This document shows positions 1-64,000 of a stretch of 64,000 bases of DNA, piece after piece (the first letter of the stretch is position 1; every line of letters begins with the position of its first letter). Under the pieces are notes generated by a model. The model worked only from the letters and a program-made list of their open reading frames with translations. It searched no databases and was not told the origin of the DNA. The translations under genes and the position numbers were made by a program. The DNA comes from Candidatus Anderseniibacteriota bacterium (GTDB taxonomy: Bacteria; Patescibacteriota; Andersenbacteria; UBA10190). The stretch is taken from the NCBI GenBank assembly GCA_016197005.1, contig JACPWO010000001.1, positions 218,544 to 282,543 on the forward strand. The letters are read 5' to 3'.

Positions 1-1062
1 TGAGCCATCGCTTAGTGGAATAAGTTCTTGAACTGAGCCTTTACCAAATGTCTTTTCTCCGACCACGGGAGCTTCTTTCTGTTCATGTAAGGCTCCAGCA
101 ATAATTTCGGATGCCGAAGCGCTACCTTGGTTGGCAAGGATAACAAGTGGTATATCTCGCAGGTTAGGATTGCCCTTGGTGAGGTGCTCCGTTTCCGTAT
201 CGCCGCGTTCAGATACCACGAGCGTCCCGGGGTTCAAAAAATGTGAAGCAATATCGACAGCTGTCTGTAAAAATCCACCTGGGTTATTGCGTACATCAAG
301 AATAATACCGGCTGGTTTTTGTTGGGCTAACTTTGAGGCAATCGCAGCAAATTGATCTTCGGTATCTCCGTTAAAGGTAAGGAGTTCAATAAGAGCAATG
401 TTGTCAGCAAGGTTTTCTGAGCGGACACTTTCAATGGTGATGGTATCTCGTCTGAGAGTAAATTCTTTCGTCACTACCTCTTCTCCATCCTGACGAGCAA
501 TAGTAAGTTTTACTTCTGTGCCTTGTTCACCACGAATATGTTGCACCACGTCATCGACAGTCATATCTGACGTTATTGGTTCGTCATCGATTGAAACAAT
601 GATGTCTCCCGCCAAAATACCAGCCTGCTCGGCAGGTGACCCGGCCAAAGGAGCAATAACGCGAATGAGGCCATCACGAGCCCCAATTTCAATCCCAACT
701 CCGGAGAATTGACCGGAGAGTGTTTCTTGAAACTGCTCACTATCTGCCGGATCAGAAAATACAGTGTATGGGTCGCCAGTGGCCCTCACCATGCCAGCCA
801 CTGCTCCGTAAAAAAGATCTTTGTCATCAAGGTCGCCAATGTAATTTTGATGGAGCGCATCCCAAGCTTCCCAGAATGTAGGGAAGACGAGTTGGCGCTG
901 TCCTTCATCAGTAACAGCTACTAAAAGCGGCCCGCCAACAGGAGCGTTCACGGGAACAACATAGCGACCAACAAAAAGACCAAAACCGACCGCCAGTACT
1001 ACGGCGGCAATACGCCCGGCGCTTCCCCTTCGCTTGGGCTGCTGTGGTGCAACTTGATCCAT
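1..1062 (-). CDS. C-terminal processing (tail-specific) peptidase, family S41, with PDZ domain. N-terminal part only; C-terminus runs off the left window edge.
   Basis: Hand translation of the minus strand from the ATG at 1062/1065 gives MMDQVAPQQPKRRGSAGRIAAVVLAVGFG... (TM anchor) ...GIEIGARDGLIRVIAPLAGSPAEQAGILAGDIIVSIDDEP (PDZ) ... NQGSASASEIIAGAL...KTFGKGSVQ (S41 catalytic Ser and Lys motifs). The frame is open to position 1. It is absent from the ORF track because no stop lies inside the window. Confidence 0.8.
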   Translation of the reverse strand, partial: MDQVAPQQPKRRGSAGRIAAVVLAVGFGLFVGRYVVPVNAPVGGPLLVAVTDEGQRQLVFPTFWEAWDALHQNYIGDLDDKDLFYGAVAGMVRATGDPYTVFSDPADSEQFQETLSGQFSGVGIEIGARDGLIRVIAPLAGSPAEQAGILAGDIIVSIDDEPITSDMTVDDVVQHIRGEQGTEVKLTIARQDGEEVVTKEFTLRRDTITIESVRSENLADNIALIELLTFNGDTEDQFAAIASKLAQQKPAGIILDVRNNPGGFLQTAVDIASHFLNPGTLVVSERGDTETEHLTKGNPNLRDIPLVILANQGSASASEIIAGALHEQKEAPVVGEKTFGKGSVQELIPLSDGS

Positions 1063-1064
1063 CA

Positions 1065-2864
1065 TTACTTTTCCGATTCTACCTTAATATGTAGGTCTTT
1101 GAGAAGCTTGGGATCTACTTCCGACGGAGCATTCATCATAAGATCACGCGCTTTTCCGTCCTTCGGGAAAGCATAAATTTCACGAATATTTGGTTCGTTC
1201 AGCAAAATCATAAGTAAACGATCAATACCTGGAGCACATCCGCCGTGAGGAGGGGTCCCATATTCAAATGCTTTAATCATTGCACCGAACTTTTTATCGA
1301 CTTCTTCTTTAGAATAGCCAGCAATCTTAAACGCTTCATACATAACATCTGGTCGGTGGTTACGTATAGCACCAGAACTAATCTCAAAGCCATTGAGCGC
1401 TAAATCATATTGATACCCCAAAATATCTAGCGGGTCTTTTGTCTTTAATGCTTCAATACCGCCTTGTGGCATTGAAAATGGGTTGTGCGAGAAGTCTATC
1501 TTTCCTTCTTCTTCGTTATATTCGTACATCGGGAAATCTGTAATCCATACCCAGGCGGCTTGCTTTGGGTCTCGCAGCTGTAATGCTTCGGCTGCTGCTA
1601 GTCGCACCGCTCCGAGCGCTTTGCTTGCCTCGATGAACGACCCAGCACCAAAGAATATAATGTCGCCCTTCTTGGCTCCCACGTTGATTACAATCTGTTT
1701 CGCAACGTCTTCACCTAAATGTTTAATAATTGGCGAGGTAAGTTCCTCCTTAACTAGAATGTAGGCCAACCCACCCGCTCCATTCTGCTTGGCAACCTCT
1801 GTCAGCTTATCGATCGTGCCTCGCGTAAAGATAGCTCCGCCTGGTATATGTAACGCATGCACAACTCCCTTTTTCAGAGCTTCATTAAATACTTTGAATG
1901 ACCCTGTTTTAGCAATATCGGAAACGTCCGATATAAAAAGCTCGAAACGAATATCTGGTTTATCGCTACCATACTTTGTCATCGCCTCGTGCCACGTTAT
2001 TCGGGGGAAAGGCTTTTCCAGAATTTTCTTCTCACTAAACGTTTCGGTGAGTTCCACCATGAGCGGCTCCACTGCCTGGAACACATCTTCTTGTTCGACA
2101 AAAGACATTTCTAAATCAATTTGGTAAAAATCACCGGCGTGGCGATCAGCTCGAGGATCTTCATCACGAAAACATGGCGCTATTTGAAAATATCTGTCTA
2201 AACCTCCGACCATTAACAACTGCTTGAATTGCTGGGGCGCTTGCGGCAACGCATAGAACTTGCCTGGATATAGACGACTCGGAACCAGGAAATCTCGTGC
2301 TCCTTCCGGAGAGGAGTTCGCTAAAATTGGGGTTTGTACTTCCGTAAAGCCGGCACTGCGCATGTACTGTCTCGTATGGTCTATAAAGTCGCCTCGCATT
2401 TTAAGCATGCGTTGCAGACGAGGATGACGTAAATCTAAAAAGCGGTACTGGAGACGAAGCTCTTCGCCAGCTTCTACTTTTTCGGCAATGGGAAACGGAG
2501 GTGTTTTTGACGGTCCAAGTATTTCGAGAGAAGCAACTTCTATTTCAATTTCCCCTGTAGCTAAATCTGGATTCTGCATTTCTTTCGGCCGTGCAACTAC
2601 TTTTCCTTCAACATGGACGACGAATTCACTGCGAAGCGTGTCAGCTGTTTTAAAGTCGCCACCTTTTTGGGGATTGAACGTAAGCTGCGTTATTCCCCAC
2701 TTATCCCGAAGGTCAATAAAAATAAGGCCACCGTGGTCACGACGAGAATGTACCCAGCCAGATAAATGGACAACTTCTCCAGCGTGTTCAGCCCGCAGCT
2801 GCCCGCACGTATGTGTCCGATATTTATTCTTGGTAACAATTGCCTTTTCGGCCGGTTTTGACAT
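1065..2864 (-). CDS. aspS: aspartyl-tRNA synthetase
   Basis: 599 aa; N-terminal OB anticodon-binding domain plus class II motifs (FRDEDPRADR, GGCAPGIDRLLM). Confidence 0.92.
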   Translation of the reverse strand: MSKPAEKAIVTKNKYRTHTCGQLRAEHAGEVVHLSGWVHSRRDHGGLIFIDLRDKWGITQLTFNPQKGGDFKTADTLRSEFVVHVEGKVVARPKEMQNPDLATGEIEIEVASLEILGPSKTPPFPIAEKVEAGEELRLQYRFLDLRHPRLQRMLKMRGDFIDHTRQYMRSAGFTEVQTPILANSSPEGARDFLVPSRLYPGKFYALPQAPQQFKQLLMVGGLDRYFQIAPCFRDEDPRADRHAGDFYQIDLEMSFVEQEDVFQAVEPLMVELTETFSEKKILEKPFPRITWHEAMTKYGSDKPDIRFELFISDVSDIAKTGSFKVFNEALKKGVVHALHIPGGAIFTRGTIDKLTEVAKQNGAGGLAYILVKEELTSPIIKHLGEDVAKQIVINVGAKKGDIIFFGAGSFIEASKALGAVRLAAAEALQLRDPKQAAWVWITDFPMYEYNEEEGKIDFSHNPFSMPQGGIEALKTKDPLDILGYQYDLALNGFEISSGAIRNHRPDVMYEAFKIAGYSKEEVDKKFGAMIKAFEYGTPPHGGCAPGIDRLLMILLNEPNIREIYAFPKDGKARDLMMNAPSEVDPKLLKDLHIKVESEK

Positions 2865-2939
2865 GGCCTTAGCGTACTTAAAAGCCCCCGCTTCAGCAAA
2901 CTTTGTCCTACAAAAAATAGCCGAGTAATTCGGCTATTT

Positions 2940-3400
2940 AGTAATTCCGAGGGGACTTGTAGCGACCAACGTCACTAGAAATCCCCTAGGTGCCTCTCCC
3001 GAATAAACGGGGTCGGCGGTCGTATGATCCTAGGGTGCGCCGCGCTCCTTCAAACGCGGCTTCATTGGAGTAATGAACACTGCATACAAGTATGCATTCG
3101 GTATATTTCAAGAAATCAAAAATACCGACTGCCTACTTATGTGATAGTTGTCAAAAAGTTCCAGAAATTTGGAACCCTCTAATATACAAAACCAGCTTAG
3201 ATGTGGCAAGGCGGTAATCATCGCGTGAGCAGTAGGTCCACACGAGCACTCCTAGGCGCAAGGCAAGGCAAGCAACATCTTGCGTAAAGCAAGAGAACTG
3301 TCCTAGCTTTATTGCTCGGAGCAAATCCTTAGCTAAAAGAAGCCAAGGCCCTCCTTACCACGTCTAAACCGGTTGAACCAGGCACAGACGCATATTTCAG
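2940..3400 (+). ncRNA. Candidate structured non-coding RNA in an ORF-free, hairpin-rich stretch. It has weak, ordered resemblance to bacterial RNase P RNA conserved blocks; identity unresolved.
   Basis: No ORF longer than 60 aa on either strand across 2929-3530. Ordered blocks AGGGTGCGCCGCG (3037), GGCGGTAATCATCGCGTGAGCAG (3212), CGGAGCAA (3314), GCCAAGGCC (3345), ACAGACGC (3385). Several GC-rich hairpins. No clear P4 (GGAAAGTCCGG) block found. Confidence 0.15.
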
Positions 3401-3535
3401 AGAACTGATTATTATAATCATAATGGCTCTTTTGTCAAATGTATTTTGTAATTTATATTTTGTGCAAAAAGAAAGGCGGCCATAGATGTTTCGGAGACAT
3501 CCATAACCGCCGGGTTTACCTACTCTCGGTTGACC

Positions 3536-4308
3536 TCACCCAGCCGCAGCGAGCTGAGATGGCCTGGACTTGGACCGGGACTTCAAGCTATGTGGCAGTC
3601 GGAACTGCGTAATAGCTGCTGTGGCCAGATCCCAGTCAAGAATGGTTCGTTGCTCGGGAATTCCATTCGTGTCGAGCGAGATGATGCCCTTGTGGAAAGC
3701 AAGCATGGGCGAAGTTTTCACATCAATTCCCAGACGATCGCAGATCACGGCCCAGCAGTACTGCTCATCATCGGGGCTGTCAAAGCCCTTGCATACTCGC
3801 CTCATTGCTGACCAAAGGACATCCTTTCGAAACCATTGCATTCTACTTCTCCTAAGGAAAATGGGGTTGGAAACTGTCAACCGCAAGAACGCTAGTTCCC
3901 GCACAAAGCATGCATCGCGATCTCAACACGCTGTCGGTGATTTCGCGGCATTTTGAGAGGGCGACGGCCGGCTGCGGCCAGTTTCTCTCTGGAAGTGCTC
4001 AACCAGACATCGCGTTGTAATACTCCCTCAGCAGCGCGCGACTGCACAACTTCCGCGACCACTAGCTCGGTGTCGTTCGAGATTTCTGACCAGCCTTTTG
4101 ACTGACCAATTCCCTCGAGAACGCACAGTGGTAAATCCCGGTCAGCACTGCGTAGCCGTTTGTTTTTCCGGCTACAGTACTCCCGAATTTGACCCGCAGT
4201 CACCACCAAGCTATCGACACTCCTTCTCTGCTTCCTCACACCGTTTTGTCCCGACATGTCCTTACTCCTTTCGAGACTCTCTTCAAGTAAATAAAGTGTA
4301 CGGTGCAC
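3536..4308 (-). pseudogene. Two short, frame-overlapping ORFs (138 aa and 122 aa) of unknown family in a GC-rich segment. Possibly a disrupted gene of a decayed insert.
   Basis: ORFs 3892..4308 and 3536..3904 lie on the same strand in different frames and overlap by 13 nt. Local GC is visibly higher than surrounding genes. No recognisable motifs. Confidence 0.25.
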
Positions 4309-4479
4309 CTAAGCGCACATGCCTGTCCACAGGCATGAAGAAAATATACTCTGGTTTTGTTTTTTGTCAATAATCTTTGACAATATTTCAACCTACTCTA
4401 TTAGGTGTTTCGAATGCCGACAAATATTACCTTTCCAGACATATATCAGCCATTAGATTTGTGCGGCAACGAATTTTCT

Positions 4480-4555
4480 TGGTGCGTCCACCAGGAATCG
4501 AACCTGGAACCGTTGGCTTAAAAGGCCACTGCTCTGCCGATTGAGCTATGGACGC
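4480..4555 (-). tRNA. tRNA-Lys (anticodon UUU), CCA encoded
   Basis: Reverse complement folds as a cloverleaf: acceptor GCGTCCA/TGGACGC, D arm GCTC/GAGC, anticodon loop CTTTTAA, T arm CCAGG-TTCGATT-CCTGG, discriminator A, then CCA. Confidence 0.9.
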
Positions 4556-4660
4556 ATACATATATTCCCCTCGTTAAGTTTTGCACACGACGGACTAGCA
4601 CTCAACGTAGATATGATATACTACACCCAGCTTTAATTCTCAACCTTAAACATAAAAGAT

Positions 4661-5311
4661 ATGAGCAGAACATTGCGTTTGGAAGTCTCGGCAGGCATTG
4701 TCGCGGCTATCATTGGTGTAGCTGCAGCCTTAGCTGCACTCCCCTCCTTCGCTGCTAGCGAAGACTATCCGTTTAATATCCGAGGCATCGTCCAGTCGGT
4801 CGATAAGACCAACATGAAGATCGTGGTGCAAGGCACTAAGTCTTCGGCGAAAGCAGTTGCCGAAACTCAGAGTAAAGAAGTTCAATATAGCCTCAAGAGT
4901 GTAAAAATCTGGAAGTGGGAAAATGGTAAACAGGTTGCTCGCAATATTAGCTTCGTAAAACCAAATGACGAAGTAGTAATGATTGGGAGAAAGGTTAGTG
5001 GCACTTTCGTTGTCGATAAACTCACAATCAACGACCGTAAATTTACGGTCGTAGGACGAGTGAAGGATTACAACACTGCCGAAAACTGGATTAAAGTGCG
5101 AGTCGGTCGTTCAACGTTGCAACACAAAGGTGTTGTGAACACTGACATCAAGTTCTACTACGATGACGACACTACTTGCATGCGCTTAGGCAATGAAATT
5201 GATTGTAGTGAAATTGCAAGCGAAAATCAGGGTATCCGTATAGATGGAGAACGCTCCAGCACCGGTGGCAAATGGAATGCTACAAAGATCTGGAACCGCT
5301 TCCCTATCTAG
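4661..5311 (+). CDS. secreted hypothetical protein (N-terminal signal peptide)
   Basis: 216 aa; N-terminal hydrophobic segment AGIVAAIIGVAAALAALPSFAA followed by a hydrophilic beta-rich body. A strong terminator follows. Confidence 0.6.
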   Translation: MSRTLRLEVSAGIVAAIIGVAAALAALPSFAASEDYPFNIRGIVQSVDKTNMKIVVQGTKSSAKAVAETQSKEVQYSLKSVKIWKWENGKQVARNISFVKPNDEVVMIGRKVSGTFVVDKLTINDRKFTVVGRVKDYNTAENWIKVRVGRSTLQHKGVVNTDIKFYYDDDTTCMRLGNEIDCSEIASENQGIRIDGERSSTGGKWNATKIWNRFPI

Positions 5312-5334
5312 CTAGCTATCTGTTGAAACAAAAA

Positions 5335-5357
5335 GCGGCCGCTCGGGCCGCTTTTTT
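5335..5357. terminator. bidirectional rho-independent terminator
   Basis: AAAA-GCGGCC-GCTCG-GGCCGC-TTTTTT: a perfect 6-bp GC stem flanked by an A-run and a T-run. It sits between convergent genes 4661..5311 (+) and 5376..6149 (-). Confidence 0.8.
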
Positions 5358-5375
5358 GTAGATTAAGGAATATTT

Positions 5376-6149
5376 TTATCGTTCCATGTCTTTTGCCCAA
5401 CCATCAAGAATTTCAGGTACTTTGCTAATGGAATCAAGGGTAATGTAGTCGTTGTTAAAGGGATCTACTTTCATATAGTTCCAAGTACCTCGTGGAATAT
5501 AAATAGCTTTTACTCCCAACTCCAATGCTGGGTTAATATCCGTTCGGATAGAGTTTCCAATTGATGCAATAAAGTCTTTATCGAACTGCTCTACCGCTTC
5601 CCGCAGAACCTTTGCCTTATCCCCATCCGGTAAGAAGTGGATTGTTGAGAAATATTTTCCTAGATCAGTTGAATCTAGCTTGCGCTGTTGAATATCGGCA
5701 GCTCCGGCGGTCATAAGATGTAATTCGTAGCGGCCATAGCGTACCAGCTCATTTAGCACTTCTACTACATCCGGAATTACAAAGTACGGTGGATCATACG
5801 TTTGGATGATCATAGCCGTCAGCAACTGCTCAATATGCGGTTTTGGCGTACGGCCTCGTTCCTGACATAGCTCTCGGTAGCACGTTACCCAAGTGTTAAT
5901 GAGACGCTTTGGCAAATACTTCTCGTGCGGTGGAATTTCTTCCAACATCTTGTTATCGATGCTGCGAGCCCGTTGCAGAATCTCATCGATTTGTGGAGCA
6001 CGCGTTTCGAACCCCAAAATAATAAAACGCAGACACTCACAAAAAATCATTTCGAATTTGTAGCCTTCATCCACCAGGGTGTCATCTAAGTCGAAGAAGA
6101 CCTGCTTCTTAGTAAATCTATTAGTCATAGTATCGGGAGTGTAATCCAA
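5376..6149 (-). CDS. HAD-superfamily hydrolase
   Basis: N-terminal FFDLDDTLVD (HAD motif I, DxDxT/V); 257 aa. Confidence 0.6.
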   Translation of the reverse strand: MDYTPDTMTNRFTKKQVFFDLDDTLVDEGYKFEMIFCECLRFIILGFETRAPQIDEILQRARSIDNKMLEEIPPHEKYLPKRLINTWVTCYRELCQERGRTPKPHIEQLLTAMIIQTYDPPYFVIPDVVEVLNELVRYGRYELHLMTAGAADIQQRKLDSTDLGKYFSTIHFLPDGDKAKVLREAVEQFDKDFIASIGNSIRTDINPALELGVKAIYIPRGTWNYMKVDPFNNDYITLDSISKVPEILDGWAKDMER

Positions 6150-6162
6150 CCTCTAAATTTGT

Positions 6163-7248
6163 CTAGAGCCACTTTTTTCGCTTTGGTTTGCTTTTTCCAC
6201 CGTCTAGTTCTTCTAAGAGCTTTCTCTGTTCCCGTGAAAGACGCCGTGGTACGTCTATAGTCACCCGGACAATATGGTCGCCCTTTCCGCCCTCAAGACC
6301 GCGAAAACCCTGCCCGGAAAAGCGAAATTCAGTCCCTGGCTGAGTACCAGCAGGAATATCGAGAGATTCTTGTCCATAGAGCGTCCGAACTGGGGCCGTA
6401 GTTCCTAGAGCAGCCTGTGGAAAAGAAATGACTGCTTCGGAGCGCACATCATTACCGTCTCGACGTAACGCTGGATCAGGAGTGACGTGAATACTGATAT
6501 ACATATCCCCGGCTATGCCACCATGGGGTGGAGCCTCTCCTCTGCCAGAAAGTCGGATCTGTTGCCCATCCGAAATTCCGGCCGGAATATCTACTTCCAG
6601 CTCTTGAGTTTGCAGTGTTCTTCCTTCGCCGTGACAACGACTGCAAGGTTGCTTCGCTTGCTTTCCTTCACCCTGGCAGGTTGGGCAGATAGATCTCGTG
6701 GCAAATACGCCGAGCGGTGTTTGCCTTGATTGCGTAACTACCCCCTGTCCACCGCAGGTAGCACAAGTTTCGATTGGAGTCCCGGGCTCAGCGCTGTTAC
6801 CATGGCAGCGCTCACACTTCTGATACATGCGCGGCGCAACTGTTTGTTTGGTTCCTTGTGCAGATTCTAAAAAAGATATCGTGACATCAACTGCCACATC
6901 AGACCCACGACGAGTGGCTGGACGCCCACCACGTCCGCCGAATCCACCGCCAAACATTGAACCAAAAATATCTCCAATACCGCCTAAGTCTTCAAAATTG
7001 ATGTTAAAACCACCAAACGGGTTGCCCCCACCTGGTTCTTCAGAAGTCTGTCCAAACTGATCGTACTGTGCTCGTTTTTTCTCATCGCTTAAAACTTGGT
7101 ATGCTTCGTTGATTTGTTTGAACTTATTTTCATCACCCCCCGCTTTGTCTGGGTGATGGGCATGCGCCAGCTTTCGATAAGCTTTTTTAATATCTTCTTT
7201 TGTGGCATCCCGGCTAACGCCAAGCACGCTGTAATAATCGTCAGCCAT
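6163..7248 (-). CDS. dnaJ: chaperone DnaJ
   Basis: J domain with HPD (AHAHHPDK), G/F-rich region, four CxxCxGxG zinc-finger repeats, C-terminal domain. Confidence 0.93.
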
Positions 7249-7251
7249 GGG

Positions 7252-8181
7252 TTATATCTCTACCCGCTCAGCAGTTACTTGTGTTTGTTCAATGCGGACA
7301 AGACCTGCTTTCTTCGCCATCCACATAAGAGCACCAGCTAAGAAGAGCGGTATCCAGGAAATAAGGGGAACGGTCGCCCGGATAGCGAGAAGACCAATGG
7401 TAGCCATCACAATGACGGCGAGGATTCCATTACCGGCTGTTACTCGACGTAAGAAGTCATTGCTGTACATCACTGCAACCTTCGCTACGGTTTCGTTGCC
7501 GTCTAAGTCTTCTAGTTTGAGTGATCGAGCCAGTTCTTGGCGTGCTTGTTCGAGTTGCTGGGGCGGGAGCGATGAGAATGAATCACCCAGCTGCTGGCGT
7601 GCCTGCGCCGAGATAAGTTCATCGACCGTTGCTTGTGGGGTATATCCTGGCAGCATGTTGCTAATAACGGGTGCGACGGGAGCCAGAATGGTGGCAGCTA
7701 CTTCTTCGGATAGACCAAACTTTCCTTCTCGGAGTCCTTCGCGCAAAGCCGGTACTGACAACGCAAAAGCAGCAACGGCAATACCAGCAATAAGGAGACC
7801 AATACCGGGAATAAGAATGTAACGAAGTTGTGTACGAAGGCGTTCAGTAGACTTTCGGACAATACTATCTTGAGCAGCGAATATAAAGAGAGCTAAAAGT
7901 GCACCGCCTACTAAAGATGCAACTGACAGCCGACCGACTATGAACATGGTAACTAGGCCAGTTACTATTATCGACAGGCGTCCCCCAAACCACTTAGCGA
8001 GGAATAAACTAGACAGTGAAGTTATCGCAGCCCATAACAACACTACTGCTACCACGCCCCAAGATAATCCGAGCGTCGCATTTAAATTCACAACTGAAAC
8101 ACTTACGATCAACGCTACCGCGAGCGTGGTAAGAGCCGCGATGATAACAATCCCGACTTCTTTTTGGCGAGAGGGCTGCAT
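7252..8181 (-). CDS. hypothetical polytopic membrane protein sitting between dnaK and dnaJ
   Basis: 309 aa with multiple hydrophobic helices; no recognisable motif. Confidence 0.5.
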   Translation of the reverse strand: MQPSRQKEVGIVIIAALTTLAVALIVSVSVVNLNATLGLSWGVVAVVLLWAAITSLSSLFLAKWFGGRLSIIVTGLVTMFIVGRLSVASLVGGALLALFIFAAQDSIVRKSTERLRTQLRYILIPGIGLLIAGIAVAAFALSVPALREGLREGKFGLSEEVAATILAPVAPVISNMLPGYTPQATVDELISAQARQQLGDSFSSLPPQQLEQARQELARSLKLEDLDGNETVAKVAVMYSNDFLRRVTAGNGILAVIVMATIGLLAIRATVPLISWIPLFLAGALMWMAKKAGLVRIEQTQVTAERVEI

Positions 8182-8209
8182 GCGCCTTTAAGTATACGCC
8201 AAGAAGGAA

Positions 8210-10069
8210 TTACTTTTTCTCTTCAGCCTTACCGTCAACGACGTCGGGTTTTGTTGGGCCTGCCTGACTAGTTTGTCCGTAAATGTGCTGACCCAATTTT
8301 AGCGCTTCTTGTGATAAGGCTTCAGTTGCCTGTTTCAGAACGGCCGTGTCCTCACCTGTCTGTGCTTTCTTGAGAGCCTCTAATTTTTCTTCGATACCCT
8401 TTTTAATATCTGCTGGTGCTTTATCTCCAGCTTCTTTGAGAGCCTTTTCAGTAGCATAGACAAGTTGCTCAGCCTGATTCCTTACCTCTACCGCTTCTTT
8501 CTTCTTCTTGTCATCAGCCGCGAATTTTTCGGCTTCGCTCTTCATACGGGTTACCTCTTCATCGGAGATACCGGATGTGCCCTCGATTCGGATTTTCTGT
8601 TCTTTACTAGTGCCTTTGTCTTTGGCTGAGACACTCAATATACCGTTGGCATCGATATCAAAGGTTACTTCAATCTGTGGCACTCCTCGAGGTGCGGGAG
8701 CGATACCATCCAAAATGAAACGTCCCAAAGACTTATTATCCGCTGCCATTTCCCGCTCTCCTTGTAGAACGTGGATTTCTACTTGTGGCTGACTGTCAGC
8801 AGCTGTAGAAAATACTTGGGATTTTTTGGTCGGCACAGTTGTGTTCTTTTCAATGAGAGACGTACGAACACCACCTAATGTTTCCAACCCCAGTGTAAGT
8901 GGAGTGACATCGAGAAGAAGTACATCCTTAACGTCTCCCGTCATAATCCCACCCTGAATAGCAGCACCGGCAGCTACGACTTCATCTGGGTTAATATTTT
9001 TGTGTGGTTCTTTACCAAATAATTCCTTAACCGCGGCCACCACCTTCGGCATACGAGTCTGCCCACCTACCAAAACTACTTCGTTAATTTCGCTTGCAGA
9101 AAGACCAGCTTCTTTTAAGGCTTCTTTTGTGACGGTAATTGTTTTATCTATAAGGTCAGCCGTTAACTCTTCCAGCTTCGCTCGAGTCAACGTTAGCACT
9201 AAGTGCTTAGGTCCTTCAGGGCCAGTGGTTATGAATGGCTGGTTAATTTCAGTTTGGTTCGAACTTGAAAGCTCATGCTTAGCCCGCTCAGCGGATTCTT
9301 TGAGACGCTGCAGAGCCATTTGATCCTTACTTAAATCTATTCCTTCTTGCTTCTTAAACTCGTTGATGAGCCAATCAATAATCCGTTGATCGAAATCGTC
9401 ACCGCCCAAATAGGTGTCTCCGTGGGTTGCTACAACTTCAATTGTGTCAGCGCTTACTTCCAGAACGGATACGTCAAACGTTCCACCACCTAAGTCGAAG
9501 ACAACGATTTTTTCTTCTTTCTTCTTATCCAAGCCGTAGGCCAGAGCAGCTGCAGTTGGCTCATTTATGATACGTTTTACGTTAAAGCCAGCAATGGTAC
9601 CAGCATCTTTCGTCGCTTTGCGTTGTGAGTCATCGAAATATGCGGGAACGGTAATAACAGCCTCTTTAATTTCGTGTCCAAGCTTACTTTCAGCATCACT
9701 CTTTAATTTTTGGAGCACCATGGCTGAGATTTCAGCTGGACGAAGCCATTTGTCACCAAACTTTATTTCAACACTACCATCACTTCCTTCTCGCACATCA
9801 TATGGCAGCATTGCTTTGGCTTTTTGCACGGCCGGATCAGAAAAACGGCGGCCAATGAGACGTTTGGCAGAGAAAATTGTGTTAGCAGAATTTACAACTG
9901 CCTGGCGCTTAGCTACTACACCCACGAGCCGCTCACCATTTTTAGTGGCAACCACCGACGGAGTCGTGCGATTACCTTCACTATTTTCAATAATGACCGG
10001 CTCGCCTCCTTCAACGTAGGCTACCGCTGAGTTTGTTGTTCCTAAATCAATTCCTAATATTGTAGACAT
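8210..10069 (-). CDS. dnaK: chaperone DnaK (Hsp70)
   Basis: [26 protein letters not shown] signatures; 619 aa. Confidence 0.97.
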
Positions 10070-10096
10070 AATAATTTTATAAGTTAATATTCAAAG

Positions 10097-10552
10097 CTAT
10101 TTTCCTACTCTTACTTTAGCTGGTCGCAAAACGCGATCTCCCATTTTCCATCCCGTTTGTAGCACTTCGACGACCATACTACCCTCTTCTTCTGCTTGCC
10201 CCACCGCTTCATGGAATAATGGGTTAAATGGTTCTTTATTCGCCGTTATTGGTTCAAGCCCGAATTCAGCAAGTACTCGTTCAAAGTCTCGAGCAATATG
10301 GAGAACTCCCTTTGACCAATTATCCGCCTCTTTTCCTGTTGGGGCATGAGCTATTAGGGCGTTGAAATTATCGGCAACTTGTAAAAGAGGTTCTAGTACC
10401 TGTGCCTTAAACCGCTGTTGTTGAGACATCCCCTCATCCGACAGCCGCTTTCGGAGATTTTTGAGCTCCGCTCTCGCGCGCTGCCAGCCAGCTAAATATT
10501 CCCGCTCCTGTGTAGACGCTTTCCCATGAAGTTGTGAAGAGTATATGCTCAT
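10097..10552 (-). CDS. grpE: nucleotide exchange factor GrpE
   Basis: 151 aa; coiled-coil N-terminus plus GrpE C-terminal domain. Positioned between hrcA and dnaK. Confidence 0.85.
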   Translation of the reverse strand: MSIYSSQLHGKASTQEREYLAGWQRARAELKNLRKRLSDEGMSQQQRFKAQVLEPLLQVADNFNALIAHAPTGKEADNWSKGVLHIARDFERVLAEFGLEPITANKEPFNPLFHEAVGQAEEEGSMVVEVLQTGWKMGDRVLRPAKVRVGK

Positions 10553-10556
10553 AGAT

Positions 10557-11264
10557 TTATTTATTACTCATAATACTGGCCATCGCTTCCAGTAAGGGCA
10601 TATGCCGGGCGTACGGCATACGTTTGGGACCGAGTACAAGCAACACCGCTTCTTCACCATCCGGTAATGTAACAGTCCGCGCTAGAACACTGGTATATTT
10701 CGCATTGTAAGCGGGGTTTTCTTCCCCGATATACACGACAACTTCATTGCGAGCCTGCTCGACAAACTCAGTGATATGGTCATCCAGAGTATCGGTAATA
10801 TTTGTTACCTCTCGAACTGTTTCTATATCCTCTCCCTCCGGTTGATCAAAGAGACGTGATAATCCAAACTCGTACACGCCTTGTCCGGTCGTACGTCCGC
10901 TAGCAGCTAGTGTTTTGGTAAGTCCGGAAAGCAATTTAACAGCGGAAGGCATTGATGCATCAGAGGACTCCGCTAGGTTGTGATACTGCTCGGCAAGCGC
11001 TGCCATCCGTCGTTCATTCAAATCTCGCACAATCAGCTTATTTACATACCAGCGATACCCTTTATCTGTAGGAATACGTCCGGCTGAAGTATGCGGTTGC
11101 TCTATATATCCCTCTTCTTCTAGATCGCGGAGCATACTGCGGATCGTGGCGGAACTAGCAGTAAAGCCAGCTTGTTCCTGCAAACGAACACTGCCGACGG
11201 GTTCGGCGGTCGAAATATATTCGATTATGAGCTCATGTAAGAGCTTAGAATAGCGAGAATCCAT
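10557..11264 (-). CDS. hrcA: heat-inducible transcriptional repressor HrcA. Start moved to the internal Met MDSRYSKLL; the ORF-track start is 11300.
   Basis: N-terminus LLHELIIEYISTAEPVGS is the HrcA wHTH signature. First gene of the grpE-dnaK-dnaJ operon. Using 11300 as start would place CIRCE inside the coding region. Confidence 0.8.
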   Translation of the reverse strand: MDSRYSKLLHELIIEYISTAEPVGSVRLQEQAGFTASSATIRSMLRDLEEEGYIEQPHTSAGRIPTDKGYRWYVNKLIVRDLNERRMAALAEQYHNLAESSDASMPSAVKLLSGLTKTLAASGRTTGQGVYEFGLSRLFDQPEGEDIETVREVTNITDTLDDHITEFVEQARNEVVVYIGEENPAYNAKYTSVLARTVTLPDGEEAVLLVLGPKRMPYARHMPLLEAMASIMSNK

Positions 11265-11266
11265 GG

Positions 11267-11293
11267 TTAGCACTCTACCAAGCAGAGTGCTAA
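11267..11293. promoter_or_regulatory. CIRCE operator (HrcA binding site), perfect inverted repeat
   Basis: TTAGCACTC-N9-GAGTGCTAA read directly at 11267-11293, 2 nt upstream of the inferred hrcA start. Confidence 0.9.
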
Positions 11294-11303
11294 AGTGCAA
11301 TAT

Positions 11304-12464
11304 TTATGTGGCAAGGGGATGAACCACCAATAGAGCTTTAGCCGCATTGGTAGGGTTGATAGAAATGTCGTGAATAGCGTAGTTCGGCAAACCCAACGAG
11401 AAGGTATTCCAGGCTTGCCCACCATCCTCCGAGCGATATACGACGCCATTAATGGCCACGAAGATGCGATTGGCATTCGTGGGACTGGTACGAACCACGA
11501 CAGAGTTAAATGTTTCCGCTACTTCTACCGGAACAGAAAGTTGCAGCCAGCTTTGTCCACCATCACGAGTAACCACGGCGCCATCATTAACACCGACTAA
11601 CAGTGCTTGTGGGAAACCAACGATATATGACACATCAAGAACGTCTCGTTCTCCCCCGCTCAGAAACGGTGTTTTCGGAATACCAATAACAGCCGGTACT
11701 TCTATGGCTGTTTGCGTGTTGTTCGTGATACGGAGAAGTCGTTTGGATTCTGTTATGACAAGAAGCTCTCCTGGAGTGTGCGGCGAAACAACTAAGGTAC
11801 GAATACCCATTTGCTTACTCCCAATTGCGATTGCTGGTCCTTCCGGTTGAACGGTATAGAAAGTACGCCATACTTTGGCTGCCTGTTCTCCAATAAAGAG
11901 AGACCCTAAGCTCGTACCACCATAAATCCGATCTGCGTTAAAAGGATCAGGCTCGAGCGTTAAAACTACAGAAGAAGCACTCTGACCGTTGCCACCAACA
12001 AGCTTAAAACTTTCCTCATTAACTGGGGTTGGTACCGTAAATACAGCGTGCCAACTTTTCCCTTCATCGAGACTCCGTACAACATATCCTTGTCCACCAG
12101 CATCTCGCCCAGCAGCGACAAGAACACCGCTTTGCAAAGCAATAACGTCAGTGGCAAACGTCAGCGGAGTTGGAAAAATCTTCCAACTTACACCATCATC
12201 GTGAGATATAACGATTCCCTGTTCACCGGCAGCGATATATATCGATTGGGGGTCGTGAGCCGGTCGATGAATATTTTGCAGTGGAAACTGCGCAATGTAT
12301 TCGCCTTCAGTGGTAGTAACTTGTACTGACTGTTCAAAGAGTGCCCCAGCACTTTCTGATCGATATACTCCCCCAGCAGATGGTGGTGGTACTTCCTTAC
12401 TACACCCAGACAACCCAACAGCCGCGACTAGGGCCACTGGCGTAATTATGCTGTAAAACTTCAT
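11304..12464 (-). CDS. lipoprotein with BNR/Asp-box repeats (Ycf48/sialidase-like beta-propeller)
   Basis: Lipobox LSGCS after a signal peptide. Repeated S/DxDxGxxW motifs (DGVSWKIF, GKSWHAVF, DGGQSWLQL, DGGQAWNTF). Confidence 0.65.
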   Translation of the reverse strand: MKFYSIITPVALVAAVGLSGCSKEVPPPSAGGVYRSESAGALFEQSVQVTTTEGEYIAQFPLQNIHRPAHDPQSIYIAAGEQGIVISHDDGVSWKIFPTPLTFATDVIALQSGVLVAAGRDAGGQGYVVRSLDEGKSWHAVFTVPTPVNEESFKLVGGNGQSASSVVLTLEPDPFNADRIYGGTSLGSLFIGEQAAKVWRTFYTVQPEGPAIAIGSKQMGIRTLVVSPHTPGELLVITESKRLLRITNNTQTAIEVPAVIGIPKTPFLSGGERDVLDVSYIVGFPQALLVGVNDGAVVTRDGGQSWLQLSVPVEVAETFNSVVVRTSPTNANRIFVAINGVVYRSEDGGQAWNTFSLGLPNYAIHDISINPTNAAKALLVVHPLAT

Positions 12465-12480
12465 GTGTTATGATTGTAGC

Positions 12481-13371
12481 ATGTCGTTTAGCAAAGTTCC
12501 GGTTAAACAATTTGAGTGGATTGACACCCAGCGCCCTTCTAACGAAGAAATAGCGACGTTTGCTCGTGAGGCAAAACTTCTTCACTCCGATGTGGAATTT
12601 TTATTAGAAGATCAACCGCGACCGGAAGTAGCAGTACGAGCAGACTATGTTTTAATTTTAGTTCGTGTCCCCGTGTTTGATAAAAAGACACGCGTCACCA
12701 GTGGGGCTTCGGTTGCTTTCATTACGACGAAAGACCGCCTCTATACCCTTCATACTCAGCCGGTAGTAGTTCTGGAACAAGTGAGACAAGAAATCGAGGA
12801 TCATCCAAATGACCACGAGCCTCACATTGGTGAAAACACTATTAGTTTGGCGCTCTATATTATCGACAAGCTTGGTGATAGTTCATTTCGCAAACTGACA
12901 CGACTCACCAAGCATATCGATATTGCCGAAGATGCAGTGTTTTTTGGTAATGAACGAAAGATGGTGGAAGAAGTGGCTATTTTAGGACGTGATGTACTTG
13001 ATTTCCGAAGGATTGTTCGACCACATATTAGTTTGTTTAAAAATATTCCGGATATTTTGGATGAAAATACCGCCTCGCAGTGGCGACGAGTCGGCGGCCA
13101 GATGGAGCAGCTATGGGAGTTACTTGAAAGTTTGTATAACAGTGCAAAGGAGTTACGCGAAACAAATGATTCTCTACTCCAACATAAAGAAAATGAATTA
13201 TTGCGCTTGCTTACGCTGTATTCCATTGTCGCTATTCCTGCTCTTCTTCTAGCTGGGTCTTACAACTCAGGAGCTCCGACGTTTGAAGTAATTTTCTGGG
13301 TGGTTCTTCTTTTCTTAGTATTTTGTCTCGGCTTCGTGTTCCTGCGTGCCAAGCGAAGAAAGATAATCTAG
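12481..13371 (+). CDS. CorA-family divalent cation transporter-like protein lacking the canonical GMN motif
   Basis: C-terminal two-TM hairpin LTLYSIVAIPALLLAGSYNSGAPTFEV aligns to the CorA xxIAGIYGMNFxxMPEL region, with YNSGA replacing YGMNF. Basic C-tail KRRKII. Start placed at MSFSKV (12481) because the ORF-track start at 12463 overlaps the divergent gene's start. Confidence 0.55.
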   Translation: MSFSKVPVKQFEWIDTQRPSNEEIATFAREAKLLHSDVEFLLEDQPRPEVAVRADYVLILVRVPVFDKKTRVTSGASVAFITTKDRLYTLHTQPVVVLEQVRQEIEDHPNDHEPHIGENTISLALYIIDKLGDSSFRKLTRLTKHIDIAEDAVFFGNERKMVEEVAILGRDVLDFRRIVRPHISLFKNIPDILDENTASQWRRVGGQMEQLWELLESLYNSAKELRETNDSLLQHKENELLRLLTLYSIVAIPALLLAGSYNSGAPTFEVIFWVVLLFLVFCLGFVFLRAKRRKII

Positions 13372-13372
13372 T

Positions 13373-14809
13373 GTGAAGGTTCCCATTTTATATAATTCGT
13401 TAACCAAGAAAAACGAAGAGCTACAGACGAAGGAGCCAGGAAAAGTCCGCATATACAACTGCGGACCCACTGTGTACAAACGACAACACGTTGGCAATAT
13501 GCGCCGCTACCTCTTCGCAGATTTTTTGCGTCGTAGTCTTGAATTCTTTGGCTATGAAGTTCGTGAAATCACTAATATTACTGACGTAGGTCATCTTACT
13601 CAAGATGAAATCGATGCTGGTGAAGATAAGTTAGAAGTGGAGGCTAAAAGACAGAAAAAAACACCCCAGGATATTGCGGCCGAACAAACTGACTTATTTC
13701 TTCACGATTTACAATCCCTCAATATCCAACCAGCACATAAATACCCAAAGGCCAGTGAACACATTAAGCAGATGCTCACTTTGACGGAGGCATTACTAAA
13801 AAAGGGACATGCTTATCAGACAGCTAGCGGTGTATATTTCGATGTCACTTCCTTTCCAGCGTACGGTGCTCTCTCTGGTAACACACTCAATAACATTGCC
13901 GCTGGTGCTCGTGTTACTGTTCGCAGTGAAAAAAAACATCCGGCTGACTTTGCGCTCTGGAAAACTGACGATCCGGAACACATCCAACAGTGGGACTCTC
14001 CCTGGGGACGAGGGTACCCTGGCTGGCACATCGAATGTTCGGCAATGAGCTTAGAATATTTAGGGTCAGATATAGATATTCATACGGGTGGTGAAGATAA
14101 TCGCTTCCCCCACCATGAGAATGAAATAGCTCAGTCGGAAGGCGCTACTGGTGAACCATTTGTCCGCGTTTGGATGCACAATCGTCATCTTTTATTTTCT
14201 GGAAAAAAACTAGCGAAACGAGAAGGACTGCAAATAACACTGGATACAATCCGGGAGCGTGGGTATTCCCCCCTCGCCTTTCGTTTCTTTGTGTTTAGTA
14301 GTCATTATCGCTCTCCCCTAGAATTTTCCTGGGAAGCCATGAATGCCGCTGAAGGGAAATTAAATACGTTTCGTCACTTTCTACGACGATTAATGGAACT
14401 GCCGAGCACTCCCCCTATTGGTCAGCAAATGCGTGGATCAGAAGCACTGCGAAAATTTGCCGAAGCGTTAAGTCAGGATTTAAATACTCCCCGTGCCTTA
14501 GCCGTCGTATTTGATTTCATAAAGCAATCCAATGCCGCCCTCGACGCTTCTCCTGATGGCGAAACAGCGGGCGAAATTGAAGCGACGCTTAAGAAAATAG
14601 ATAGTGTTCTGGGAATCTTTGAGCAGCTCAAAGAGGAAATTAAGACTGAAACTATTCCTCTAGCAGTTAGAAATTTAGCTCGACAAAGAGAAGAGGCGCG
14701 GCGTGCTAAAAATTTCGAAAAAGCTGATGAGCTGAGAGCTGCTATCGAAAAAGAAGGATATACACTGGAAGATACCTCGTCTGGGCCGCGTTTAGCTAAG
14801 CAATCCTAG
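13373..14809 (+). CDS. cysS: cysteinyl-tRNA synthetase
   Basis: CGPTVY zinc-site Cys, HIGH-region variant HVGN, KMSKS-region variant KLAKR, anticodon-binding C-terminal domain; 478 aa. Confidence 0.88.
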   Translation: MKVPILYNSLTKKNEELQTKEPGKVRIYNCGPTVYKRQHVGNMRRYLFADFLRRSLEFFGYEVREITNITDVGHLTQDEIDAGEDKLEVEAKRQKKTPQDIAAEQTDLFLHDLQSLNIQPAHKYPKASEHIKQMLTLTEALLKKGHAYQTASGVYFDVTSFPAYGALSGNTLNNIAAGARVTVRSEKKHPADFALWKTDDPEHIQQWDSPWGRGYPGWHIECSAMSLEYLGSDIDIHTGGEDNRFPHHENEIAQSEGATGEPFVRVWMHNRHLLFSGKKLAKREGLQITLDTIRERGYSPLAFRFFVFSSHYRSPLEFSWEAMNAAEGKLNTFRHFLRRLMELPSTPPIGQQMRGSEALRKFAEALSQDLNTPRALAVVFDFIKQSNAALDASPDGETAGEIEATLKKIDSVLGIFEQLKEEIKTETIPLAVRNLARQREEARRAKNFEKADELRAAIEKEGYTLEDTSSGPRLAKQS

Positions 14810-14852
14810 GTAGGGCTATTTCTTCACACGTTATACACTCCTCGGTCGTCGG

Positions 14853-16274
14853 TTGGGACTGTATACTTTGAAAACTATGGCTAGGGCACGCAAAACTCCT
14901 CCTTCTATACTACGCACTCCTCCTCACAACACCGAGGCGGAAGAATCTGTGTTAGGCAGTTTACTGATTGATAAGGACGCTATTGTAAAAGTGGCTGACT
15001 GGCTCGCGGTCAATGATTTCTATCGCTCAAAGTATGGAGCCATGTATCAAGCCATGCTTGATCTCTATGCCGCGGGTGATCCCATTGATGTCTTATCTGT
15101 TATTAACCGACTCAAAGAGAAAGAACAACTGATTGAAGTTGGTGGTGAAACAGCCGTCACTCACCTCGCAACCGTCGTGCCAACAGCCGGTAACGTTGTG
15201 CACTACGGCCGTATTGTGCAGCGCAGTGGAACCCGGCGTCGCCTTATTTCCGCAGCCTCAGATATTTCTGAAATTGCGTACAACGAAGAAGAAAATATTG
15301 AGAATATTATGGATGAGTCGGAGCGAAAGTTATTCGCTGTCTCCCAAAGTCACAAACACCAGAAATTTATTCGCTTGTCCGATGCGCTCGAAGACGCCTT
15401 TACCCGTATAGACAAGCTCCATAAAGGCGACCACTCTCTGCGGGGCGTCCCAACCGGTTTCTCTGCTTTGGATAACAAACTGGCTGGCTGGCAAAAATCT
15501 GACCTTATTGTTTTGGCCGCTCGCCCGAGCGTTGGAAAGACTACCTTGGCTCTGGATTTTGCGCGACACGCGGCCCTGGCCGGCTCAAAGGTCGGAATAT
15601 TTAGCTTGGAAATGTCCAAGGATCAATTAGTAGATCGTCTGCTCGCCTCCCATGCTCACGTCAATTTATGGCGTCTGCGTACTGGCAATTTAGAACAGGG
15701 ACGCGGCGACTTTGATGACTTTGAACGTATTGCGGAAGCCATGGGTGAACTTTCTCAAGCTCCCATTTATATTGATGACCAAGCTTCCGCCAACATTATG
15801 GGTATGCGAACTATGGCTCGCCGCCTGCAATCAGAATATGGCCTTGATTTACTCATTATCGATTACCTTCAACTAATGGAGTCGAGTAGGTACAAAGATA
15901 ACCGCGTACAAGAAGTATCGGATATCTCTCGTAATCTTAAAAAGCTTGCCCTGGAACTCAACGTTCCTATTATTGCTCTCTCTCAGCTTTCTCGAGCAGT
16001 TGAAATGCGCACCGATCAGCGACCAAAACTTTCTGACCTTCGTGAATCGGGAAGCATTGAGCAGGATGCGGACGTCGTGATGTTCCTTCACCGTCAACCG
16101 TACGATAGTGAGAATGGTGAACGACCAGAAGTAATGGAAGTAGATCTACTTATAGAAAAACATCGTAATGGGCCGACCGGAGAGGTTCCTCTGCACTTCC
16201 ACACTAAATACGTCACCTATACCGAGGTTGAAGAAATGCGAGCCGAAGAAGCTCCAGCAGTATCTCAAGCGTAA
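14853..16274 (+). CDS. dnaB: replicative DNA helicase DnaB
   Basis: N-terminal DnaB domain (PHNTEAEESVLGSLL), Walker A ARPSVGKTT, RecA-like C-terminus; 473 aa, no intein. Confidence 0.93.
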   Translation: MGLYTLKTMARARKTPPSILRTPPHNTEAEESVLGSLLIDKDAIVKVADWLAVNDFYRSKYGAMYQAMLDLYAAGDPIDVLSVINRLKEKEQLIEVGGETAVTHLATVVPTAGNVVHYGRIVQRSGTRRRLISAASDISEIAYNEEENIENIMDESERKLFAVSQSHKHQKFIRLSDALEDAFTRIDKLHKGDHSLRGVPTGFSALDNKLAGWQKSDLIVLAARPSVGKTTLALDFARHAALAGSKVGIFSLEMSKDQLVDRLLASHAHVNLWRLRTGNLEQGRGDFDDFERIAEAMGELSQAPIYIDDQASANIMGMRTMARRLQSEYGLDLLIIDYLQLMESSRYKDNRVQEVSDISRNLKKLALELNVPIIALSQLSRAVEMRTDQRPKLSDLRESGSIEQDADVVMFLHRQPYDSENGERPEVMEVDLLIEKHRNGPTGEVPLHFHTKYVTYTEVEEMRAEEAPAVSQA

Positions 16275-16314
16275 ATAGCTAACGCTGGCAGGCTCTATTT
16301 GTATAGTCTAGTCT

Positions 16315-16923
16315 TTGAATATGCCTTCCATATTACCTAAAGCCGTTCGTGATCTAGCTCAAGAGTTATCTCGCCTCCCAAGTATTGGTCCAAAAACTGC
16401 GCAGCGACTATCGCTCCATCTTTTGCGTATGCCAGAAAATGTTGTCCGTCACTTTGCTCAGACAATAGAATCCCTTCATCGCAGCGTGCAAATATGCAAA
16501 GAATGTTTCAGTCTAGCTGAAAAAGATTTGTGCATTATCTGTCGAGATACAAGTCGCAATCGTTCCATTATTTGTGTCGTAGAGGGGCCTCTCGATGTAG
16601 AAGCAATTGAACGAACCGATTCTTACCGAGGACTGTACCACGTGTTAGGCGGTGTCCTGTCTCCAATGGAGGGTGTAAGTGCTGACCAATTAACAGTGGA
16701 TGAGTTGTTTAACCGGCTCAGACAAGAAGAAGTAAAGGAAGTCATTATTGCCTTAGGACACACGATGGAAAGTGACGCTACCGTTAGATACATCATGGCC
16801 GGGATAAAAGATTTGGATCTCCACGTGACGCGACTAGCACGAGGACTTCCTACCGGTGGAGATATTGAATTTGCTGACGCTACTACCTTGTCCGCCGCTT
16901 TTGAAGGGCGACGGAAGGTATAA
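16315..16923 (+). CDS. recR: recombination protein RecR
   Basis: HhH (LPSIGPKTAQRL), C4 zinc finger (CKEC...CIIC), Toprim domain; 202 aa. Confidence 0.92.
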   Translation: MNMPSILPKAVRDLAQELSRLPSIGPKTAQRLSLHLLRMPENVVRHFAQTIESLHRSVQICKECFSLAEKDLCIICRDTSRNRSIICVVEGPLDVEAIERTDSYRGLYHVLGGVLSPMEGVSADQLTVDELFNRLRQEEVKEVIIALGHTMESDATVRYIMAGIKDLDLHVTRLARGLPTGGDIEFADATTLSAAFEGRRKV

Positions 16924-16934
16924 ACAAAAGATCG

Positions 16935-17267
16935 CTACTTGGTAGCGATCTTAGTGATTTCAACTTTGGTATACCACTGTTTGTGGCCGAAATATTTCTT
17001 CTGGCGTTTCTTTGGTTTTACTTTCACACCGAAAACCTTTTCATGACGGCCGTGCTCCAAGATTTTACCTTCAACCTTTGCGCCACTTAAGAATGGGGTT
17101 CCAATATTCATTGTCTTATCAGTTGCAGCCATCAAGACTTCTTCGAAAGTTAATGATTTTCCTTCGTCAGCCACTACTTTTTCCAGCAGGACAACATCGC
17201 CCTCTTTAACGAGGTACTGTTTTCCACCGTTTTGGAATACTGCTGTCGTTGCCATATGTGGGGCCAA
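16935..17267 (-). CDS. rplU: 50S ribosomal protein bL21 (true start possibly the second Met at 17255)
   Basis: TAVFQNGGKQYLVKEGDVVLLEK matches the bL21 N-terminus. Confidence 0.85.
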   Translation of the reverse strand: MAPHMATTAVFQNGGKQYLVKEGDVVLLEKVVADEGKSLTFEEVLMAATDKTMNIGTPFLSGAKVEGKILEHGRHEKVFGVKVKPKKRQKKYFGHKQWYTKVEITKIATK

Positions 17268-17283
17268 CTATAGCACAAGGGCC

Positions 17284-17799
17284 TTAAAAAGCAACCTCGT
17301 CCCCTACTTGAATGCCTAAGATCGCTGCCTGCCCGGCGGCTAGCTCTAGAGCTCCATCAATAGCCTGCGAATGACGGTATCGAGCAAGATCCGAATCAGC
17401 TACCCCTATCTCAGCCGGAACACTTGCTTCAATACCGGCTACTTTCCCATCGCGAATCCAGAGGATATCGATAGGAATAATCATATCTTTCATCCAAAAC
17501 GTCGCCGTGGAACGAGGAGTAAAGGTAAAATACATTCCCTTACCTTCAGGTACAGCCGCACAGCCACTTAATCCTTGAGCGTGCTCTTCTTTCGTATCGG
17601 CGAGGGCAATAGGAACTTGTATGTCACCAACTTGTACGTGAGTTTCAGAAAAATTGTGACAATCCTCTCCGGCAACTTCCTCTTCTTGGTTCTGCGTAGA
17701 CCGGGTAGGTGTTGATCGACCATTAAAGGCAATCGCCACAATAAAAGCGGCAAGAATGATGACAAGACTACCAATGATGTACCGGTGCTGTGGTTGCAT
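17284..17799 (-). CDS. DUF192 (COG1430) domain protein with N-terminal TM anchor
   Basis: GMYFTF...FWMKDMIIPIDILWI matches the DUF192 core (MxF.F...MWMKNT.IPLDI.FID). Confidence 0.6.
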   Translation of the reverse strand: MQPQHRYIIGSLVIILAAFIVAIAFNGRSTPTRSTQNQEEEVAGEDCHNFSETHVQVGDIQVPIALADTKEEHAQGLSGCAAVPEGKGMYFTFTPRSTATFWMKDMIIPIDILWIRDGKVAGIEASVPAEIGVADSDLARYRHSQAIDGALELAAGQAAILGIQVGDEVAF

Positions 17800-18799
17800 A
17801 CTGACTTTTTAGCTTACGGCGCCTTATCCAAAGACGCAACCCCGAAGCGGCTACCCCTAAGGCACTGACAACGAAAAAAATAAGTTTGGCTTGCGTTGTC
17901 AAAAGAATACTAGCGAGACCCAAAAATGCGGTAACAACTAAGGCAGCTGCTAAAATAGTACGCTTGCTAACCCCCGCCTTTTGCCAGCGGTGATGGATAT
18001 GATTAACCGTGTCACCAGACGTCACAGAATGGCCACTAATGATGCGTCGCAGGACAACAACCCCTACATCAACAATTGGTATCGCTAAAATAAGGAGCGC
18101 GGTAGCTATCTTTCCTCCGCCACCTGACGCAACAATCGCCAGATACATCCCAATAAACCAACTCCCAACCGTGCCAAGATATACCTTGGCTGGTGGAGCG
18201 TTCCAAATAAAGAAAGCCGCTAGCGCAGAGGCTCCAATACCGGCTAGACCTAAGGTTGTACCACTTTGAATTGAAGGCAGCATAGCAACTGCCACCAGGG
18301 CGATGTGGGCAATGACTCCGACGCCGCCAGCGAGTCCGTCCATGCCATCAAGCCAATTAACTGCATTCATAAGGAGCACAATCCAGGCTATCGCTAAAAG
18401 ATCGGCCGGTAAGGTTAAGGGTCCTACTTGAAAAAGTGTTAAATTCAGAAGTCCATCGGCAAAGGGATGACTGACATACGGAATAGTCCAACCACTGACT
18501 ACTACAATAGCGGCAATCACAATCTGCCAGATAAGTTGCGTACGAGCCGACAGTTTCATAATCTCGTCGGATTTCCCAACAATAATAACGAGAATCGAGG
18601 CAATAAGCAGACCCCAGCGCATACCCCACTCAGGAATGACAAACCAGGCGGCAGCTACTACCAAGGCAGTCAGCAACACACCGACGTATGCTCGCCCACT
18701 TTTTATCTCGCGGGATATGAGAAAATTCAGCAGAACAAATATTCCCAGCCATACATAGCCATAAGAAGCGGTAAACAATGTCGTATCAAGTGGCAACAT
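17768..18799 (-). CDS. GT4-family polyprenyl-phosphate N-acetylhexosamine-1-phosphate transferase (MraY/WecA family)
   Basis: NAVNWLDGMDGLAGG and HIHHR motifs; about 10 TM helices; 343 aa. Confidence 0.75.
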   Translation of the reverse strand: MLPLDTTLFTASYGYVWLGIFVLLNFLISREIKSGRAYVGVLLTALVVAAAWFVIPEWGMRWGLLIASILVIIVGKSDEIMKLSARTQLIWQIVIAAIVVVSGWTIPYVSHPFADGLLNLTLFQVGPLTLPADLLAIAWIVLLMNAVNWLDGMDGLAGGVGVIAHIALVAVAMLPSIQSGTTLGLAGIGASALAAFFIWNAPPAKVYLGTVGSWFIGMYLAIVASGGGGKIATALLILAIPIVDVGVVVLRRIISGHSVTSGDTVNHIHHRWQKAGVSKRTILAAALVVTAFLGLASILLTTQAKLIFFVVSALGVAASGLRLWIRRRKLKSQYATTAPVHHW

Positions 18800-20312
18800 G
18801 AACTTTCTTTCGAGATTTCTGCATCACGTTAAAGTGAAGATCGCGCCCAAGCAGGAGACGAGTTTCCGCATCCAGAGCCGGGAAGGCAGATAAGATCATT
18901 GATATAATTGGCACCAATATCCATTGCAGCACAAATTGAATATGACGCCACCACGTATAGTGAGCTGGCCGCGGTGGTGATAGTAGCAGTGTTAACGCAG
19001 CGGATATAACCAACCCACTCATCGCAATCGACATAAGGGTCCTGGCAACAAACGGCAAACTATATGACAGAAACGTGGCGTGAAATTCAGGACTACCGAA
19101 AATGATAGGCAGCCAACCTAATCCGGCCACAATGATGGGAGCAGTCGCCCACGAAAAATGCCCTTCTAATGTGCGAAACAAGTACGGAAATTTTCGATCG
19201 AAAGGAATCTCTCGGTTCCGCAGAAAACCTTCCATAATGTAGGGAAAGTTTTCAATTCCCCACGCCCACCGTCGTTTCTGCCGATACTGATTCTTAAGTG
19301 TCTTCCACCAGCTATCAGCAAGCGCGGCATCCATAGAAACTGTTATGTAGAGTGGCTGAGCGCGATAATTACCAGCGTAATGTAAAAGTGCCTGCCAAAA
19401 GATACGAGAGTCTTCAGAAATAATGTCTCGTTGCCAGTACCCAACTTCTTGTAAAGCTAGTAGGGTCATGGAATGACTAGAAAATGTTACCAGACGCTCT
19501 GGCCTGGTACTTTCAATCATCTGCCAGAACGTAGAACCCATGGCAATGACGCGTGAGAATGATGGCGCATCCCACAAATTATTGTTGTACACCGGGATCG
19601 GCTGGTAACTCGCCTGATATTTATCTTCCTGTTCTAAAAATACATGAGTTAAGTACGCAAAATACTGCGACGGCAACACCGTATCACTATCTAGGTTACT
19701 AACTAGAACGTGCGGTACGGGAATATTGAGATCTTTAGTTTTTTCTTCTAACTTTTTTATTGCCCAGCAGGCATTTGCACTTTTCACTCGTTTTTCATTG
19801 GGCAGCCCATCAGGATGAAAAGTAGTGAGAAATGTTCGGAAATATGAACCAAATTCCATGGTCAGAGCCTGAGCTCTTTCTTGAGCGTCCGTTCCGGCTC
19901 GTTCTTCAAAACCAACAACCACATGAAGGTTTTCAGCAGGAAACGTTGAAGCTTTTAAACTTGATAGTGTTGAATGTAGTACCTCAAGCGACTCGTTATA
20001 TGTTGGAACAACAATGTAATGGTGAATATCATCCCAGCCCATCTCCGCTTTCGGAAGCTGCTGTAGTTTTTCCATCCAATTAATAGTGCGGTGGGCTTTG
20101 AGTTGGCGGTAGGCGTATATGAGATGCGTACTCATATAGACGATACGAACCAATACATATACGTCGTACGCAATAACAAAAATTGCGATCCAGTACGGAA
20201 CGAAAAATGATAGGAGTGTGAGGCTTATAAGTGTTCCCCACGACAACGCTCCCGGCAGTATTTGCCAGAGGCGACGACGAAGCGAGACAATGTCGAATTC
20301 AATAGCAATCAT
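18786..20312 (-). CDS. processive family-2 glycosyltransferase (cellulose/chitin synthase-like) with N-terminal TM segments
   Basis: DSD...QRKRWAWG (D, D, D, QxxRW architecture); 508 aa; overlaps the GT4 gene. Confidence 0.7.
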   Translation of the reverse strand: MIAIEFDIVSLRRRLWQILPGALSWGTLISLTLLSFFVPYWIAIFVIAYDVYVLVRIVYMSTHLIYAYRQLKAHRTINWMEKLQQLPKAEMGWDDIHHYIVVPTYNESLEVLHSTLSSLKASTFPAENLHVVVGFEERAGTDAQERAQALTMEFGSYFRTFLTTFHPDGLPNEKRVKSANACWAIKKLEEKTKDLNIPVPHVLVSNLDSDTVLPSQYFAYLTHVFLEQEDKYQASYQPIPVYNNNLWDAPSFSRVIAMGSTFWQMIESTRPERLVTFSSHSMTLLALQEVGYWQRDIISEDSRIFWQALLHYAGNYRAQPLYITVSMDAALADSWWKTLKNQYRQKRRWAWGIENFPYIMEGFLRNREIPFDRKFPYLFRTLEGHFSWATAPIIVAGLGWLPIIFGSPEFHATFLSYSLPFVARTLMSIAMSGLVISAALTLLLSPPRPAHYTWWRHIQFVLQWILVPIISMILSAFPALDAETRLLLGRDLHFNVMQKSRKKVHVAT

Positions 20313-20665
20313 CGATTCATAATGAGAATAGCCGTGAAAGCTGCCAGAAGAAGAGCTTGAGCGGCAACGGCAGCACCCATAAGGATAGCGGCCGATAAAT
20401 AATTTGTTTTCCTAAGGACGTATGCCAGTAATCCATCAAGTACTACTAAGGCAGTACCTAAGACGGGCAATACCAGAATCTGATGCCCTTCACCAATAAA
20501 GTCAATCCCCACCCCCACGTTGTAATGGAGAATAGCCGCAGGCAAGTCACGAGGGAAAAGAGTGAGCGATAAGATCCATAAAGCAGCGTTTAACAGAGCA
20601 CCTGCTCCCCCTGTTAAGAGAAGTGGGCTACGAAACCGAGCAGCAATATTAAAACTCCTTTTCAT
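20309..20665 (-). CDS. small hypothetical membrane protein
   Basis: 118 aa, three hydrophobic helices; translationally coupled to GT2. Confidence 0.4.
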   Translation of the reverse strand: MKRSFNIAARFRSPLLLTGGAGALLNAALWILSLTLFPRDLPAAILHYNVGVGIDFIGEGHQILVLPVLGTALVVLDGLLAYVLRKTNYLSAAILMGAAVAAQALLLAAFTAILIMNR

Positions 20666-21902
20666 ACTCGGCGGCTACCGCGAGAACTCGCTCCACATAC
20701 CAACCGTTTACGTGATACTCCCAGTACGGCCCAGAAACATAGCGAGCAAGTGCTTCACGTTCCGCTCCCCTAGCAGCACCACGATCCGCGAGGTACACCG
20801 CCGTTCCTACAAACGCATCAGACAGCTCATAGGGATTAACCGGAGACTTTTTCATAAGTGCCTCCACCCTTCCCTCTATCCCTTCCCAGGTAGCAGGCAT
20901 AAACTGCGACGGTCCAATTGCGCCTCCCCACCCTTTTCCATTACTTGGGCGACGAGATATTTGTGCTTTAGAGCGATCAAGTCCTAATTTATCTGTAATG
21001 CGAATAAAGGCATCTCGGCTGGCAGGTTGCATATCATCCGGGAATACGCCACTTCCAACATTATTACCTAAATTTGATTCCACTTTAAGAACAGCCATAA
21101 CAAGCGCCGGGCGAACGCCCGTTAACGTACCGGCGTTTCTGGCCATGTCTGAAGCGCTGCCTAATGTTACTTGAATGTTGCTACTTTTCAGTGAGAATAT
21201 CTGGTTCGCAATTTCTTCCCGTGCCTGTTTTGCTTCCGCTAGCATTGCGTTCACGCGAGACTCTTCTGCTGTTTGCGAAACAAGTTCGGCTTGTTCTGCC
21301 TTTTCTTGGTCAGTGATTTCTTCCTGCTGAACAGCCAATGTTTTTTGCAGTTGAGTAAGACTTGTTTGCTGCTCCTGCAAACTTTCTTGTTTACTCGAAA
21401 GATCCGCTAACTGTTCATGGATTTTCTTGGTGGCGGCCGCTACTTGTTCTTGTAAATCCTCAAGCGCTGCTCCTGCTGCCATTACTTCACTCACACTAAA
21501 ATTACTAAAAAATGTCCGAATAAGGGAGCCTTGTTCTTGTTGGTACAGCGTACGAATGAGATGCCGAAGGTATGCTCGCTGTTCTTCTAGGTTCTCTTGC
21601 AGATCTCCAATATCTTCGGTCGTTTTTTCCTCCTGCGCCGCAACTGTTTCTATGGTTGCTTGGGTACGCTGAAGTTCAAGACGAGCTTTACTTAGTTGTC
21701 GTCTTAGTTCTTCAACTTGTGACTTAGTTTCTGCTACTTCTCCAGCTACCTGCTGACTATCCCCAGTAAGTTCTTTAATTTTCTGATCAAGTTTAGCAAC
21801 TTCTTTTTCTTTTGCTTCAATTTCTTGTTGGGTGGCCGCACAAACAGTGCTGGGCATTACTGCCAACAAAGCCACTACTAGCAAAAAACCGAGACGCTTC
21901 AT
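20649..21902 (-). CDS. secreted coiled-coil protein with C-terminal lytic transglycosylase (SLT/GH23) domain
   Basis: Signal peptide MKRLGFLLVVALLAVMPSTVCA, long Q/E-rich coiled coil, then LKVESNLG (catalytic Glu) ... GPSQFMPATW ... Y. Start moved to MKRLG. Confidence 0.7.
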   Translation of the reverse strand: MKRLGFLLVVALLAVMPSTVCAATQQEIEAKEKEVAKLDQKIKELTGDSQQVAGEVAETKSQVEELRRQLSKARLELQRTQATIETVAAQEEKTTEDIGDLQENLEEQRAYLRHLIRTLYQQEQGSLIRTFFSNFSVSEVMAAGAALEDLQEQVAAATKKIHEQLADLSSKQESLQEQQTSLTQLQKTLAVQQEEITDQEKAEQAELVSQTAEESRVNAMLAEAKQAREEIANQIFSLKSSNIQVTLGSASDMARNAGTLTGVRPALVMAVLKVESNLGNNVGSGVFPDDMQPASRDAFIRITDKLGLDRSKAQISRRPSNGKGWGGAIGPSQFMPATWEGIEGRVEALMKKSPVNPYELSDAFVGTAVYLADRGAARGAEREALARYVSGPYWEYHVNGWYVERVLAVAAEYEKEF

Positions 21903-22432
21903 TGTCCTATCCCCAACCCCTTTGCCCACTGGTGCCATTCACCGCCATCTTCATTTAATCCCGCCACTGCTTCCGTTGGGCTAATTATTCTCACCGCTTC
22001 CACCTCGCCAACATCAAGTAAGTGCTTGTCACTGGTAATGATAACGTCAGCGTCGCCACCAACCGCAGCCTCAATAAACTTTAAGTCTTCCAAGTCATCG
22101 ATAATAACTTCCGTAGACTCTGCCCGTACATCATGAAGAGAAGATAGGAAGTTCTCGATAAGCTCACTATCTTCTGGTTGGTTTACGAGTTTTCCTACTA
22201 TGTTCTTATACTCTCGCTTTACGGCGGGGGTAGCTAAGGCCGTAATTTCTCCAGCCACAGCCGCTTCCAGCAACTGAGTCGCAGCGCTGAATGGGTCACT
22301 TGTACTGTTAATTAAAACATTGGTGTCTAGTACAACACGCACATGCTTAGAATCCCCTATTAGAGGATAAGAATCAAGGATGGGGATAAATCCTCTCCTC
22401 GTTTTGGATATGTTTGTTACAATTGTGTTCAA
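21899..22432 (-). CDS. PIN-domain protein (putative ribonuclease / toxin-like)
   Basis: VVLDTNVLI N-terminal PIN signature with downstream acidic residues; 177 aa. 4-nt ATGA overlap with the downstream gene. Confidence 0.65.
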   Translation of the reverse strand: MNTIVTNISKTRRGFIPILDSYPLIGDSKHVRVVLDTNVLINSTSDPFSAATQLLEAAVAGEITALATPAVKREYKNIVGKLVNQPEDSELIENFLSSLHDVRAESTEVIIDDLEDLKFIEAAVGGDADVIITSDKHLLDVGEVEAVRIISPTEAVAGLNEDGGEWHQWAKGLGIGQ

Positions 22433-22446
22433 AGAAACATCCCCTT

Positions 22447-23064
22447 ATGCCTTATAGCGATCTTACGAGGAAACAGAGTGAAACACTGAATTGTATTCGG
22501 CAGTGGTTAGCTGAGCACAACTACGCCCCAAGTTACCGGGATATTATGCATGAGATGAACATCAAGTCCCCCGCTACGACCTATAACCACGTGCAGGCAT
22601 TGGTAGAAAAAGGATATCTTCACATGCCGGATGGACTCTTACGGTCCGTTGAGCTTACTGACAAATCAAATATGTTCCGTAAAGGCGTTGATTTGCCATT
22701 AGTTGGAGCAATCGCTGCCGGCGTTCCTATCCAGGCCATCGAGGGTCGGGATACCATGACGGTTCCGCTCGAACTCCTGCCCAACCTCAATTGTTATGTA
22801 CTCCAGGTAAAGGGAGATTCTATGATTGAGGCCGGCATTTTAGATGGTGATTACGTCATCATTGAACGAAACTTCTACCCTAATAACGGCGAAGTTGTGG
22901 TTGCACTGTTGGATAACGAAAATGCCACTCTAAAAAAATATTATCGTGAAGAAGGTCGAATCCGCCTGCAGCCAGCCAATAAGAAAATGCGCCCCATTTA
23001 CACAAAGAATCCGGTTATCCAGGGAATAGTTCGCGCCGTTCTGCGTAGATACGACGAAGAGTAG
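22447..23064 (+). CDS. lexA: LexA repressor
   Basis: N-terminal wHTH plus S24 peptidase domain, with A-G cleavage site, VKGDSM catalytic Ser and a downstream Lys. Start placed at MPYSDL because the ORF-track start at 22414 overlaps the divergent PIN gene start. Confidence 0.85.
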   Translation: MPYSDLTRKQSETLNCIRQWLAEHNYAPSYRDIMHEMNIKSPATTYNHVQALVEKGYLHMPDGLLRSVELTDKSNMFRKGVDLPLVGAIAAGVPIQAIEGRDTMTVPLELLPNLNCYVLQVKGDSMIEAGILDGDYVIIERNFYPNNGEVVVALLDNENATLKKYYREEGRIRLQPANKKMRPIYTKNPVIQGIVRAVLRRYDEE

Positions 23065-23101
23065 CTTCCTCTTTTAACTAAATACGAGGTATCCTCCTTA
23101 C

Positions 23102-23587
23102 GTGGATATAAAAAATAGTATTGTTTTACTTGCGCTGCTGGGACTAGGACTTTTATTTGCCTGGCATAAACGAGTGCTCATTATGCCATTTGTCGTCGCT
23201 CTTCTTACGTCCCTGGCCTGGACTTTTTACTATCCTTATGAATACGCCGACAATAATTTCCTTTTATTTGGCAGAATTAATATGTATCCGCTGGTGCTCT
23301 GGACGGTCAGTCTGGTCGCGCTGTATTCTCTGTATCTTCGTCTCCCTAAACGATACCGCCCGATAGCCTTTACTATGCTTTATTTTACGCTACTGGGAGC
23401 AGTGGAAACCATTGGCTACCATTACTTAAACATTCGACTTACCAGTAACTACACCAGTCTCCTTGGGTTGGGAGTTATTCACGCTCCTGTCTCAATGAAA
23501 ATATTTTATGTAGTAGCTGGGCCAGCGTATATCCTTCTCACCCGAAGTATTGCTCATGCAATGGAAAAAAGAGTGAGCGAAGAATAA
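23102..23587 (+). CDS. hypothetical membrane protein
   Basis: 161 aa, four or five TM helices. Confidence 0.45.
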   Translation: MDIKNSIVLLALLGLGLLFAWHKRVLIMPFVVALLTSLAWTFYYPYEYADNNFLLFGRINMYPLVLWTVSLVALYSLYLRLPKRYRPIAFTMLYFTLLGAVETIGYHYLNIRLTSNYTSLLGLGVIHAPVSMKIFYVVAGPAYILLTRSIAHAMEKRVSEE

Positions 23588-23712
23588 AAGCAGATCTACA
23601 TTCTACAAAAAGCATCTAACAAAAATATTTTTATTTGACAAACAAGAGAAATACCGATAAAACTATAGCTTATAGTTTGTCCCCTATCACTTCTATGGAA
23701 AGAGAGTGACGA

Positions 23713-23907
23713 ATGCCTCGCATATGCAAATGTGGCAAGAAAATAGAACCCGCCTATCGTGATGTGGGCGCATGTGAAGATTGCTTTGCTGAAAAAATGG
23801 CTGATCCACACACATTGATCAGGATGGCTAACCCCGCCACTCCTCTCCCGCCCTCAAAAGATTATCGGCCTCACCACTCTCGATATTTTCGAGGTCGTCG
23901 CCATTAG
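23713..23907 (+). CDS. small zinc-ribbon-like protein (CxxG...CxxC)
   Basis: 64 aa with CKCGKK and CEDC pairs. Preceded by a plausible sigma70-like promoter: TTGACA (23635-23640), 17 nt, TAAAAC. Confidence 0.35.
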   Translation: MPRICKCGKKIEPAYRDVGACEDCFAEKMADPHTLIRMANPATPLPPSKDYRPHHSRYFRGRRH

Positions 23908-23930
23908 CCCAACTATCCCGTTGGGCATTT

Positions 23931-25016
23931 TTATACTTCTTCGCTATCCTCTCCGGCCGCTAATTTTGTGTACGTATCACCGGTATCTATTTGATCCAGT
24001 CGATTTCCGAGTTTATCCAGCCGTCGTGCTGAATCATCAAAACGGTTCTTGGCATTCGCGAGATGTTTTCCGACAGTTGAAAACTCTTCAGAGAATACTC
24101 CAAAATCTTGGCGTAGTTGTCCTAAGTGTTGCATGATTTCTCTCGCCTGTTGCTCTACCTTCATTCCCCTCAACCCTACTAGCACTGTCTGCAAATATGC
24201 TAAGAAACTATTTGGAGAGGTTGGGATGACATGGCACTTCAAACAAAATTCCCATAGACTTTCGCCGTCAGACGGCTGAATCATTGTTTCGTAATACACA
24301 CCTTCAAGCGGAATATACATGAAGGCATAATCCAGGGTCCGTTCAGCGGGGACGATATATTTTTTTGAAATATCCGTAATGTGCTTTTTAACATCCCGGA
24401 TAAATTCTTTGCGGAATCGTGCTTTGCGATCAGTTTCTTGTTCATTGCTATAGATTTCGTAATTTGCCAGCGGAAACTTAGCGTCGACGGCAACAATATA
24501 ACCATCTTGTAGTTTAATAGTTGCATCAGCAATTTCACCGCTACCTCGGAGTATGTATTGTAGGTCAAACCGGTCAGCTGGCAGCACTTCACTGAGGAGA
24601 TTCGCGAGAAGTACTTCACCAAAACTTCCTCGGATCTTGGGGTGCTTGAGCATTGTTTGAAATGAGACAATATCTTCACTTGTCTTCTGAAGCTGACTTG
24701 TTGCCTGCTCTAACTTTCCCAAACCAGCGCTTACCGTTCGGACGGTACGTTCGGCAGCACTTACTCGACTAGCTAAAAAGTCTTTCGATTCATTGACCGC
24801 GTGGGTATGCTCTCGTAAGCGTTCGTTTACCTCTCGACTCATATGTTGCAACTGCTGACTGAATAATTTTTGTAGCTCTAAGACACTACTGTCAGTTTGC
24901 CCACCCCGCCGGGTGCGAACTAATAGAAAAACGAGAATACCGCTTGTTATAAGGCCGATTCCGGCCGCTATCATCGAAATAACTTGTTCCGTCATAGGGT
25001 CACTGTAGTATATCAA
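23931..25016 (-). CDS. rmuC: DNA recombination protein RmuC
   Basis: N-terminal TM, long coiled coil, C-terminal RmuC nuclease-like domain (FPLANYEIY...YAFMYIPLEGVYYE). Confidence 0.75.
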   Translation of the reverse strand: MIYYSDPMTEQVISMIAAGIGLITSGILVFLLVRTRRGGQTDSSVLELQKLFSQQLQHMSREVNERLREHTHAVNESKDFLASRVSAAERTVRTVSAGLGKLEQATSQLQKTSEDIVSFQTMLKHPKIRGSFGEVLLANLLSEVLPADRFDLQYILRGSGEIADATIKLQDGYIVAVDAKFPLANYEIYSNEQETDRKARFRKEFIRDVKKHITDISKKYIVPAERTLDYAFMYIPLEGVYYETMIQPSDGESLWEFCLKCHVIPTSPNSFLAYLQTVLVGLRGMKVEQQAREIMQHLGQLRQDFGVFSEEFSTVGKHLANAKNRFDDSARRLDKLGNRLDQIDTGDTYTKLAAGEDSEEV

Positions 25017-25018
25017 CC

Positions 25019-25378
25019 ATGCAGCTTTGTGGCACGGTTATCCGCGGAGAAGGTCGAGGCAAGGATTTAGGCTTTCCGACCGCTAATATTGAGACTTCGG
25101 ACTCCATTCCAGATTCGGGAGTATATGCCGGGATCGCTACCATCGGTACCGAGCAGTATCTCGCGGCTATTCATATTGGCCCGCGGCCAACGTTCGATGA
25201 CCTACGACCAACACTGGAAGCTCACCTTCTGGATTTCTCCAAGGATTTGTATGGGAAAGAAGTGTGTATTGATATTCGCCAAAAACTGCGCGGTGTAAAA
25301 AAATTTGATACCATAGAGGCATTACGGCAGGCTATCGAAAACGACTGCGCTGCCGTCCGTAAACTTCTTCGTACTTAA
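25019..25378 (+). CDS. riboflavin kinase (stand-alone RibF C-terminal domain)
   Basis: GEGRGKDLGFPTANI flavokinase signature; 119 aa. Confidence 0.7.
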   Translation: MQLCGTVIRGEGRGKDLGFPTANIETSDSIPDSGVYAGIATIGTEQYLAAIHIGPRPTFDDLRPTLEAHLLDFSKDLYGKEVCIDIRQKLRGVKKFDTIEALRQAIENDCAAVRKLLRT

Positions 25379-25387
25379 TACTATTTC

Positions 25388-25849
25388 GTGCCAGGAACTG
25401 TTCACCTTTTAGTCGGTGCTGCAATCGCTACGCTGGTTCCGAATGTACCAGTAATGGTGGTGTTGGCGTTTTTCTCCCATTACATCTTGGATTTAATCCC
25501 CCATTTAGATCCTGATACTTTTGCTGATGACCAGCACCCCTATACCTGGTGGCAAAAAGCCACTCTTACGGTGGATGTTATTCTAGTATTCTCTCTTCTC
25601 CTCGCACTGTTTTGGCTGCGACAAGAACCGTTTCAGTATTTGCTGGGAGCGGTAGTGGGACTTATGCCAGACATCCTCACTCCCCTGGAGAGTTATCCGG
25701 CATTTACTCCCCTCAAAAAAGCTCATGAACTACTTCATTGGAACAAACGACGAGCACGGTGGTGGTCGTGGTATGTCCCAGCCTTACTACTCCCGGTAGT
25801 TATTAGTACCGGCGCTCTCCTCATTATCTGGGGAGAACTTAATACATAA
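25388..25849 (+). CDS. DUF457-like membrane-bound metal-dependent hydrolase
   Basis: SHYILDLIPHLD His-rich motif in a polytopic membrane protein; 153 aa. Confidence 0.45.
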   Translation: MPGTVHLLVGAAIATLVPNVPVMVVLAFFSHYILDLIPHLDPDTFADDQHPYTWWQKATLTVDVILVFSLLLALFWLRQEPFQYLLGAVVGLMPDILTPLESYPAFTPLKKAHELLHWNKRRARWWSWYVPALLLPVVISTGALLIIWGELNT

Positions 25850-25879
25850 AATTTTCTTTCCTAAGACCGGAAAGTGATT

Positions 25880-26506
25880 TTACTGGGCCGCAGCGTAACG
25901 TCGGGCAACTTCATCCCAATTCACTACATTCCACCAGCTCTCAATGTACTCTGATCTATTCGATAAAAATTTTATGTAGTACGCATGTTCCCACACATCC
26001 AATCCAAGGATTGGTGTTCCACCTATGCCAGCAATTTCTTTACCCATTAAAGGGCTATCTTGATTGGCAGTTGAACCGATTACAAGCTCACCGCCATCAA
26101 CCACAAGCCACGCCCATCCTGAACCAAAGCGAGTTACCCCAGCTTCAGCAAATTTCTTTTCAAATTCGTCAAAACTGCCAAATGTGTTTTGTATATCTGC
26201 TGCTAGCCCTCCAGTTGGCTGCCCACCCGTACCTGGAGCCATCAATGTCCAAAACAGTGAATGGTTGGCGTGTCCCCCACCGTTGTTTCTGACAGCAGTG
26301 CGAATATCTTCGGAAACGCTCGTGAGATTAGCAATTAAGTCTTCAACTGATTTACTGGCTAAGTCAGGATGACTTTCTAAAGCAGCATTTACTTTGTCGA
26401 TATACGCCTGATGATGTTTGGTGTGATGAATCTCCATTGTTTTCGCATCAATGTGTGGCTCAAGTGCGTCATAAGAGTACAGCAGTTTCGGAAGCGTATA
26501 CGGCAT
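25880..26506 (-). CDS. sodA: Fe/Mn superoxide dismutase (start moved to MPYTLPKL)
   Basis: [16 protein letters not shown]...HHTKHHQAY...DVWEHAYY metal-ligand signatures. Confidence 0.92.
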
Positions 26507-26587
26507 AAGATAGTTCGTTAAAAGTAATATCTTCACCATACCCACTCCGCCTTCCCTTCTCAAGGCGTTCTCCGCTAGGCTTAAAGG

Positions 26588-27154
26588 ATGTCCGGCACTA
26601 CTCATCAAATGGTTGCACTCCTGGCTGCCTTCTGGATTCTCACTCAGTATCCCATCTCGCTCGGGCCCACTCTCGCCATTTTTGCTATTTTCGCGGTAAT
26701 GATCGGGGCGCTTACCCCCGACTTAGATCAACCCTCAGCTAATCTGCTACGTCGCACCATTGGTGGAAAATTCATTCACAAGTTATTTACTGCTTTCTCA
26801 GGCGGTCATCGACACTTCACCCACGCCATCGTTGGTATTATTTTCATTGGCTTACTTCTACGCTGGCTTACGACTCGTTATCTTCTCCCTGAATTCCATA
26901 CCTCGGCGTTAGCGTTATGGTATGCCTTTATGATTGGCTACATTAGCCACCCGATTGCCGATACTTTAACAGATCATGGCGTGCCGTGGTTGTGGCCACT
27001 GCCGTGGAGTATAAAGATACCACCCGGTCCAGAGCAGCTACGAGTTACAACTGGTAGTTTTGTTGAGAATATTTTAGTGCGAGGTGCTCTTTTGATTGCT
27101 ATTGGATTTCTACTTACTACTCACTGGGTAACCCTTTTAGCCCTCTTTCAGTAG
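26588..27154 (+). CDS. YdjM-like (DUF457) membrane-bound metal-dependent hydrolase
   Basis: GGHRHFTHA motif; polytopic; 188 aa. Confidence 0.6.
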
Positions 27155-27218
27155 CTGATATACTTAGGATAGCCAGTAGACACACTCTGGCATCGTTCCT
27201 TTCACGCCGGAGGTTCAA

Positions 27219-28079
27219 ATGATCGACAAGCTCGTTGGCTGGGCTTCGTTACTGCTGCTAATTGGCTTCACGGGTGGCGGCTTCGTAGCTGCCATTGCAA
27301 CTGTCTACGATGGGACATACCAAAAGCACCATGTGGCGATTTCCGTAGCAACGTGGTTCTTAGCGACGTTGGGAATCACGCTTTACTACCATCGCTTCGT
27401 GACGCACCGCAGTTACCGCTTCTCTACAGTTGGGAAATATGTTCTTCGTCCCTTTCTTGCATGGTTTGGCTTATTGAGTTGGCAAGGACCGCCAAAAAGA
27501 TGGTGTGCGGTTCACCGACACCATCATAAGCACTCAGACCAGGACGAAGATATGCATTCGCCGCACGCCCCGTACTCGAAGTGGTGGGGTGCCCTCTGGG
27601 CACATACCTTCTGGATCCCCTACGCAGTACCAGAAGAGCAGCCGAAGGACTTGGATAAGTTCGACAGAGTAATGAGTCGAACTGAAGTCTACTTGTTACT
27701 AGGTCCCGGCAGCGGTGTCGTGCTTTCTTATCTACTGGGTGGACTAGTGGGTATTGCATGGTATCTGGCTTCAGTATTCGTAAGCACCTGCATTTTGACA
27801 TGGGCAATAAACAGCTTGTGTCACTTGGTGGGCAGTCGAGATCTGGAAACCGGAGACCTAAGCACGAATGTTCTGATTCTAGGGTGGCTTACGGGCGGTG
27901 AAGCACTGCACAATGGTCACCATGGATTTCAGAAATCACCTCGGTTTGCGCATAAACCGTGGGAGGTGCCATTCGACACCGGCTATCTCGCATTGCGAGT
28001 ATTCGAATTCCTGGGCTTGGTCGATACGTTGAAAGTGCCTACCGCAGACCAGGTACTGAAGAGGCTACGTACCGCCTAA
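27219..28079 (+). CDS. membrane fatty-acid desaturase family protein
   Basis: Three His boxes (HRFVTHRSY, HRHHH, HNGHHGF); 286 aa. Confidence 0.8.
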   Translation: MIDKLVGWASLLLLIGFTGGGFVAAIATVYDGTYQKHHVAISVATWFLATLGITLYYHRFVTHRSYRFSTVGKYVLRPFLAWFGLLSWQGPPKRWCAVHRHHHKHSDQDEDMHSPHAPYSKWWGALWAHTFWIPYAVPEEQPKDLDKFDRVMSRTEVYLLLGPGSGVVLSYLLGGLVGIAWYLASVFVSTCILTWAINSLCHLVGSRDLETGDLSTNVLILGWLTGGEALHNGHHGFQKSPRFAHKPWEVPFDTGYLALRVFEFLGLVDTLKVPTADQVLKRLRTA

Positions 28080-28176
28080 CCAAGACATGAATAAAGTTCC
28101 AGCTGGCTCACTACCAGCTGTTTTTCTTTGCCAAATTGGACAGTATATTCGAAAACAGTTAAAACAAACCTTACAA

Positions 28177-28248
28177 GGCCCGTTCGTCTAGTGGCTAGGA
28201 CACCAGGTTCTCATCCTGGAAACAGGGATTCGATTTCCCTACGGGCTA
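28177..28248 (+). tRNA. tRNA-Glu (anticodon CUC), no encoded CCA
   Basis: Acceptor GGCCCGT/ACGGGCT, anticodon stem CCAGG/CCTGG, loop TTCTCAT, T loop TTCGATT. Confidence 0.88.
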
Positions 28249-28481
28249 CAAGTTTAAAAACTAATCTTACAAAAAACCCGCACTACCACCCTGCACGATT
28301 GTACGGGTTGCATACCCCTTTTCTTGAGCGCATCAGTGATTGTTGTTTGTACGCACATAAGAACGAGAAATGTACACTTCAACTCTCGCTATCAGGAGCA
28401 GAATCGGCGGCAGGAAAACTGCATGTACTGAGACAGTAGCGTTGCACTTAGGATGTTAATCTACGTCTATAACTTTTCTTT

Positions 28482-29186
28482 TTACGTACCAGAAATGAGA
28501 ATAGTATCGGTTGATTTAATATATTTGCTCATCCATTTTTTTGCCTCAGCACTCGTTTGGAAATGATGGGTATCCGCATCGTTTTCCGACGCATGAATAG
28601 CATCTCGCGCAGTTGCGTTAGTATCCCCCACAACCAGAATCATATCTGCGTACTGAGGAGAAATGGCAGCAACTGAAGGAGGTGGATTTTCTAAAACGGC
28701 AAGACGACGATGTTTGCCAATTGCGGCTAGCGTTTTGAGTCCCGCTAACATACTTTCCGGGGTAGAGGCAGCGGTATCATCTAGGAGCTGCGCCCCTTCT
28801 TTCGTCTTTGAAATACTTAAATATCCCTTCGGCGGCATGAATGACTGTAACCGTTGAGCTATTTGCAACAGCGACCGCCGTGTCACTGCTACTCCTGCCG
28901 CTATTTCGAGCGCTGTAATAACGGGTGCTATCTGGTACCGAGATACTACTCCTGGCACATTGAGCTCTAAAATAAGACCTTCAACATCTATTTCCAGCGC
29001 AAACCCACCTCGAATCAGTCGAGCAGCGCGGCGAAGAGTAGCTCGTACGCTACTCTCTTTCCGAGAGGGTGCTCCTTCGCCAAAAGCTGCCTTTAAAGCA
29101 GCATCAGTGACGACTGCATTCCACGCATCGGTGCGACTGAGGTTAGTTTGGAACTTGGTATTTCGTTTTTGGACCAGTTTCATCAT
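28482..29186 (-). CDS. Mur-ligase C-terminal-domain fragment (MurF/MurE-like remnant)
   Basis: GKHRRLAVLENPPP resembles the Mur ligase C-domain GxxRxxxVLGDMxELG. Only 234 aa, with no ATP-binding middle domain. Sits where murE/murF would follow ftsI. Confidence 0.45.
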   Translation of the reverse strand: MMKLVQKRNTKFQTNLSRTDAWNAVVTDAALKAAFGEGAPSRKESSVRATLRRAARLIRGGFALEIDVEGLILELNVPGVVSRYQIAPVITALEIAAGVAVTRRSLLQIAQRLQSFMPPKGYLSISKTKEGAQLLDDTAASTPESMLAGLKTLAAIGKHRRLAVLENPPPSVAAISPQYADMILVVGDTNATARDAIHASENDADTHHFQTSAEAKKWMSKYIKSTDTILISGT

Positions 29187-31041
29187 ATGAAGGAGGGATC
29201 TGATAGTAATTTAGCAGCTTTTCCGATAAATCGCGGAACATTGGGGCAGCTGTACCGGACGCGAAGGAAAGGCCAGCTGGGTTATCTAGTTTAATTAGTA
29301 TTGAGAAGCGAGGATTTTCTACTGGCCCGAAACCAACAAATGAAATAATTTTACGATCTTTCGAGTACTTACCAGTCTCGTCTGATACCTGGGCTGTTCC
29401 CGTTTTTCCAGCCATATAATACCCTGGCACTCGAGCGAGACCAGCTACGCCGTTTTCAATAACGCTGACCATCATCGCACTTACCTTGTCAGCTGTCTGT
29501 TTAGAAACGACCTGACGAACAGCGGCCGGCTCGGTTACTTTTTCTTCTAACCCCTCTCTAATACGAGATACAATGCGAGGCTGCATGAGCATGCCGTCAT
29601 TTGCAATAGCGTTTATAGCATTGAGCGCTTGCAACGGAGTTAACGCCACACCTTGACCGAAACTGGCAGTAGCAACGGTTGTAATATTCCAATTATTTGG
29701 TTCGGGTAAATTCGTTTGGGTTTCTCCATCAAGTTCAACTGCTGTTCGCTCGCCCAATCCAAAGCGACGGAGATAATCGTAAATCATCTCTGCACCCATT
29801 TGCTGACCGAGCCATACCATACCGATGTTGTTCGATTGTTCGAGTACCTGTGTCATTGTTTGCACGCCGTGATGCTTACTATCGAAAGTATCAATCGTGT
29901 ATTCTGCTACTTTTACTGGTCCACTATCGGTGAAGGTTGTATTTGGCTCCACCAATCCTTCTTCGATAGCTGCTGACATAATAACCGGCTTTAAAATGGA
30001 TCCTGGTTCGAACAAGTCCGATACCACTGGATTGGTTTGTACTTCGGGGTGGTTCACCGCGTAATACGTATTGGGATCAAAGGTTGGATAGGTTGCCATG
30101 CCAAGAATAGCGCCATCTTCTGGATCCATCACAATAATGCTGCCGCGTTCCGCACCATACTTCTCTACCCCATTCTTTAGTACTTCCTCAGCGAATGATT
30201 GGACAACACGATCCAATGTGAGCACTATGTCAGCTCCATCCTTAGCCGGCCGAAATTCGCCTTCGGCTACACCAATGAAATTGCCGGCATTATCTTTTTC
30301 GGCAGATAACCACCCTAAGTCTCCTCGTAAAATTGAATCATAAAATCCTTCTACGCCGTATCTACCCACTCGCCCACTTTCTTCAAAGCCGACGTATCCG
30401 ATAGCATGCGCCGCTAGTTCACCGTCAGGGTATATTCGAATTTCCTGCTCTTCCAAGACAATACCGGGCAAGTGCTTTTCTTCTAAGTACGCTCGGAGTT
30501 CTTCGTCCAATATCTCGTGCGGGCGAAGAATTGGTTCATAAGGATCAGTTCTTTTATCAAATTTCACTTCAAATTGTTGGATAAGATCATGAATTTGTTC
30601 ATCTTCTGATTTTTCTGGTTCAGGATTTTCGATCGGGGTAGGAGTTGGCGTAGCAGCAACTGTACGCAGCTGTCCGGTGCGTTCAATAATTGCTTTAGTC
30701 CGCTCGTCCTGTCGTTTCCGATATGCGAATAAGGCCGGAGCTACTTCTCGAGCCACATAATGAGGATCGTCCATATCACGTGGGACAGCGTAGGTTATCC
30801 ATCCTTTGTCGTTACTGGCTACCGGAAAAAGATCCAGCCCTTCACTCATGTAAATAATTCCGCGATGCGGAGAAAGCTCGGAGGCGCGTTTTCGCTGCGC
30901 TTCTGCCACATTTATATAATGTCCGTGACGCACGGTCTGTAAATACACCAAGCGCACACCTAAAATACCCATAAGGATGGCAGCGGACATAATTAAAACG
31001 CCGATTCTCCATCCGCCAGTATTCAAAGATGATTGTGCCAT
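29143..31041 (-). CDS. ftsI: penicillin-binding protein 2 / FtsI (peptidoglycan D,D-transpeptidase)
   Basis: N-terminal TM, dimerisation domain, transpeptidase motifs (SILKP, SNN, KTGT); 632 aa. Confidence 0.88.
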   Translation of the reverse strand: MAQSSLNTGGWRIGVLIMSAAILMGILGVRLVYLQTVRHGHYINVAEAQRKRASELSPHRGIIYMSEGLDLFPVASNDKGWITYAVPRDMDDPHYVAREVAPALFAYRKRQDERTKAIIERTGQLRTVAATPTPTPIENPEPEKSEDEQIHDLIQQFEVKFDKRTDPYEPILRPHEILDEELRAYLEEKHLPGIVLEEQEIRIYPDGELAAHAIGYVGFEESGRVGRYGVEGFYDSILRGDLGWLSAEKDNAGNFIGVAEGEFRPAKDGADIVLTLDRVVQSFAEEVLKNGVEKYGAERGSIIVMDPEDGAILGMATYPTFDPNTYYAVNHPEVQTNPVVSDLFEPGSILKPVIMSAAIEEGLVEPNTTFTDSGPVKVAEYTIDTFDSKHHGVQTMTQVLEQSNNIGMVWLGQQMGAEMIYDYLRRFGLGERTAVELDGETQTNLPEPNNWNITTVATASFGQGVALTPLQALNAINAIANDGMLMQPRIVSRIREGLEEKVTEPAAVRQVVSKQTADKVSAMMVSVIENGVAGLARVPGYYMAGKTGTAQVSDETGKYSKDRKIISFVGFGPVENPRFSILIKLDNPAGLSFASGTAAPMFRDLSEKLLNYYQIPPSYDETGPKTKYQVPN

Positions 31042-31068
31042 TACCTCTTATCCCCCTCTCTTAGGTAG

Positions 31069-31464
31069 TTAATCACCGAGCGCTACACGATCAGATAAGG
31101 TAGCTAAGTAACTGACGCGATCTGCTTCAACTAAATTAAGTTCCTGGGTTCGCTCTTCAACTGCTTGTAAGCTACGGAGTTGAGCGCCTTCGAGCTCGAG
31201 TTGTCGTTGTTGATCACGTAAATCTAAAATTTGTGCCTCAAGTTCTCGAATATTCGTGCCTTGAGACGCCGTCCCAACAACTTGCCTTAAATATAGAAAT
31301 CCAAGCATGCCAACAGTTACTAAGGCCACCATGCCTGCCACTAACGTAACAGTAGTATGACTGACACTGCCTCGCTGCGAGTTACCTTTACGTAATGATA
31401 CGCGGAAATTCCGCCGCGCTGGACGATATCTTGCACCAATAGATTGTTGAATGTTTGCTGTCAC
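31069..31464 (-). CDS. ftsL: cell division protein FtsL-like
   Basis: Single TM plus coiled coil; located between rsmH and ftsI. Confidence 0.65.
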   Translation of the reverse strand: MTANIQQSIGARYRPARRNFRVSLRKGNSQRGSVSHTTVTLVAGMVALVTVGMLGFLYLRQVVGTASQGTNIRELEAQILDLRDQQRQLELEGAQLRSLQAVEERTQELNLVEADRVSYLATLSDRVALGD

Positions 31465-31518
31465 GTGTTTGTGTGATCCCGTCCCCCGACGAGATAAGTT
31501 AGTGTTAAGTGTTTAGGG

Positions 31519-32448
31519 TTACATTTTTTGGGCTGCTCTTAGTTTGGCTGAACGCGACCGTGGATTTCTTGCCTTCTCCTCTTGTGTAGCTACCATTGGT
31601 TTTTTAGTGAGAGTGGTAAGGCTTTTGGTCTCCTTCAGGAAGCGTTTTACGATCCGATCTTCGAGGCTATGGAAGCTGATAACAACCAGGCGTCCGTGGG
31701 TTTTGAGGTGAGAGACTGCTTTTGGCAGCCCCATCTCCAAACTTTCTAGTTCCCGATTGACTACTATCCGTAGTGCTTGAAAGGTTCGTGTTGCTGGATG
31801 AATTCGTCCCCCCTCATATCTACCCGGTACGGCTGCGATAATTTCGTCAGCGACCGCAGCAGCGGGAAGGTTAGGCGACATTCGCTTTAAAGCAGAAGCA
31901 ATGCGACGAGCATATCGTTCTTCTCCATACTGCCGCAGGATATCTGCTAGTTCCTCTTCCGGGATCCCCGCAATAAGCTCTGGAGCATCTGGGGCATACC
32001 CGAGACGCTGCTCCAGCCACTTAACTGACGGCAAGCTAGAAGGAGGAAGTTTTGGCTGTACCTGCCCCACGGTCGAGAATTTCATCGCCAGTGGTCCAGT
32101 TGATCGAAACGATATTCCTCGCTCGCTGTCGGATAGCTGATGGCTACCAACACCGAGATCAAAGAGGATATGATCAAACGTTTCATTCCCAGCCACTTCA
32201 TCGAGGTAGGCGTAAGAGGCAGCCGTGAGGCGCACCCTACTTCCATACTGCTGCAGGCGCTTTTTCGCTTGGGCAAGCGCACTGTCGTCGATATCGAGGC
32301 CGAGCACCTGTGTGTCTGCAGCAGCTGCTAAGTACATCTCAGCATGTCCGCCTAGACCAACGGTGGCATCAAGCAAATGGGTTCCTTCCTGCGGAGAAAA
32401 AAGATCGAGTACTGGCTGAGTCAGGACTGGGGTGTGACTTGGTGTCAT
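31519..32448 (-). CDS. rsmH: 16S rRNA (cytosine1402-N4)-methyltransferase RsmH
   Basis: LDATVGLGGH SAM motif, FHSLEDRIVK signature; 309 aa. Confidence 0.92.
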   Translation of the reverse strand: MTPSHTPVLTQPVLDLFSPQEGTHLLDATVGLGGHAEMYLAAAADTQVLGLDIDDSALAQAKKRLQQYGSRVRLTAASYAYLDEVAGNETFDHILFDLGVGSHQLSDSERGISFRSTGPLAMKFSTVGQVQPKLPPSSLPSVKWLEQRLGYAPDAPELIAGIPEEELADILRQYGEERYARRIASALKRMSPNLPAAAVADEIIAAVPGRYEGGRIHPATRTFQALRIVVNRELESLEMGLPKAVSHLKTHGRLVVISFHSLEDRIVKRFLKETKSLTTLTKKPMVATQEEKARNPRSRSAKLRAAQKM

Positions 32449-32876
32449 ACTCCCAGCTCCCCCATTGCTTCAGCAATATTGTCGCTCTCTTTTTCAGTAG
32501 CTGCCTTGTACTCACTCCAACTGTCCTCATTCCAGATTTCCATCCGGTTATAAAGACCAGCTACGACTACATGTTTCCCCAGGTTAGCGTAATTGCGCAG
32601 ATATTCTGGCACCATGACGCGACCCTGGCTATCAAGTGTGGCATCCCAGGCACCAGCTAACATAAGTCGAGTAAATGCTCGAGATTTTTTACTGGTGAGC
32701 GGAAGTGCGGCGAGTTTTTGCGCCAAGATCTCCCACTCTTGCTTGGGATATACAAATAGACATGTATCAAGTCCACGAGTGACTACGATTCCCTCCTGCA
32801 GCTTCCGCCGAAATTTTACCGGCAAAGCTAATCGTCCTTTTTCATCCAAACTATGAGCGTATTCTCCAATAAACAT
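32445..32876 (-). CDS. mraZ: transcriptional regulator MraZ
   Basis: Duplicated DxxxR (LDEKGRLALP / LDSQGRVMVP) motifs; 143 aa. Confidence 0.9.
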   Translation of the reverse strand: MFIGEYAHSLDEKGRLALPVKFRRKLQEGIVVTRGLDTCLFVYPKQEWEILAQKLAALPLTSKKSRAFTRLMLAGAWDATLDSQGRVMVPEYLRNYANLGKHVVVAGLYNRMEIWNEDSWSEYKAATEKESDNIAEAMGELGV

Positions 32877-33165
32877 AAGTATGTACGCTCAATTAGGAAT
32901 CGATTGTAAAGTTCACCCCCCACACCTGATCGCGCTCCCTCTCCCTACTAAGCGTGATCACGTGTGGGGCGTAGAAGCATACTGGGCTTATGCACAGAAC
33001 CCTCCACTTTTCCCCACTCTTTTCCACGTGTATCCACTTTACTCTTGTGGCCTACCACTTCGCAACACGTAAAACCACGACTTTTGCACATCCGCCAGCG
33101 AGTGCGAGGAAACCTATCTTCAATGACAAAAGGACTCACCCCAGGTGAGTCCTTTTGTCAGCAAA

Positions 33166-33798
33166 CTAGTTTGATCGGGTACGCGCCACCCTTCCCTCAT
33201 GCAAGATAAGCTGCACGGCCAGGAATAGTCCGGCTCCCAGTGTGTTCATTAAGAGATCTAACGACGTATCGTAGGCAGGGCCAACCGTCTTCGTGAAGAA
33301 AATATGATCAAGGGCCAACTCTACAATCTCATTCCCCACTCCCGCTAAGGCGGTAAGTGATAATGTTAGGATAGCGGTGTAGTATGGATGATCTTCCCAT
33401 ACCTTTTGCGGTAAGTATTTAAGAAAAAACGTCCAGACGATGTACGCTACTAGTACAAATGTCGCCAGGTGCTCCGCGCGATTTATGATCGGTACTTGTT
33501 CCTGACTGCGTACTAACAGCGACACCGCATTCAGAATGAACACCGCAAAGACAAGTGGGAAAGCGTAACTAAGATCTATGCCCCGTCGCAGGAAAACGGC
33601 ATAGATCTTTTCGCAAGTGAGGTAAATGAGCAGTAGATATAGGCTCCAGACGAGTGAAATATGTTGCAGGACAGAAAAAGTCTGCGGAAAGAGATGAGAA
33701 ACTAGGATCGCCAGGAAATATAGTATGAACAATGCGCGGCAGACAAAAACAATTGCGCGCGGCTGCAAGAGAGCAGGCTGACGATCAGTGGGATTCAT
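33166..33798 (-). CDS. VanZ-like polytopic membrane protein
   Basis: C-terminal ...GPAYDTSLDLLMNTLGAGLF resembles the VanZ R/D...N..G signature; 210 aa. Confidence 0.4.
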   Translation of the reverse strand: MNPTDRQPALLQPRAIVFVCRALFILYFLAILVSHLFPQTFSVLQHISLVWSLYLLLIYLTCEKIYAVFLRRGIDLSYAFPLVFAVFILNAVSLLVRSQEQVPIINRAEHLATFVLVAYIVWTFFLKYLPQKVWEDHPYYTAILTLSLTALAGVGNEIVELALDHIFFTKTVGPAYDTSLDLLMNTLGAGLFLAVQLILHEGRVARTRSN

Positions 33799-33813
33799 AC
33801 CACTTTCAATTGC

Positions 33814-34452
33814 TTATGCGGTAACTACGCCGGATGTCGAGCGCTGCTTGTCAAAATCTGGCTGGAGCTGTTGAGGAAGCTTGTTGATCAGTTCTTTGTA
33901 GGCACCTCCGAAAAACTGACGGAGAAAAACGTCACTGAAGTTAAGACGATACTGGTATTCATTAACTGTCATCGGAGTATAACTAATTTCCCGATTAATC
34001 TGCTGCTCTATTCTATTTGCAAACTGTTGAAGCTTGTTATCTTCAATCGCTCCTACCACTAACAAATCAGTTGGTGCAGATTTAGCAGCAGTGAAATAGC
34101 CAGATACTGCGGCGTAATGAACGTCACCCACATTTTCGAGATGATTGAACAAAACATCCTGAATACCCGGTCCGGCCTTTTGCATAATCGATCCCAGTTC
34201 TGAGTACAAAATAAAATCTTCTTTTACGGTGTAATACTTACGACGACGCTCGTCGTACGTATCAAGCATGCCAACGTTTTGCAAAATAGTGAGCTCACGA
34301 CGGACAGCATTCAGTCGTTCTCCGACAATACGAGCAATCTCCCGAACGAAGTAGGGACGTTTTACTCCAGTGGTGAATAGCGTAATGATTTTGACCCGGG
34401 TACGAGAACCGAAAATCTTTTCTAGAGGAAAGGTTTTTTTTGGGCTATCCAT
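33814..34452 (-). CDS. winged-helix transcriptional regulator (ArsR/MarR-like N-terminal wHTH)
   Basis: LFGSRTRVKIITLF...REIARIVGERLNAVRRELTILQNVGML helix-turn-helix. Confidence 0.55.
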   Translation of the reverse strand: MDSPKKTFPLEKIFGSRTRVKIITLFTTGVKRPYFVREIARIVGERLNAVRRELTILQNVGMLDTYDERRRKYYTVKEDFILYSELGSIMQKAGPGIQDVLFNHLENVGDVHYAAVSGYFTAAKSAPTDLLVVGAIEDNKLQQFANRIEQQINREISYTPMTVNEYQYRLNFSDVFLRQFFGGAYKELINKLPQQLQPDFDKQRSTSGVVTA

Positions 34453-34533
34453 AAAGTCTGAAGGAAATTGTAAACGTCGGCCCTAGATAAGGCAAGCCAG
34501 GAAAAAGCATTTGAACATGATATACTGGCTGCC

Positions 34534-36708
34534 ATGGCAAGGGATCAAGCTCTGCCCGACGCACAGGAAGTATTAGTAACGCGCGAGGGCGTAGCGGGAG
34601 AAACATACCTATTTGAGCCAGGTACCGGGGAAACCCGACTAGGCTGGCTTTTTGCTGCACTCCAGACGCGTGATCGGGAAGGTATTGGTAGTGAAATCCT
34701 GGATACTGTTGCCACCGCAATTCAGCGTGAATATTACCGTGATCCCCGTCGAAGTGCTGCCTCCAGCTTTGAACTCGCTCTTCACCAGGCCAACCTCATT
34801 CTTCATGACATGGCCGAACAAGGAATGCGAGACTGGATGGTAGATTTTCATGCCTCCGTAGTTGCTCTGGCTGGTAATGAATTACATATTAGCGTGGCCG
34901 GTGAAGGTCAGGTACTGCTTGCACGCAAAGCGAACTTAACAAATATTTCGGTTGGACTTGCTCATTCACCTATTACCGATCCGCTCCAAACATTTTCTCA
35001 AGTAGCGAGCGGTATCGCGGCACCACGAGATACGCTCTACGTTGCTGGCAGCCCCCTGTCTTCTATTGTAGCTGAGACGGAACTAAAGCGACTGGCTCTA
35101 GAAAACTCCGCCAACATTATTGCCAGTCGACTTACTCAGCAAACGAAAGATACGTCGAGTACCACCTCGCTCGCGGCGGTAGTAGTAGTGTTTGCCCCAC
35201 AATATGCGGCACGAGAGAAAGATACGACAATGAGCGCGGCGCCAGCTGGTGGACGCGCAGTTAATCGGTCGTACCTTACCCCCAGACAGCCCCTCATTAT
35301 TCACCGTGGCCTGCCGCGGCAAACGTTATCCCTGCTGGGTAAAGGCAGTAAAGCTGCCTTTAACTTCACTCGTGAGCGCGTATGGCCGCACGTAAAGAGC
35401 GGATCGCGCCAAGGCGGTCGAGCACTCCTCCAGGTTTCAAAAGTTACTGGGAGCAGTCTTAAAAACGTTGCCACCGACAGGGCTGGCAGAGTGCGTTTCA
35501 AGCTGCCAAACCCGACTCAAATGGGTAAGTCTGCAGCGGTTGGTACCGCTCAGTTTACGTTGGGGCTGCGGCAACGACTCACTACCCTTCCGAAGAGCAG
35601 CAAACTGTTTGGCGTTATTTCTCTTATTTTACTCGTTCTCTTAGGGGGAAGCCTTTTACTCTTACAACAGAAGCGAGCATCCGATGCCGCCATCCAACAA
35701 GCGAGCGAAACATTACAAGAAGCCCGAGCAAAAGCAGAAGCAGCGAAGACCGCTCTCATCTATGATAATCGCGACCAGGCTAATGGATTACTTGACGAGG
35801 CAAGTACACTTACACAGCAGCTACAAGGGAAAAATATTTATATCGAAGAATCTCGCCAGCTGCTAACAGAAATCGAAGAACAACGTGATCGCCTGCAGCG
35901 CATTAGTCGTGTCGATAGTGCGAAGGTAAAAACAATTGGGGACTTTGAAGCCAATATTTCGAAAACCCCTCAGCGTTTATTCTTTGTTTCTGACGCTTTG
36001 TATGCCTATCACCCGGAAAATAACGCCATCGTTCGCATGGCGCTTGATGGTACTTCCCAAGTAGTACAACAAACCAGTCAAGGAATTGGCTTCTTCACTG
36101 AGGGGATTGTTCATACGCCTGATAAGACTATTACCTTAATAACTGACCCAGCCGGCGCTGCCCTCTTTGATACCAAAGACAACTCGCTCTCAAAACAAGA
36201 AATATCCTTTGCTTCTACGAAGCCAGTTATAGCAGATGCGGCGGTATTCGGGAATCGCTTATATGTCCTTGATCGATCAATTAATAACATTCTGTCATAC
36301 AACAAAACGCTCCGGGGGTACTCAGCCGGCACTCCTTGGATAACTGACCAAAACTTCCCGGTTCGCACTATCGTCAATATTGCGGTAGACGGAAATGTAT
36401 ATACGCTGCACGAAGATGGCAGTATCCATAGTCTGTTTAAAGGTGTAGCTGCCGAATTTAACCAGGAAGCAGTCTCCCCTATTATTCCGGCAACTGCCCG
36501 TATTATTACTACCGACGAATATCAATTCATATACGTCATTGATCCAGCCAACAAGCGCATCGTAGTCTACGACAAGAATGGTAAGCTCATCCGCCAACAT
36601 GTCGTTGACGTCGCTTCTGAATTCTCTGATGCCACTATTTATCCAGACGAGACGAAAGCCTATGTCCTGGACGGAACTCGAGTACTCGAAATTTCGCTAA
36701 CGGAATAA
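34534..36708 (+). CDS. large bitopic protein: N-terminal cytoplasmic domain, one TM helix, coiled coil, C-terminal beta-propeller-like repeat domain
   Basis: 724 aa; TM LFGVISLILLVLLGGSLLLL near residue 350; C-terminal repeated YV.D...I..Y motifs (NHL/YVTN-like). Confidence 0.5.
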   Translation: MARDQALPDAQEVLVTREGVAGETYLFEPGTGETRLGWLFAALQTRDREGIGSEILDTVATAIQREYYRDPRRSAASSFELALHQANLILHDMAEQGMRDWMVDFHASVVALAGNELHISVAGEGQVLLARKANLTNISVGLAHSPITDPLQTFSQVASGIAAPRDTLYVAGSPLSSIVAETELKRLALENSANIIASRLTQQTKDTSSTTSLAAVVVVFAPQYAAREKDTTMSAAPAGGRAVNRSYLTPRQPLIIHRGLPRQTLSLLGKGSKAAFNFTRERVWPHVKSGSRQGGRALLQVSKVTGSSLKNVATDRAGRVRFKLPNPTQMGKSAAVGTAQFTLGLRQRLTTLPKSSKLFGVISLILLVLLGGSLLLLQQKRASDAAIQQASETLQEARAKAEAAKTALIYDNRDQANGLLDEASTLTQQLQGKNIYIEESRQLLTEIEEQRDRLQRISRVDSAKVKTIGDFEANISKTPQRLFFVSDALYAYHPENNAIVRMALDGTSQVVQQTSQGIGFFTEGIVHTPDKTITLITDPAGAALFDTKDNSLSKQEISFASTKPVIADAAVFGNRLYVLDRSINNILSYNKTLRGYSAGTPWITDQNFPVRTIVNIAVDGNVYTLHEDGSIHSLFKGVAAEFNQEAVSPIIPATARIITTDEYQFIYVIDPANKRIVVYDKNGKLIRQHVVDVASEFSDATIYPDETKAYVLDGTRVLEISLTE

Positions 36709-36724
36709 ATACCTTACGTAGCCT

Positions 36725-39172
36725 TTAAAACTGGCTGACTGGAACCGTAAGCTGCTGACCGCCCTCTACTCTCCCAGCAATAAGTTGCTGCGCAATCCAG
36801 TATTCAACTTTGTCCTGAATAAGTCGTTTCATTGGCCGAGCTCCAAACTCAGGGTCGTATCCAGTTGCTGCTAAATAGTTTATAAGCTCATCAGTAACAG
36901 CAATAGTGATGCCATGCTGTGCATCTAGGCGAGCATTGAGACTTGTCATCATCCGAATTGCTACTTCTCGAATATGCTGAGCAGAAAGCGGCACAAAGGT
37001 AACAACACCATCAAACCGGTTCAAAAGTTCTGGTAAGAAAATACCCTTTTGCAAAATATGCTCTCGTAGCCTCGTATCAAAGTCGGGTGGAAATGTTCCG
37101 TCATCGGTAACACTGGTGCGAATAAGTTCAGCGCCAGCGTTACTGGTAGCAATAATAATACTGTGTACGAAAGAGTACTTGCGACCGCGCGCATCAGTAA
37201 TATATCCCTCATCGAGTAGAGGTAAGAAGAGTTCTTGAACGGCAACGCTCGCCTTTTCAAACTCATCAAGCAGAATAACGGAAAAAGGATGTTCGGCGAC
37301 GAGTCCAGTCAGGCGCCCGATCGGTCGACCAACCGTACCAATGAGACGTTCGATGGCGTCGCTACCTTGAAACTCTGACATATCCAGCCGCTGCAAGTAG
37401 CTTTCAGCACCGAAGTAAGCCTCCGCCAGTGCCTTTGCCGTTTCTGTTTTTCCGACTCCTGTTGGACCCAAGAACAAAAATGTACCGATCGGATGTTTGC
37501 CACTGCGCACACCGGCTCGTGCGCGAATCATAGCTCGCGAGACTGCCTCAACTCCCTCGTGCTGATTAACTACACGTCGGTGAATTTGATCAGCGAGCGA
37601 TAGGAGCCGCCCAGCCTCCTCTTGCCGCACTTTCCCAAAATCAATCCCCGTCTTGCGCGTAATGACTGCATCAACATCTTCGGGGAGAATTGTCACTGTC
37701 TTACTCCCCTCTGCTTCAACCACAACTTCTTCCAAAACATCAAAAGCTTTTTCTGGAAATGGTATGTGCGGCAAAATACTGGCGGTACTTTTTACAATTT
37801 CTTCCAGCGTCCGATACGGTAAAAACACTCCACTCTTCTTTTCCCACTGTTCAACCATCAGAGCTAAGAGTTTTAATGTTCGTTCTTCACTAAGCGGCGG
37901 TACTTCTACAATTTCAAATAAATGCTCCAGTTCGCTGTTACCAGCCAAACGCTGATGATAATCATCCAACGACATAACTGCTACTACTCTTACAGTTGGT
38001 GAAGAAAAGAAAGGCACCAGTACGTCGGTTATATTGGCCACTCCTTCTCCGCCCCCTAAGGCGCCACTTAAACCGTCGAGGACAACAATGACATTCCCCG
38101 CTCGTTCCATTTCGTTAAGAGCGCGTGAGACAATTGCGATCTGCTGCGGCCTACTATTACCTCCACTAATCAGTTGGCTGACATGAACATACAGAACTCG
38201 TTGCGATTCCAGGGCCGGATGAGCAGTTCCAGCGGCAATACGACGCATTACCTCTTTTATGACGCCAATTCTTCCCACTCCTGGTTGTCCGACTAACAAG
38301 ACATTACTCTGCCGCCGACGAGCTAAGCTATTAATAAGAAGATCTACTTGCTTCGGATGGGCCGCACCAATATCCCAGGCACTGCCGCGAGGGGGACGGG
38401 AAAACTGGTCAACCAAAGGTGTAAACCCCGCAGCCCAGGAAATACCAATTCCGGTAAAATCTAGCAGGTTCTCTTCTGACCACCAGCGTAAACGTTGGTG
38501 GTGCCACGCGCGGCGAGCCTCTTCCCACCATACCGCGAAACGAATATCTTCTTCCTGTAATTGTCGGCGACGCAGAAACATGTGCATCTGCGGATGAAGC
38601 AAGAACGCTGCCAATGCATCAGTGGCGGATATATATGAGTATTGACTACTCTGGGCGCTTATGGCTGCATCTTTGCCCATATCATCCCAGGAGTAGTTCG
38701 GCAGTACAGCTGTGGTAATTTCAGCTACAACTTCTTCTGCACTGAGCTGCAAACGCTTCAGTACCATTTGTGCAGCAGATGTCCGTAAAACATTTTTGCA
38801 GAATGATTCGAATTCCTTGCTGTTTCCTTTTTTATACGTTTGGGCAGCAAGCAGTAATCCAAAATCTGCCGCATCCGCTCCATTCTTCGTGGGCAACGTT
38901 GTTGATGGTAACCGGCGAGGTACAAACGTGATGGTATATACAAATAGCCAGCCAGCGACCAGGGCTACTGAGGCACAAAGACCACTTAGTACAAAGAGAG
39001 AGATAGGTAAAAATCCTTCCCAAAAATATCCGGTGATAGCACCGGCTACAGCCGCTGTAACCGCCCCAATTAGTACAAATGCAGACACAACACTAAGCGC
39101 CTCATTTGTTTGCACCGCCTGTAATCGACGGCGTGGATTAAAGATTTGAGTTAGATTCCCTCCGTCCGCCAT
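36725..39172 (-). CDS. membrane-anchored Clp/Hsp100-family AAA+ ATPase with degenerate D1 and intact D2
   Basis: N-terminal two TM helices. D1 Walker A GQPGVGRIG (K to R, T to G) and Walker B VVLDGL (E lost). D2 GPTGVGKTETAKALA, ILLDEFEKA, sensor-2 GARPMKR. 815 aa. Confidence 0.75.
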   Translation of the reverse strand: MADGGNLTQIFNPRRRLQAVQTNEALSVVSAFVLIGAVTAAVAGAITGYFWEGFLPISLFVLSGLCASVALVAGWLFVYTITFVPRRLPSTTLPTKNGADAADFGLLLAAQTYKKGNSKEFESFCKNVLRTSAAQMVLKRLQLSAEEVVAEITTAVLPNYSWDDMGKDAAISAQSSQYSYISATDALAAFLLHPQMHMFLRRRQLQEEDIRFAVWWEEARRAWHHQRLRWWSEENLLDFTGIGISWAAGFTPLVDQFSRPPRGSAWDIGAAHPKQVDLLINSLARRRQSNVLLVGQPGVGRIGVIKEVMRRIAAGTAHPALESQRVLYVHVSQLISGGNSRPQQIAIVSRALNEMERAGNVIVVLDGLSGALGGGEGVANITDVLVPFFSSPTVRVVAVMSLDDYHQRLAGNSELEHLFEIVEVPPLSEERTLKLLALMVEQWEKKSGVFLPYRTLEEIVKSTASILPHIPFPEKAFDVLEEVVVEAEGSKTVTILPEDVDAVITRKTGIDFGKVRQEEAGRLLSLADQIHRRVVNQHEGVEAVSRAMIRARAGVRSGKHPIGTFLFLGPTGVGKTETAKALAEAYFGAESYLQRLDMSEFQGSDAIERLIGTVGRPIGRLTGLVAEHPFSVILLDEFEKASVAVQELFLPLLDEGYITDARGRKYSFVHSIIIATSNAGAELIRTSVTDDGTFPPDFDTRLREHILQKGIFLPELLNRFDGVVTFVPLSAQHIREVAIRMMTSLNARLDAQHGITIAVTDELINYLAATGYDPEFGARPMKRLIQDKVEYWIAQQLIAGRVEGGQQLTVPVSQF

Positions 39173-39176
39173 AGTG

Positions 39177-39542
39177 TTAGAAAAGCGTCTGGATACTTAC
39201 AAATAACCCAAGGGCACCAACGACCGGCCAAGCAATAAAAACGATGACTGTAAGAATACTTGCAACTAGAACGAGCAACGCAGCGATACTATAAGTCGCT
39301 AAAGTAAAAGTGCGCACAACGAATCCAATAACTCGCGAGATCATATTCCACGCAAACGCGAGCGCCAACTTACTTAAGCCAGCTCGTTCGTACGAGACAA
39401 CATCCTTATGCCAGTGAGAGACAAGCGTACGGAGCATCAGGGGCACTGAAAAAAGTCTCAGGAGCACCCGCTGTATATTCCACGCAAGCGTCAGTAAAAA
39501 AGTGGGTGCATCCAATATATGCCAGCGAAGGAGACTAAGCAT
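39177..39542 (-). CDS. small hypothetical membrane protein immediately upstream of the Clp-like gene
   Basis: 121 aa, three TM helices; 4-nt spacing to the downstream gene. Confidence 0.4.
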   Translation of the reverse strand: MLSLLRWHILDAPTFLLTLAWNIQRVLLRLFSVPLMLRTLVSHWHKDVVSYERAGLSKLALAFAWNMISRVIGFVVRTFTLATYSIAALLVLVASILTVIVFIAWPVVGALGLFVSIQTLF

Positions 39543-39606
39543 TTCTGTATTGTAGCACGCAAAAGCCGGGCACTGCGCCCGGCCTTTGTCCTCTGGCTTA
39601 CTTACT

Positions 39607-40041
39607 TTATTTGAGTTCTACTTTGCCGCCAGCGGCTTCAATTTTCTTTTTCATTTCTTCAGCTTCTGCCTTTGGAACATTCTCTTTGATAGGGGCTGGA
39701 GCTTTGTCAACGAGATCCTTGGCATCTTTCAAACCAAGACCAGTTACTTCTCGAACTGCTTTGATGACAGCAATTTTCTGTTCACCAGTAGCAGTGAGTT
39801 CAACTGTGAAAGATGACTTTTCTGGAGCAGCTTCTCCGGCTCCGCCAGCGGCTGGAGCAGCCATCATCGCCATTGGGGCGGAAGCAGAGACACCGAATTT
39901 GTCCTCAAGAACTTTGACGAGTTCTGACAAATCGAGCACTGACATTTCTTCTACTTGCTTAACGAGATCCTTGAATTTAGTAGGAACCTCTACTGCCTTT
40001 TTGTCTTCATTTGTTTGATCTTTGGTTTCTTCTGCAACCAT
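39607..40041 (-). CDS. rplL: 50S ribosomal protein bL12 (L7/L12)
   Basis: Ala/Pro hinge and C-terminal [17 protein letters not shown]...GGKVELK. Confidence 0.93.
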
Positions 40042-40072
40042 AGGTATGAATTAAAAATTTATAAATTTAAAG

Positions 40073-40594
40073 TTATTCTTTTGATTCTTTAATTGCTTGC
40101 AACACATACACCATTGAACGAGGTACTCCTGACAGAACCATAGCAAAACCACGCATAGGTCCGGCCAGCACGCCAACGAGTTGCCCAAGGAGCTGCTGCC
40201 TGCTTGGAAGCTTCGCCAGCGCTGTTGCCTGTTCCATGGTAATAACATTGCCTTCCAGTACACCTGACAGAATCCGCATCTGATCTTCATGCTGTTTCGC
40301 AAATTCATAAATGAATTTAGCCGGAGCGACCACATCACTTCCCCACACCACCGCTACCTGATCTTCATGCTGTTTCGGGTCGAAATCTACTTTGGCATCA
40401 GTTAAAGCAAGCTTTAAGAGACGCTTTGGTACTACCTTCATTTTGCAACCTGCTTCATGGAGTTTATCCCGAAGATCGGTCATATCTTTCAAGGTAACGC
40501 CGTCAAAACCAACGAAGACAACTGACGTAGCTTCAGATACATCTTTGCTAACTTTTTGGATGATTTCTTCCTTTTGTGTACGAGTAAGTGACAT
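40073..40594 (-). CDS. rplJ: 50S ribosomal protein uL10
   Basis: 173 aa; directly upstream of rplL; conserved L10 N-terminal region. Confidence 0.88.
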   Translation of the reverse strand: MSLTRTQKEEIIQKVSKDVSEATSVVFVGFDGVTLKDMTDLRDKLHEAGCKMKVVPKRLLKLALTDAKVDFDPKQHEDQVAVVWGSDVVAPAKFIYEFAKQHEDQMRILSGVLEGNVITMEQATALAKLPSRQQLLGQLVGVLAGPMRGFAMVLSGVPRSMVYVLQAIKESKE

Positions 40595-40827
40595 GGGTGA
40601 GAATAAAAAAATCGGGTTATCACCCGAATGCGTAAAAAACAGCTAATTGGCTGTCTTCCTCTTAGGGGCTTATGTGAATGCCCTAGGTCTTCGGATGACT
40701 GGACTATTTATCGTATAAACAGCGTATAAATGCAAATTGACAAAATAACAGGAAAGTTGCCTTACTTCCTTTTCTAGGAAAAGTGTAGGCAAGAGTAATT
40801 TTAGCCACACCGCTAGTCTAACCAACG

Positions 40828-41841
40828 TTACTGTAAATGCTCTGCCTTATTCCGGTTATGTTCGTCGTTCGTCTCGGCAAAAATGGTCTCACCCGACGGA
40901 GCAGATAAGTAGTAATAATATTCGGATGCTTCTGGTTTAATCGCGGCCGTCAGTGCACGCAGACCGGGATTGCTAATTGGGCCGGGCGGTAGACCACGGT
41001 ATTTTCGGGTGTTGTATGGCGAGTCTATCGCCAAATCTGCGACCGTAAGACCGGCTGTTGGCTTATTCAACGCATACCGAATGGTGGCATCAACGTACAG
41101 TCCTTCACCATCATCAAGTCGTTTCCATAAAATACCAGCCACGACCGCCATATCATCGTCAGTTTGCACTTCTCGTTCTAGAATACTGGCCATGTTGACC
41201 ATCTCATCCAGCGTTCGATCAGTTCCAGCCGCTAGGCCACTCTGAACAATCCGTCGATCAAAGTTTGTTAGCATACGACGAATAACATCGAGCGAAGTGT
41301 CATCTTCAAATACCCGATACGTATCTGGAAAAAGGTACCCTTCGAGTGTTCGTCCCTCTGGCAACTCACCTACAAAAGAAAATTCTTCAGCAAATTGAGC
41401 CGGACTGGAGACTGCCTGCATAAATTCCTCTTTCGTGCCAATACCACGTTCGGCCGTTCGCGCTGCTATTTGTTCGAGAGTAAAACCTTCGGGATACGTC
41501 AGGGTTAGTTCATTCTCCGTAGTATCTCCATTAATGAAGCGCGTAACGACTTCGCTGACTGGTTGTCCAATTGTTAAGTGATACGTTCCAGCCTGAATTT
41601 TATCCGCTGCTTCTTGCCGCCAGCTGTAGTACTTCCAAGGTAGCTCGCTACCAGTAAATCCTTCCGCCGCCAGTGCGCTCCACACGGCTCGGGAGGAAGT
41701 ACCGGATTCAATGGCAAAATCTCCGTCCTTTTCAAGGACAGCCCCCGCGATGAGCCAACGAAAACTAACAAGTAAGACGACGAATAGGACCAAACCGATG
41801 ATTCCGTAAAATTTGCGAGGACTTGTTACTTGAATAGCCAT
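40828..41841 (-). CDS. mltG: endolytic murein transglycosylase MltG (YceG family)
   Basis: N-terminal TM plus YceG domain; C-terminal YYYLSAPSGETIFAETNDEHNRN signature. Confidence 0.82.
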   Translation of the reverse strand: MAIQVTSPRKFYGIIGLVLFVVLLVSFRWLIAGAVLEKDGDFAIESGTSSRAVWSALAAEGFTGSELPWKYYSWRQEAADKIQAGTYHLTIGQPVSEVVTRFINGDTTENELTLTYPEGFTLEQIAARTAERGIGTKEEFMQAVSSPAQFAEEFSFVGELPEGRTLEGYLFPDTYRVFEDDTSLDVIRRMLTNFDRRIVQSGLAAGTDRTLDEMVNMASILEREVQTDDDMAVVAGILWKRLDDGEGLYVDATIRYALNKPTAGLTVADLAIDSPYNTRKYRGLPPGPISNPGLRALTAAIKPEASEYYYYLSAPSGETIFAETNDEHNRNKAEHLQ

Positions 41842-41850
41842 AGACAGCTT

Positions 41851-42918
41851 TTAAAGATATTCTTTTTTACCCTCCCTTTCAATCCTCTCCACTACTTCCT
41901 TTACTTTATGGGCAGCGTCAGTATCACAAACGAGTACTGCCTTATCCGTTACCACCACCACGGCGTTATCAATACCTATTAACGAGACGGCTTTGTCCGT
42001 TGTGTTGTAAATAAAATTATTTTCCGAATCCACATGAATATGATGGCCGGCTGGCATATGATCTCCCACTTTTCCAAAGATTTCTTTTACAGTTGCCCAA
42101 TTACCAACGTCACTCCAACCATAGTCACCCGTAACAGCAATAATGGTTTTTGTTTTTTCCACGAATGTTTTTTCCAGTGCCACCTTCGGTAAGTTTTCAT
42201 ACACTTGTCGCCACTTATCCGTATCTTTGCTGGTAATTGCTGACGCTAGCTCTTCGCTCGCCTCTTTCCATTCAGGGCTAAGCGTCGTTACCTGAGACAG
42301 TAAATAAGTCGGCTTCAGCGAAAAGTATCCTAAATTCCAGAAGTAACCTCCGGCGGCCACAAAGCCTTCAGCTGTTTCTTTATTTGGTTTCTCAATAAAT
42401 TTTTCGACATGATATACGTTTGGTTTTCCTGCGAGAGCCTCTCCCACTTTGAAATACCCAAGAGTGGTATTGGGATTAAGCGGAACGTGTCCCGCAATAA
42501 TGAGCGCCTCAGGATATTGCTCCAGTAAAGCTGGAACAGTTTGTAAGTCCTTGAGAAATACTTCTTCATTGGCAAATACATGATCCGACCACAAGAAGGT
42601 GGTCGGCATATCACCTTTTCCTGATGCAATCAGATTAAGACAGACGTTTAAGAAAGCGGCGGTCGTATCACGTTTAGCCGGTTCTAGTAAAAGATGATCG
42701 GTTGTAACACCAGGTAGTAACTGCTCTATCTGCTTGGCATATTTTTCCGATGTGGCCACAAAAATATTTTCCGGAGATGTAAGAGCTGTGGCTCGTTCAT
42801 AGGCATGAACCAACAAAGGCTTACCGGTACCTAAATCCACAAACTGCTTCGGATTGTCCCGAACTGATAGAGGCCACAACCGTGTCCCCCCACCCCCCGC
42901 CATAATGACGACGTTCAT
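41851..42918 (-). CDS. mannose-1-phosphate guanylyltransferase (GDP-mannose pyrophosphorylase)
   Basis: MNVVIMAGGGGTRLWPLS nucleotidyltransferase N-terminus; 355 aa. Confidence 0.8.
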   Translation of the reverse strand: MNVVIMAGGGGTRLWPLSVRDNPKQFVDLGTGKPLLVHAYERATALTSPENIFVATSEKYAKQIEQLLPGVTTDHLLLEPAKRDTTAAFLNVCLNLIASGKGDMPTTFLWSDHVFANEEVFLKDLQTVPALLEQYPEALIIAGHVPLNPNTTLGYFKVGEALAGKPNVYHVEKFIEKPNKETAEGFVAAGGYFWNLGYFSLKPTYLLSQVTTLSPEWKEASEELASAITSKDTDKWRQVYENLPKVALEKTFVEKTKTIIAVTGDYGWSDVGNWATVKEIFGKVGDHMPAGHHIHVDSENNFIYNTTDKAVSLIGIDNAVVVVTDKAVLVCDTDAAHKVKEVVERIEREGKKEYL

Positions 42919-42920
42919 GA

Positions 42921-44354
42921 TTGGAGTGTACCGAGCATGGTAAACTATTGTCCATGTCAGTCGCTGCTCGTGCCGTTCATGGAATCAACGTCTGCGTTAT
43001 TCCCTCCCCATATAACGATGATCGTCCGCTCGCTTTGCGGCATCGCTCACTCGCCACAGTCTCCGGGGCGCTTTTGGCAGTAAAGCTCTTGGCCGCCCTA
43101 GCGATAGCTTTTGCTCCCACTCCCGCTGAGCTTTCCGTCATCACCACTAACCGTATTATCCAACTTACTAACGCTGAACGACAAAAAGGTGGCTTATCTG
43201 CTCTTACTACGAATAGCCAACTAACAGCGGCCGCTCAAGAAAAATGCAAACACATGCTTGAGGAAGATTACTTCGCCCACATTTCCCCAAGTGGTGTTAC
43301 CCCGTGGTTTTGGATAAAAAAACATGGATATACCTACCAAGTGGCTGGGGAAAACTTAGCAATTGATTTTACTGAAGCTGAAGACGTGGTAGCTGCCTGG
43401 ATGGCCAGCCCCTCCCACAAAGCGAATATTATGCACAGCGAATATACCGAGACCGGGGTGGCAGTGGTGAGTGGTGAATTTCAAGGAGGCACCTCTATTG
43501 TTGTTGTACATATGTTTGGATTACCAGCTGGCGCAACAGCTCCGTCCTCTACACCCGTCCCTACATCTACACCAGCGACTGCCGGCACTCAACAAAAAAT
43601 ATCCACCCCCACTCCCTCGCCCACCACCACTCCACTTCCTACCACCCCGACAGCAGTACCCCCGAGCCCGTCCGCTGTTCCTCTCCGCACGCCCCGCATT
43701 GCGCTGGCCGGTACCGCGACGGCCGGAGCGACCGTGCTCGTTTCAATTGAAGGCGAAGGTAACAGTGCCATTACTGTTTTAGCGAACGGACAAGCCGCCG
43801 ACACTATTAACTTGCCGCCGACTGGCCAAGCCACAGCTGCAATAAATATCTCTTCTATTCCAGATGGAGCTGTAGTCCTTCGCGCCTATGCCTCAGGCTT
43901 TGGCAGACAAAGCGAACTATCTGAAGGAGTAGCTATAACGAAGGATACGACTGGGCCAGCGCTGGCCTTTGCAGATCTTTCCTTTGTGATTTCTCCGGCC
44001 TTTGATACCGCCCAAGCAGCGGTGAGCCTGCCAAGCGTAAATGGCTCACAAAGCATTCAACTCATCGATATTCGTTCTACAGAAACACTCGAAGCGCGCG
44101 ATGAGCATGGCAACGTTTCCGTTGTAGATACGACGTCGCTTAAGCCCAGCTTCGAAGAAACCGCTCAAAGTGCAGAGCTGCGAGCGCCCCAACGACTGCT
44201 CCAGGTGTCTCGTCACATGTCAGTAGTTGTCCTCATCGTCTTACTTGTCCTGCTATCGATGGCAATAATAATCCGCATTCACGTCCAACACCCTGCTCTT
44301 ATTATGCACGCGTCGCTGGCTATTCTTCTCTCAAGTGTTCTGTTTCTGATCTAA
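42921..44354 (+). CDS. CAP/SCP/PR-1 domain protein with Pro/Thr-rich linker and C-terminal TM anchors
   Basis: CAP domain (NAERQKGGL...HMLEEDYFAH...GENLA); PT-rich linker STPVPTSTPATAGTQQKISTPTPSPTTTPLPTTPT; C-terminal hydrophobic helices. True start possibly at MSVAARAV (42954). Confidence 0.7.
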   Translation: MECTEHGKLLSMSVAARAVHGINVCVIPSPYNDDRPLALRHRSLATVSGALLAVKLLAALAIAFAPTPAELSVITTNRIIQLTNAERQKGGLSALTTNSQLTAAAQEKCKHMLEEDYFAHISPSGVTPWFWIKKHGYTYQVAGENLAIDFTEAEDVVAAWMASPSHKANIMHSEYTETGVAVVSGEFQGGTSIVVVHMFGLPAGATAPSSTPVPTSTPATAGTQQKISTPTPSPTTTPLPTTPTAVPPSPSAVPLRTPRIALAGTATAGATVLVSIEGEGNSAITVLANGQAADTINLPPTGQATAAINISSIPDGAVVLRAYASGFGRQSELSEGVAITKDTTGPALAFADLSFVISPAFDTAQAAVSLPSVNGSQSIQLIDIRSTETLEARDEHGNVSVVDTTSLKPSFEETAQSAELRAPQRLLQVSRHMSVVVLIVLLVLLSMAIIIRIHVQHPALIMHASLAILLSSVLFLI

Positions 44355-44453
44355 TTTTACACCCAAAAGGATTATTGAGATTTTGCCGTTTTAGGTGGTA
44401 AAATCCACGTGTGATGTGGAATATTGGATTTCCAACCGAAGGAGGTGTTAACC

Positions 44454-44630
44454 ATGGCTGACGCACTTATCGTCGCAAGTAAAGTCCGTGCTCACCTCAA
44501 GACTCAAGGTGTGAAGATGTCTGGTGAACTTCCGGACGCACTCAACAAGAAAGTTATGGCCCTTCTTAATGATGCCGCTGCACGCTGCAAGGGTAACAAA
44601 CGTTCTACCGTAAAACCTCAGGACGTATAA
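44454..44630 (+). CDS. small hypothetical protein (58 aa) with strong ribosome-binding site
   Basis: GAAGGAGGTG 7 nt upstream of ATG 44454. Protein MADALIVASKVRAHLKTQGVKMSGELPDALNKKVMALLNDAAARCKGNKRSTVKPQDV. The ORF-track start at 44424 is less likely. Confidence 0.5.
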   Translation: MADALIVASKVRAHLKTQGVKMSGELPDALNKKVMALLNDAAARCKGNKRSTVKPQDV

Positions 44631-44719
44631 TGATAGGGCTAGAATAGCCCGAAAAGCCCCAGGATTGCGATTTCTTGGGGTTTTTCTTATAGTAGAAAAG
44701 CCGTAAAAACCAAATAAAA

Positions 44720-44748
44720 TTGACAAATAAGGCAAATAAGGTTAATAT
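44720..44748 (+). promoter_or_regulatory. near-consensus sigma70-type promoter for the sortase gene
   Basis: TTGACA (44720-44725), 17 nt, TAATAT (44743-44748). The ATG of the sortase gene is at 44763, so the transcript is leaderless or has a very short leader. Confidence 0.6.
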
Positions 44749-44762
44749 TACCCGTTATTTAT

Positions 44763-45449
44763 ATGAAGACCTTCCCTCTCTTTTTAGCCGTTTTTGGCTT
44801 TGCCTCCCTCTTTTTCTTTGGGCTGGGCGTTGTTGCGTTAATGGTCACCCCAGTGGTTGCCAGCTTAACGGTGGGCAAAGAGGCATACCAGCCTCTCCTG
44901 CCAGTTAGCGAGGCTCGCGAGGAAGGTTTCCTGGATGTTAAGGAAAACCCCGGAAAACAGATGTATCCTGCCCTCACGACGGAAGGACAAAGCTTGCCTC
45001 AAACAAACCGTATTGTCATTCCCGCGCTTGATGTCGATGTCCCAATCATTATGAGCCCTTCGTTGGAAGATGTTGATGTTATCGCCACTCTCAATGAAGG
45101 TGCGGCCTTGTATCCCAACGGTGTACTGCCAGGACACTTAGGTAACCTCTTCATCTCTGCTCACAGCACTGGCGAGCCATGGAAGGGTAAATATCGTTTT
45201 GCTTTCCTGCGGATTAATGAGCTACAGCCAGGAAACGTTTTGCATATTGATTACAATGGCACTCGCTACACCTACACCATGACTGATCAGGAGATTGTAA
45301 CTCCAACTCCCGATTACCGCGTGGTATCTGATCGTCCGGTGCCAACACTTTCGCTCATGGCCTGCTGGCCAATTTGGTCAACCCAAAAACGCATGCTTAT
45401 TCACGCTGACCTCACCAACGTCACCAAACTGACACAGCGTCCAGCTTAA
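44763..45449 (+). CDS. sortase-family transpeptidase
   Basis: N-terminal TM; catalytic His (LFISAHS), TLSLMACWP Cys motif and a downstream Arg; 228 aa. Confidence 0.8.
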   Translation: MKTFPLFLAVFGFASLFFFGLGVVALMVTPVVASLTVGKEAYQPLLPVSEAREEGFLDVKENPGKQMYPALTTEGQSLPQTNRIVIPALDVDVPIIMSPSLEDVDVIATLNEGAALYPNGVLPGHLGNLFISAHSTGEPWKGKYRFAFLRINELQPGNVLHIDYNGTRYTYTMTDQEIVTPTPDYRVVSDRPVPTLSLMACWPIWSTQKRMLIHADLTNVTKLTQRPA

Positions 45450-45458
45450 CTCTTTTTG

Positions 45459-46253
45459 TTAACAATTCTGCGCTTTGCGCCAACCGGCCTCCGTTGCCTC
45501 TTTTTCCGTACAAAAATATTTCTCTCCCTGCGCCGCATCTATTTCTGTCCGGCCGTAACTACCACAACCCGGAAGATGATAAATCTTCTGGCCACTACTA
45601 ATATTTCCTTTGATAGTGCAATCTCCGGACGGTAGCGGCAGCGGCGTACTGGTACCAGTTGCCCCACACTGCCCGCTCCAGATCCCCCATTTCATCTGCC
45701 GAGCAAACTCTTCAGCTGTATCTAATTGCACTTGATAGGCGACGTCCGGTGGATATTTAGAAGCCCGCGCAAATCCTTCGCGTACTAACACATCGTTTAT
45801 AAAAACATCATCAACGTAGATATACCGAAGTAATCGACCCAGGCGATCGGTTTCACTTACGTCCTTTTCTAAACGAACGCGCTTTCCCTCAACCAGTGTT
45901 TTATTTTTCTCTGAAGCTTCTTTTCCTAGACACTCAACTGGCGTCCCTACCTGAACTGACTCCGGTGTATCGATGCCGATATACCGCACGCGTCTGCCAC
46001 CTACTAATACGACGGTGTCACCATCAACTACACGCTCGACGACAGCAAATTCATCCTGAGCTCCAGCTACTTTTGTTGGAGCTGGAGTCGGAGTTGGAGT
46101 ACTTACAGGTGTTGCGAGTGGAGTGGGAAGAGATGTAGGAAGAGTTAGCGGTTGTAAAGAATTATCAGTTCGTAAAATAAAGTAGCCGGCAACTATTATA
46201 ACCAGCAGCCACAGACCTTTCTTTAAGAGCGTCGCTTTTTTCGAGACCGCCAT
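45459..46253 (-). CDS. secreted thermonuclease (SNase/micrococcal nuclease-like) with C-terminal Cys-containing KIYHxPGCxxY module
   Basis: Signal/TM; PT-rich linker; SNase core RVVDGDTVVL...RYIGIDTPE...GRLLRYIYVDD; C-terminal CTIKGNISSGQKIYHLPGCGSYGRT...C. Confidence 0.75.
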   Translation of the reverse strand: MAVSKKATLLKKGLWLLVIIVAGYFILRTDNSLQPLTLPTSLPTPLATPVSTPTPTPAPTKVAGAQDEFAVVERVVDGDTVVLVGGRRVRYIGIDTPESVQVGTPVECLGKEASEKNKTLVEGKRVRLEKDVSETDRLGRLLRYIYVDDVFINDVLVREGFARASKYPPDVAYQVQLDTAEEFARQMKWGIWSGQCGATGTSTPLPLPSGDCTIKGNISSGQKIYHLPGCGSYGRTEIDAAQGEKYFCTEKEATEAGWRKAQNC

Positions 46254-47527
46254 AATGAGTAACCAAAGGCGGCAGCGCCAACAATGATAAGTACCAAACC
46301 AATCTTAAGCCTACCTTCTGCTACGCGAGCGTCACTTGCCAGCTCATCTATTTGTTGCGGCGCAAGGTTATACCGTACTTCTCGAGCAAAATATTCCTTT
46401 TCTGGTGAAGCAATACGAACAGATACACGAGGAGTTCCGACAATGTCTCGCGGTAAGGGGAAGATGAATGTACCCTGGCGAATACTGTCGGCAAGTTTTA
46501 ACCCTTGTTCAGTGTGGCTGGCCAGAACTCCGTGATCGTCACCTAACGATACTACTACATCAGCATCAAATGTCGTCTCAGCATCGGCGGCTCCGACAAA
46601 ATCTACTGCCACGATAGCTTTATCATTTGCTTTACTTCCCATCCGATCTATTCGTGTCCATAACACATCAGCATCCGCTCCCCGCACTACCCAACGATAC
46701 GTTGCTAAACTAGAAACTTGTCGGCCACTACTTCCACGAAGCCACAGAACACCAAAATATACTTCTGGTTGATCGGCGGCAACAACTGGCATTTTAAAAC
46801 GTGTCGGCTGCCCGGCTCGAAGTGTTTGTGGCCTTCCTATTACCTGATTCAACCGACCGCGGGCTTGGTCAAATTCATAGATATCCAGCACGGGAGTAAC
46901 CGTTATCCCCTGCTCGGAAGTAGCCTCCGCTTGGATTTCAAATGAAGATCCAGCCGAAACATTTGGACCAGACAAAGGTTCAAGCACTGTATCTTGGTAC
47001 TCAGGAATATCGAATGGTCCTGGACCAAGCTCAATGACATCAGCGACAGCGGAGCCAGTGACGGTAATAGTTGCGTCATACCATCCCAAATCCCGTCCCC
47101 GCAGTGACGTCATCATTAGCCGCATCCGATAAGCGCCATTTGGTAGCCCAGGTAGTTTATACGTAACTGGCACTGCCTTTGTTTCCTGTGGGGCCAAGGT
47201 AATATTTTCAGGGAAGACTTGTACGTCGTATAAAATTACGCTGCTCTCCTGAATAGCTTCTTCTGTTCCCTCAGGCAGACTCATGAGCTCAACTCGGTAC
47301 CCTAAATCGGCAACCGTACTTTTTTCGCTATTAAATGCGTTAAAGACGCCAGTTACCGTTTGGGTTTTTGCATCAAAGGTCACTTCCGCTTTGGGGATAA
47401 AGACGCGGGGTGGATGGTAAGTGTTATTTAAGTCAATCTCTCCCCGATTGCCAAAAGGTGAAGTACTTTGAGCGTATGCGAGGCTAGGTAGCAATAATCC
47501 GATCGCGACTAGCGTAAAGAGTTTCAT
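46223..47527 (-). CDS. secreted hypothetical protein with C-terminal TM anchor and basic tail
   Basis: Signal peptide MKLFTLVAIGLLLPSLAYA; C-terminal LVLIIVGAAAFGYSLWRSRKKRRS. Confidence 0.55.
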   Translation of the reverse strand: MKLFTLVAIGLLLPSLAYAQSTSPFGNRGEIDLNNTYHPPRVFIPKAEVTFDAKTQTVTGVFNAFNSEKSTVADLGYRVELMSLPEGTEEAIQESSVILYDVQVFPENITLAPQETKAVPVTYKLPGLPNGAYRMRLMMTSLRGRDLGWYDATITVTGSAVADVIELGPGPFDIPEYQDTVLEPLSGPNVSAGSSFEIQAEATSEQGITVTPVLDIYEFDQARGRLNQVIGRPQTLRAGQPTRFKMPVVAADQPEVYFGVLWLRGSSGRQVSSLATYRWVVRGADADVLWTRIDRMGSKANDKAIVAVDFVGAADAETTFDADVVVSLGDDHGVLASHTEQGLKLADSIRQGTFIFPLPRDIVGTPRVSVRIASPEKEYFAREVRYNLAPQQIDELASDARVAEGRLKIGLVLIIVGAAAFGYSLWRSRKKRRS

Positions 47528-47560
47528 AGCAGCAGTGTATCAAATTCTTCTCCCTAACTA

Positions 47561-47587
47561 AACAACCCTGCTGTACGCAGGGTTGTT
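47561..47587. repeat. stable hairpin downstream of the first DUF11 gene; a related copy follows the second paralog
   Basis: AACAACCCTG-ctgtacg-CAGGGTTGTT. No clear T-tract on either strand, so it is not a canonical intrinsic terminator. Confidence 0.4.
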
Positions 47588-47609
47588 ATTACAGGTTTTA
47601 TGGAGTTAT

Positions 47610-48992
47610 TTAGAAGAATCGGCGGGCTAAGAACGCTAGGCCGCTTGCTCCTCCAAAAAGGTTAAAGAGAGCGAAAGAAGCAGTTCCACCAGTGCGAGCG
47701 GTTACCGGCACCTGAACAATTTGATTTACAATGTGCCTTTCAATTATTGTCTCAGTCACGCCAGCCACTTCTGGCTCTCGTTCAACAATTGTGGTGTCTT
47801 CATCTTCATCACAAACGTCATGGTCATCAGAACACGCTTCGATAGTGTTGTGAAGATTAGCTCCATTAGGCGCACTGTCTTTTACCGTAGCGGTAATGTG
47901 GTAAGTCTTTGACTCATTTTCATCTAAGTGAATTCCCGTCCAACGAACAGTTTGTCCAGAGATAGAACCACCGCTGCTGACAGATGTAATTGTGAGGTAG
48001 GATGGGACATGATCTTCTATTTCGACGTCATGGAGGTCTACGTCTCCCGTATTCTCGACTTCAATTTCATACGTCAGGCTGTGCCCAGGACGCGTGATAT
48101 CTCGATTGTCCGTCTTAGTTACTCGAATGGCTGGATCGCCTGGTGCTGGGGTAGGTGTAGGAGTTGGCGTGGGTGTAGGGGTTGGCGTCGGAGTTGGTGT
48201 AGGCGTCACAGTTGGCGTTGGAGTCACAGTCGGAGTTGGTGTCACCGTGGGAGTAGGAGTTATGGTTGGCGTTGGTGTAATTGTTGGTGTAGGCGTAGCG
48301 GTTGGAGTAGGCGTCGGAGTTGGCGTGGGTGTAGGGGTTGGCGTTGGAGTAGGAATGCCAGCAAAATTGAGCCAAATGTTAACTGCTGTTGCTCGATTAG
48401 TGGCAAAGGCTTCGTCACTCAAACTAAATGAAGTGGTTGGAGTAAACTTGCGTAACCACTTCCCTACCACCTGCAGGGTTACTTTTGTTTCTCCTGCTTT
48501 GAGACTTGATAGGTTCAGGATGTGACTACCGGTTCGACTAGCGAAACAATACAGCGTGCCATTACAGAACTTCTCGCTATACACATCATCAGTGAGCATG
48601 ATCCAGTTGCTCTGAGCTGTGCCCTCGTAGTTACTGTGGTGCCCACCCATTTGGTCAAAACGACTCAGGACCCGAGCATTGAACACGATGTTATTACATA
48701 CTAAAAAGTCGACTCGGTAACTAAACGGAACGGCTGTTATGTCATATGTACCGGCCGCAGCATTGTGGATTGGAGAATTTACGAAAAGCTGAATAACAGG
48801 TTCATTACTGAGACGTTTTGGCAAATCATCATATCCTGTTGTAAGGCGTGGATTAATAACGGTAATACCATTTGAGCCAGCGCCAGCAGCTTTTTCTAAG
48901 TTGGCAGTAAATAACAATGCACCGAGCACCATCAGGGCACTAGCTAAGAGATACGGAAAGAAACGGAGGTTCTGTTTTACTAGGCTACTCAT
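47610..48992 (-). CDS. surface protein: N-terminal signal peptide, (TP)n linker, DUF11 (conserved repeat) domain, C-terminal sorting-signal-like tail
   Basis: Linker [42 protein letters not shown]... DUF11-like IRVTKT...[29 protein letters not shown]-terminus VPVTARTGG + hydrophobic [17 protein letters not shown] + RRFF. Confidence 0.75.
48115..48375. repeat. hexanucleotide-periodic tandem DNA repeat encoding the (TP)n linker
   Basis: GGTGTAGGAGTTGGCGTGGGTGTAGGGGTTGGCGTCGGAGTTGG... has ACNCCN periodicity on the coding strand. It generates spurious antisense GVGVGV ORFs. Confidence 0.8.
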
Positions 48993-49062
48993 AAATACGT
49001 CAGATAATTAAAGGTTAACAAATTAGAATACGAAGGAAATCCCCGAACTGTCAATCTCATTT

Positions 49063-49097
49063 ACAACAACAACCCGGCACTGTGCAGGGTTGTTGTT
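49063..49097. repeat. 12-bp-stem hairpin downstream of the second DUF11 gene, related to the 47561 hairpin
   Basis: CAACAACAACCC-ggcactgtgca-GGGTTGTTGTTG; shares the AACAACCC/GGGTTGTT core with the 47561 hairpin. Confidence 0.4.
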
Positions 49098-49118
49098 GAG
49101 TCTGATCATCTTCTGAAC

Positions 49119-50816
49119 TTAGAAGAACTTGCGGAGAACGAAGGCTAGACCGCCAGCGCCACCGAATAGGTTAAGGAGAGCGACCGAAGCCAGACCGCCC
49201 GTTTTGGCCGTAATTGGAACTGGAACGATACCATAACTTGTGCCAGCTACATCTTTGACTACTGTTTGCGTGATAATGTGCTGAACAGTTTTATGAGAAG
49301 TTCCAGCTACCTTGCCCGCGTTATCTACACTGGTCGAATCACTATCTTCATCACAGACATCGAAGTCATCTGAGCAAACTTCTACTCGGTTCGACAACAG
49401 GACTCCGTCAGGAACATTGCTTTTAACAGTGACGGTAATAGTGAATGTCTTGGTGTCGTTTTCTCCGATAGTAATACCGTCCCATGTAACTTTCTGACCA
49501 GCAATTGTGCCACCATCACTAGCTGACTTGATTGTTAAGTAGGATGGTACGTTGTCTTCAATGTGGATGTCGTGAATATCTACGTCACCCGTGTTCTCGA
49601 CTTCAATTTCATAGGTAAATGTATTGCCCGGTTTAACGAGATTCTGACTGGCTGTCTTCGTTACTCGAATATCTGCGTCATCAGGATCGGGAGTTGCCGT
49701 TGGGGTAGGCGTAGGAGTTGGCGTGGGTGTCACGGTGACCGTTGGAGTTGGAGTTACCGTAGCAGTCGGGGTTGGAGTCGGTGTCGGAGTTATAGTCGGC
49801 GTAGCAGTCGGAGTCACCGTAGGCGTCGCTGTGGGTGTAGCTGTCGGGGTAGATGTCGGTGTTGGAGTAACAGTTGCAGTGGGTGTTGGAGTTGCGGTTG
49901 GGGTTGGAGTAGCTGTAGGTGTCGCGGTCGGAGTAACTGTCGGGGTTGCTGTTGGTGTGACAGTAGGAGTCGCCGTTGGCGTAGCTGTTGGCGTAGCTGT
50001 AGGAGTAGCAGTTACAGTCGGCGTGGGAGTCGGGGTATCAGTAGGTGTTGGAGTCGGAGTAGCGGTAGGCGTAGGAGTTGGCGTGGGTGTAGGGGTACCA
50101 GTAGGAGTAACGGTCGGAGTCGTTGTTGGTGTAGTGGTTGGTGTTGCAGTCGGCGTGGCTGTAGGAGTTGGAGTGGCGGTTACCGTCGGAGTTGGGGTTG
50201 GAGTACCTAATACTGACGTGTCATAAAACAAAACATACTCGTCAATCCTTGGTCCAGCCGTCAATACAAAGCTGGCAACATTTGGAGCTGAATCGTAAAT
50301 TGTTACCTCATCTTTTAAAATACGACCGAGTTTCTCTCGTCCGTTATTTGGTCGCTCACTTCGTTCACGGCGAACACCATTTGAGCCACCGGTAAATGTA
50401 GAGCCATCAAGAATGATGAGACCGGCGGCACCAACTTTCCCGCGAGCAACATCACCATCAACTTTAATCTTGATCCAACCAGGGCCACGTTGCAGGGCTA
50501 AGCCGGTTGGATATACTGGTTCGGATTCAACAATAGGTTGGCCGCCAGTCGCGACTGGGAAGGTTTCGTTATCTTGGACAATTTGACCGCTCCCTAATTT
50601 TACAGTTGGCGTCATAACGCTCCGTCGAGTGGAGAGAACGGCACTAAAATCTACTCGAGCGTTAATGACTGGTGTCAAAGCTTCGGCAATATGTGTTTGG
50701 ACAGATACGAACGCAAGAATTCCGACAACAAGAAACGCCCCAGACAAACTGATAAATGGCGTTGAGATTCCAATCTTCTTTGCGAAAATTTTCTTTGACA
50801 GTATTTCCTTAAACAT
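49119..50816 (-). CDS. surface protein paralog: signal/TM, roughly 150-aa (TP)n-type linker, DUF11 domain, C-terminal sorting-signal-like tail
   Basis: Linker [36 protein letters not shown]...; DUF11-like [47 protein letters not shown]; C-terminus [11 protein letters not shown] + [20 protein letters not shown] + RKFF. Confidence 0.75.
49690..50215. repeat. roughly 520-bp hexanucleotide/dodecanucleotide tandem repeat encoding the (TP)n linker of the second paralog
   Basis: GTTGGGGTAGGCGTAGGAGTTGGCGTGGGTGTCACGGTGACCGTTGGAGTTGG... continuous GTNGGN-type periodicity. Confidence 0.8.
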
Positions 50817-50966
50817 GTCTTATATTTAATGAGTAAAACAGCTGATTATCTTACAAAGCACTGCCCCTACCGTCAAATGAATGACGCGTATGTTGCTACT
50901 ATACCTACTCCCTCGTGGCGCGCTAGAGATAAAACGGCTTTGTTGCCAGGTAGTCTGACAGAAATT

Positions 50967-51398
50967 TTACTGATCCCAGAAGGTCCGGCCGGTTTTGTAA
51001 GATTCTACATATGACGGAACAGTCGGAAAAACTGGTTGGGGCAGATTATCCATGTCATACCAAGCCCAGCCTTCACTTTTGTTTGGCTCCATTAATTTTG
51101 GCTCTCCGCTTTTCCAATCTGCAGCAAAAGCCAAGTCAACATAATGCTTAGGGGCAAACTCCTTTAAGTTGTAGAGCCTAAGAAAACGAATGTTATCTAT
51201 CTCTAAATCTGTCTCTTCTTTTACTTCTCGCCGCACTACATCTTCAAACGATTCCATATATTCCATATGTCCTCCTGGCCACGCATACATGTTTTCTCCG
51301 TGGGATCCCTTTCTTACTCCCAGTAAAACCTTGCCATTTTTAATAATCATGACACCTATACCAACTTTGGGACGATTTTGTTCGGTCTGGTTATTCAT
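50967..51398 (-). CDS. NUDIX hydrolase
   Basis: Nudix box GGHMEYMESFEDVVRREVKEETDL; 143 aa. Confidence 0.8.
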   Translation of the reverse strand: MNNQTEQNRPKVGIGVMIIKNGKVLLGVRKGSHGENMYAWPGGHMEYMESFEDVVRREVKEETDLEIDNIRFLRLYNLKEFAPKHYVDLAFAADWKSGEPKLMEPNKSEGWAWYDMDNLPQPVFPTVPSYVESYKTGRTFWDQ

Positions 51399-51969
51399 GA
51401 GAATACTCTAACAGTTCATCTAGCACTTGAGGTAACTCTGTCACACCATCTCCCTCGGTAAAATGTCCCATGTTATGCATAACGATCACTTTCGCATTCA
51501 GCTTTTGCTCAAACATTTGCTTGTTCTCTTCCACTGCCCCAAAGTCATCATTGTCTGAAATAAAAACTGAAAACTTTTGAGTTGTTTTTAAGATCTTTGA
51601 AAAATCAATGGGTGTTTTCATCCATGGTTCTGCTACTAACTCTGTCTCTTCGTCTTCAAGGTTTTCTAATATAAACCAACCAGCAACAAAAACACATCCA
51701 CCTACCTTTTTGTCTGAATGTTTTTCTAAATATCTCATAATCGTTTGGCAGCCAATGCTATGACCGACAAAATATGTATGCTCATCAAGGTTGCCGACAA
51801 CCGCTTCTAATCGGTCCACCCATTTCTCAATGACAGGTTCATCATCACGAGACATTAGAGGCACATTTACTTCAAATCCTCGCTGCTCCAGTTGCTGCTT
51901 AAGCCATGGAAGCCAGTGTTCGTCCGGCCTCCCGCTCCAGCCGTGAACAATAAAGACTCGATTATTCAT
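51391..51969 (-). CDS. alpha/beta-fold serine hydrolase (YdeN/RBBP9-like esterase family)
   Basis: VFIVHGWSG...GHSIGCQ nucleophile elbow; 192 aa; 8-nt overlap with the downstream NUDIX gene. Confidence 0.6.
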   Translation of the reverse strand: MNNRVFIVHGWSGRPDEHWLPWLKQQLEQRGFEVNVPLMSRDDEPVIEKWVDRLEAVVGNLDEHTYFVGHSIGCQTIMRYLEKHSDKKVGGCVFVAGWFILENLEDEETELVAEPWMKTPIDFSKILKTTQKFSVFISDNDDFGAVEENKQMFEQKLNAKVIVMHNMGHFTEGDGVTELPQVLDELLEYSHE

Positions 51970-52427
51970 GTGGTAACTATATATGATTTTAGGGGAGCGT
52001 CAGCAAAGTACTTTCCACCAAAAAAGTTCTTGATCATTTCGTCGTGGGTTGGAAAGATTGCAGCTGGCAATTTACTGGGTTCAAACCACCCCAACTCGTA
52101 ACATCGATCCGGTTCAAGATTTTCTGGCTCTCCTATAACTTCTTTTGCTAAAAATCCGAGCTGAATATAGTGACCACGGCTCCCGTTCGGAGTGTTAACC
52201 AGTGTTCGAAACTCCAGTTCGGTAGTAGGAGCTATTAGATTCGTTTCCTCCTTAAGTTCTCGAGCTGCTGCATCCGCTATATTTTCTCCTTTCTCTAAGT
52301 GGCCACCAGGGAGAGCCCAGGTACCATCGCCGAATATATTCTTCCTTTTCCCGAATAGAAGCTTGCCCTCACGCATTACGAACACGTTCACGCCAACATA
52401 CATTGTATCGTAGGTATCTGTAGTCAT
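51966..52427 (-). CDS. NUDIX hydrolase
   Basis: Nudix box GGHLEKGENIADAAARELKEETNL; 153 aa; 4-nt overlap with the downstream gene. Confidence 0.8.
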   Translation of the reverse strand: MTTDTYDTMYVGVNVFVMREGKLLFGKRKNIFGDGTWALPGGHLEKGENIADAAARELKEETNLIAPTTELEFRTLVNTPNGSRGHYIQLGFLAKEVIGEPENLEPDRCYELGWFEPSKLPAAIFPTHDEMIKNFFGGKYFADAPLKSYIVTT

Positions 52428-52465
52428 TTATTCTAGTTTATGCTTCCTTTTTTACTCGCTCAAGT

Positions 52466-52885
52466 TTACCTATTTCTTAGATAAAAGAAGTCACTGAATA
52501 TTTTGTCGAGATCTACAAGATCTGTATATTCACTTACCTGGAGACGCGGGTTACCCGCTATCATAGCAGAAAGATGTCGATCGTTTGCCGGTCGGAAAAT
52601 ACATATGATCTTTTTACCTAATGATTCAGCCATAGCAATTTCGTATCCGACGCCAAGACTGGGGCTTGTTACTTCAGCAACGACTGCATCAGACTGGGTT
52701 AGCCAGTTCACATCGCGAGCAAAAATATCCGTATCCTTCCGCGCTGTTTCTGTCTCTACAACTTTTACATTACCTACATGTTCAGTGAGAACAGTTCCGA
52801 ATTTTTCCAATTGTTTAATAATCTCAAAGTAAAGCGCTTGATCCTGCCTACCACCTCTAATTGATCCAGCAAAATATATTTTCAT
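52466..52885 (-). CDS. 2'-deoxynucleoside 5'-phosphate N-hydrolase (DNPH1/Rcl-like, nucleoside 2-deoxyribosyltransferase fold)
   Basis: MKIYFAGSIRGGRQDQALYFEIIKQLEKFGTVLTEHV matches the DNPH1 N-terminal signature YFCGSIRGGR.D...FGTVLTEHV nearly residue for residue. Confidence 0.8.
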   Translation of the reverse strand: MKIYFAGSIRGGRQDQALYFEIIKQLEKFGTVLTEHVGNVKVVETETARKDTDIFARDVNWLTQSDAVVAEVTSPSLGVGYEIAMAESLGKKIICIFRPANDRHLSAMIAGNPRLQVSEYTDLVDLDKIFSDFFYLRNR

Positions 52886-52914
52886 AAATACGGTATATTG
52901 TTTTTACTATATCT

Positions 52915-53520
52915 ATGAACCAAAAACTCGTCATTTTTGATTTCGATGGCGTCATTATCGACTCGTTCAAAACGGTGTTTGATATTACCCGCCTAGAAAG
53001 ACCTACTCTGACTGAACAAGCGTACAGAAAATTATTCGAAGGTAATATTAATGATGTAAAAAATCTCAGTCCTTCATCGCAAAAAATAGATTTCTTTGAT
53101 ATATACAGTAAAAAAGCAGCGTCCCTTTTACTAATTCCTGGGGTTGTCGAACAAATTAAAAAAATTTCTGACTACTACGATCTTACGATTGTATCTTCTA
53201 CTACGACTCCTATTATTGATAATTTCCTAAAACAACATGATCTTAGGGATTACTTTAAAGAAATACTGGGTAACGATGTTGCCTTCAGTAAAGTAACAAA
53301 GTTTAAAATGTTATTTAAACAGTACCAGATCTTAAATACTGATGCAGTCTACATCACAGATACTCTTGGCGACATTCGTGAAGCAACACAGGTAAACCTT
53401 CCCTGCATTGCCGTTACCTGGGGATTCCACGATGAAGACTTATTACGTAGTGGCAGCCCAGCTCGTTTAATAAATAATCCAAAAGAACTTGTACCAAAAG
53501 TTTTTGAAATTTTAGCGTAG
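52915..53520 (+). CDS. HAD-superfamily phosphatase (subfamily IA)
   Basis: LVIFDFDGVIIDS motif I; 201 aa. Confidence 0.75.
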   Translation: MNQKLVIFDFDGVIIDSFKTVFDITRLERPTLTEQAYRKLFEGNINDVKNLSPSSQKIDFFDIYSKKAASLLLIPGVVEQIKKISDYYDLTIVSSTTTPIIDNFLKQHDLRDYFKEILGNDVAFSKVTKFKMLFKQYQILNTDAVYITDTLGDIREATQVNLPCIAVTWGFHDEDLLRSGSPARLINNPKELVPKVFEILA

Positions 53521-53721
53521 CGTTGTTCTTTAGTAGTTACTATTAACGAATTTGACGTTTCTTCTTGCGTACATAAATATATTAAATATATGAATCCTCG
53601 CACAAACATTATTGAAATGCGTAAGCTTGCATACCTGAAACATTGGCTAACACCAGTGCCGGGTTTTTGTGCGTACGGAATATATAAACATTAGATTCTA
53701 GTTACTATTTTCCTTACTCAT

Positions 53722-53748
53722 AAACCCCCGGCAAATGCCGGGGGTTTT
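53722..53748 (+). terminator. rho-independent terminator
   Basis: CCCCCGGC-aaat-GCCGGGGG followed by TTTT. It lies about 200 nt downstream of the HAD gene and may terminate an sRNA. Confidence 0.75.
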
Positions 53749-53792
53749 AATTTCCCCACGTTAGTTCTTTGCAAACAAGAAAGGTGCGAATC

Positions 53793-54023
53793 ATGGCAAC
53801 GTCTAAAAACGACCAGGCAGTTGAACTTTTGATTGAGCAGCTAAAAAGTGATCGTCTCAAAAAGGCAGTCTTTGAGCGACTATTCCCTGGACACGGGGAA
53901 GCCGTTCTCGCCCTGCACGGACGGCACGACTTACTATCACAGATCAAGTACCAGGTAAGTCTTGGCCCACCCCAATCAATCTCACCCTGTAACTGCATTA
54001 ACTGCGGATTTGGAGACGTCTGA
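53793..54023 (+). CDS. small hypothetical protein (76 aa)
   Basis: AAGAAAGGTG RBS before ATG 53793 (MATSKNDQAV...). Overlaps the next small ORF by ATGA; terminator downstream. Confidence 0.35.
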   Translation: MATSKNDQAVELLIEQLKSDRLKKAVFERLFPGHGEAVLALHGRHDLLSQIKYQVSLGPPQSISPCNCINCGFGDV

Positions 54024-54241
54024 TGGAAACAAACCACGATCGCATTGAAAAATTGTATAACACTGTTCAATGGAATCCACGGTGGGGTCAGGAGCCAGTT
54101 TTTACCTGGAGGTCGCTACCTCCACGGTCAGCAAGTTCGAGAATGGATTCGACTGAATCCACCAGTGAGCAATCTGACCGAGGCGGGTTATCATACCCGG
54201 AACGCTTCTCTTCCCAGTCCTCAATTGATCTGATGCATTAG
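54023..54241 (+). CDS. small hypothetical protein (72 aa)
   Basis: ATGA-coupled to the preceding ORF; followed by a terminator at 54255. Confidence 0.3.
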   Translation: METNHDRIEKLYNTVQWNPRWGQEPVFTWRSLPPRSASSRMDSTESTSEQSDRGGLSYPERFSSQSSIDLMH

Positions 54242-54254
54242 CAGTCAGTCATGT

Positions 54255-54286
54255 ACGCACGCTTACACGAAGCGTGCGTTTTTCTT
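54255..54286 (+). terminator. rho-independent terminator
   Basis: ACGCACGCTT-acac-GAAGCGTGCGT followed by TTTTTCTTT. Confidence 0.7.
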
Positions 54287-54312
54287 TACAATTTGTGAGA
54301 ATGCGTAGTTGC

Positions 54313-54741
54313 TTATAACTTTAGTTCAAAAATGTTTGGTGGCTTCGCTTCTAAATCCGAATATCTAATCCAAGTTGGCTTCACTTTAAACCAGCGCTGA
54401 TCGGATCTCTCGGCAAACTTTTTTGAGCGAGGATTTTTCTTAATATGTAAATCTCGGTACCGCTCCATTTCTGAACCTTTAATTTCTATAGCTTCGCCTT
54501 CGTACTGTACTGTAAGAGGTTTTCCAGGATCGTTACCAAGCGTAATTGCAACATGGGGTCTATTGATCAAGTTGCGGTACTTTCGAGACTGATTAGAAGT
54601 ACCAAAAATAAGGTCCAAATTACCTGCCTCTGTTATGGCTACCAATGCAGATTCCGGCTTACTTTGCTCATTCACAGTCGCCACAACTCCTAAAATCTGC
54701 GTCGCGATAAATTTACTAATTAACCTCTTATTGTCTTCCAT
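54313..54741 (-). CDS. pyridoxamine 5'-phosphate oxidase-like FMN-binding split-barrel protein
   Basis: 142 aa; VATVNEQSKPESALVAITEAGNLDLIFGTS...PHVAITLG resembles the PNPOx-like / general stress protein 26 family. Confidence 0.55.
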   Translation of the reverse strand: MEDNKRLISKFIATQILGVVATVNEQSKPESALVAITEAGNLDLIFGTSNQSRKYRNLINRPHVAITLGNDPGKPLTVQYEGEAIEIKGSEMERYRDLHIKKNPRSKKFAERSDQRWFKVKPTWIRYSDLEAKPPNIFELKL

Positions 54742-54742
54742 T

Positions 54743-54769
54743 GCAGGGATACTTAGATCAGCTTAGAAC
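54743..54769 (+). repeat. copy 1 of a conserved 27-nt intergenic motif
   Basis: GCAGGGATACTTAGATCAGCTTAGAAC; 23/27 identical to copy 2. Contains the direct half-repeat TTAGAY-N5-TTAGAAC. Confidence 0.6.
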
Positions 54770-54889
54770 TTTATTATGCCTGATGGGTTATTAACTCCCA
54801 TACCTTGATGGTCTTTAAGTTTATGCTTCGTTTGTATAACTTTGTATATGAGGTAATGGTGCACACTTTGAACTAAGAAAGGAAACGAC

Positions 54890-55114
54890 ATGAGTACTCC
54901 TTATCAAGAACACCCCGACTCTAATGTGAGTCAGGCCCTAACTCGTCTCTGTGATGCGTTGTGCAGTTGGGAACGAGCAACTGGAAGAACTTCGGTACTT
55001 GTTCTTCGTGAGTCTGGGGGTTTTCACTTCCGAGCTGATAGTGGCAAACCTCTGAGCTCAGATAACGATGACATTCCTGACGAACAACTATTTCGGATGC
55101 TCAGTCAGGAATAA
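54890..55114 (+). CDS. small hypothetical protein (74 aa)
   Basis: AAGAAAGGAAACGAC-ATG RBS. Terminator immediately downstream. Confidence 0.4.
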   Translation: MSTPYQEHPDSNVSQALTRLCDALCSWERATGRTSVLVLRESGGFHFRADSGKPLSSDNDDIPDEQLFRMLSQE

Positions 55115-55142
55115 ATCAAGTACTTAATGCAGTCTTTTGTTG

Positions 55143-55176
55143 ACCGCAAGCACACCTGCATCTTGCGGTTTTTTCT
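55143..55176 (+). terminator. rho-independent terminator
   Basis: ACCGCAAG-cacacctgcat-CTTGCGGT followed by TTTTTTCTTT. Confidence 0.7.
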
Positions 55177-55193
55177 TTGCATTAATTTTCTTA

Positions 55194-55220
55194 GCAGGGA
55201 TATTTAGACCAAGTTAGAAC
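55194..55220 (+). repeat. copy 2 of the 27-nt intergenic motif
   Basis: GCAGGGATATTTAGACCAAGTTAGAAC. Confidence 0.6.
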
Positions 55221-55290
55221 CTATTCCTTACGGTGCCTGTTGGATAGATGTAGTGAAAAGACTTGAAAATGATCAACTATTATGGTATAG

Positions 55291-55542
55291 TTGTCTGTGA
55301 TCCACGCTACAAATCCCCAGGAAGATACCAACCTTATCGGAAATTCTACCGAGGTTTTTGTGACGTACTACAATAGAAATATTCCGGATGCCTTTCCTCA
55401 TGCTACTCGCAAGACGCTAAATGTGTTTAAGGCTCAATATCCATCGTTATTCAAGGAAAACGGAGAATGGATTATCGACAAGCACCGAAAAAAGTATATG
55501 GATTGGCTCGCTTCCTACCACGATTCACAAGTCACGCCCTAA
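55291..55542 (+). CDS. doubtful small ORF (TTG start in the ORF track). The region may instead be a transcribed non-coding unit.
   Basis: No ATG start. A good promoter-like element, TTGAAA (55263-55268) / 17 nt / TATAGT (55286-55291), ends at the proposed start codon, which argues against this start. Confidence 0.2.
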   Translation: MSVIHATNPQEDTNLIGNSTEVFVTYYNRNIPDAFPHATRKTLNVFKAQYPSLFKENGEWIIDKHRKKYMDWLASYHDSQVTP

Positions 55543-55569
55543 ATTCTCAGTACGTAGCTTGCCATAAGA

Positions 55570-55596
55570 GCAGAAGTATTTAGACCGAGCTAGACC
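55570..55596 (+). repeat. copy 3 (more diverged) of the 27-nt intergenic motif
   Basis: GCAGAAGTATTTAGACCGAGCTAGACC; 21/27 identical to copy 2. Confidence 0.5.
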
Positions 55597-56205
55597 CTAC
55601 TGAGACTTAATCCAGTTCTTAAATTCAACAAAGTTTTTATACAAAAATCCCCTGCCTCCTTTTTTCTCATATAGCTCAATTACATCAGATTGGTTATCAA
55701 TCATTAGTGATTTTGAAATATTCTTTTCTCCTAGCTTTTCTAAGGCAATATCAAACAATCTTCCGTTCTGTTCCTTTTTAAGAAAACCATAGTCAGCGGA
55801 ATTTACGACTGCATCAAATTTTTGACTAAGGTTGTTATTTTTGACCGTGATTTCGGAAAATACATCCATATTATCGGTAACTAACCCAACTTTAGTGCCT
55901 TGTTTCCTTAGAGTATTTATGAGAGCTAGTAATTGATCATCAAGCTTCATGAGTCTTACGCTTTCCTCAAATGCCTCCTTGAGAATCTCTACATCTATCC
56001 CTGTTCTACTCGCAATATCATCGTTTACTTGATCAGAGGTAACTTCTCCCCGCATCCATCTGCGGACGAGCTCACGGTTACCCTCAAAAACATTCTTTGC
56101 GATCCAGTCAGCAATTTCAGAGTGTTCTGGTTTGAGTGTTGTTGTATAAAAATAGTCAAAACAAAGTACGCCGTCAAAATCAAAAAGAATTGTTTTAAAA
56201 TTCAT
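55597..56205 (-). CDS. HAD-superfamily hydrolase
   Basis: ILFDFDGVLCFD motif I; 202 aa. Confidence 0.7.
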   Translation of the reverse strand: MNFKTILFDFDGVLCFDYFYTTTLKPEHSEIADWIAKNVFEGNRELVRRWMRGEVTSDQVNDDIASRTGIDVEILKEAFEESVRLMKLDDQLLALINTLRKQGTKVGLVTDNMDVFSEITVKNNNLSQKFDAVVNSADYGFLKKEQNGRLFDIALEKLGEKNISKSLMIDNQSDVIELYEKKGGRGFLYKNFVEFKNWIKSQ

Positions 56206-56235
56206 CAGCTCGGATATATAGACCAGTTAAAATTT

Positions 56236-56496
56236 TCAATCAAAAGATATTACTAGAAAGCCATGCTTTTCTACATCGGCCTTTGGCCAAAACTTTACAT
56301 CATTAGTTTTTAGAACATGAGTTACTACTTTCTCAATTTCTCTTCCGGTATAGCTCTTAGTTTTTGGATCCCATTCTTTAAGAAGAAGTAGGTCACCCGG
56401 ACTGCATTCCCAGTCAGCTAACCTTAACTCATATTTTTTCTCACCATCAAAAATTCTTTGGAAATACTCAGGCCAGACTTTTTTCTCTTTTTTCAT
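56236..56496 (-). CDS. ASCH/DUF3850-like small beta-barrel protein
   Basis: 86 aa; EYFQRIFDGEKKYELRLADWECSPGDLLLLKEW resembles ASCH-type PUA-like domains. Confidence 0.45.
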   Translation of the reverse strand: MKKEKKVWPEYFQRIFDGEKKYELRLADWECSPGDLLLLKEWDPKTKSYTGREIEKVVTHVLKTNDVKFWPKADVEKHGFLVISFD

Positions 56497-56752
56497 ATAT
56501 GAAGTATTGCACTAAAGTTACGCCCCACATGATTATGCCAATGGAAAATGAAGCCAACGGTAGCCATGCACGTGTCAAAGTGAAAAATCCGATTGATGAG
56601 GCGTAAAACGCAAGAGCGATGAGGATTGTCATCAAAGGTTGGCCGGATCGTTTTTCCTGGTAGTTCTTTTTGATTTGCGCTGGAATACCGACGAGTACAA
56701 GAGCCAGAGAAAAAATACTCACGAGTAAACTCAGTGTGAATTGAAGATCCAT
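56468..56752 (-). CDS. small hypothetical membrane protein
   Basis: 94 aa, three TM helices. Confidence 0.35.
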   Translation of the reverse strand: MDLQFTLSLLVSIFSLALVLVGIPAQIKKNYQEKRSGQPLMTILIALAFYASSIGFFTLTRAWLPLASFSIGIIMWGVTLVQYFIYEKREKSLA

Positions 56753-56777
56753 GCGGGTCTAGTTTGATCTTTGAACT

Positions 56778-57224
56778 TTAGCTACCGTGATATCCACGAA
56801 ATGCTCGAGCGATGGCCCTATATTGTCCCATATATTTAGCTTGTTTATGACCTTGCATCCAAACACTCCATTCGTCATCTTCGATTTGGGGATCAATCCC
56901 CGCTAAAGCAGTCCAATTACTCCATAAGTTTGCATAGTGAGATGCTTTCTCGGAGTGATCCTCAACGAACTGAACCAACGCTTCCTTTTCGTAACTATCA
57001 AAAAGCTCATCCATTGCACCGGCCGTTAACCTTGACTCATCACCCATTGCCTTGATGCGCTCCCGTATCTCCGAGTGTATTTGCATAACATCCGAGTCAT
57101 CTTCCCAATTTTCTTCTTCGATAATGCGGTTTGCCTCTGTTATCCAACCAGCTTCGTTTGGTTCCTCTGGTGAAAATGAGAATCTTGGAACTTTTTCAAA
57201 ACCCATGTCTTTATATTCATTCAA
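56778..57224 (-). CDS. acidic hypothetical protein
   Basis: 148 aa, Asp/Glu- and Trp-rich; no recognised motif. Confidence 0.4.
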   Translation of the reverse strand: MNEYKDMGFEKVPRFSFSPEEPNEAGWITEANRIIEEENWEDDSDVMQIHSEIRERIKAMGDESRLTAGAMDELFDSYEKEALVQFVEDHSEKASHYANLWSNWTALAGIDPQIEDDEWSVWMQGHKQAKYMGQYRAIARAFRGYHGS

Positions 57225-57287
57225 CTTTTTATTTCCAGCAAGTCCAGATGAGAAGAGCTGAGCTTAAACACATTCTGACTATTTCTT

Positions 57288-57363
<76 letters not shown>

Positions 57364-57374
57364 AATATTGTTTT

Positions 57375-58037
57375 TTAAGTTTCCTCTATTGTGAACTTTC
57401 TTGCAAGAAGCTTGTAAAAACTTTCTATTTCTTTGTATAAACGTACATCATAGTATCTAACGGAGATGCAACCCGGATAGCCTTCTTTCTTATTTTTACC
57501 AGAATTTTTCTTCCGATATACATAAAATTTTTCTGAAGGAATTTTGGTTAACTTTGACCAAAATTTAATTTGCTTTTCTTGATTATGATAAGAATGAAGA
57601 TGCAGCTGTGCACGAAATTTATTTTCTTTTATCACAAAGCAGGCACGTAGAAGAGATAAAAAGAGCGCAATCATTTCTGGGTCAGAATTCATAAATGCTA
57701 CTGATCCACGCCCCTTCTCTCCTTCCGACCAATACAGAGCAGAACATATTAGCTTTCCAAGGGGCATGCTTATTGTGAGGTTACTAAAGTCCCTTTCTGC
57801 TTTCTGGTGAATTACCTTGTCTCTATTCCACTTTTTTTCTAGTACCATTTTCCTTCCTCGCTGATTACCTATTTCTTTTCTTTTTTCAATTCTTCTTTTT
57901 GCTTTCTCTCCCAGGACTACATTCCCTAACCACACAGAGCAGGTGCTTTTAGAGATTCCAAGCATCTTGCTTATCTCTGGATATGTTCTTCCAAGCTTTC
58001 TTAAGGAAATTGCTTTTGCCTTTAATGCGGCTTTCAT
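57375..58037 (-). CDS. free-standing LAGLIDADG-family homing-endonuclease-like protein with N-terminal HTH
   Basis: N-terminal HTH (ISLRKLGRTYPEISKMLGISKSTCSVWL); single degenerate LAGLIDADG block ICSALYWSEGEKGRGSVAF followed by the typical amphipathic helices (EMIALFLSLLRACF). Lys-rich; 220 aa. Ends 11 nt from tRNA-Trp. Confidence 0.55.
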   Translation of the reverse strand: MKAALKAKAISLRKLGRTYPEISKMLGISKSTCSVWLGNVVLGEKAKRRIEKRKEIGNQRGRKMVLEKKWNRDKVIHQKAERDFSNLTISMPLGKLICSALYWSEGEKGRGSVAFMNSDPEMIALFLSLLRACFVIKENKFRAQLHLHSYHNQEKQIKFWSKLTKIPSEKFYVYRKKNSGKNKKEGYPGCISVRYYDVRLYKEIESFYKLLARKFTIEET

Positions 58038-58091
58038 AAACCAATGAAGGAGGTTATATAACCTCCTTCATTGTATCATGTTTAGCTTAAT

Positions 58092-58256
58092 TTATTTCTT
58101 AGCCTTTTCTTTGTGAGTCGTATGAGCTCGGCACTTCTTGCAAAACTTTTCCAGTTCTAGCTTATGACTATCAGCCCGACGGAGGTTCCGTCGAGTGTGG
58201 TAATTAAACATTTTGCACGTAGTGCACTGGAGACGAATAACGTTATCTTGAGACAT
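58092..58256 (-). CDS. rpmG: 50S ribosomal protein bL33
   Basis: Hand translation: MSQDNVIRLQCTTCKMFNYHTRRNLRRADSHKLELEKFCKKCRAHTTHKEKAKK, with the CxxC...CxxC zinc ribbon typical of bL33. Below the ORF-track size cutoff. Confidence 0.8.
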   Translation of the reverse strand: MSQDNVIRLQCTTCKMFNYHTRRNLRRADSHKLELEKFCKKCRAHTTHKEKAKK

Positions 58257-58258
58257 AG

Positions 58259-58588
58259 TTATGATTTTTTCTTATCTAATCTATCTAAGCCGATAATTTT
58301 GACACCATAATAGACTACGAGCGCAATTACAAGGAAGTCTACGAAAACTGCCATAAAACTGCCCCATTTGACCTCAACTGCACCCAACGTCCATTTCATC
58401 GCCGCGAGCGTTTCTCCCCGCCCAATAACGATGCCAATGAGAGGATTTATGACGTCTTGGACGAGAGAAGATACTACTTTTGAGACAGCACCACCTAAAA
58501 TAAAACCAACGGCCAGACCAACTACTCCCTGCTGGCGGACAAATTCTAAGAACCCCTGAAACTGATTTTTAATAATAGTGGCAGACAT
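58259..58588 (-). CDS. mscL: large-conductance mechanosensitive channel MscL
   Basis: FLEFVRQQGVVGLAVGFILGGAVSKVVSSLVQDVINPLIG matches the MscL TM1 region; 109 aa. Confidence 0.85.
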   Translation of the reverse strand: MSATIIKNQFQGFLEFVRQQGVVGLAVGFILGGAVSKVVSSLVQDVINPLIGIVIGRGETLAAMKWTLGAVEVKWGSFMAVFVDFLVIALVVYYGVKIIGLDRLDKKKS

Positions 58589-58634
58589 ATTTTTGTGATC
58601 GGATCGTAGGATATTTTGCCTAATCGGTCAATGA

Positions 58635-60137
58635 TTAAAAACTAGTTTTGAGTATCCATTGTCCCGGCGGATTCTCCCATTCATATAGTTTCTTCGGAAT
58701 AGGATCAGCGACTCCACTTCCTTCTAACCTTCGCCACTGTCCGCCGGCTGGCTCGTATTTTGCTAACACCGTCCATTCAGGATAGGTAATATCCCGCACA
58801 ACCAAGAGAACACGCTGTTCTCCTTTTTCTTCTGTTTCAAAATCTATGAATACGGTATTCGGTTTATCGGTCGACATGATCCGCTCTAGCGTTGCACCCT
58901 CGCCAATCATTCCGGAGGATTGTTTCTCGATAAAGGAAATGAGTTCCTCGTCGGAAAATGTTGAGGAAACATCAAGGAAGGAATTAGTATCTTCCGTCGC
59001 CGGTCTCACCCATGCCACGTGTACCGAATTTATCGAAGGCAATTTGCTTTGCAGGCGCACTCGACCAGAGCGGATGTCCAAAATATACAATGAGGCGCCT
59101 CGTATTCCTTCTTTCATAGTGTAAGCGATGTACTTTCCACCTTCATCCACTTGAGCCGACATCAGCACACCCTGATGACGACTAATGGGCTGCGCAGTAT
59201 TGTCATGCCACTGCCAAAACTCTATTCCCGTCTCAGCTTGAACAGCGTAGATAAGTCGGCTTTCATCGAGCCATTGGATGAAAGGTACTCGACCACGAAC
59301 GGGCTGCTGACTGCTCGTGCCACCATCATGTGCAATTCGCAGCATGGTAAATCGACTATCGGCATTTTCCGCATATGCCAAAACGGTGCCACTTGGACTT
59401 ATATCCACTACCCCATGATCAAATACATCTTCCAGTTTTTCTATATCCTCTTTCAAAAACCGTGCCTTTGTTAGTGGTGGTTTTGTTCCGGCAACAATGA
59501 GTTCTAATTTTTCTTCACCAGCTTCTCCGCTATCTGCCACAAACCACATCGCTGTTCCCGCTTTATTCCATCTCAGGCGCGTTACAATATCGTTTTTTAT
59601 AAGATTCTCCGCTACCACCCGCGTACCAGCGGCTACCTTGTCGTATGTCCACAGCTCTGTTCGCTGCTCTTCTTCCCGTTCATCAATGTTATCAAGCCAG
59701 TAAGCCACCTCTTTACCGGTAGAACTAATAAGTGGACTACGCGGGGTAACCAGTTCAGTTGGGGCAACGATGAGCTCAGATTCCTTATCTTCTTGTTGTT
59801 GGCGAAGCGATCCGTCACTCGCCAAGAAATACCAAGACTGGCCGTCAAATAACATTTCATGTTCAATGTTTGGTAGACGTACTGGTTTGCAAGTTGACTC
59901 TTGGCAAGAAAAGAGTTTTTTACTTTCGCTTGTCCCATCACTTTCTACCAACATGACATCCATCGCTGGAATGGTTACCGCAACGTCCTGTGCTGGTAGT
60001 ATTTGTGGGGTGGTAGGACGCGTGTATTCAGCCAGACCACTGTTGCCTTGCATAAACAGCCAGATGACCATCCCAATTGCTACTGCCAACACACCCAAAA
60101 GAAGGGCGGTTAAAACTTTAAGGATTTCCGGCGTCAT
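58635..60137 (-). CDS. membrane-anchored or secreted beta-propeller (TolB/WD40-like) hypothetical protein
   Basis: N-terminal TM LLGVLAVAIGMVIWLF; 500 aa with repeated beta-strand-rich segments. Confidence 0.45.
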   Translation of the reverse strand: MTPEILKVLTALLLGVLAVAIGMVIWLFMQGNSGLAEYTRPTTPQILPAQDVAVTIPAMDVMLVESDGTSESKKLFSCQESTCKPVRLPNIEHEMLFDGQSWYFLASDGSLRQQQEDKESELIVAPTELVTPRSPLISSTGKEVAYWLDNIDEREEEQRTELWTYDKVAAGTRVVAENLIKNDIVTRLRWNKAGTAMWFVADSGEAGEEKLELIVAGTKPPLTKARFLKEDIEKLEDVFDHGVVDISPSGTVLAYAENADSRFTMLRIAHDGGTSSQQPVRGRVPFIQWLDESRLIYAVQAETGIEFWQWHDNTAQPISRHQGVLMSAQVDEGGKYIAYTMKEGIRGASLYILDIRSGRVRLQSKLPSINSVHVAWVRPATEDTNSFLDVSSTFSDEELISFIEKQSSGMIGEGATLERIMSTDKPNTVFIDFETEEKGEQRVLLVVRDITYPEWTVLAKYEPAGGQWRRLEGSGVADPIPKKLYEWENPPGQWILKTSF

Positions 60138-60205
60138 ACGTAATCGTAAGCGTAGCAGGGCCTGGACTTTTGATCGATAGCTCGTATGCTACGTTATACA
60201 TAAAT

Positions 60206-60277
60206 GCCGATGTGGCTCAGTGGTAGAGCAACTCCATGGTAAGGAGTAGGTCGCGAGTTCGATTCTCGCCATCGGCT
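60206..60277 (+). tRNA. tRNA-Thr (anticodon GGU)
   Basis: Acceptor GCCGATG/CATCGGC, anticodon stem ACTCC/GGAGT, loop ATGGTAA, T loop TTCGATT. Confidence 0.85.
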
Positions 60278-60525
60278 CAAACAGAAGTAAACCGTTTTAC
60301 GTTTTTACCTTGGTGTTCAACTTCTTCAGTAAAGTTTGTGTATGTCCGAACCCACATCGAATCTTTATCAAGGTTGCGGTACACAACCAGAGGCTCAAGC
60401 GTATCTTCCTGTACCGCCAGCGTTACAATTTCATACGTCCCACCTTTTTTGTAGTGCGTGAACCTATCCCCTGCTTTCAGTGGTAATTTCTGAAGTTGAT
60501 TTTGAGCAGAGTCTTTGTCGGTCAC
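60277..60525 (-). CDS. DUF1653-family protein
   Basis: FTHYKKGGTYEIVTLAVQEDTLEPLVVYRNL...WVRTYTNFTEEVE matches the DUF1653 pattern (YRHYKG..Y......E....VVY......W.RP...F.E.V). Confidence 0.6.
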   Translation of the reverse strand: MTDKDSAQNQLQKLPLKAGDRFTHYKKGGTYEIVTLAVQEDTLEPLVVYRNLDKDSMWVRTYTNFTEEVEHQGKNVKRFTSV

Positions 60526-61604
60526 TTTTTCGCAGCCAAGACGGCGTCCAAATCTGCCTTCATTGCTGCAATTTCTGGCTTGGCCATGTGCTCACGAACA
60601 GGTGCAAGTAACTGAATAAGCTCATGAGCAACGGTATTTTTTAGATCCATTGGGTGAAGGTTGCCTGTTGCATATGTCTTCTCTAGTTCTGCATAAGATG
60701 TGAATTCCAGATTACCTCCGTGCTCTTCTTTTCGCTCAATCACAAACGGTTTTGATCGATTCCAGAACAACATTGTCTTCGTCCAATTGAGAATGGGGTT
60801 ATGGTCGATCTCTTTTTCTGGTGCAAATGCTTTCTTAATCTTGTGTTCGATATCCTTCGGATCATCATGAACGAAAATAGCGGAATCTGGATTAGATTTG
60901 CTCATCTTATCCTCCTTATTCTTTCCATTCAGACTCTGCAACAGTGGATGATGAATGATGATCGGTTTTGGTTTATCTGGCGCTATCTTACTGGCAGCAT
61001 CCCGTACCACGACGTGAATCTTTCGTTGATCCATCCCCGCATGAGCAATATCTATATTCTGAAAGAAAACGTCAGCGGCTTGCATCGCCGGATACATTGT
61101 TCGAGCGTAATCTACGTCTTCTCCTGCTTCCTTCCCTGTAATGTCTATACTCCGGAGCATACGTGCTAACGTCGTATGTTGTCCGACTTTAATAACCGTA
61201 CCCCAGTAGCTTTCCGGATCTTTGTTGTACCACTCACTTGCTAAACGAAATTCGATATCTTCAGGGTTACCGCCAACTGCTACGTAACTGGCTTTCATTG
61301 CTTCCGTAAAATATCCTCGACCAATAGTGGCTGCTGTCTCACGAGTACCATCAAGTTTGTTGTTAATAGCGGAATGCCAATCTGCCAGCCATACGGTACA
61401 CTTCACACCTAAGTCAGTTAAGTCCTTCATAACGAGAGCGCTCATAATGCCTGTTCCCAAGTGAACATAGCCGGAAATTTCAAAACCAATGTAATGCGTT
61501 AGCTGACTTTCGCTCTTAAGTCGCTCTTGTAATTCCGTAGCGGTAATAATCTCGGCGTTATTACTGATAAGGCGATTTATTATTTTTTCCTTGGATTCAC
61601 CCAT
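60522..61604 (-). CDS. tyrS: tyrosyl-tRNA synthetase, archaeal/eukaryotic type
   Basis: YIGFEISGYVHLGTGIM, AGMDQRKIHVVVRD, KMSKS, and C-terminal HPMDLKNTVAHELIQLLAPVREHM align closely to the Methanocaldococcus TyrRS blocks YIGFEPSGKIHLGHYL, GGMEQRKIHMLARE, KMSSS, HPMDLKNAVAEELIKILEPIRKRL. Start placed at MGESKEK. Confidence 0.85.
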   Translation of the reverse strand: MGESKEKIINRLISNNAEIITATELQERLKSESQLTHYIGFEISGYVHLGTGIMSALVMKDLTDLGVKCTVWLADWHSAINNKLDGTRETAATIGRGYFTEAMKASYVAVGGNPEDIEFRLASEWYNKDPESYWGTVIKVGQHTTLARMLRSIDITGKEAGEDVDYARTMYPAMQAADVFFQNIDIAHAGMDQRKIHVVVRDAASKIAPDKPKPIIIHHPLLQSLNGKNKEDKMSKSNPDSAIFVHDDPKDIEHKIKKAFAPEKEIDHNPILNWTKTMLFWNRSKPFVIERKEEHGGNLEFTSYAELEKTYATGNLHPMDLKNTVAHELIQLLAPVREHMAKPEIAAMKADLDAVLAAKK

Positions 61605-61664
61605 ATAGAAAGTAGCGTAGCTTAGAAAAAGCCCGCGTGCCACTTCGACATGCGGGTTATGAGC

Positions 61665-62069
61665 CTAGTCTTGCCCTATTTCAAGGTGCACTTGAAGACT
61701 TTCCCAATATTCTTCAGATTCTGCCACCTGCACAGGGATCACAAGAACGGAGAAAGAATCAATGCCGATTTTTTTTGAGGAACCAATACGCGTCAATTCC
61801 TCGTCCGGACCCCAGGAAATAATTTCCTCATTGTGCACCGCAACATAATTCCCTCGAAGAGCAGCATTTCTTTCGGGGTGCGTATTGAGAAAAGTCTGGA
61901 ACCAAGCAAAGTCGTTACGTTGTCGCCGCAACATGTCGTCAGAAGATTCCCCCTCACTCTCAGTCACTTCTGGATGAACGGTTACATGGATATCAAGATC
62001 CAATAGTTTCCCCAGAGCCTGTAAGACTTGGGCTTTTTGAACGACATCTGATGATTCTCTTGTTGCCAT
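61665..62069 (-). CDS. acidic hypothetical protein
   Basis: About 134 aa from MATRESS; no recognised motif. Confidence 0.4.
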   Translation of the reverse strand: MATRESSDVVQKAQVLQALGKLLDLDIHVTVHPEVTESEGESSDDMLRRQRNDFAWFQTFLNTHPERNAALRGNYVAVHNEEIISWGPDEELTRIGSSKKIGIDSFSVLVIPVQVAESEEYWESLQVHLEIGQD

Positions 62070-62114
62070 TACGAACTCCTTGAAAGGACAAGGGAACAAA
62101 ATCTACTTTTCTTG

Positions 62115-62186
62115 AGCCACCTGTCGGATTTGAACCGACGGCCTTCACTTTACAAAAGTGTTGCTCTACCGCTGAGCTAAGGTGGC
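62115..62186 (-). tRNA. tRNA-Thr (anticodon UGU)
   Basis: Reverse complement: acceptor GCCACCT/AGGTGGC, D arm GCTC/GAGC, anticodon loop TTTGTAA (one A-A mismatch at the base of the stem), T loop TTCAAAT. Confidence 0.75.
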
Positions 62187-62271
62187 ACTATATTTCTACT
62201 GCTACTAATCGCGTCCTTGCCTTGACAGTAACGACAAGTATACTATCAACTATTCGTCTGTAAAGACGTAC

Positions 62272-62343
62272 CCGGGGATGGCAGATCGGCTTATGCAGCG
62301 GACTGTAAATCCGCGAAGGTAGGTTCAACTCCTACTCCCCGGA
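62272..62343 (+). tRNA. tRNA-Tyr (anticodon GUA), class I with short variable loop, C1:G72 first base pair, discriminator A, no encoded CCA
   Basis: Acceptor CCGGGGA/TCCCCGG, anticodon stem GCGGA/TCCGC, loop CTGTAAA, 4-nt variable region, T arm GTAGG-TTCAACT-CCTAC. Confidence 0.7.
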
Positions 62344-62378
62344 CAGAAACACACGGTTCTTTGAAAACGGAGGTTCGA

Positions 62379-62849
62379 ATGCATGACTTTCGAGTTGGTA
62401 AAGTCCACTCTTTGGCAACCGACGGGGGAAAAGAGGTGATTGTTTGGAATACCAAGCTGCTGATGAGAGGGCTATTCAGTCGCCGAAAAATCCTCCCACG
62501 AGTAATACGAGCGCATTCTATATCGCAGGGACTCTCTCTTAAACCGATCCTCCTCATTGCCCACGGGACTGTTAGAAATGGGCGCTGGTACTTCAGTGAT
62601 TCGAGGAAAAGAGTTTCTTTGATACAGCGGTGGATTGATAAACATGACGGGAAGACTGGAGCACTTCTCCTTTTCAGTTGTAATCCCTCTAATCTTGAAG
62701 TCCGCTCCCGATTTTCTCTGGTTGTACATTTAAATCGGGTGGCTAGTTTATTGGACTTGTTTCGCGGTGGGTGCGTACGACTCTATCACCCACAGCTTGG
62801 TTACATTGAGGACAACTATTACCGCCTACACTCTATTATTCGCTCATAA
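62379..62849 (+). CDS. hypothetical protein
   Basis: ACGGAGG RBS then ATG 62379 (MHDFRVGKV...); about 156 aa; no recognised motif. Confidence 0.4.
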   Translation: MHDFRVGKVHSLATDGGKEVIVWNTKLLMRGLFSRRKILPRVIRAHSISQGLSLKPILLIAHGTVRNGRWYFSDSRKRVSLIQRWIDKHDGKTGALLLFSCNPSNLEVRSRFSLVVHLNRVASLLDLFRGGCVRLYHPQLGYIEDNYYRLHSIIRS

Positions 62850-62942
62850 CCATCCAGGCAACTGTGATGGTTTTTTCTTGCCTTAAAACATGAGCAGCAC
62901 TGGATAGATACCAGCCTGCAATTCACAAAGACGTTCTAATTG

Positions 62943-63374
62943 TTACTGCCAAACCGCGAGGATAACTCCAACCGCAAGAAGCGTTACAAGGTAGTATCCA
63001 ATATTTAGTATCCAGAGCGTCCAAGACTTTCCCTCCCACAAAACTGAGCTAATTGTTATTGGCACTGCAAATCCAAGCCAACTCCAGAACCCAACCATCA
63101 GTCCCGCGGTTACACCGGTTGTTTCGGTATAGGCACTGGCAAATGTAAGTGAATGAGACAACACGTAGGCCATGAGAAATGAAGTGAGGGCAGCCATCGC
63201 GTATAACTTCCCCATCCCCTTAGCTTTTCCTTCAGCCATTTGCTCCGGGGTAAATTTCATAAGTGCAATCCATTTCTTTCCAAATAGTGGGCCGTACCAC
63301 AACGTTCCTATAACCATATTAACAACCGCTGAAGTAATAACAGCGAGATAATTTACCGGTACTTCCATTGGCAT
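62943..63374 (-). CDS. DUF1761-family membrane protein
   Basis: NYLAVITSAVVNMVIGTLWYGPLFGKKW matches the DUF1761 N-terminal consensus; four TM helices. Confidence 0.55.
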   Translation of the reverse strand: MPMEVPVNYLAVITSAVVNMVIGTLWYGPLFGKKWIALMKFTPEQMAEGKAKGMGKLYAMAALTSFLMAYVLSHSLTFASAYTETTGVTAGLMVGFWSWLGFAVPITISSVLWEGKSWTLWILNIGYYLVTLLAVGVILAVWQ

Positions 63375-63460
63375 ATGAATATGACGTTTAAAAAAATTAA
63401 TGTTTATATAAAGTTATTATCAAGATAGATCGCAAGACAGACAAAAGCTAGTGAGATAGA

Positions 63461-63994
63461 ATGACCGTGTACATGCTTAAAAAATATACTCAGAATTTCT
63501 GGCACTGGTATGAGCGTAATTACAAGCTTAATGTCAGTATCTCGTCTGGATTGTTTTTATTTCAACTCATTCACCTGGTTTGGCTCACAGCTGATGTCGT
63601 CACGTTTCGTTTAGTTGGACGATCGTACTTTGAACCAACTGGGGTCTGGGAATTTCTTATTGTTTTCGTTGACTATCTAGAAATTCCCACTCTGATTAGT
63701 GTTTCCTTCATTTATATAAATGAGCTGCGAAAAAAATATAGTTTTAAAAGTTGGTTCCTTCTACTCCTCCTTAATTCACAGTGGTTTCACATCTTCTGGA
63801 TTACTGACGAAGTTGTTGAGGAAGTATTTACGGGAAGTGGTCATACGGTCCTCCCCTTTTGGGCCGCCTGGATTGCTATCCTCATTGATTATCTAGAGTT
63901 GCCGGTCATAGTTGATCTCGTCATTCGATTTGTTAAAGCAACCCGCCAACATACGGTCCAAGAGTTTATAAAAGAGGAGTTTCTGGAAGATTAA
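63461..63994 (+). CDS. hypothetical polytopic membrane protein
   Basis: 177 aa, five hydrophobic helices. Confidence 0.4.
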   Translation: MTVYMLKKYTQNFWHWYERNYKLNVSISSGLFLFQLIHLVWLTADVVTFRLVGRSYFEPTGVWEFLIVFVDYLEIPTLISVSFIYINELRKKYSFKSWFLLLLLNSQWFHIFWITDEVVEEVFTGSGHTVLPFWAAWIAILIDYLELPVIVDLVIRFVKATRQHTVQEFIKEEFLED

Positions 63995-64000
63995 GGCGGA

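Follow-up and report, generated by a model that had tools for sequence, protein, structure and literature searches.

Clp/Hsp100 proteins are the textbook threading unfoldases, and in NSF (D2) and Pex1/Pex6 (D1) a hydrolysis-deficient ring is kept as a scaffold, with the other ring as the motor. Aromatic pore loops are critical for processive unfolding by Clp/Hsp100 (PMC5425593). Torsins are Clp-like ATPases that lack such loops and work with membrane cofactors; they have a single AAA+ module without an arginine finger of its own, which is supplied by an AAA-like membrane cofactor (PMC5425593). Here, we describe a two-gene module from an uncultured Candidatus Andersenbacteria (CPR/Patescibacteria) host that couples a Clp/Hsp100-class ATPase to a small membrane protein and probably encodes a membrane-bound remodelling machine of a new kind, not a classical unfoldase.

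In the window (the whole 64-kb stretch of DNA that was analysed), we confirmed 2 open reading frames on the minus strand, coding for 121 and 815 residues and separated by 4 nt (CACT) between the stop codon of the first and the start of the second (Table 1). The 815-aa product (from here on, the ATPase) matches a protein already deposited for Candidatus Andersenbacteria at 100% identity. On the minus strand, the hairpin that follows rplL has TTTT directly after it, and TACAAT, a consensus match only, lies 8 nt upstream of the partner ATG. The hairpin may separate the two-gene module from the rplJL unit.

Table 1. Coordinates in the window of the two genes, their features, and the adjoining hairpin.
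Feature	Coordinates	Strand	Evidence
G+C-rich hairpin after rplL	39565..39583	-	Sequence inspection; palindrome flagged on + strand by scan
Small membrane partner gene, 121 aa	39177..39542	-	ORF
Partner aa 1-77, conserved basic helical N-terminal region	39312..39542	-	Conservation, charge profile, AF2
Partner aa 78-121, 44-residue hydrophobic stretch	39180..39311	-	Kyte-Doolittle, conservation
ATPase gene, 815 aa, membrane-anchored Clp/Hsp100-like	36725..39172	-	ORF, Pfam, NCBIfam, PDB, AF2, Foldseek
N-terminal TM helical hairpin, ATPase aa 27-83	38924..39094	-	Hydrophobicity, AF2, homologues
Divergent Clp N-domain and start of Trp-rich linker, aa 98-240	38453..38881	-	hhalign, PDB profile, Pfam
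Trp-rich N-to-D1 linker, family-specific, aa 206-268	38369..38557	-	Conservation
D1 AAA+ module, aa 270-490	37703..38365	-	ClpC D1 alignment, motif losses, conservation
D1 degenerate Walker A GQPGVGRIG (canonical GxPGVGKTA)	38264..38290	-	Alignment, family survey
D1 pore-1 loop position SGGNSRPQQI (canonical AG.KYRGEFE), no aromatic	38138..38167	-	Alignment, family survey
D1 degenerate Walker B VIVVLDGL (canonical hhhhDE)	38069..38092	-	Family survey
D1 arginine-finger position LEHLFE (canonical LERRFQ), both Arg gone	37913..37930	-	Family survey
D2 AAA+ module and D2-small, aa 497-815	36728..37684	-	Pfam AAA_2, ClpB_D2-small
D2 Walker A GPTGVGKTE	37442..37468	-	Family survey
D2 pore-1 loop, shortened, no aromatic: LIGTVGRPIGRLT vs canonical LIGAPPGYVGYEEGGQLT	37307..37345	-	HMMER vs ClpC/ClpB, survey
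D2 Walker B ILLDEFEK	37253..37276	-	Family survey
ClpP-docking loop region, short, ClpB-like (…TSVTDDGTFPPDFD…), no [ILV]-G-[FL]	37073..37132	-	Family survey

By its domain content, the ATPase is a class-I Clp/Hsp100 relative, with the order TM hairpin, divergent Clp N-domain, D1, and D2. Pfam identifies AAA_2 (6.2e-36) and ClpB_D2-small (5.8e-21), and a PDB sequence search matches ClpC, ClpB, and ClpA, with D1 aligning to the D1 of all three. The AF2 model (pLDDT 92.1, pTM 0.87) has ClpC, ClpB, ClpC1, and ClpA protomers as its top Foldseek matches, at TM-scores normalised to the target (TMt) of approximately 0.75 to 0.83 over approximately 575 columns. Alignment revealed no coiled-coil M-domain of the ClpB/Hsp104 type, located in D1-small in those proteins. 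ClpA aligns to the ATPase in a single stretch in the PDB search, and since this alignment runs unbroken, the M-domain is absent; D1 ends at approximately residue 486 and D2 starts at approximately residues 492 to 497, leaving ClpB residues 415 to 518 (approximately) without a counterpart. Pfam and NCBIfam searches for Peptidase_M41 or FtsH_ext in the ATPase gave no match, and the architecture is of the Clp type. Mean pairwise identity among homologues is 64% for the large subdomain of D2, 59% for that of D1, 52% for the Trp-rich linker, and 24% to 26% for the TM and N regions.

At the N-terminus, 2 strongly hydrophobic helices span residues 27 to 49 and 55 to 83 (approximately), and AF2 places them at residues 29 to 52 and 57 to 82. 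An earlier, sequence-only reading of this DNA had proposed 2 TM helices here, and both the hydrophobicity profile and the AF2 helices bear this out. The flanking arginines (RRR14-16 and RR86-87) fit an N-in/C-in topology. Hydrophobic N-terminal segments are also found in homologues of the ATPase and in 37 of 39 unfused metagenomic relatives, compared to 0 of 7 canonical Clp proteins. We place the ATPase on the cytoplasmic membrane, with both AAA+ modules predicted to be cytoplasmic. The proposal that the helices replace the Clp N-domain turned out to be wrong: hhalign and PDB profile searches indicate that a divergent N-domain is kept behind the hairpin, at residues 92 to 240 (approximately). 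Against canonical Clp N-domains, hhalign gives a probability of 85% (E 6e-6), and the best PDB profile match is the ClpA N-domain (E 4e-5; Hsp104-N, 9e-4). Pfam Clp_N matches weakly in 3 of 8 homologues (best 8e-4), and the confident alignment to the Clp_N double repeat is limited to the second repeat. The linker that leads to D1 carries the motif F..WW...RWW..E.LL.F.GIGLSWA.G[FY]TP.VD.F...P.G..WD, with 6 invariant tryptophans (W215, W216, W230, W231, W246, and W266).

D1 has lost the lysine and threonine of Walker A, the glutamate of Walker B, both arginine fingers (ERRF to EHLF), the threonine of sensor-1, and the tyrosine of the KYRG pore loop. The loss of the Walker A lysine and the Walker B glutamate (GQPGVGRIG and VVLDGL) had been recognised before, and we can confirm that it is family-wide. 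A sequencing or frame artefact is excluded, as the same deviations recur across approximately 78 full-length homologues (46% to 58% identity): all have GxxGxG[R/Q/H]xG at the Walker A position, and all but two (P0044, GG; P0049, SG) have hhhhDG at Walker B. The changes in the arginine fingers, sensor-1, and the pore loop had not been part of that account. D1 is dead across approximately 80 homologues yet as conserved as D2, and for this reason it looks like a scaffold; it would be unable to hydrolyse ATP and would be retained as a conserved structural element. The original idea that the protein is of the Clp/Hsp100 class, tethered to the membrane, and inactive in its first ring is supported.

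D2, which had been described as canonical, deserves that name for its catalytic motifs (GPTGVGKTE, ILLDEFEK, and GARPMKR) but not for its pore-1 loop, which is short and without an aromatic. The Walker A lysine, the Walker B DE, the sensor-1 asparagine, the arginine finger (NRFD), and the sensor-2 arginine (GARPMKR) are present in 52 of 52 members of the broad family, and both the core and the distant sets of homologues retain these elements throughout; D2 as a whole is 44% identical to a canonical Clp (tblastn). By contrast, the pore-1 loop counts 9 to 12 residues in the broad set against 15 in canonical Clp proteins, i.e., it is 3 to 6 residues shorter, and its tip varies across the family, with polar or acidic residues in many cases. 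At the base of the loop, many broad-family members have a hydrophobic or aromatic residue (G-[L/I/F/Y]-LT), and the clade of the window has arginine. A family-wide search for the conserved aromatic pore-1 residues (KYRG in D1, GYVG in D2) found them absent from both rings. The ClpP-docking [ILV]-G-[FL] tripeptide after the D2 sensor-1 occurs in no family member surveyed, in agreement with the earlier remark that no IGF/LGF loop could be seen, and there is no ClpP gene within the 64-kb window. The ATPase is thus predicted not to dock ClpP.

The 121-aa partner gave no match in Pfam, NCBIfam, PADLOC, or PHROG, and neither did 68 of its relatives give a family match. Its family comprises 754 representatives when clustered at 50% identity and no fewer than 1455 clusters at 90%, is found only in Patescibacteria/Parcubacteria, and has named members that are all called 'hypothetical protein' or carry automated JGI labels (ABC-type transporter subunit, VirB6-like). 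The sequence marks the partner as a membrane protein whose N-terminal helical region is basic and conserved. This region (residues 1 to 77), which would be cytoplasmic, has the motif W..AP....N...FS[IV]..LL[KR]TLF.PW[KR].....N.ISR.IGF.VR.; across 93 sequences, W7, W44, N66, R70, and G73 are invariant and F31, S32, T39, L40, F41, and R77 nearly so. Strong hydrophobicity (Kyte-Doolittle maximum 3.08) is confined to residues 78 to 121, which probably form a tight helical hairpin, with a nearly invariant Pro106 midway. The AF2 model (pLDDT 91.7) has helices at residues 2 to 30, 33 to 41, and 56 to 120; it is all helical without an AAA fold, and has no fold match in the PDB. Given this single hydrophobic stretch and these helices, the 3 TM segments initially assigned to the partner are not established. 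Some fusions to the ATPase have 3 hydrophobic segments, which is hard to square with a simple partner hairpin, and in some natural fusions the hydrophobic stretch of the partner is the sole membrane anchor. The partner hairpin can, in other words, replace the ATPase's own anchor.

Such fusions are part of a consistent association between the 2 proteins. In 15 species-representative loci, the partner gene lies directly upstream of the ATPase gene in 14 and is fused to it in 1, and distant ATPase relatives in other neighbourhoods have a partner as well. All partner-family matches of at least 590 aa are N-terminal fusions to Clp-like ATPases, and fusions occur in 2 separate similarity groups (relatives of 47% to 50% and of 29% to 36% identity). 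A metagenome scan of 120 partner loci yielded 21 fused and 59 adjacent pairs and 4 in which the genes were one gene apart or split, with 25 further loci where the ATPase N-terminus runs off the contig; wherever the DNA sufficed, none of the 120 had a partner without an ATPase. The pair is therefore adjacent or fused in all informative loci, and the proposed coupling of the ATPase to a small membrane protein is upheld, far more strongly than the sequence-only reading could tell, by adjacency in differing neighbourhoods and by natural fusions. The translational-coupling spacing, the adjacency in all informative loci, and the repeated fusions together suggest that ATPase and partner form a stable, probably stoichiometric complex. 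The best reading of the pair is that of an obligate two-subunit membrane AAA+ complex specific to Patescibacteria (CPR), as far as can be judged from sequence.

As to how such a complex might work, we consider it an even call that the pair works as an obligate two-subunit membrane AAA+ remodeller, driven by D2, which probably does not thread its substrates and follows a Torsin-like logic. By homology with ClpA, ClpB, and ClpC hexamers, the ATPase would form a ring with its N-domain/D1 face against the membrane. Since all D2 catalytic residues are invariant, D2 would be the sole motor, and since the aromatic-hydrophobic pair is missing from the pore-1 loops of both rings and that of D2 is also truncated, its ATP-driven movements most likely do not serve processive threading of polypeptides. 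Instead, they would more likely drive non-processive remodelling or conformational switching, either of the partner or of a client close to the membrane, resembling the logic proposed for Torsins and their membrane cofactors. Lack of a docking loop argues against a ClpP protease component, and lack of an M-domain against a DnaK-coupled disaggregase. ClpB is reported to need its D1 arginine fingers to oligomerise (PMC4239642); the loss of these fingers from the ATPase puts hexamer formation in doubt. More tentatively, and on the doubtful side of possible, the pair may represent a previously undescribed Patescibacteria-wide membrane machine that has abandoned threading and in which D2 acts on or through the small subunit, possibly in envelope or division biogenesis, as a bacterial counterpart of Torsin and its cofactors.

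The sequence-only reading favoured an unfoldase or membrane-protein extraction machine, perhaps one that stands in for FtsH, or an aid to secretion. A threading extractase, in which D2 pulls substrates from the bilayer through the ring, with the partner as adaptor or anchor for FtsH/Msp1-like quality control without a protease, would fit the geometry: as in FtsH and Msp1, the ring would face the membrane, here through D1, behind the TM hairpin and the N-domain. The intact D2 ATPase site, a protomer fold that superposes on threading Clp proteins, and the hydrophobic or aromatic residue at the D2 loop base of some relatives are also consistent with it, and a missing canonical aromatic does not prove missing threading. 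However, the idea is weakened by the family-wide lack of an aromatic pore-1 residue in both rings, in view of the importance of these residues for processive Clp/Hsp100 unfolding (PMC5425593), and by a D2 loop that is truncated throughout the family, with a tip that is variable and often polar or acidic. Moreover, without a ClpP loop or protease domain, extracted proteins would have no built-in fate. We regard an extractase as somewhat unlikely.

The surroundings of the module offer a more specific version of the D2-driven remodeller, namely a Parcubacteria factor for division or peptidoglycan assembly, or its regulation, that remodels or recycles membrane proteins of the divisome or elongasome. 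Recurrent neighbours are rplJL and dcw/peptidoglycan genes. In 15 of 45 diverse loci, the module is followed directly by an mraZ-mraW-ftsL-ftsI cluster of the same orientation; in the window, it lies approximately 4 kb upstream of this cluster, again on the same strand. Upstream of the module, MltG/YceG is encoded in the window as well as in 6 other loci; genes resembling FtsQ and MurF also recur (these names, like MltG, come from reading the sequences, with no family search), and in one locus (L018) a YkuD/PBP-like gene comes after the ATPase. No secretion genes were consistently linked to the module in the loci surveyed. The placement is a weak hint that the client belongs to the cell envelope or to division, but approximately two thirds of the diverse loci have other neighbours, and the rplJL-module-dcw order could be ancestral synteny of small genomes, so that a dedicated division factor seems unlikely to us.

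PADLOC matches of residues 518 to 688 (approximately) to DolB (6e-24) and PDC-M37B (1e-25) raise the idea of an anti-phage defence or mobile two-gene system like Dodola DolB or PDC-M37B, but they are confined to the generic AAA core of D2, and neither PADLOC nor PHROG has a match for the partner. Moreover, across species at 40% to 58% identity the pair keeps a conserved housekeeping place between rplJL and dcw, as core genes passed on vertically typically do, in contrast to defence islands; we consider this highly improbable and reject membership of Dodola/PDC-M37 on the same grounds. Equally improbable is that the ATPase is a Clp paralogue in decay or without enzymatic activity, a scaffold comparable to plant SMAX1/D53 with no ATP-driven function: the dead D1, its weak Pfam NBD_SMAX1 similarity, and the lost pore loops would agree with it, but none of the 5 D2 catalytic elements varies among the 52 broad-family members, strong purifying selection acts on D1 and D2 (59% to 64% identity versus 24% in the TM region), and the reading frame is intact and widely conserved.

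A large family with a perfect D2 site in which the gripping loops of both rings have been lost would amount to an evolutionary experiment in other uses of the motor. The mechanism of Torsins is, to our knowledge, still not known, and the pair gives a bacterial system, simple at the sequence level, with which to compare them. For the partner family, with its at least 1455 clusters, the analysis provides a partner and a context. It also adds a lineage-specific membrane component of CPR bacteria, whose envelope and division biology is poorly understood. Current annotations mislead when they call these ATPases, for example, 'ATP-dependent Clp protease ATP-binding subunit' or 'ClpC'.

With the class-I Clp proteins (ClpA, ClpC, and ClpB/Hsp104), the ATPase shares tandem AAA+ modules with a Clp-type D2 (AAA_2 and ClpB_D2-small), the Clp N-domain, the protomer fold, and identical D2 catalytic residues. 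It differs from them in the added N-terminal TM hairpin and an apparently obligate small membrane partner, in a D1 without the Walker A Lys/Thr, Walker B Glu, Arg fingers, sensor-1, and pore Tyr, and in the truncation of the D2 GYVG loop; the M-domain of ClpB/ClpC and the ClpP-docking loop of ClpA/ClpC are both absent. Identity as a ClpB/Hsp104 disaggregase is rejected, given the lack of an M-domain and a score of approximately 350 bits against the TIGR03346 (ClpB) cut-off of 1232, as is identity as ClpA/ClpC/ClpE, given the lack of an [ILV]-G-[FL] loop and a score of approximately 317 bits against the TIGR02639 (ClpA) cut-off of 993. FtsH and Msp1/ATAD1 likewise have an N-terminal TM anchor and a ring ATPase against the cytoplasmic membrane face, but they belong to another AAA clade, have a single AAA module, and depend on aromatic pore loops. 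FtsH additionally has an M41 protease domain, which the ATPase lacks, and FtsH identity is rejected on the missing Peptidase_M41/FtsH_ext match and the Clp-type architecture. NSF and Pex1/Pex6 also combine one dead, conserved ring with one motor ring; they differ in belonging to the classical AAA clade, in being soluble or recruited peripherally, and in the functional pore loops of their active ring. The plant SMAX1/SMXL/D53 proteins share a double Clp-like module with degenerate ATPase features, as reflected in the weak NBD_SMAX1 match in D1, but are soluble nuclear repressors, whereas the ATPase is membrane-anchored with a D2 that is fully catalytic in sequence.

Torsins with LAP1/LULL1, in the eukaryotic ER and nuclear envelope, share with the pair a Clp/Hsp100-D2-like AAA+ fold, membrane association via N-terminal hydrophobic sequence, the absence of aromatic pore loops, and a membrane-protein partner (PMC5425593). 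Torsins are luminal, whereas the ATPase is predicted to be cytoplasmic and has 2 modules, including a dead D1 ring; its D2 arginine finger and sensor-2 arginine are intact, and its partner (approximately 125 aa) is not an AAA protein. With 2 modules, an NRFD arginine finger in 52 of 52 members, and a partner without AAA fold, the ATPase falls outside the Torsins themselves. The likeness is functional and architectural, and homology, so far as known from sequence, is that of shared Clp ancestry only.

The 121-aa small membrane protein (hereafter the partner) and the 815-aa membrane-anchored ATPase are encoded by co-directional ORFs separated by a 4-nt gap (CACT), and a protein 100% identical to the ATPase has been deposited from a Candidatus Andersenbacteria MAG, which places the organism among the CPR/Patescibacteria. 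Pfam matches on the ATPase (AAA_2, 6e-36; ClpB_D2-small, 6e-21) lie within aa 561-810, and the first AAA+ module, D1, gives AAA matches below threshold only. The NCBIfam models for ClpB, ClpA, ClpG, ClpK and ClpV match with scores of 1/4 to 1/3 of their cut-offs, and the top matches among PDB sequences are S. aureus ClpC, T. thermophilus ClpB and E. coli ClpA. Since ClpA aligns in one stretch, and ClpB and ClpC in two stretches with their M-domains skipped, the ATPase has no M-domain. The AF2 model, built from a family alignment of 72 sequences, is confident (pLDDT 92.1, pTM 0.87), and Foldseek groups it with ClpC, ClpB, ClpC1 and ClpA protomers (TM-scores normalised to the target of 0.75-0.83 over approximately 575 columns).

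The sequence-only reading had held that D1 has lost its Walker A lysine and Walker B glutamate, and both losses are genuine. Walker A reads GQPGVGRIG (canonical GxPGVGKTA), Walker B VLDGL (hhhhDE), the arginine-finger motif EHLF (ERRF) and the pore-1 loop SGGNSRPQQ (AG.KYRGEFE), and the sensor-1 threonine is lost. A sequencing or frame artefact is excluded because approximately 78 full-length homologues (46-58% identity) carry like changes: GxxGxG[R/Q/H]xG is found at Walker A in all of them, and hhhhDG at Walker B in all except two (P0044, GG; P0049, SG). Among 52 partner-linked relatives (the broad set), D1 degeneration is general, yet variable. The Walker A position is occupied by lysine in 25/52 and arginine in 24/52, while the Walker A threonine is retained in 5, the Walker B glutamate in 19, and the two arginine fingers in 4 and 3 of the 52, respectively. 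Within the core family, the mean pairwise identity is 59% for the D1 large subdomain versus 64% for that of D2, and 24-26% for the TM and N regions. Because D1 is nearly as conserved as D2 and far more so than the TM and N regions, its conservation reads as the mark of a putative structural scaffold, and not of decay.

The second module, D2, has its Walker A lysine, Walker B Asp-Glu, sensor-1 asparagine, arginine finger (NRFD) and sensor-2 arginine (GAR) in all 52 members of the broad set, and the catalytic residues are also retained in the core family and in a distant TM-anchored set. Its pore-1 loop is another matter (LIGAPPGYVGYEEGGQLT in canonical Clp proteins versus LIGTVGRPIGRLT in the window): across the family, this loop is 3-6 residues below canonical length, has a variable and often polar tip, and is missing the GYVG tyrosine. 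The absence of a ClpP-binding loop, remarked on in the sequence-only reading, is confirmed, as the corresponding region of the ATPase is short and ClpB-like and does not contain the docking motif [ILV]-G-[FL]. In addition, tblastn detected neither a second Clp gene nor, with an E. coli ClpP query, a ClpP gene within the 64-kb window, and a partnership with ClpP was rejected for want of both the loop and a ClpP gene in these 64 kb.

Hydropathy analysis of the ATPase gives two strong segments, one at about aa 27-49 and the other at about aa 55-83, with RRR14-16 and RR86-87 on either side, and the AF2 model has helices at 29-52 and 57-82. Such N-terminal segments are also present in the homologues and in 37/39 unfused metagenomic relatives, compared to 0/7 canonical Clp proteins, which supports their earlier assignment as TM helices. 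Given the flanking arginines and the positive-inside rule, the anchor is predicted to be an N-in/C-in hairpin. The proposal that these helices replace the Clp N-domain, however, is ruled out by profile comparisons. A profile built on aa 92-240 of 11 members of the family matches canonical N-domains in hhalign with a probability of 85% (E 6e-6), and a PDB search with it returns the N-domain of ClpA as the top match (E 4e-5) and that of Hsp104 next (9e-4); Pfam Clp_N gives weak matches in 3/8 family members. A divergent Clp N-domain is therefore kept, and the layout becomes TM hairpin, divergent Clp_N, Trp-rich linker, D1 and D2, where the linker is family-specific (RWW…GIGLSWA.G[FY]TP.VD) with invariant tryptophans.

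The partner has no match in Pfam, NCBIfam, PADLOC or PHROG, and a Pfam search of 68 relatives was likewise negative (0/68). Its AF2 model is confident (pLDDT 91.7; helices 2-30, 33-41 and 56-120), and a search for a known fold was negative, with no match by Foldseek in the PDB (best E 2.8). The conserved part is the basic N-terminal region of approximately 77 residues, with the motif FS[IV]..LL[KR]TLF.PW[KR] and invariant W7, W44, N66, R70 and G73; it is followed by a 44-residue hydrophobic stretch in which Pro106 is nearly invariant. In natural fusions of partner and ATPase, two or three hydrophobic segments precede the Clp N-domain (loci L030, L088 and L085 versus L114 and L027), and the two-segment and three-segment forms conflict on partner topology. 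The three-segment fusions are puzzling topologically if the partner stretch is a simple hairpin. In some fusions the partner stretch is the sole membrane anchor, which shows that either of the two predicted hairpins, that of the partner or that of the ATPase, can take over the anchoring function of the other, and that the partner N-terminal region and the AAA+ modules share one, presumably cytoplasmic, side.

The coupling of the two proteins, proposed earlier from a single gene pair, is upheld by adjacency in differing neighbourhoods and by natural fusions. We surveyed 17 species-representative genomes with the ATPase family, and 15 of their loci extend upstream of the ATPase gene; the partner immediately precedes the ATPase in 14 of these, and the remaining one is a fusion. 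ATPase relatives at 33-40% identity, located in quite different neighbourhoods (for example, with NAD kinase upstream and a YkuD/PBP gene downstream), have a partner homologue of approximately 125 aa immediately upstream (pairwise BLASTP E 4e-9). Fusions to the ATPase N-terminus occur in two separate similarity groups of homologues, one sharing 47-50% and the other 29-36% identity with the window protein. When 1.84 billion representatives were searched with a partner profile, 754 partner-family members were returned, and every match of at least 590 aa is an N-terminal fusion to the ATPase. Where family members have a named source, it is Andersenbacteria, Parcubacteria, Paceibacterota, Pacebacteria or 'Patescibacteria group' and no other, and named partner-family members are almost all 'hypothetical protein', two having automated JGI labels.

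A metagenome scan with a hand-made degenerate DNA pattern for FS[IV]xxLL[KR]TLFSPW gave 120 loci and proved specific, since all of them (120/120) contain a partner-family ORF. In 21 the two genes are fused; in 59 the ATPase gene immediately follows that of the partner, and in 4 it is split or lies at a distance of one gene. Another 25 show the ATPase N-terminus before the contig ends; no partner without ATPase was found among the loci with sufficient DNA. Taken together, these data argue strongly, and independently of local synteny, for a functional coupling of the predicted pair. For a 27%-identity relative from the genome scan (L017, 591-3164, + strand), no partner-family ORF was detected within the 590 bp that precede it. 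A few metagenomic loci have an additional gene separating partner and ATPase (L056, 2765-3586, - strand; L136, 3710-4102, + strand); the one in L056 encodes a type IV pilin-like protein whose N-terminal motif is FTLIELLVVIAIIG. Two extra small ORFs, for a protein of approximately 112 aa with hydrophobic segments at its termini and a basic protein of approximately 115 aa (…KAKMRQYRFSEKRVL…), immediately precede the partner on its strand in 12-16 metagenomic loci and may be a clade-specific operon extension.

Features of the window and of related metagenomic loci (coordinates of the latter are those of the locus)
Feature	Position	Strand	Remark
ftsI/PBP	29143-31041	-	dcw cluster
ftsL-like gene	31069-31464	-	dcw cluster
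mraW/rsmH	31519-32448	-	dcw cluster
mraZ	32445-32876	-	dcw cluster
Start of division/cell-wall (dcw) cluster	29143-32876	-	~4 kb downstream of module
Two conserved neighbours	33166-34452	-	between module and mraZ
724-aa ORF	34534-36708	+	tail-to-tail with ATPase gene
ATPase gene, 815 aa	36725-39172	-	module
Partner gene, 121 aa	39177-39542	-	module
Palindromic G+C-rich hairpin, then TTTT	39565-39583	-	between rplL and partner (gap 39543-39606)
rplL	39607-40041	-	upstream of module
rplJ	40073-40594	-	upstream of module
MltG/YceG gene	40828-41841	-	upstream of module
CAP-domain protein	42921-44354		likely cell-surface cluster 42921-50816
Sortase	44763-45449		same cluster
SNase-like nuclease	45459-46253		same cluster
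Two DUF11-repeat proteins	47610-48992; 49119-50816		same cluster
Fusion, L030	603-3170	+	natural partner-ATPase fusion
Fusion, L088	9613-12108	-	natural partner-ATPase fusion
Fusion, L085	2589-5030	-	natural partner-ATPase fusion
Fusion, L114	3586-5874	-	natural partner-ATPase fusion
Fusion, L027	815-3328	-	natural partner-ATPase fusion
Extra upstream small ORF, L040	9529-9867	+	example
Extra upstream small ORF, L086	2229-2576	+	example

In the window, the minus-strand gene order is mltG, rplJ, rplL, partner and ATPase, beyond which lie a convergent gene for a 724-aa protein, genes for a 212-aa protein and a 210-aa membrane protein, and mraZ, mraW, ftsL-like and ftsI. TACAAT, a consensus-level match only, occurs 8 nt ahead of the partner ATG, and together with the hairpin behind rplL it may mark a terminator/promoter boundary with a nearly leaderless transcript, again at consensus level only. 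Pfam gives no hit for the 724-aa protein, which has a hydrophobic segment (…LFGVISLILLVLLGGSLLLL…) at its centre and a weak C-terminal NHL-like match; its gene adjoins the module in 13/17 species-representative loci, and a similar protein is encoded on the opposite strand in 7 diverse metagenomic loci. The 212-aa neighbour has a weak HVO_A0114-like (winged-helix) match, and the 210-aa multi-pass membrane protein matches no family. In Andersenbacteria-type loci, the upstream part is retained, as are the genes for the 724-aa and 212-aa proteins. Directly after the ATPase and on the same strand, mraZ-mraW-ftsL-ftsI is found in 15/45 diverse metagenomic loci with enough downstream DNA, and MltG, FtsQ-like and MurF-like proteins (names given from reading the sequences) are recurrent neighbours. 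This neighbourhood hints weakly at a link to the envelope or to division, and an inherited gene order would explain it equally well. Elsewhere in the window, GC skew becomes positive only at 48-50 kb, and G+C content is 0.39-0.41 at 52000-58000 versus approximately 0.47 for the remainder; this stretch is possibly an island or a region of different composition.

We are highly confident of the architectural statements taken together: two predicted membrane proteins encoded as a tight pair or as a fusion, and a Clp/Hsp100 relative in which D1 is dead yet conserved, the D2 active site is perfect in sequence, and aromatic pore-1 loops, M-domain and ClpP loop are all absent. For the mechanism, we propose that partner and ATPase would assemble stably on the cytoplasmic side of the membrane, in a complex whose ClpA/B/C-like ring would turn its N-domain/D1 face towards the bilayer, D1 being the scaffold and D2 alone the motor. 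Because the polypeptide-gripping loop residues of threading Clp motors are missing, ATP hydrolysis would probably serve to remodel or switch, in a non-processive manner, either a membrane-proximal client or the partner itself. We regard this mechanistic package as a whole as evenly poised between right and wrong. According to one study (PMC4239642), ClpB needs these D1 arginines for oligomerisation; as these are lost here, the ring may rest on D2, membrane tethering or the partner, or may not form. That the ATPase is a classical extractase, for which the intact D2 catalytic residues could be cited and against which the missing gripping residues weigh, we consider unlikely. A role in defence was dismissed, since the likeness to DolB and PDC-M37B (PADLOC) is confined to the generic D2 core.

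Its fold and D2 sequence make the ATPase a member of the Clp/Hsp100 superfamily, and database labels for it read 'ATP-dependent Clp protease ATP-binding subunit', 'ClpC' and 'AAA family ATPase'. It nevertheless departs from each of the established types: ClpB is defined by its M-domain and ClpA/ClpC by the ClpP loop, Clp/Hsp100 threading machines have pore loops and an active D1, and FtsH has a protease domain, all of which are missing here. Torsins are Clp-like and membrane-associated, lack aromatic pore loops and depend on membrane cofactors (PMC5425593); they offer a precedent for a non-processive role, but the ATPase differs from them in having its own arginine finger and two modules. Our literature searches returned nothing on a membrane-anchored bacterial or CPR Hsp100 or on the partner family. 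The motor thus belongs to a known family, and what is new is a conserved two-component membrane architecture in which the threading hardware has been lost.

What the first reader, a model, noticed from the sequence alone, without database searches (positions are those of the whole stretch)
42921..47527. Secretome / cell-surface island: CAP-domain protein, leaderless sortase with consensus promoter, secreted SNase nuclease, anchored secreted protein
These genes sit directly upstream of the DUF11 paralogs. There is a CAP/SCP domain protein with a PT linker and TM anchor. There is a 58-aa ORF with an unusually strong GGAGGTG RBS, which is unusual because most genes here lack one. The sortase is preceded by TTGACA-17-TAATAT only 15 nt before its ATG. 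There is a secreted thermonuclease with a C-terminal Cys-containing KIYHxPGCxxY module, and a secreted protein with a C-terminal TM and RSRKKRRS tail. For an organism that must scavenge nucleotides (see the salvage operon 2 kb downstream), a surface-displayed nuclease plus adhesin-like proteins form a coherent host-attachment and DNA-scavenging module.
Basis: partly seen in the sequence, partly recalled or inferred. Interest (0 to 1): 0.55.

Follow-up and report, generated by a model that had tools for sequence, protein, structure and literature searches.

The report
Surface-protein genes around a bacterial histone
This stretch of an ultra-small groundwater bacterium (Candidatus Andersenbacteria) holds ordinary cell-surface genes, namely a sortase, two proteins it probably anchors, a secreted nuclease and a CAP-domain protein, but the small strongly translated gene in the middle is a bacterial histone rather than a secreted protein, and the genes do not form one conserved island.

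Summary
The window comes from a Candidatus Andersenbacteria (CPR/Patescibacteria) genome assembled from a metagenome.

Four of the five proteins have N-terminal signal or anchor segments:
- a CAP/YkwD-like protein;
- a sortase with an intact His-Cys-Arg triad;
- a staphylococcal-type nuclease with a C-terminal NCBIfam "sunset" domain;
- a tail-anchored protein of three beta-sandwich domains.

The fifth, the 58-aa ORF with the perfect AAGGAGGTG ribosome-binding site, is a face-to-face (alpha3) bacterial histone. It is 53% identical to the Leptospira histone HLp (profile E = 1e-19), keeps HLp's tetramer and RD-clamp residues, and has its own promoter and terminator.

Synteny in 61 related loci splits the "island" in two. 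CAP, histone and sortase form a conserved core segment next to the L10 and L7/L12 ribosomal-protein genes. The nuclease, the 434-aa protein and the DUF11 genes are lineage-specific.

The useful new link is that both DUF11 proteins end in VP[VI]TA[KR]TG, a hydrophobic stretch and a basic tail. The same signal occurs on proteins beside sortase genes in four other genomes, so these are probable sortase substrates with a non-canonical motif.

All the families are known, and Andersenbacteria histones already appear in a published supplement. Interest is modest.

The parts
42954..44354 (+). Membrane-anchored CAP/YkwD-like protein (466 aa): N-terminal membrane segment, CAP domain, PT-rich linker, a region with no family match, then two C-terminal membrane segments.
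   Evidence: Pfam CAP E=1.1e-15. TIGR02909 YkwD scores 110.6 bits, below its cut-off of 171. Topology. Orthologs (41-65% identity) lie at the same position in relatives.
44375..44422 (+). Promoter region of the histone gene: TTGAGA (44375-44380), an extended -10 TGGTAAAAT (44396-44404), and a conserved GATGTGGAAT box (44413-44422).
   Evidence: The TGGTAnAAT element and the GATGTGGAWAA box recur upstream of the orthologs. The exact combined pattern was matched in 7 related loci, once per locus and only there, and looser versions are visible in most of the 23 upstream regions.
44440..44447 (+). Consensus Shine-Dalgarno site AGGAGGTG, 6 nt before the ATG of the histone gene.
   Evidence: GGAGGTG is present upstream of 36 orthologs, which is nearly every locus whose upstream sequence is available. 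Such sites are rare in this genome, preceding 4-7 of 72 ORFs.
44454..44630 (+). 58-aa face-to-face (alpha3) bacterial histone, HLp-like.
   Evidence: PDB 9qt0 (Leptospira perolatii HLp) E=8.5e-14 for the single sequence and 1.3e-19 for the ortholog profile; HBb 9e-7; archaeal HTkC 5e-6. S9-K10, R44, N48, R50, T52 and D57 are invariant. The AF2 model shows helices at 8-17, 25-47 and 55-57. No hydrophobic segment; 11 K+R against 5 D+E.
44636..44691 (+). Intrinsic terminator after the histone gene: two hairpins, the second followed by a U-run.
   Evidence: RNA fold of -31.3 kcal/mol, z=-5.6, with 0 of 200 shuffles folding as well.
44720..44748 (+). Sortase promoter TTGACA-17-TAATAT, ending 14 nt before the ATG. 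No Shine-Dalgarno site follows.
   Evidence: In 13 relatives, TTGACA-17-TATAAT (CATAAT in one) ends exactly 8 nt before the sortase ATG, which predicts a leaderless mRNA.
44763..45449 (+). Membrane-anchored sortase (228 aa). Its class is unresolved.
   Evidence: Pfam Sortase 65.8 bits. H134, C201 and R210 are invariant in 16 homologs. N-terminal membrane segment at 6-24. All NCBIfam class models score far below their cut-offs. PDB hits are weak and spread over several classes.
45459..46253 (-). Membrane-anchored extracellular nuclease: signal anchor, PT linker, SNase domain, C-terminal 4-Cys 'sunset' domain.
   Evidence: Pfam SNase E=1.9e-21; NF051437 sunset 38.8 bits against a cut-off of 27. 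The alignment to S. aureus nuclease keeps the DGDT, R..DTPE and GR active-site motifs. Topology.
46223..47527 (-). 434-aa surface protein: signal peptide, three tandem beta-sandwich domains, C-terminal membrane helix and a basic tail. It has no sortase motif.
   Evidence: No family match. Only 2 homologs among 5.8 billion proteins. AF2 pLDDT 72.7. Foldseek matches tandem macroglobulin/FN3-type arrays.
47610..48992 (-). DUF11 protein a (460 aa): signal peptide, N-terminal domain, PT repeats, DUF11 domain, C-terminal sorting signal (47613-47711; motif VPVTARTG at 47688-47711). Probable sortase substrate.
   Evidence: Pfam DUF11 E=4.7e-15. C-terminus VPVTARTGG followed by a hydrophobic stretch and RRFF.
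49119..50816 (-). DUF11 protein b (565 aa): same layout with a longer PT stalk. Sorting signal at 49122-49220; motif VPITAKTG at 49197-49220. Probable sortase substrate.
   Evidence: Pfam DUF11 E=5.2e-15. C-terminus. Its N-terminal domain recurs in proteins bearing the VPVTAKTG signal next to sortase genes in L013, L015, L018 and L050.

Best explanation
The region is two things lying side by side, not one functional island.

(1) A vertically inherited core segment of Andersenbacteria genomes. It encodes a membrane-anchored CAP/YkwD-like wall-associated protein, then a monocistronic histone gene built for high expression, then the housekeeping sortase.
- The histone is of the HLp (face-to-face) type. 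By analogy with HLp it would form tetramers that wrap and compact the chromosome. That step is inferred.
- Its consensus ribosome-binding site, extended -10 promoter and terminator are conserved across the clade. The genome otherwise hardly uses Shine-Dalgarno sites, which argues for very high expression, as expected of a nucleoid protein.
- The sortase is transcribed from a consensus promoter that abuts its start codon. The predicted mRNA is leaderless in many relatives and has a leader of about 7 nt here.

(2) A lineage-specific set of surface-protein genes on the opposite strand.
- The two DUF11 proteins are exported by Sec. The sortase would then recognise their C-terminal VP[VI]TA[KR]TG, hydrophobic stretch and basic tail, cleave within the motif (after the first or the second Thr; not determined) and link them to the cell wall. 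The Pro-Thr repeats would act as stalks that hold the N-terminal domains away from the cell. The signal and its adjacency to sortase genes are shown; the enzymology is inferred.
- The nuclease stays tethered by its N-terminal anchor and PT linker and would degrade external nucleic acid.
- The 434-aa protein is a tail-anchored stalk of beta-sandwich domains with no known function.
For: Organism and gene content.

Histone:
- Similarity to HLp, HBb and HTkC.
- Invariant residues: S9-K10, R44/N48/R50 (HLp R49/N53/R55) and the R50-D57 clamp, mapped from the alignment using PMC12701072, PMC11390915 and PMC10627809.
- Predicted fold with a truncated alpha3.
- No signal peptide.
- Conserved Shine-Dalgarno site and promoter.
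- Terminator.
- Rarity of Shine-Dalgarno sites in the window.

Synteny: CAP-histone-sortase occurs in 43 of 56 informative loci. The nuclease appears in only 1 related locus and the 434-aa protein in none. Genes downstream of the sortase vary.

Sortase: domain and catalytic triad; promoter geometry in relatives.

Substrates: the P.TA.TG signal was found only in the two window DUF11 proteins and in four proteins directly beside sortase genes in other genomes (L013, L015, L018, L050).

Nuclease active site.

434-aa protein fold.
Against: - Nothing here measures expression, DNA binding, tetramer formation or sortase cleavage.
- The sortase fails every NCBIfam class cut-off, and no curated sorting-signal model recognises these C-termini. 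The substrate assignment therefore rests on motif shape and adjacency in only six proteins.
- Some of the 61 loci duplicate the same genome in two collections (for example L030, L055 and L061), so the counts overstate independence.
- A sub-clade (L019, L024, L028, L047, L048, L050, L051) has CAP directly next to the sortase with no histone between them, so the triad is not universal.
- The AF2 monomer model of the histone has only moderate confidence (pLDDT 68), and its Foldseek E-values are not significant.
- Whether HU or other nucleoid proteins exist elsewhere in the genome is unknown.
Confidence: 0.7

Rival explanations
1. One reading: the five genes plus the DUF11 paralogs form one coherent, co-selected module for host attachment and DNA scavenging, functionally tied to the nucleotide-salvage genes downstream.
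For: The sortase, its probable substrates, an anchored nuclease and another surface protein do lie within 8 kb, next to NUDIX, deoxyribosyltransferase and HAD genes. The closest relative (L032, sortase 66% identical) also has the nuclease convergent with the sortase. CPR bacteria are generally thought to depend on scavenged nucleotides (my own background knowledge, not tested here).
Against: The block is not syntenic beyond the closest relative. One of the five genes is a histone. The genes lie on opposite strands in several transcription units. The salvage genes adjoin the sortase in relatives that lack the nuclease and the DUF11 genes (L019, L021, L023, L024, L026).
Confidence: 0.15
2. The C-terminal VPxTAxTG, hydrophobic and basic segments of the DUF11 proteins are plain membrane anchors, or targets of some other sorting system, and their position near the sortase is a coincidence.
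For: No curated LPXTG, LAXTG or LPxTA model recognises them. The sortase fits no defined class. The 434-aa protein next door has a similar hydrophobic segment and basic tail with no motif at all.
Against: The eight-residue motif is nearly identical in six proteins from five genomes whose other parts have diverged. It sits at the canonical distance before the hydrophobic stretch. In every case it lies beside a sortase gene, including a second sortase paralog. No exosortase or archaeosortase gene was seen in the flanks.
Confidence: 0.15
3. The 58-aa histone-fold protein is not a global chromatin protein but a specialised factor, for example a local regulator. Its fixed position between the CAP and sortase genes would then reflect a role in controlling envelope genes.
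For: It is conserved at one genomic position between two envelope genes in 43 loci. A conserved GATGTGGAWAA box in its own promoter could be an operator. Schwab et al. caution that not all prokaryotic histone-fold proteins need be global organisers (PMC11390915).
Against: The whole run from ClpB to the sortase is collinear in these genomes, so adjacency carries little functional weight. The protein keeps the residues HLp uses for sequence-independent DNA backbone contacts and for tetramer formation. It has the one perfect Shine-Dalgarno site of the region, which fits abundance better than a regulator would. A sub-clade lacks the gene at this position but keeps CAP and sortase.
Confidence: 0.12

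Closest known systems
HLp, the face-to-face (alpha3) histone of Leptospira perolatii and L. interrogans (PDB 9QT0-9QT2; PMC12701072)
   Same: 29 of 55 aligned residues are identical and the profile E-value is 1.3e-19. It is a single histone fold of about 58-65 aa with a truncated alpha3. The RxTxxxxD motif and RD clamp are present, as are the tetramer-interface residues R49/N53/R55 and the S-K motif in alpha1.
   Different: The host is a CPR bacterium, not a spirochaete. HLp's DNA-contact residue T27 is Met here and K17 is Arg. The gene neighbourhood differs: hlp lies next to smc in many Leptospira, whereas this gene lies between CAP and sortase genes. No biochemical data exist for this protein.
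HBb/Bd0055, the 'bacterial dimer' histone of Bdellovibrio bacteriovorus (PDB 8FVX, 8CMP)
   Same: Same alpha3 histone family, same size, and a full-length alignment.
   Different: It is much more distant (profile E about 1e-6). According to PMC11390915, HBb lacks the dimer-dimer residues that this protein keeps.
Sortase transpeptidases of monoderm bacteria: class E (LAxTG) and class D (LPxTA)
   Same: Pfam sortase domain, His-Cys-Arg triad and an N-terminal membrane anchor. Adjacent substrates carry a tripartite C-terminal signal. The motif VP[VI]TA[KR]TG contains both an LPxTA-like core (VPxTA) and an LAxTG-like core (TAxTG).
   Different: It scores 24-51 bits against class models whose cut-offs are 140-166, so it belongs to no curated class even though NCBI labels it 'class E'. 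The substrate motif is not canonical and no curated signal model recognises it.
Staphylococcal nuclease (thermonuclease Nuc/NucI)
   Same: The SNase fold family, with the Ca-binding and catalytic motifs conserved, and an N-terminal export or anchor signal.
   Different: It carries a PT-rich linker and a C-terminal Cys-rich 'sunset' domain. That domain has no solved structure, and no paper on it exists in the library searched.
DUF11 / 'B_ant_repeat' surface proteins of Gram-positive bacteria
   Same: A DUF11 domain followed by a cell-wall sorting signal.
   Different: There is a single DUF11 copy, very long (Pro-Thr)n stalks, and N-terminal domains with no family or PDB relatives.

Membership tests
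Face-to-face (alpha3) prokaryotic histones | Significant sequence similarity to characterised members (HLp, HTkC). | tested here: met
   HLp 9qt0 E=8.5e-14 for the single sequence and 1.3e-19 for the profile; HTkC 9f2c 4.8e-6.
Face-to-face (alpha3) prokaryotic histones | Histone fold with a short alpha2 and an alpha3 truncated to 3-4 residues (PMC11390915). | tested here: met
   The AF2 model has helices at 8-17, 25-47 and 55-57 (pLDDT 68, moderate). The top Foldseek hit is HTkC with TM 0.68, followed by H4 and NF-Y, but the E-values are not significant.
Face-to-face (alpha3) prokaryotic histones | RxTxxxxD motif / RD clamp. | tested here: met
   R50-S-T52-V-K-P-Q-D57. R50, T52 and D57 are invariant in 29 orthologs.
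Face-to-face (alpha3) prokaryotic histones | Dimer-dimer (tetramer) interface residues: HLp R49, N53, R55. These are absent from 'bacterial dimer' histones. | tested here: met
   They map to R44, N48 and R50, all invariant.
Face-to-face (alpha3) prokaryotic histones | Forms tetramers and wraps or compacts DNA; abundant nucleoid protein. | not testable with these tools
   Only indirect evidence: a consensus Shine-Dalgarno site, an extended -10 promoter and a terminator conserved across the clade in a genome poor in Shine-Dalgarno sites.
Sortase (Pfam PF04203, peptidase C60) | Domain match above the curated threshold and a His-Cys-Arg catalytic triad. | tested here: met
   65.8 bits against a cut-off of 26.6. 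H134, C201 (in LMACWP) and R210 are invariant.
Class E sortase (the NCBI product name for this protein) | Score at or above the NF033747 cut-off (160 bits). | tested here: not met
   50.5 bits. The class D, C and F models score 39.5, 38.3 and 24.1 bits, also far below their cut-offs. The best PDB matches are weak and spread over classes A, C and D.
Class E sortase (the NCBI product name for this protein) | Substrates carry LAxTG. | tested here: inconclusive
   The neighbouring substrates carry VP[VI]TA[KR]TG. This contains TAxTG (Thr in place of Leu) and also VPxTA. The cleavage site is unknown.
Sortase-substrate pair | The substrate has an N-terminal signal peptide and a C-terminal motif, hydrophobic stretch and basic tail, and is encoded near the sortase. 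| tested here: met
   Both window DUF11 proteins meet this, as do four proteins beside sortase genes in L013, L015, L018 and L050.
Staphylococcal nuclease (PF00565) | Domain above threshold, with Ca-binding Asp residues and the catalytic Arg/Glu/Arg conserved. | tested here: met
   76.9 bits against a cut-off of 21. DGDT, R-x4-DTPE and GR align with D21, R35, D40, T41, E43 and R87 of the S. aureus enzyme (the residue numbering is from my own knowledge).
CAP / YkwD | Pfam CAP above threshold; TIGR02909 YkwD above its cut-off. | tested here: inconclusive
   CAP is met: 59 bits against 21.1. The YkwD subfamily is not met: 110.6 bits against 171.
Genomic island (co-inherited functional block) | The block is conserved as a unit in relatives, or shows marks of mobility such as flanking repeats or skewed composition. 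| tested here: not met
   Only the left half is syntenic. GC content is 0.47-0.49, like the flanks. No inverted or flanking repeats were found apart from the PT-coding repeats.

The most novel reading that the evidence does not exclude
Andersenbacteria, a CPR lineage with tiny genomes, may use an HLp-type tetrameric histone as their main chromatin protein. It would be expressed from a clade-wide conserved cassette: an extended -10 promoter, a GATGTGGAWAA box that could be an autoregulatory operator, and the only perfect Shine-Dalgarno site in the region. The same lineage may also have a sortase clade of its own that recognises a non-canonical VPxTAxTG sorting signal. Either point would extend histone-based bacterial chromatin, or the sortase classification, into the candidate phyla radiation.
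Probability: 0.35. Interest if true: 0.55.

Novelty: new member of a known kind. Interest (0 to 1): 0.33.

Why it matters
The practical gain is better annotation.
- NCBI lists the 58-aa gene as a hypothetical protein. It is a well-conserved histone of the HLp type, present at one fixed position in most sampled Andersenbacteria.
- The 'class E sortase' label is not backed by the class model.
- The DUF11 proteins can now be read as probable wall-anchored sortase substrates with a variant motif.

For bacterial chromatin research, CPR histones have so far appeared only as rows in a supplementary table (Hocher et al. 2023). Their persistence across the clade and their exceptional expression signals make Andersenbacteria a reasonable further case of histone-organised bacterial chromatin.

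For CPR biology, a defined sorting motif would allow a genome-wide list of wall-anchored surface proteins. Those are the likely mediators of contact with host cells.

None of this overturns current understanding.

Tried and rejected
- Pfam and NCBIfam gave nothing significant for the 58-aa ORF (DUF1931 E=0.15). The identification came from the PDB sequence search.
- The word-indexed protein search reached only 44 close orthologs of the histone. The full profile search found 1116 representative clusters, but that library has no names. A look-up of ten of them returned almost no taxon labels, so I could not map the family across phyla.
- I first thought CPR histones might be unreported. No paper in the library pairs Patescibacteria with histone-fold, and the Schwab et al. 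supplements do not mention them. However, Supplementary Table 1 of Hocher et al. already lists Andersenbacteria, Peregrinibacteria and 'Patescibacteria group' singlets. I dropped that novelty claim.
- HU was not found by tblastn in 680 kb of fetched sequence. All of those loci surround the same region, so the result says nothing about the whole genome.
- No significant RNA structure was found in the histone 5' leader (z=-0.37).
- There is no literature on the 'sunset' domain in the library and no solved structure. The tau hit is a low-complexity artefact.
- The N-terminal domains of the two DUF11 proteins have no PDB sequence relatives.
- The 434-aa protein gave only generic matches to tandem beta-sandwich arrays.
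- I considered that the right half might be a mobile insertion. I found no flanking repeats and no compositional shift.
- The long + strand ORFs inside the DUF11 genes (47928-48525 and 49563-50226) are antisense readings of the PT repeats, not genes.

Full report
**What is there.** The window matches a metagenome-assembled genome of Candidatus Andersenbacteria (CPR/Patescibacteria), GCA_016178385.1 contig JACOTL010000015.1, apart from one 186-bp in-frame difference in ClpB.
- a CAP-domain protein (likely start ATG 42954);
- a 58-aa ORF (44454-44630) behind AGGAGGTG;
- a sortase (44763-45449);
- an SNase-family nuclease (45459-46253, minus strand), whose C-terminal KIYHxPGC module is the NCBIfam 'sunset' domain;
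- a 434-aa protein (46223-47527, minus strand) with a signal peptide, a C-terminal membrane helix and an RSRKKRRS tail;
- two DUF11 genes, followed by a cluster of NUDIX, Ser-hydrolase, deoxyribosyltransferase and HAD genes.

A hydropathy scan shows N-terminal hydrophobic segments in all of these except the 58-aa protein.

**The promoter and ribosome-binding-site claims.**
- TTGACA-17-TAATAT ends 14 nt before the only possible sortase ATG. This predicts a leader of about 7 nt with no Shine-Dalgarno site.
- Promoter-like hexamers are not enriched in the region, so the site alone means little.
- In 13 related loci, however, TTGACA-17-TATAAT (CATAAT in one locus) ends exactly 8 nt before the sortase ATG. 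That is the geometry of a leaderless mRNA.
- A crude census of the window found a Shine-Dalgarno core before only 4-7 of 72 long ORFs. It found a consensus promoter abutting the first ATG of five genes, including YceG, the NTP-transferase and MscL.
- Short or absent leaders are therefore the habit of this genome and are not special to the sortase. The perfect site before the 58-aa ORF is the real exception.

**The 58-aa ORF is a histone.**
- A sequence search of the PDB matched HLp, the face-to-face histone of Leptospira perolatii (9QT0, E=8.5e-14, 29 of 55 residues identical). It matched the Bdellovibrio histone HBb more weakly.
- A profile of 29 orthologs raised these matches to 1.3e-19 and 9e-7, and added the archaeal face-to-face histone HTkC at 5e-6.
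- I mapped the residues described for HLp (PMC12701072) through the alignment. The tetramer-interface residues R49/N53/R55 correspond to R44/N48/R50, and the RD clamp R55-D62 corresponds to R50-D57. All of these are invariant in the orthologs.
- The RxTxxxxD motif of alpha3 histones (PMC11390915) and the S9-K10 motif of bacterial singlets (PMC10627809) are also invariant.
- An AlphaFold model has helices at 8-17, 25-47 and 55-57. This is the histone fold with the truncated alpha3. Its structural neighbours are HTkC, H4 and NF-Y, although the E-values are not significant for so small a protein.
- The protein is basic and has no export signal.
- The gene is its own transcription unit. It has an extended -10 (TGGTAAAAT), a box GATGTGGAAT just downstream, the Shine-Dalgarno site, and a strong two-hairpin terminator (-31.3 kcal/mol, z=-5.6).
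- All of these signals recur in the orthologs, and the box occurs only there.
- By analogy with HLp and HBb, which are abundant and essential nucleoid proteins, I infer a highly expressed chromatin protein.

**Synteny.** Using an alignment of 16 sortase homologs, I fetched 29 loci from species-representative genomes and 32 from metagenomes. I located the window's proteins in them by tblastn.
- The run ClpB, a 121-aa membrane protein, L7/L12, L10, YceG and NTP-transferase on one strand, followed by CAP, histone and sortase on the other, is conserved.
- The histone lies directly upstream of the sortase in 43 of 56 informative loci. Some of these loci are the same genome seen twice.
- The exceptions are three loci with a second sortase paralog, three divergent or short contigs, and a sub-clade of seven loci in which CAP abuts the sortase.
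- To the right of the sortase nothing is conserved. The nuclease recurs only in the closest relative (L032, sortase 66% identical) and the 434-aa protein nowhere. It has just two homologs in 5.8 billion proteins.
- The space after the sortase holds assorted housekeeping genes, or directly the deoxyribosyltransferase and Ser-hydrolase genes.
- No compositional shift or flanking repeats mark the right half.

**Sortase and substrates.**
- The sortase has the Pfam domain, an N-terminal anchor and an invariant His134/Cys201/Arg210 triad.
- It scores far below the cut-off of every NCBIfam sortase class and has only weak PDB matches of mixed class. NCBI's 'class E' label is therefore not supported by the class model.
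- A census of C-termini in the window and in all loci found a tripartite sorting signal in the two DUF11 proteins (VPVTARTGG... and VPITAKTGG..., each followed by a hydrophobic stretch and RRFF or RKFF). It also found one in four other proteins ending VPVTAKTG(P/V)..., each encoded immediately beside a sortase gene in another genome (L013, L015, L018, L050).
- These four share the N-terminal domain of DUF11 protein b.
- No curated sorting-signal model recognises these tails.
- The motif contains both an LPxTA-like core and an LAxTG-like core, so I cannot say where it is cut.
- I infer that the DUF11 proteins are wall-anchored by this sortase on long Pro-Thr stalks. The 434-aa and CAP proteins lack the motif and are simply membrane-anchored.

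**The other proteins.**
- The nuclease aligns with S. aureus nuclease with the metal-binding and catalytic motifs intact. It is tethered by a signal anchor and a PT linker.
- Its sunset domain has no structure and no literature in the library searched.
- The 434-aa protein is predicted with moderate confidence to be three beta-sandwich domains on a membrane helix. Its matches are generic, to macroglobulin- and FN3-type arrays.

**Comparison with what is known, and verdict.**
- Sortases in CPR genomes have been noted before (PMC7143001).
- SNase, CAP and DUF11 are common families.
- Bacterial face-to-face histones are described mainly from Spirochaetota, Planctomycetota, Bdellovibrionota and Myxococcota.
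- CPR is not discussed in those texts. However, Supplementary Table 1 of Hocher et al. 2023 already lists three Andersenbacteria singlets, one of them the ortholog in L030, together with Peregrinibacteria and 'Patescibacteria group' entries. The histone is therefore a catalogued but undiscussed member of a known family.
- This analysis adds four things:
  - the clade-wide persistence of the histone, its fixed position and its exceptional expression signals;
  - a correction to the 'secretome' reading;
  - the split of the region into a conserved core and a variable surface-protein set;
  - a candidate non-canonical sorting motif tied to a sortase clade that fits no curated class.

I rate it a new member of known kinds, of modest interest.

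Noticed in passing
window 44413-44422; orthologous positions in L004-L031: A conserved box GATGTGGAWAA lies 7-9 nt downstream of the extended -10 of the histone gene. It occurs once per locus and only there. It could be the start-site region or an operator. It is not enriched elsewhere in the window (12 one-mismatch hits against 7.8 expected).
   Followed up: partly
proteins P0165, P0168-P0171, P0174-P0176: The histone profile also finds proteins of about 118-141 aa with two matched stretches. These are tandem doublets of this alpha3 histone type. Their organisms could not be identified.
   Followed up: no
window 38492-38677 (inside ClpB, 36725-39172, minus strand): The window carries an extra in-frame 186 bp (62 aa) in ClpB compared with the otherwise identical GenBank contig JACOTL010000015.1. 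It is not a tandem repeat. It may be an assembly or population variant.
   Followed up: partly
whole window; e.g. 25880-26608(-), 27219-28079(+), 5376-6149(-), 40828-41841(-), 41851-42918(-), 58259-58627(-): The genome is poor in Shine-Dalgarno sites: 4-7 of 72 ORFs have one. The few genes that do include an Fe/Mn superoxide dismutase and a fatty-acid desaturase. Consensus promoters abutting the first ATG, which suggest leaderless mRNAs, also precede a HAD hydrolase, YceG, the NTP-transferase and MscL.
   Followed up: partly
L013 997-2868, L015 10001-12388, L018 5149-7547; L021 11013-11546: Some Andersenbacteria genomes have a second sortase paralog. It is followed by a substrate bearing the VPVTAKTG signal and by an anchorless paralog with a weak Big_1 match. 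L021 has a further small sortase-like ORF (motif TIYTCTG) just after the deoxyribosyltransferase gene.
   Followed up: partly
L019, L024, L028, L047, L048, L050, L051: In one sub-clade the CAP gene directly abuts the sortase gene with no room for the histone. Whether the histone was moved or lost in these genomes is unknown.
   Followed up: no
window 47928-48525 and 49563-50226 (+ strand): Long + strand ORFs rich in Gly/Val or Arg/Ser/Trp are antisense readings of the (Pro-Thr)n coding repeats of the DUF11 genes. These repeats also cause the local GC-skew spike (+0.175 at 48-50 kb).
   Followed up: yes
window 45459-45640 (C-terminus of the nuclease): The 'sunset' domain (NF051437) has four Cys residues (C212, C230, C248, C264). 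It has no solved structure and there is no paper on it in the library searched, so its role on an extracellular nuclease is open.
   Followed up: partly

Follow-up and report, generated by a model that had tools for sequence, protein, structure and literature searches.

Stalked surface proteins with a VPxTAxTG tail and a nearby sortase in an Andersenbacteria genome: a proposed variant of sortase anchoring

Proteins with an LPXTG signal that are paired with class A sortases (models TIGR01167 and PF00746) have an N-terminal leader, a Pro-rich spacer, an Ig-like isopeptide stalk domain and, at the extreme C-terminus, a tripartite tail with a motif ending in T-G, and LPXTA-like signals go with class D sortases or with class A enzymes of Streptococcus pyogenes. 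Class E sortases, described with LAXTG signals in Streptomyces coelicolor (SrtE1/SrtE2), Corynebacterium and Actinomyces, are single membrane-anchored enzymes of the housekeeping type, and a Tyr in their β3/β4 loop (SrtE1 Tyr229) is a proposed determinant of their choice of Ala at P3 (PMC5148588). The stalk domain DUF11, known from sorted adhesins and now named CLIPPER, is a CnaA-like isopeptide domain with a solved structure (9IFR; PMC12617251).

The locus described here lies in a 64-kb window (the whole stretch of DNA that was analysed) and was compared with each of these systems. Its two surface proteins share the Pro-rich spacer, the Ig-like stalk domain (here a putative isopeptide domain) and the extreme C-terminal tripartite tail of LPXTG proteins, including the T-G end of the motif, and begin with a putative leader, but neither L nor P stands at the canonical place when the motifs are aligned on T-G; the closest solved folds of the nearby enzyme are class A, yet at only about 20% identity. 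The likeness to class E covers the single membrane-anchored sortase of housekeeping type, Ala instead of Pro at P3 and the x-T-G end, and perhaps a conserved Tyr predicted in the β3/β4 loop (here Tyr117), whereas P4 is Thr and not Leu (in SrtE1 the Leu fills a non-polar S4 pocket), an invariant V-P-(V/I) lengthens the motif on its upstream side, and the organism belongs to the CPR and not to the actinobacteria. V-P-x-T-A reads like the LPXTA signal of class D (NF058671), where the invariant x-T-G has no counterpart. In CLIPPER fibrillar adhesins (PMC12617251; PDB 9IFR) a CnaA-like stalk domain is likewise placed between adhesive head and sorting signal, with a Lys/Asp/Asn triad that is putative here, but there the domain forms long tandem arrays, whereas here each protein has one copy and the stalk length is supplied by (TP)n linkers. 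The locus is best read, with a probability of about 0.7, as encoding stalked surface proteins that resemble fibrillar adhesins and are anchored by a lineage-specific (Andersenbacteria, CPR) variant of classical sortase anchoring.

Two surface proteins with a common C-terminal cassette

An initial annotation had described two adjacent minus-strand genes of the same architecture, and the open reading frames and the order of domains were found as claimed. Features of the genes and their 3' flanks were as follows (all on the minus strand; genes from ORF and Pfam analysis).

47610–48992, minus: surface protein 1 (460 aa), consisting of N-terminal hydrophobic leader, head, TP linker, CLIPPER/DUF11 domain and sorting-signal-like tail
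48147–48350, minus: Thr-Pro linker of protein 1, residues 215–282 (68 aa, 91% T+P)
47802–48128, minus: CLIPPER (DUF11) domain of protein 1, residues 289–397, putative isopeptide triad K293, D327, N382
47688–47711, minus: motif VPVTARTG of protein 1, residues 428–435, proposed sortase recognition site
47613–47687, minus: hydrophobic segment and RRFF end of protein 1, 25 residues after the motif (21 hydrophobic, rich in Gly/Ala/Leu, plus the basic end)
47561–47587, minus: stem-loop 3' of gene 1, 11-bp stem (−24.6 kcal/mol, z −5.2)
49119–50816, minus: surface protein 2 (565 aa), consisting of leader, head, TP linker, CLIPPER/DUF11 domain and tail
49689–50204, minus: Thr-Pro linker of protein 2, residues 205–376 (172 aa, 81% T+P)
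49338–49673, minus: CLIPPER (DUF11) domain of protein 2, residues 382–493, putative isopeptide triad K387, D421, N476
49197–49220, minus: motif VPITAKTG of protein 2, residues 533–540
49122–49196, minus: hydrophobic segment and RKFF end of protein 2, 25 residues after the motif (21 hydrophobic, rich in Gly/Ala/Leu, plus the basic end)
49068–49094, minus: stem-loop 3' of gene 2, 12-bp stem (−25.0 kcal/mol, z −3.9)

Both N-termini, as read from the translation, open with basic residues and continue with a hydrophobic run, a putative leader of the Sec type; residues 19–51 of protein 2 formed a helix in an AF2 model of the full-length protein, a poor model computed without alignment (pLDDT 44) in which the CLIPPER domain alone was partly folded. 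The Thr-Pro linkers were present in both proteins, at 68 and 172 aa instead of the 65 and about 150 aa given initially. The head of protein 1 (approximately residues 37–214) had no Pfam or PDB sequence match, and Pfam and PDB sequence searches gave nothing credible for either head. ORFs in four other loci (L007, L009, L010 and L094) aligned with the head of protein 2 at 38% identity (E 1e-25 to 1e-27), and this head is conserved among sortase-adjacent proteins of other genomes. Neither gene was found in a protein collection of 15 billion sequences.

The DUF11 assignment was checked with two models: PF01345 matched both proteins (protein 1, E 4.7e-15, 56.3 bits; protein 2, E 5.2e-15, 56.2 bits; gathering score 24.6 bits), and TIGR01451 matched protein 1 only. 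The K, D and N columns of the putative triad were invariant in alignment A2; set against 9IFR, K and N fell on Lys715 and Asn806 and the Asp within one residue of Asp748, in an alignment that was full-length but weak (E 0.13). The same X-(TP)n-CLIPPER-tail arrangement was found in P0002, L027, L046 and L049. When a CLIPPER-plus-tail profile was searched against 1.84 billion representatives, no VPxTAxTG tails were added and giant multi-repeat DUF11 proteins dominated the result. The DUF11 proteins retrieved in that search carried varied C-terminal signals.

Similarity between proteins 1 and 2 was limited to the C-terminal ~198 aa (57% identity, E 3e-66), which comprise linker, CLIPPER domain and tail; the N-terminal regions were unrelated. 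The two genes are thus paralogous, as had been proposed, in this part only, and linker, CLIPPER domain and tail appear to be a cassette for anchoring that is reused with different heads. Because the cassettes are only 57% identical at the amino-acid level, the duplication was judged not to be recent, contrary to the earlier suggestion of a recent tandem event. The 3' flanks of both genes, hairpins included, were homologous, as the initial annotation had it: the stem-loops after genes 1 and 2 have a stem sequence in common (AACAACCC...GGGTTGTT), which occurs in two copies in the window, both of them here, against 0 expected. The stem-loop of gene 1 is likely a transcription terminator, although a clear T run is absent; neither hairpin was called by a simple terminator scan because of the missing T run.

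The tail motif and the sortase

The tail had been described as a motif followed by a hydrophobic segment and a basic terminus, and this layout (motif, 21 hydrophobic residues, RRFF or RKFF) was borne out: the tail is a conserved module built on the plan of a sortase signal. It was repeated in 11 further tails (13 in all) with the consensus VP(V/I)TA(K/R/Q)TG, and the same tail was present in every CLIPPER-plus-tail homologue found. V-P-x-T-A-x-T-G was invariant in five of five CLIPPER-plus-tail sequences, in which the flank upstream of the motif was poorly conserved and the hydrophobic segment partly conserved; an L(L/F)GGxGL signature in the hydrophobic segment was common to the homologues. 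With the motif aligned to the class E register, every one of the 13 tails had Thr at P4. The shortness of the basic end (RRFF, RKFF) counts against a sortase signal. The window held no other such tail. The neighbouring 434-aa protein (46223–47527) has a plain TM segment and an RSRKKRRS tail as anchor and bears no motif.

Neither of the LPXTG-anchor models (TIGR01167 and PF00746) matched the tails, and no match was obtained with the NCBIfam and Pfam sorting-signal models, also when isolated tails were searched at E up to 10. The initial annotation had set the motif apart from LPXTG, PEP-CTERM and PGF-CTERM, and current models of these and similar signals do miss it. A tail-only profile (A1), too short a model, returned nothing at E up to 10 from a set of 5.8 billion proteins, and nothing relevant was found in the literature on the motif strings and on CPR sortase signals. 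The proposal of an undescribed signal class or display system was thus upheld in that the tail escapes current models, but not as a separate system or a remote class of signal: TA(K/R/Q)TG keeps the A-x-T-G of LAXTG and VPxTA resembles LPXTA, which makes the tail a close variant of sortase signals already described.

The proposed processing enzyme for both tails is encoded 2.2 kb from the genes, where a sortase had been noted earlier.

44763–45449, plus: membrane-anchored sortase (228 aa), TM helix at residues 3–36, H134, C201 (in LMACWP) and R210

The product matched PF04203 (E 3.9e-18, 65.8 bits; gathering score 26.6). His134, Cys201 and Arg210 were invariant among 49 homologues, and the AF2 model (pLDDT 82.9) matched solved sortases in Foldseek down to E 6e-11; with an invariant triad and a confidently predicted fold the enzyme looks functional. 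Tyr117, also invariant among the 49 homologues, is placed by the AF2 model between strands 114–116 and 128–133, 17 residues before His134, and on this model would sit in the β3/β4 loop. NCBI lists the same protein (100% identity) from a Candidatus Andersenbacteria MAG under the name 'class E sortase'. The best NCBIfam class model was class E (NF033747, 50.5 bits; cut-off 160), followed by the LPxTATN-specific class D model (NF058671, 39.5 bits; cut-off 140), and the sortase stayed below every NCBIfam class cut-off. By sequence and fold the nearest solved relatives were class A, not class E (PDB class E chains scored 18–22 bits, below class A), and the closest solved folds were class A enzymes from streptococci, among them S. 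pyogenes SrtA in structures with LPATA and LPATS peptides. Neither PDB sequence nor fold was accepted as a ground for placing the sortase in class E or class A, since every class gave about 20% identity and similar scores.

Linkage to sortases in other genomes and competing explanations

Co-occurrence of the motif with this sortase subfamily, which the initial annotation had proposed as a check, was seen in four loci (L007, L009, L010 and L049), where motif genes lie directly beside orthologous sortases. Three of these came from a motif-independent scan, in which the surroundings of 13 orthologous sortases were examined for any C-terminus of a generic hydrophobic-plus-basic type; it returned ...VPVTAKTG... 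tails on proteins of 372–376 aa whose genes are immediate neighbours of the sortase gene in L007, L009 and L010. These proteins have a head as in protein 2, and an Asp/Cys-rich middle replaces the TP linker and CLIPPER domain. L049, a metagenome contig reached by the motif alone, has a sortase of 50% identity as the immediate upstream neighbour on the same strand, as well as a second tandem paralogue. A degenerate DNA pattern searched in a metagenome sample found the full tail in 5 of the 120 matches listed (0.86 expected), L049 among them, and the remaining 115 listed matches were noise, as expected from the information content of the pattern. No full VPxTAxTG tail was present at 15 of the 19 other orthologous-sortase loci (L002–L014, L135–L140) within the retrieved sequence (at most 10 kb on each side), and no sortase was present in the retrieved sequence of two loci with a motif gene (L001, and L027 within its 6.8 kb). 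The sortase stands in a conserved housekeeping order (CAP protein, small ORF, sortase) and had no adjacent substrates in six related contigs; therefore its proximity to the two genes in the window is not an operon-type link.

Under the sortase-anchoring reading, the tail would keep the exported protein in the membrane until the sortase recognises the extended motif VP(V/I)TA(K/R/Q)TG. Cleavage would most likely fall between Thr and Gly (...R-T|G in protein 1), the T-A-x-T-G register corresponding to L-A-x-T-G of class E, and the enzyme would then transfer the protein to a peptidoglycan precursor. The CLIPPER domain would end up beside the wall, with the head projected on the TP stalk.

Sortase substrates could also be recognised in another register, with V-P-x-T-A as the pentapeptide, a cut between Thr and Ala, and the x-T-G behind it no more than conserved context. 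Every example does contain a canonical P-x-T core with Ala after it, and this register agrees with the second rank of the LPxTATN-specific class D model (39.5 bits) and with the S. pyogenes SrtA structures with LPATA and LPATS peptides among the closest folds. It is nevertheless considered unlikely: the terminal T-G is as invariant as P-x-T-A, distant DUF11 tails such as ...LVRTGA... (P0193, P0249) retain x-R-T-G and lose P-x-T-A, the top-scoring class model is class E, and Tyr117 is an invariant residue predicted in the β3/β4 loop, where a Tyr has been proposed to give Ala preference over Pro at P3 (PMC5148588).

Two further explanations take the tail away from the sortase altogether. An invariant eight-residue motif at a fixed position, ahead of a less conserved hydrophobic segment and behind ectodomains that are unrelated, is typically seen at processing sites and not in plain anchors, the motif ends in the canonical scissile pair T-G, and motif genes adjoin a sortase in four independent loci besides the window; these observations make it quite improbable that the tail is an uncleaved C-terminal TM anchor with a conserved juxtamembrane motif while the sortase acts on other proteins, an idea that draws on the failure of all sorting-signal models to match, on the sortase without motif-bearing neighbour in the six syntenic contigs of close relatives and on the plain, motif-free anchor of the neighbouring 434-aa protein. 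Exosortase, archaeosortase or rhombosortase could be named as the processing enzyme instead, given that PEP-CTERM, PGF-CTERM and GlyGly-CTERM systems have the tripartite layout in common and that DUF11 proteins elsewhere bear many kinds of C-terminal signal. This can be held very improbable, since no NCBIfam model of those signals matched at E up to 10, no such enzyme family was seen among the scanned neighbouring genes in the window or among the Pfam annotations of called genes in L001 and L135–L140, and the physical linkage is with a sortase.

Implications for the surface proteome of the lineage

CPR bacteria (Patescibacteria) are mostly uncultured, and many of them are believed to grow on other cells; their surface proteins are obvious candidates for attachment, yet are largely unannotated. 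The general picture of how sortases work is unchanged by the present finding. Sortase anchoring by the VPxTAxTG tail would add a data point on the drift of sortase specificity (at P4 from Leu to Thr, at P3 from Pro to Ala), and the sortase/motif pair may be orthogonal to LPXTG and LAXTG for use in protein ligation. Once the signal is defined and paired with its enzyme, a dedicated HMM could list the wall-anchored proteins of the lineage. It is suggested tentatively, at somewhat less than even odds, that the sortases of Andersenbacteria and related CPR bacteria form a class of their own outside A–F, with VPxTAxTG and L(L/F)GxxGL in the membrane segment as dedicated signal; if so, a model of this signal would pick out their surface proteome, including candidate attachment proteins that are missed by current annotation.

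Anatomy and duplication of the two surface-protein genes

Between the sortase gene and the two surface-protein genes lie the genes of a secreted SNase-type nuclease and of a hypothetical membrane-anchored protein of 434 aa.

Features of the segment (window coordinates)
44763-45449, plus strand: sortase, 228 aa
45459-46253: nuclease, secreted staphylococcal-type, with a TP-rich stretch after the leader and a C-terminal 'sunset' domain (NF051437)
46223-47527: 434-aa hypothetical protein with leader, plain C-terminal TM and RSRKKRRS tail
47561-47587: hairpin after the protein 1 gene, folding energy -24.6 kcal/mol
47610-48992, minus strand: protein 1 ORF, 460 aa, adjoining the protein 2 gene
49068-49094: hairpin after the protein 2 gene, folding energy -25.0 kcal/mol
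49119-50816, minus strand: protein 2 ORF, 565 aa, adjoining the protein 1 gene

ORFs and Pfam matches agreed with the initial annotation, in which two adjacent minus-strand genes were each described as encoding a leader, a head, a Thr-Pro (TP) linker, a DUF11 domain and a tail. Both N-termini consist of a basic and then a hydrophobic stretch (leader); for the heads, no family was detectable in Pfam and PDB sequence searches of both proteins or with an AF2 model of protein 2. One DUF11 (PF01345) domain was located by Pfam at residues 289-397 of protein 1 (E 4.7e-15) and one at residues 382-493 of protein 2 (E 5.2e-15), with weaker DUF7507 matches in both; the proposed TIGR01451 assignment held for protein 1 only (NCBIfam scan of both). 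The TP linkers span residues 215-282 of protein 1 (68 aa, T+P 91%; predicted, 65 aa) and 205-376 of protein 2 (172 aa, T+P 81%), the first near the predicted length and the second longer than the roughly 150 aa expected. The motif is followed by 21 hydrophobic residues and a basic end in both proteins (VPVTARTG and RRFF in protein 1, VPITAKTG and RKFF in protein 2), i.e. by exactly 25 residues to the C-terminus; a scan of the whole 64-kb window revealed no tail of this type on further ORFs. Only across the TP linkers (48001-50000) did GC skew become positive (+0.175), which fits minus-strand ACN/CCN codons.

PF01345 is now named CLIPPER. Its Ig fold is CnaA-like and cross-linked internally by a Lys-Asn isopeptide bond, and the stalks of fibrillar adhesins with heads and sorting signals are built from it (PMC12617251). 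When three homologues were aligned with proteins 1 and 2, a Lys, an Asp and an Asn column proved invariant (K293, D327 and N382 in protein 1; K387, D421 and N476 in protein 2). The solved CLIPPER structure 9IFR aligned over the full length, though weakly, with the Lys and Asn columns on its Lys715 and Asn806 and the Asp column adjoining its catalytic Asp.

By BLASTP, homology between the two proteins was limited to the last ~198 residues (57% identity, E 3e-66), comprising linker end, DUF11 domain and tail; the heads were mutually unrelated, so that the proposed paralogy applies to the C-terminal part. DNA-level alignment covered the 3' coding ends and the 3' flanks, each with a stable hairpin of common stem AACAACCC/GGGTTGTT, found nowhere else in the window (n = 2). 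The duplicated unit thus took in the 3' flank, as had been suggested, but the 57% identity indicates an old rather than a recent event.

Both proteins were absent from a 15-billion-sequence collection (exact look-up; self match in homology search), in which the flanking sortase and 434-aa protein do occur. Their genes are probably uncalled or pseudogene-flagged in public annotation, perhaps owing to the TP repeats.

Conservation and reuse of the tail

Four lines of sequence evidence, one of them from loci around orthologous sortases (next section), indicate that the tail is a conserved modular signal. The DUF11-plus-tail region has three database homologues, each of which closes with PVP(V/I)TA(K/R/Q)TG, a hydrophobic stretch and an Arg-rich terminus. 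The motif shows no variation at V, P, T, A, T and G; the hydrophobic segment is only partly conserved and the stretch immediately before the motif poorly. A signature L(L/F)G(G/S/A)xGL recurs after the motif in the window proteins, homologues P0001-P0003 and loci L007, L026, L027 and L046, so conservation reaches past the 8-residue motif into the membrane segment. When a degenerate DNA pattern for PVP(V/I)TA(K/R/Q)TG was run on metagenome contigs (at least 120 matches), a complete tail was present in 5 of the 120 matches listed, against 0.86 expected at random positions in the same loci; four of the five had a (TP)n-CLIPPER cassette or a protein 2 head. As the initial annotation had held, the motif is non-standard: none of the C-terminal sorting-signal models of NCBIfam and Pfam detects the tail, and no description of the motif VP(V/I)TA(K/R/Q)TG or of sortase signals in CPR bacteria was found in the literature.

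In two other DUF11 proteins (P0193, P0249), LVRTGA precedes a hydrophobic C-terminal stretch with a basic terminus; this could be a further non-canonical signal of sortase type, with the form x-R-T-G. Giant multi-repeat DUF11 proteins of other origin (P0126, P0130, P0134, P0136, P0148, P0150, P0230, P0248, P0255, P0262) have a common tail QFI(L/V)WTSIIS.G..GG..G(K/R)R.F(F/L), preceded in several (P0126, P0130, P0255) by (L)RPT at a distance of ~15-25 residues; simple checks matched these tails to no known signal, and their G(K/R)RFF ending resembles RRFF and RKFF of the window.

The sortase and its gene neighbourhood

The nearby sortase gene was confirmed (Pfam Sortase, E 3.9e-18); its product is 100% identical to an NCBI 'class E sortase' of a Candidatus Andersenbacteria MAG, a lineage within the Parcubacteria/Patescibacteria group. 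NCBIfam class models all scored far under cut-off (class E 50.5/160 bits, class D LPxTATN-specific 39.5/140, class C 38.3/160). Among PDB sequences, streptococcal class A enzymes were best (30 bits; class E chains 18-22 bits). In an AF2 model (49 homologues, pLDDT 82.9), a TM helix at the N-terminus is followed by a sortase barrel. Foldseek matched this model best to class A (E 6e-11); the E-values of classes C, E and D lay no more than about 1.5 orders of magnitude away, and identity was ~20% throughout. Four residues are invariant in homologues: His134, Cys201, Arg210 and Tyr117, the last of them in the loop that links strands 114-116 and 128-133 of the model. In SrtE1, the proposed determinant of the Ala preference at LAXTG position P3 is Tyr229, in the β3/β4 loop (PMC5148588); from its position, Tyr117 is a plausible equivalent.

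Upstream, the order YceG, NTP-transferase (ManC-like), CAP protein, small ORF (58-68 aa), sortase is conserved between the window (40828-45449) and six contigs of Andersenbacteria relatives (L135-L140). The constant sortase neighbour is the CAP/YkwD-domain membrane protein (~480 aa), which lacks a VPxTAxTG tail; downstream, the relatives' contigs are variable and carry no motif-bearing gene. This comparison indicates that the sortase is a housekeeping gene of fixed position and that the surface-protein genes belong to a variable neighbouring segment. The 434-aa protein gave no family match, and its gene and that of the nuclease share 31 nt. GC content is 0.39-0.41 at 52001-58000 and 0.45-0.49 elsewhere in the window.

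Motif-sortase co-occurrence, which the initial annotation had proposed to check, was found at some of the loci retrieved. Thirteen loci around orthologous sortases (species-representative genomes, 48-64% identity) were scanned for a hydrophobic plus basic C-terminus only, irrespective of motif. In three (L007, L009, L010) a protein of 372-376 aa directly adjoins the sortase and ends (V/A)PVPVTAKTGPTE...SGSGLA(Y/F)AL(K/R)KYLK; its head is homologous to that of protein 2 (38% identity, E about 1e-27), and an Asp/Cys-rich module replaces TP linker plus CLIPPER. At L049, one of the five complete-tail matches, a sortase of 248 aa, 50% identical and containing both LMACWP and ALYPNG, lies immediately upstream on the same strand, followed by two tandem paralogous genes for Cys-rich TP-linker surface proteins (34-2362), so tandem substrate arrays beside this sortase recur outside the window. 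Most sortase loci, however, were without a substrate in the retrieved sequence (at most 10 kb either side). At L008 (17641-18042), 7 kb from an orthologous sortase, the C-terminus of a 133-aa ORF consists of SPTTQTG, hydrophobic residues and RRLRKGI; T-T-Q-T-G may be a degenerate signal variant.

Reading of the motif

With the terminal T-G in register, T-A-(K/R/Q)-T-G differs from class E LAXTG at a single residue (Thr for Leu at P4); the overlapping V-P-x-T-A reads as a class D-type LPXTA-like pentapeptide. We favour predicted cleavage at T|G, because T-G is invariant, because the distant tails of P0193 and P0249 retain x-R-T-G without P-x-T-A, and because the enzyme leans towards class E and has the loop Tyr. 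Given the protein architecture, the way the tail is reused as a module and its recurrent position beside members of a single sortase clade, we consider it likely (probability about 0.7) that a lineage-specific variant signal serves sortase-mediated anchoring of stalked surface proteins, which would be exported, cleaved and attached to peptidoglycan, with heads that may be adhesive. An undescribed display system, as initially suggested, does not fit a motif one residue from LAXTG; the tail reads as a novel variation on an established mechanism.
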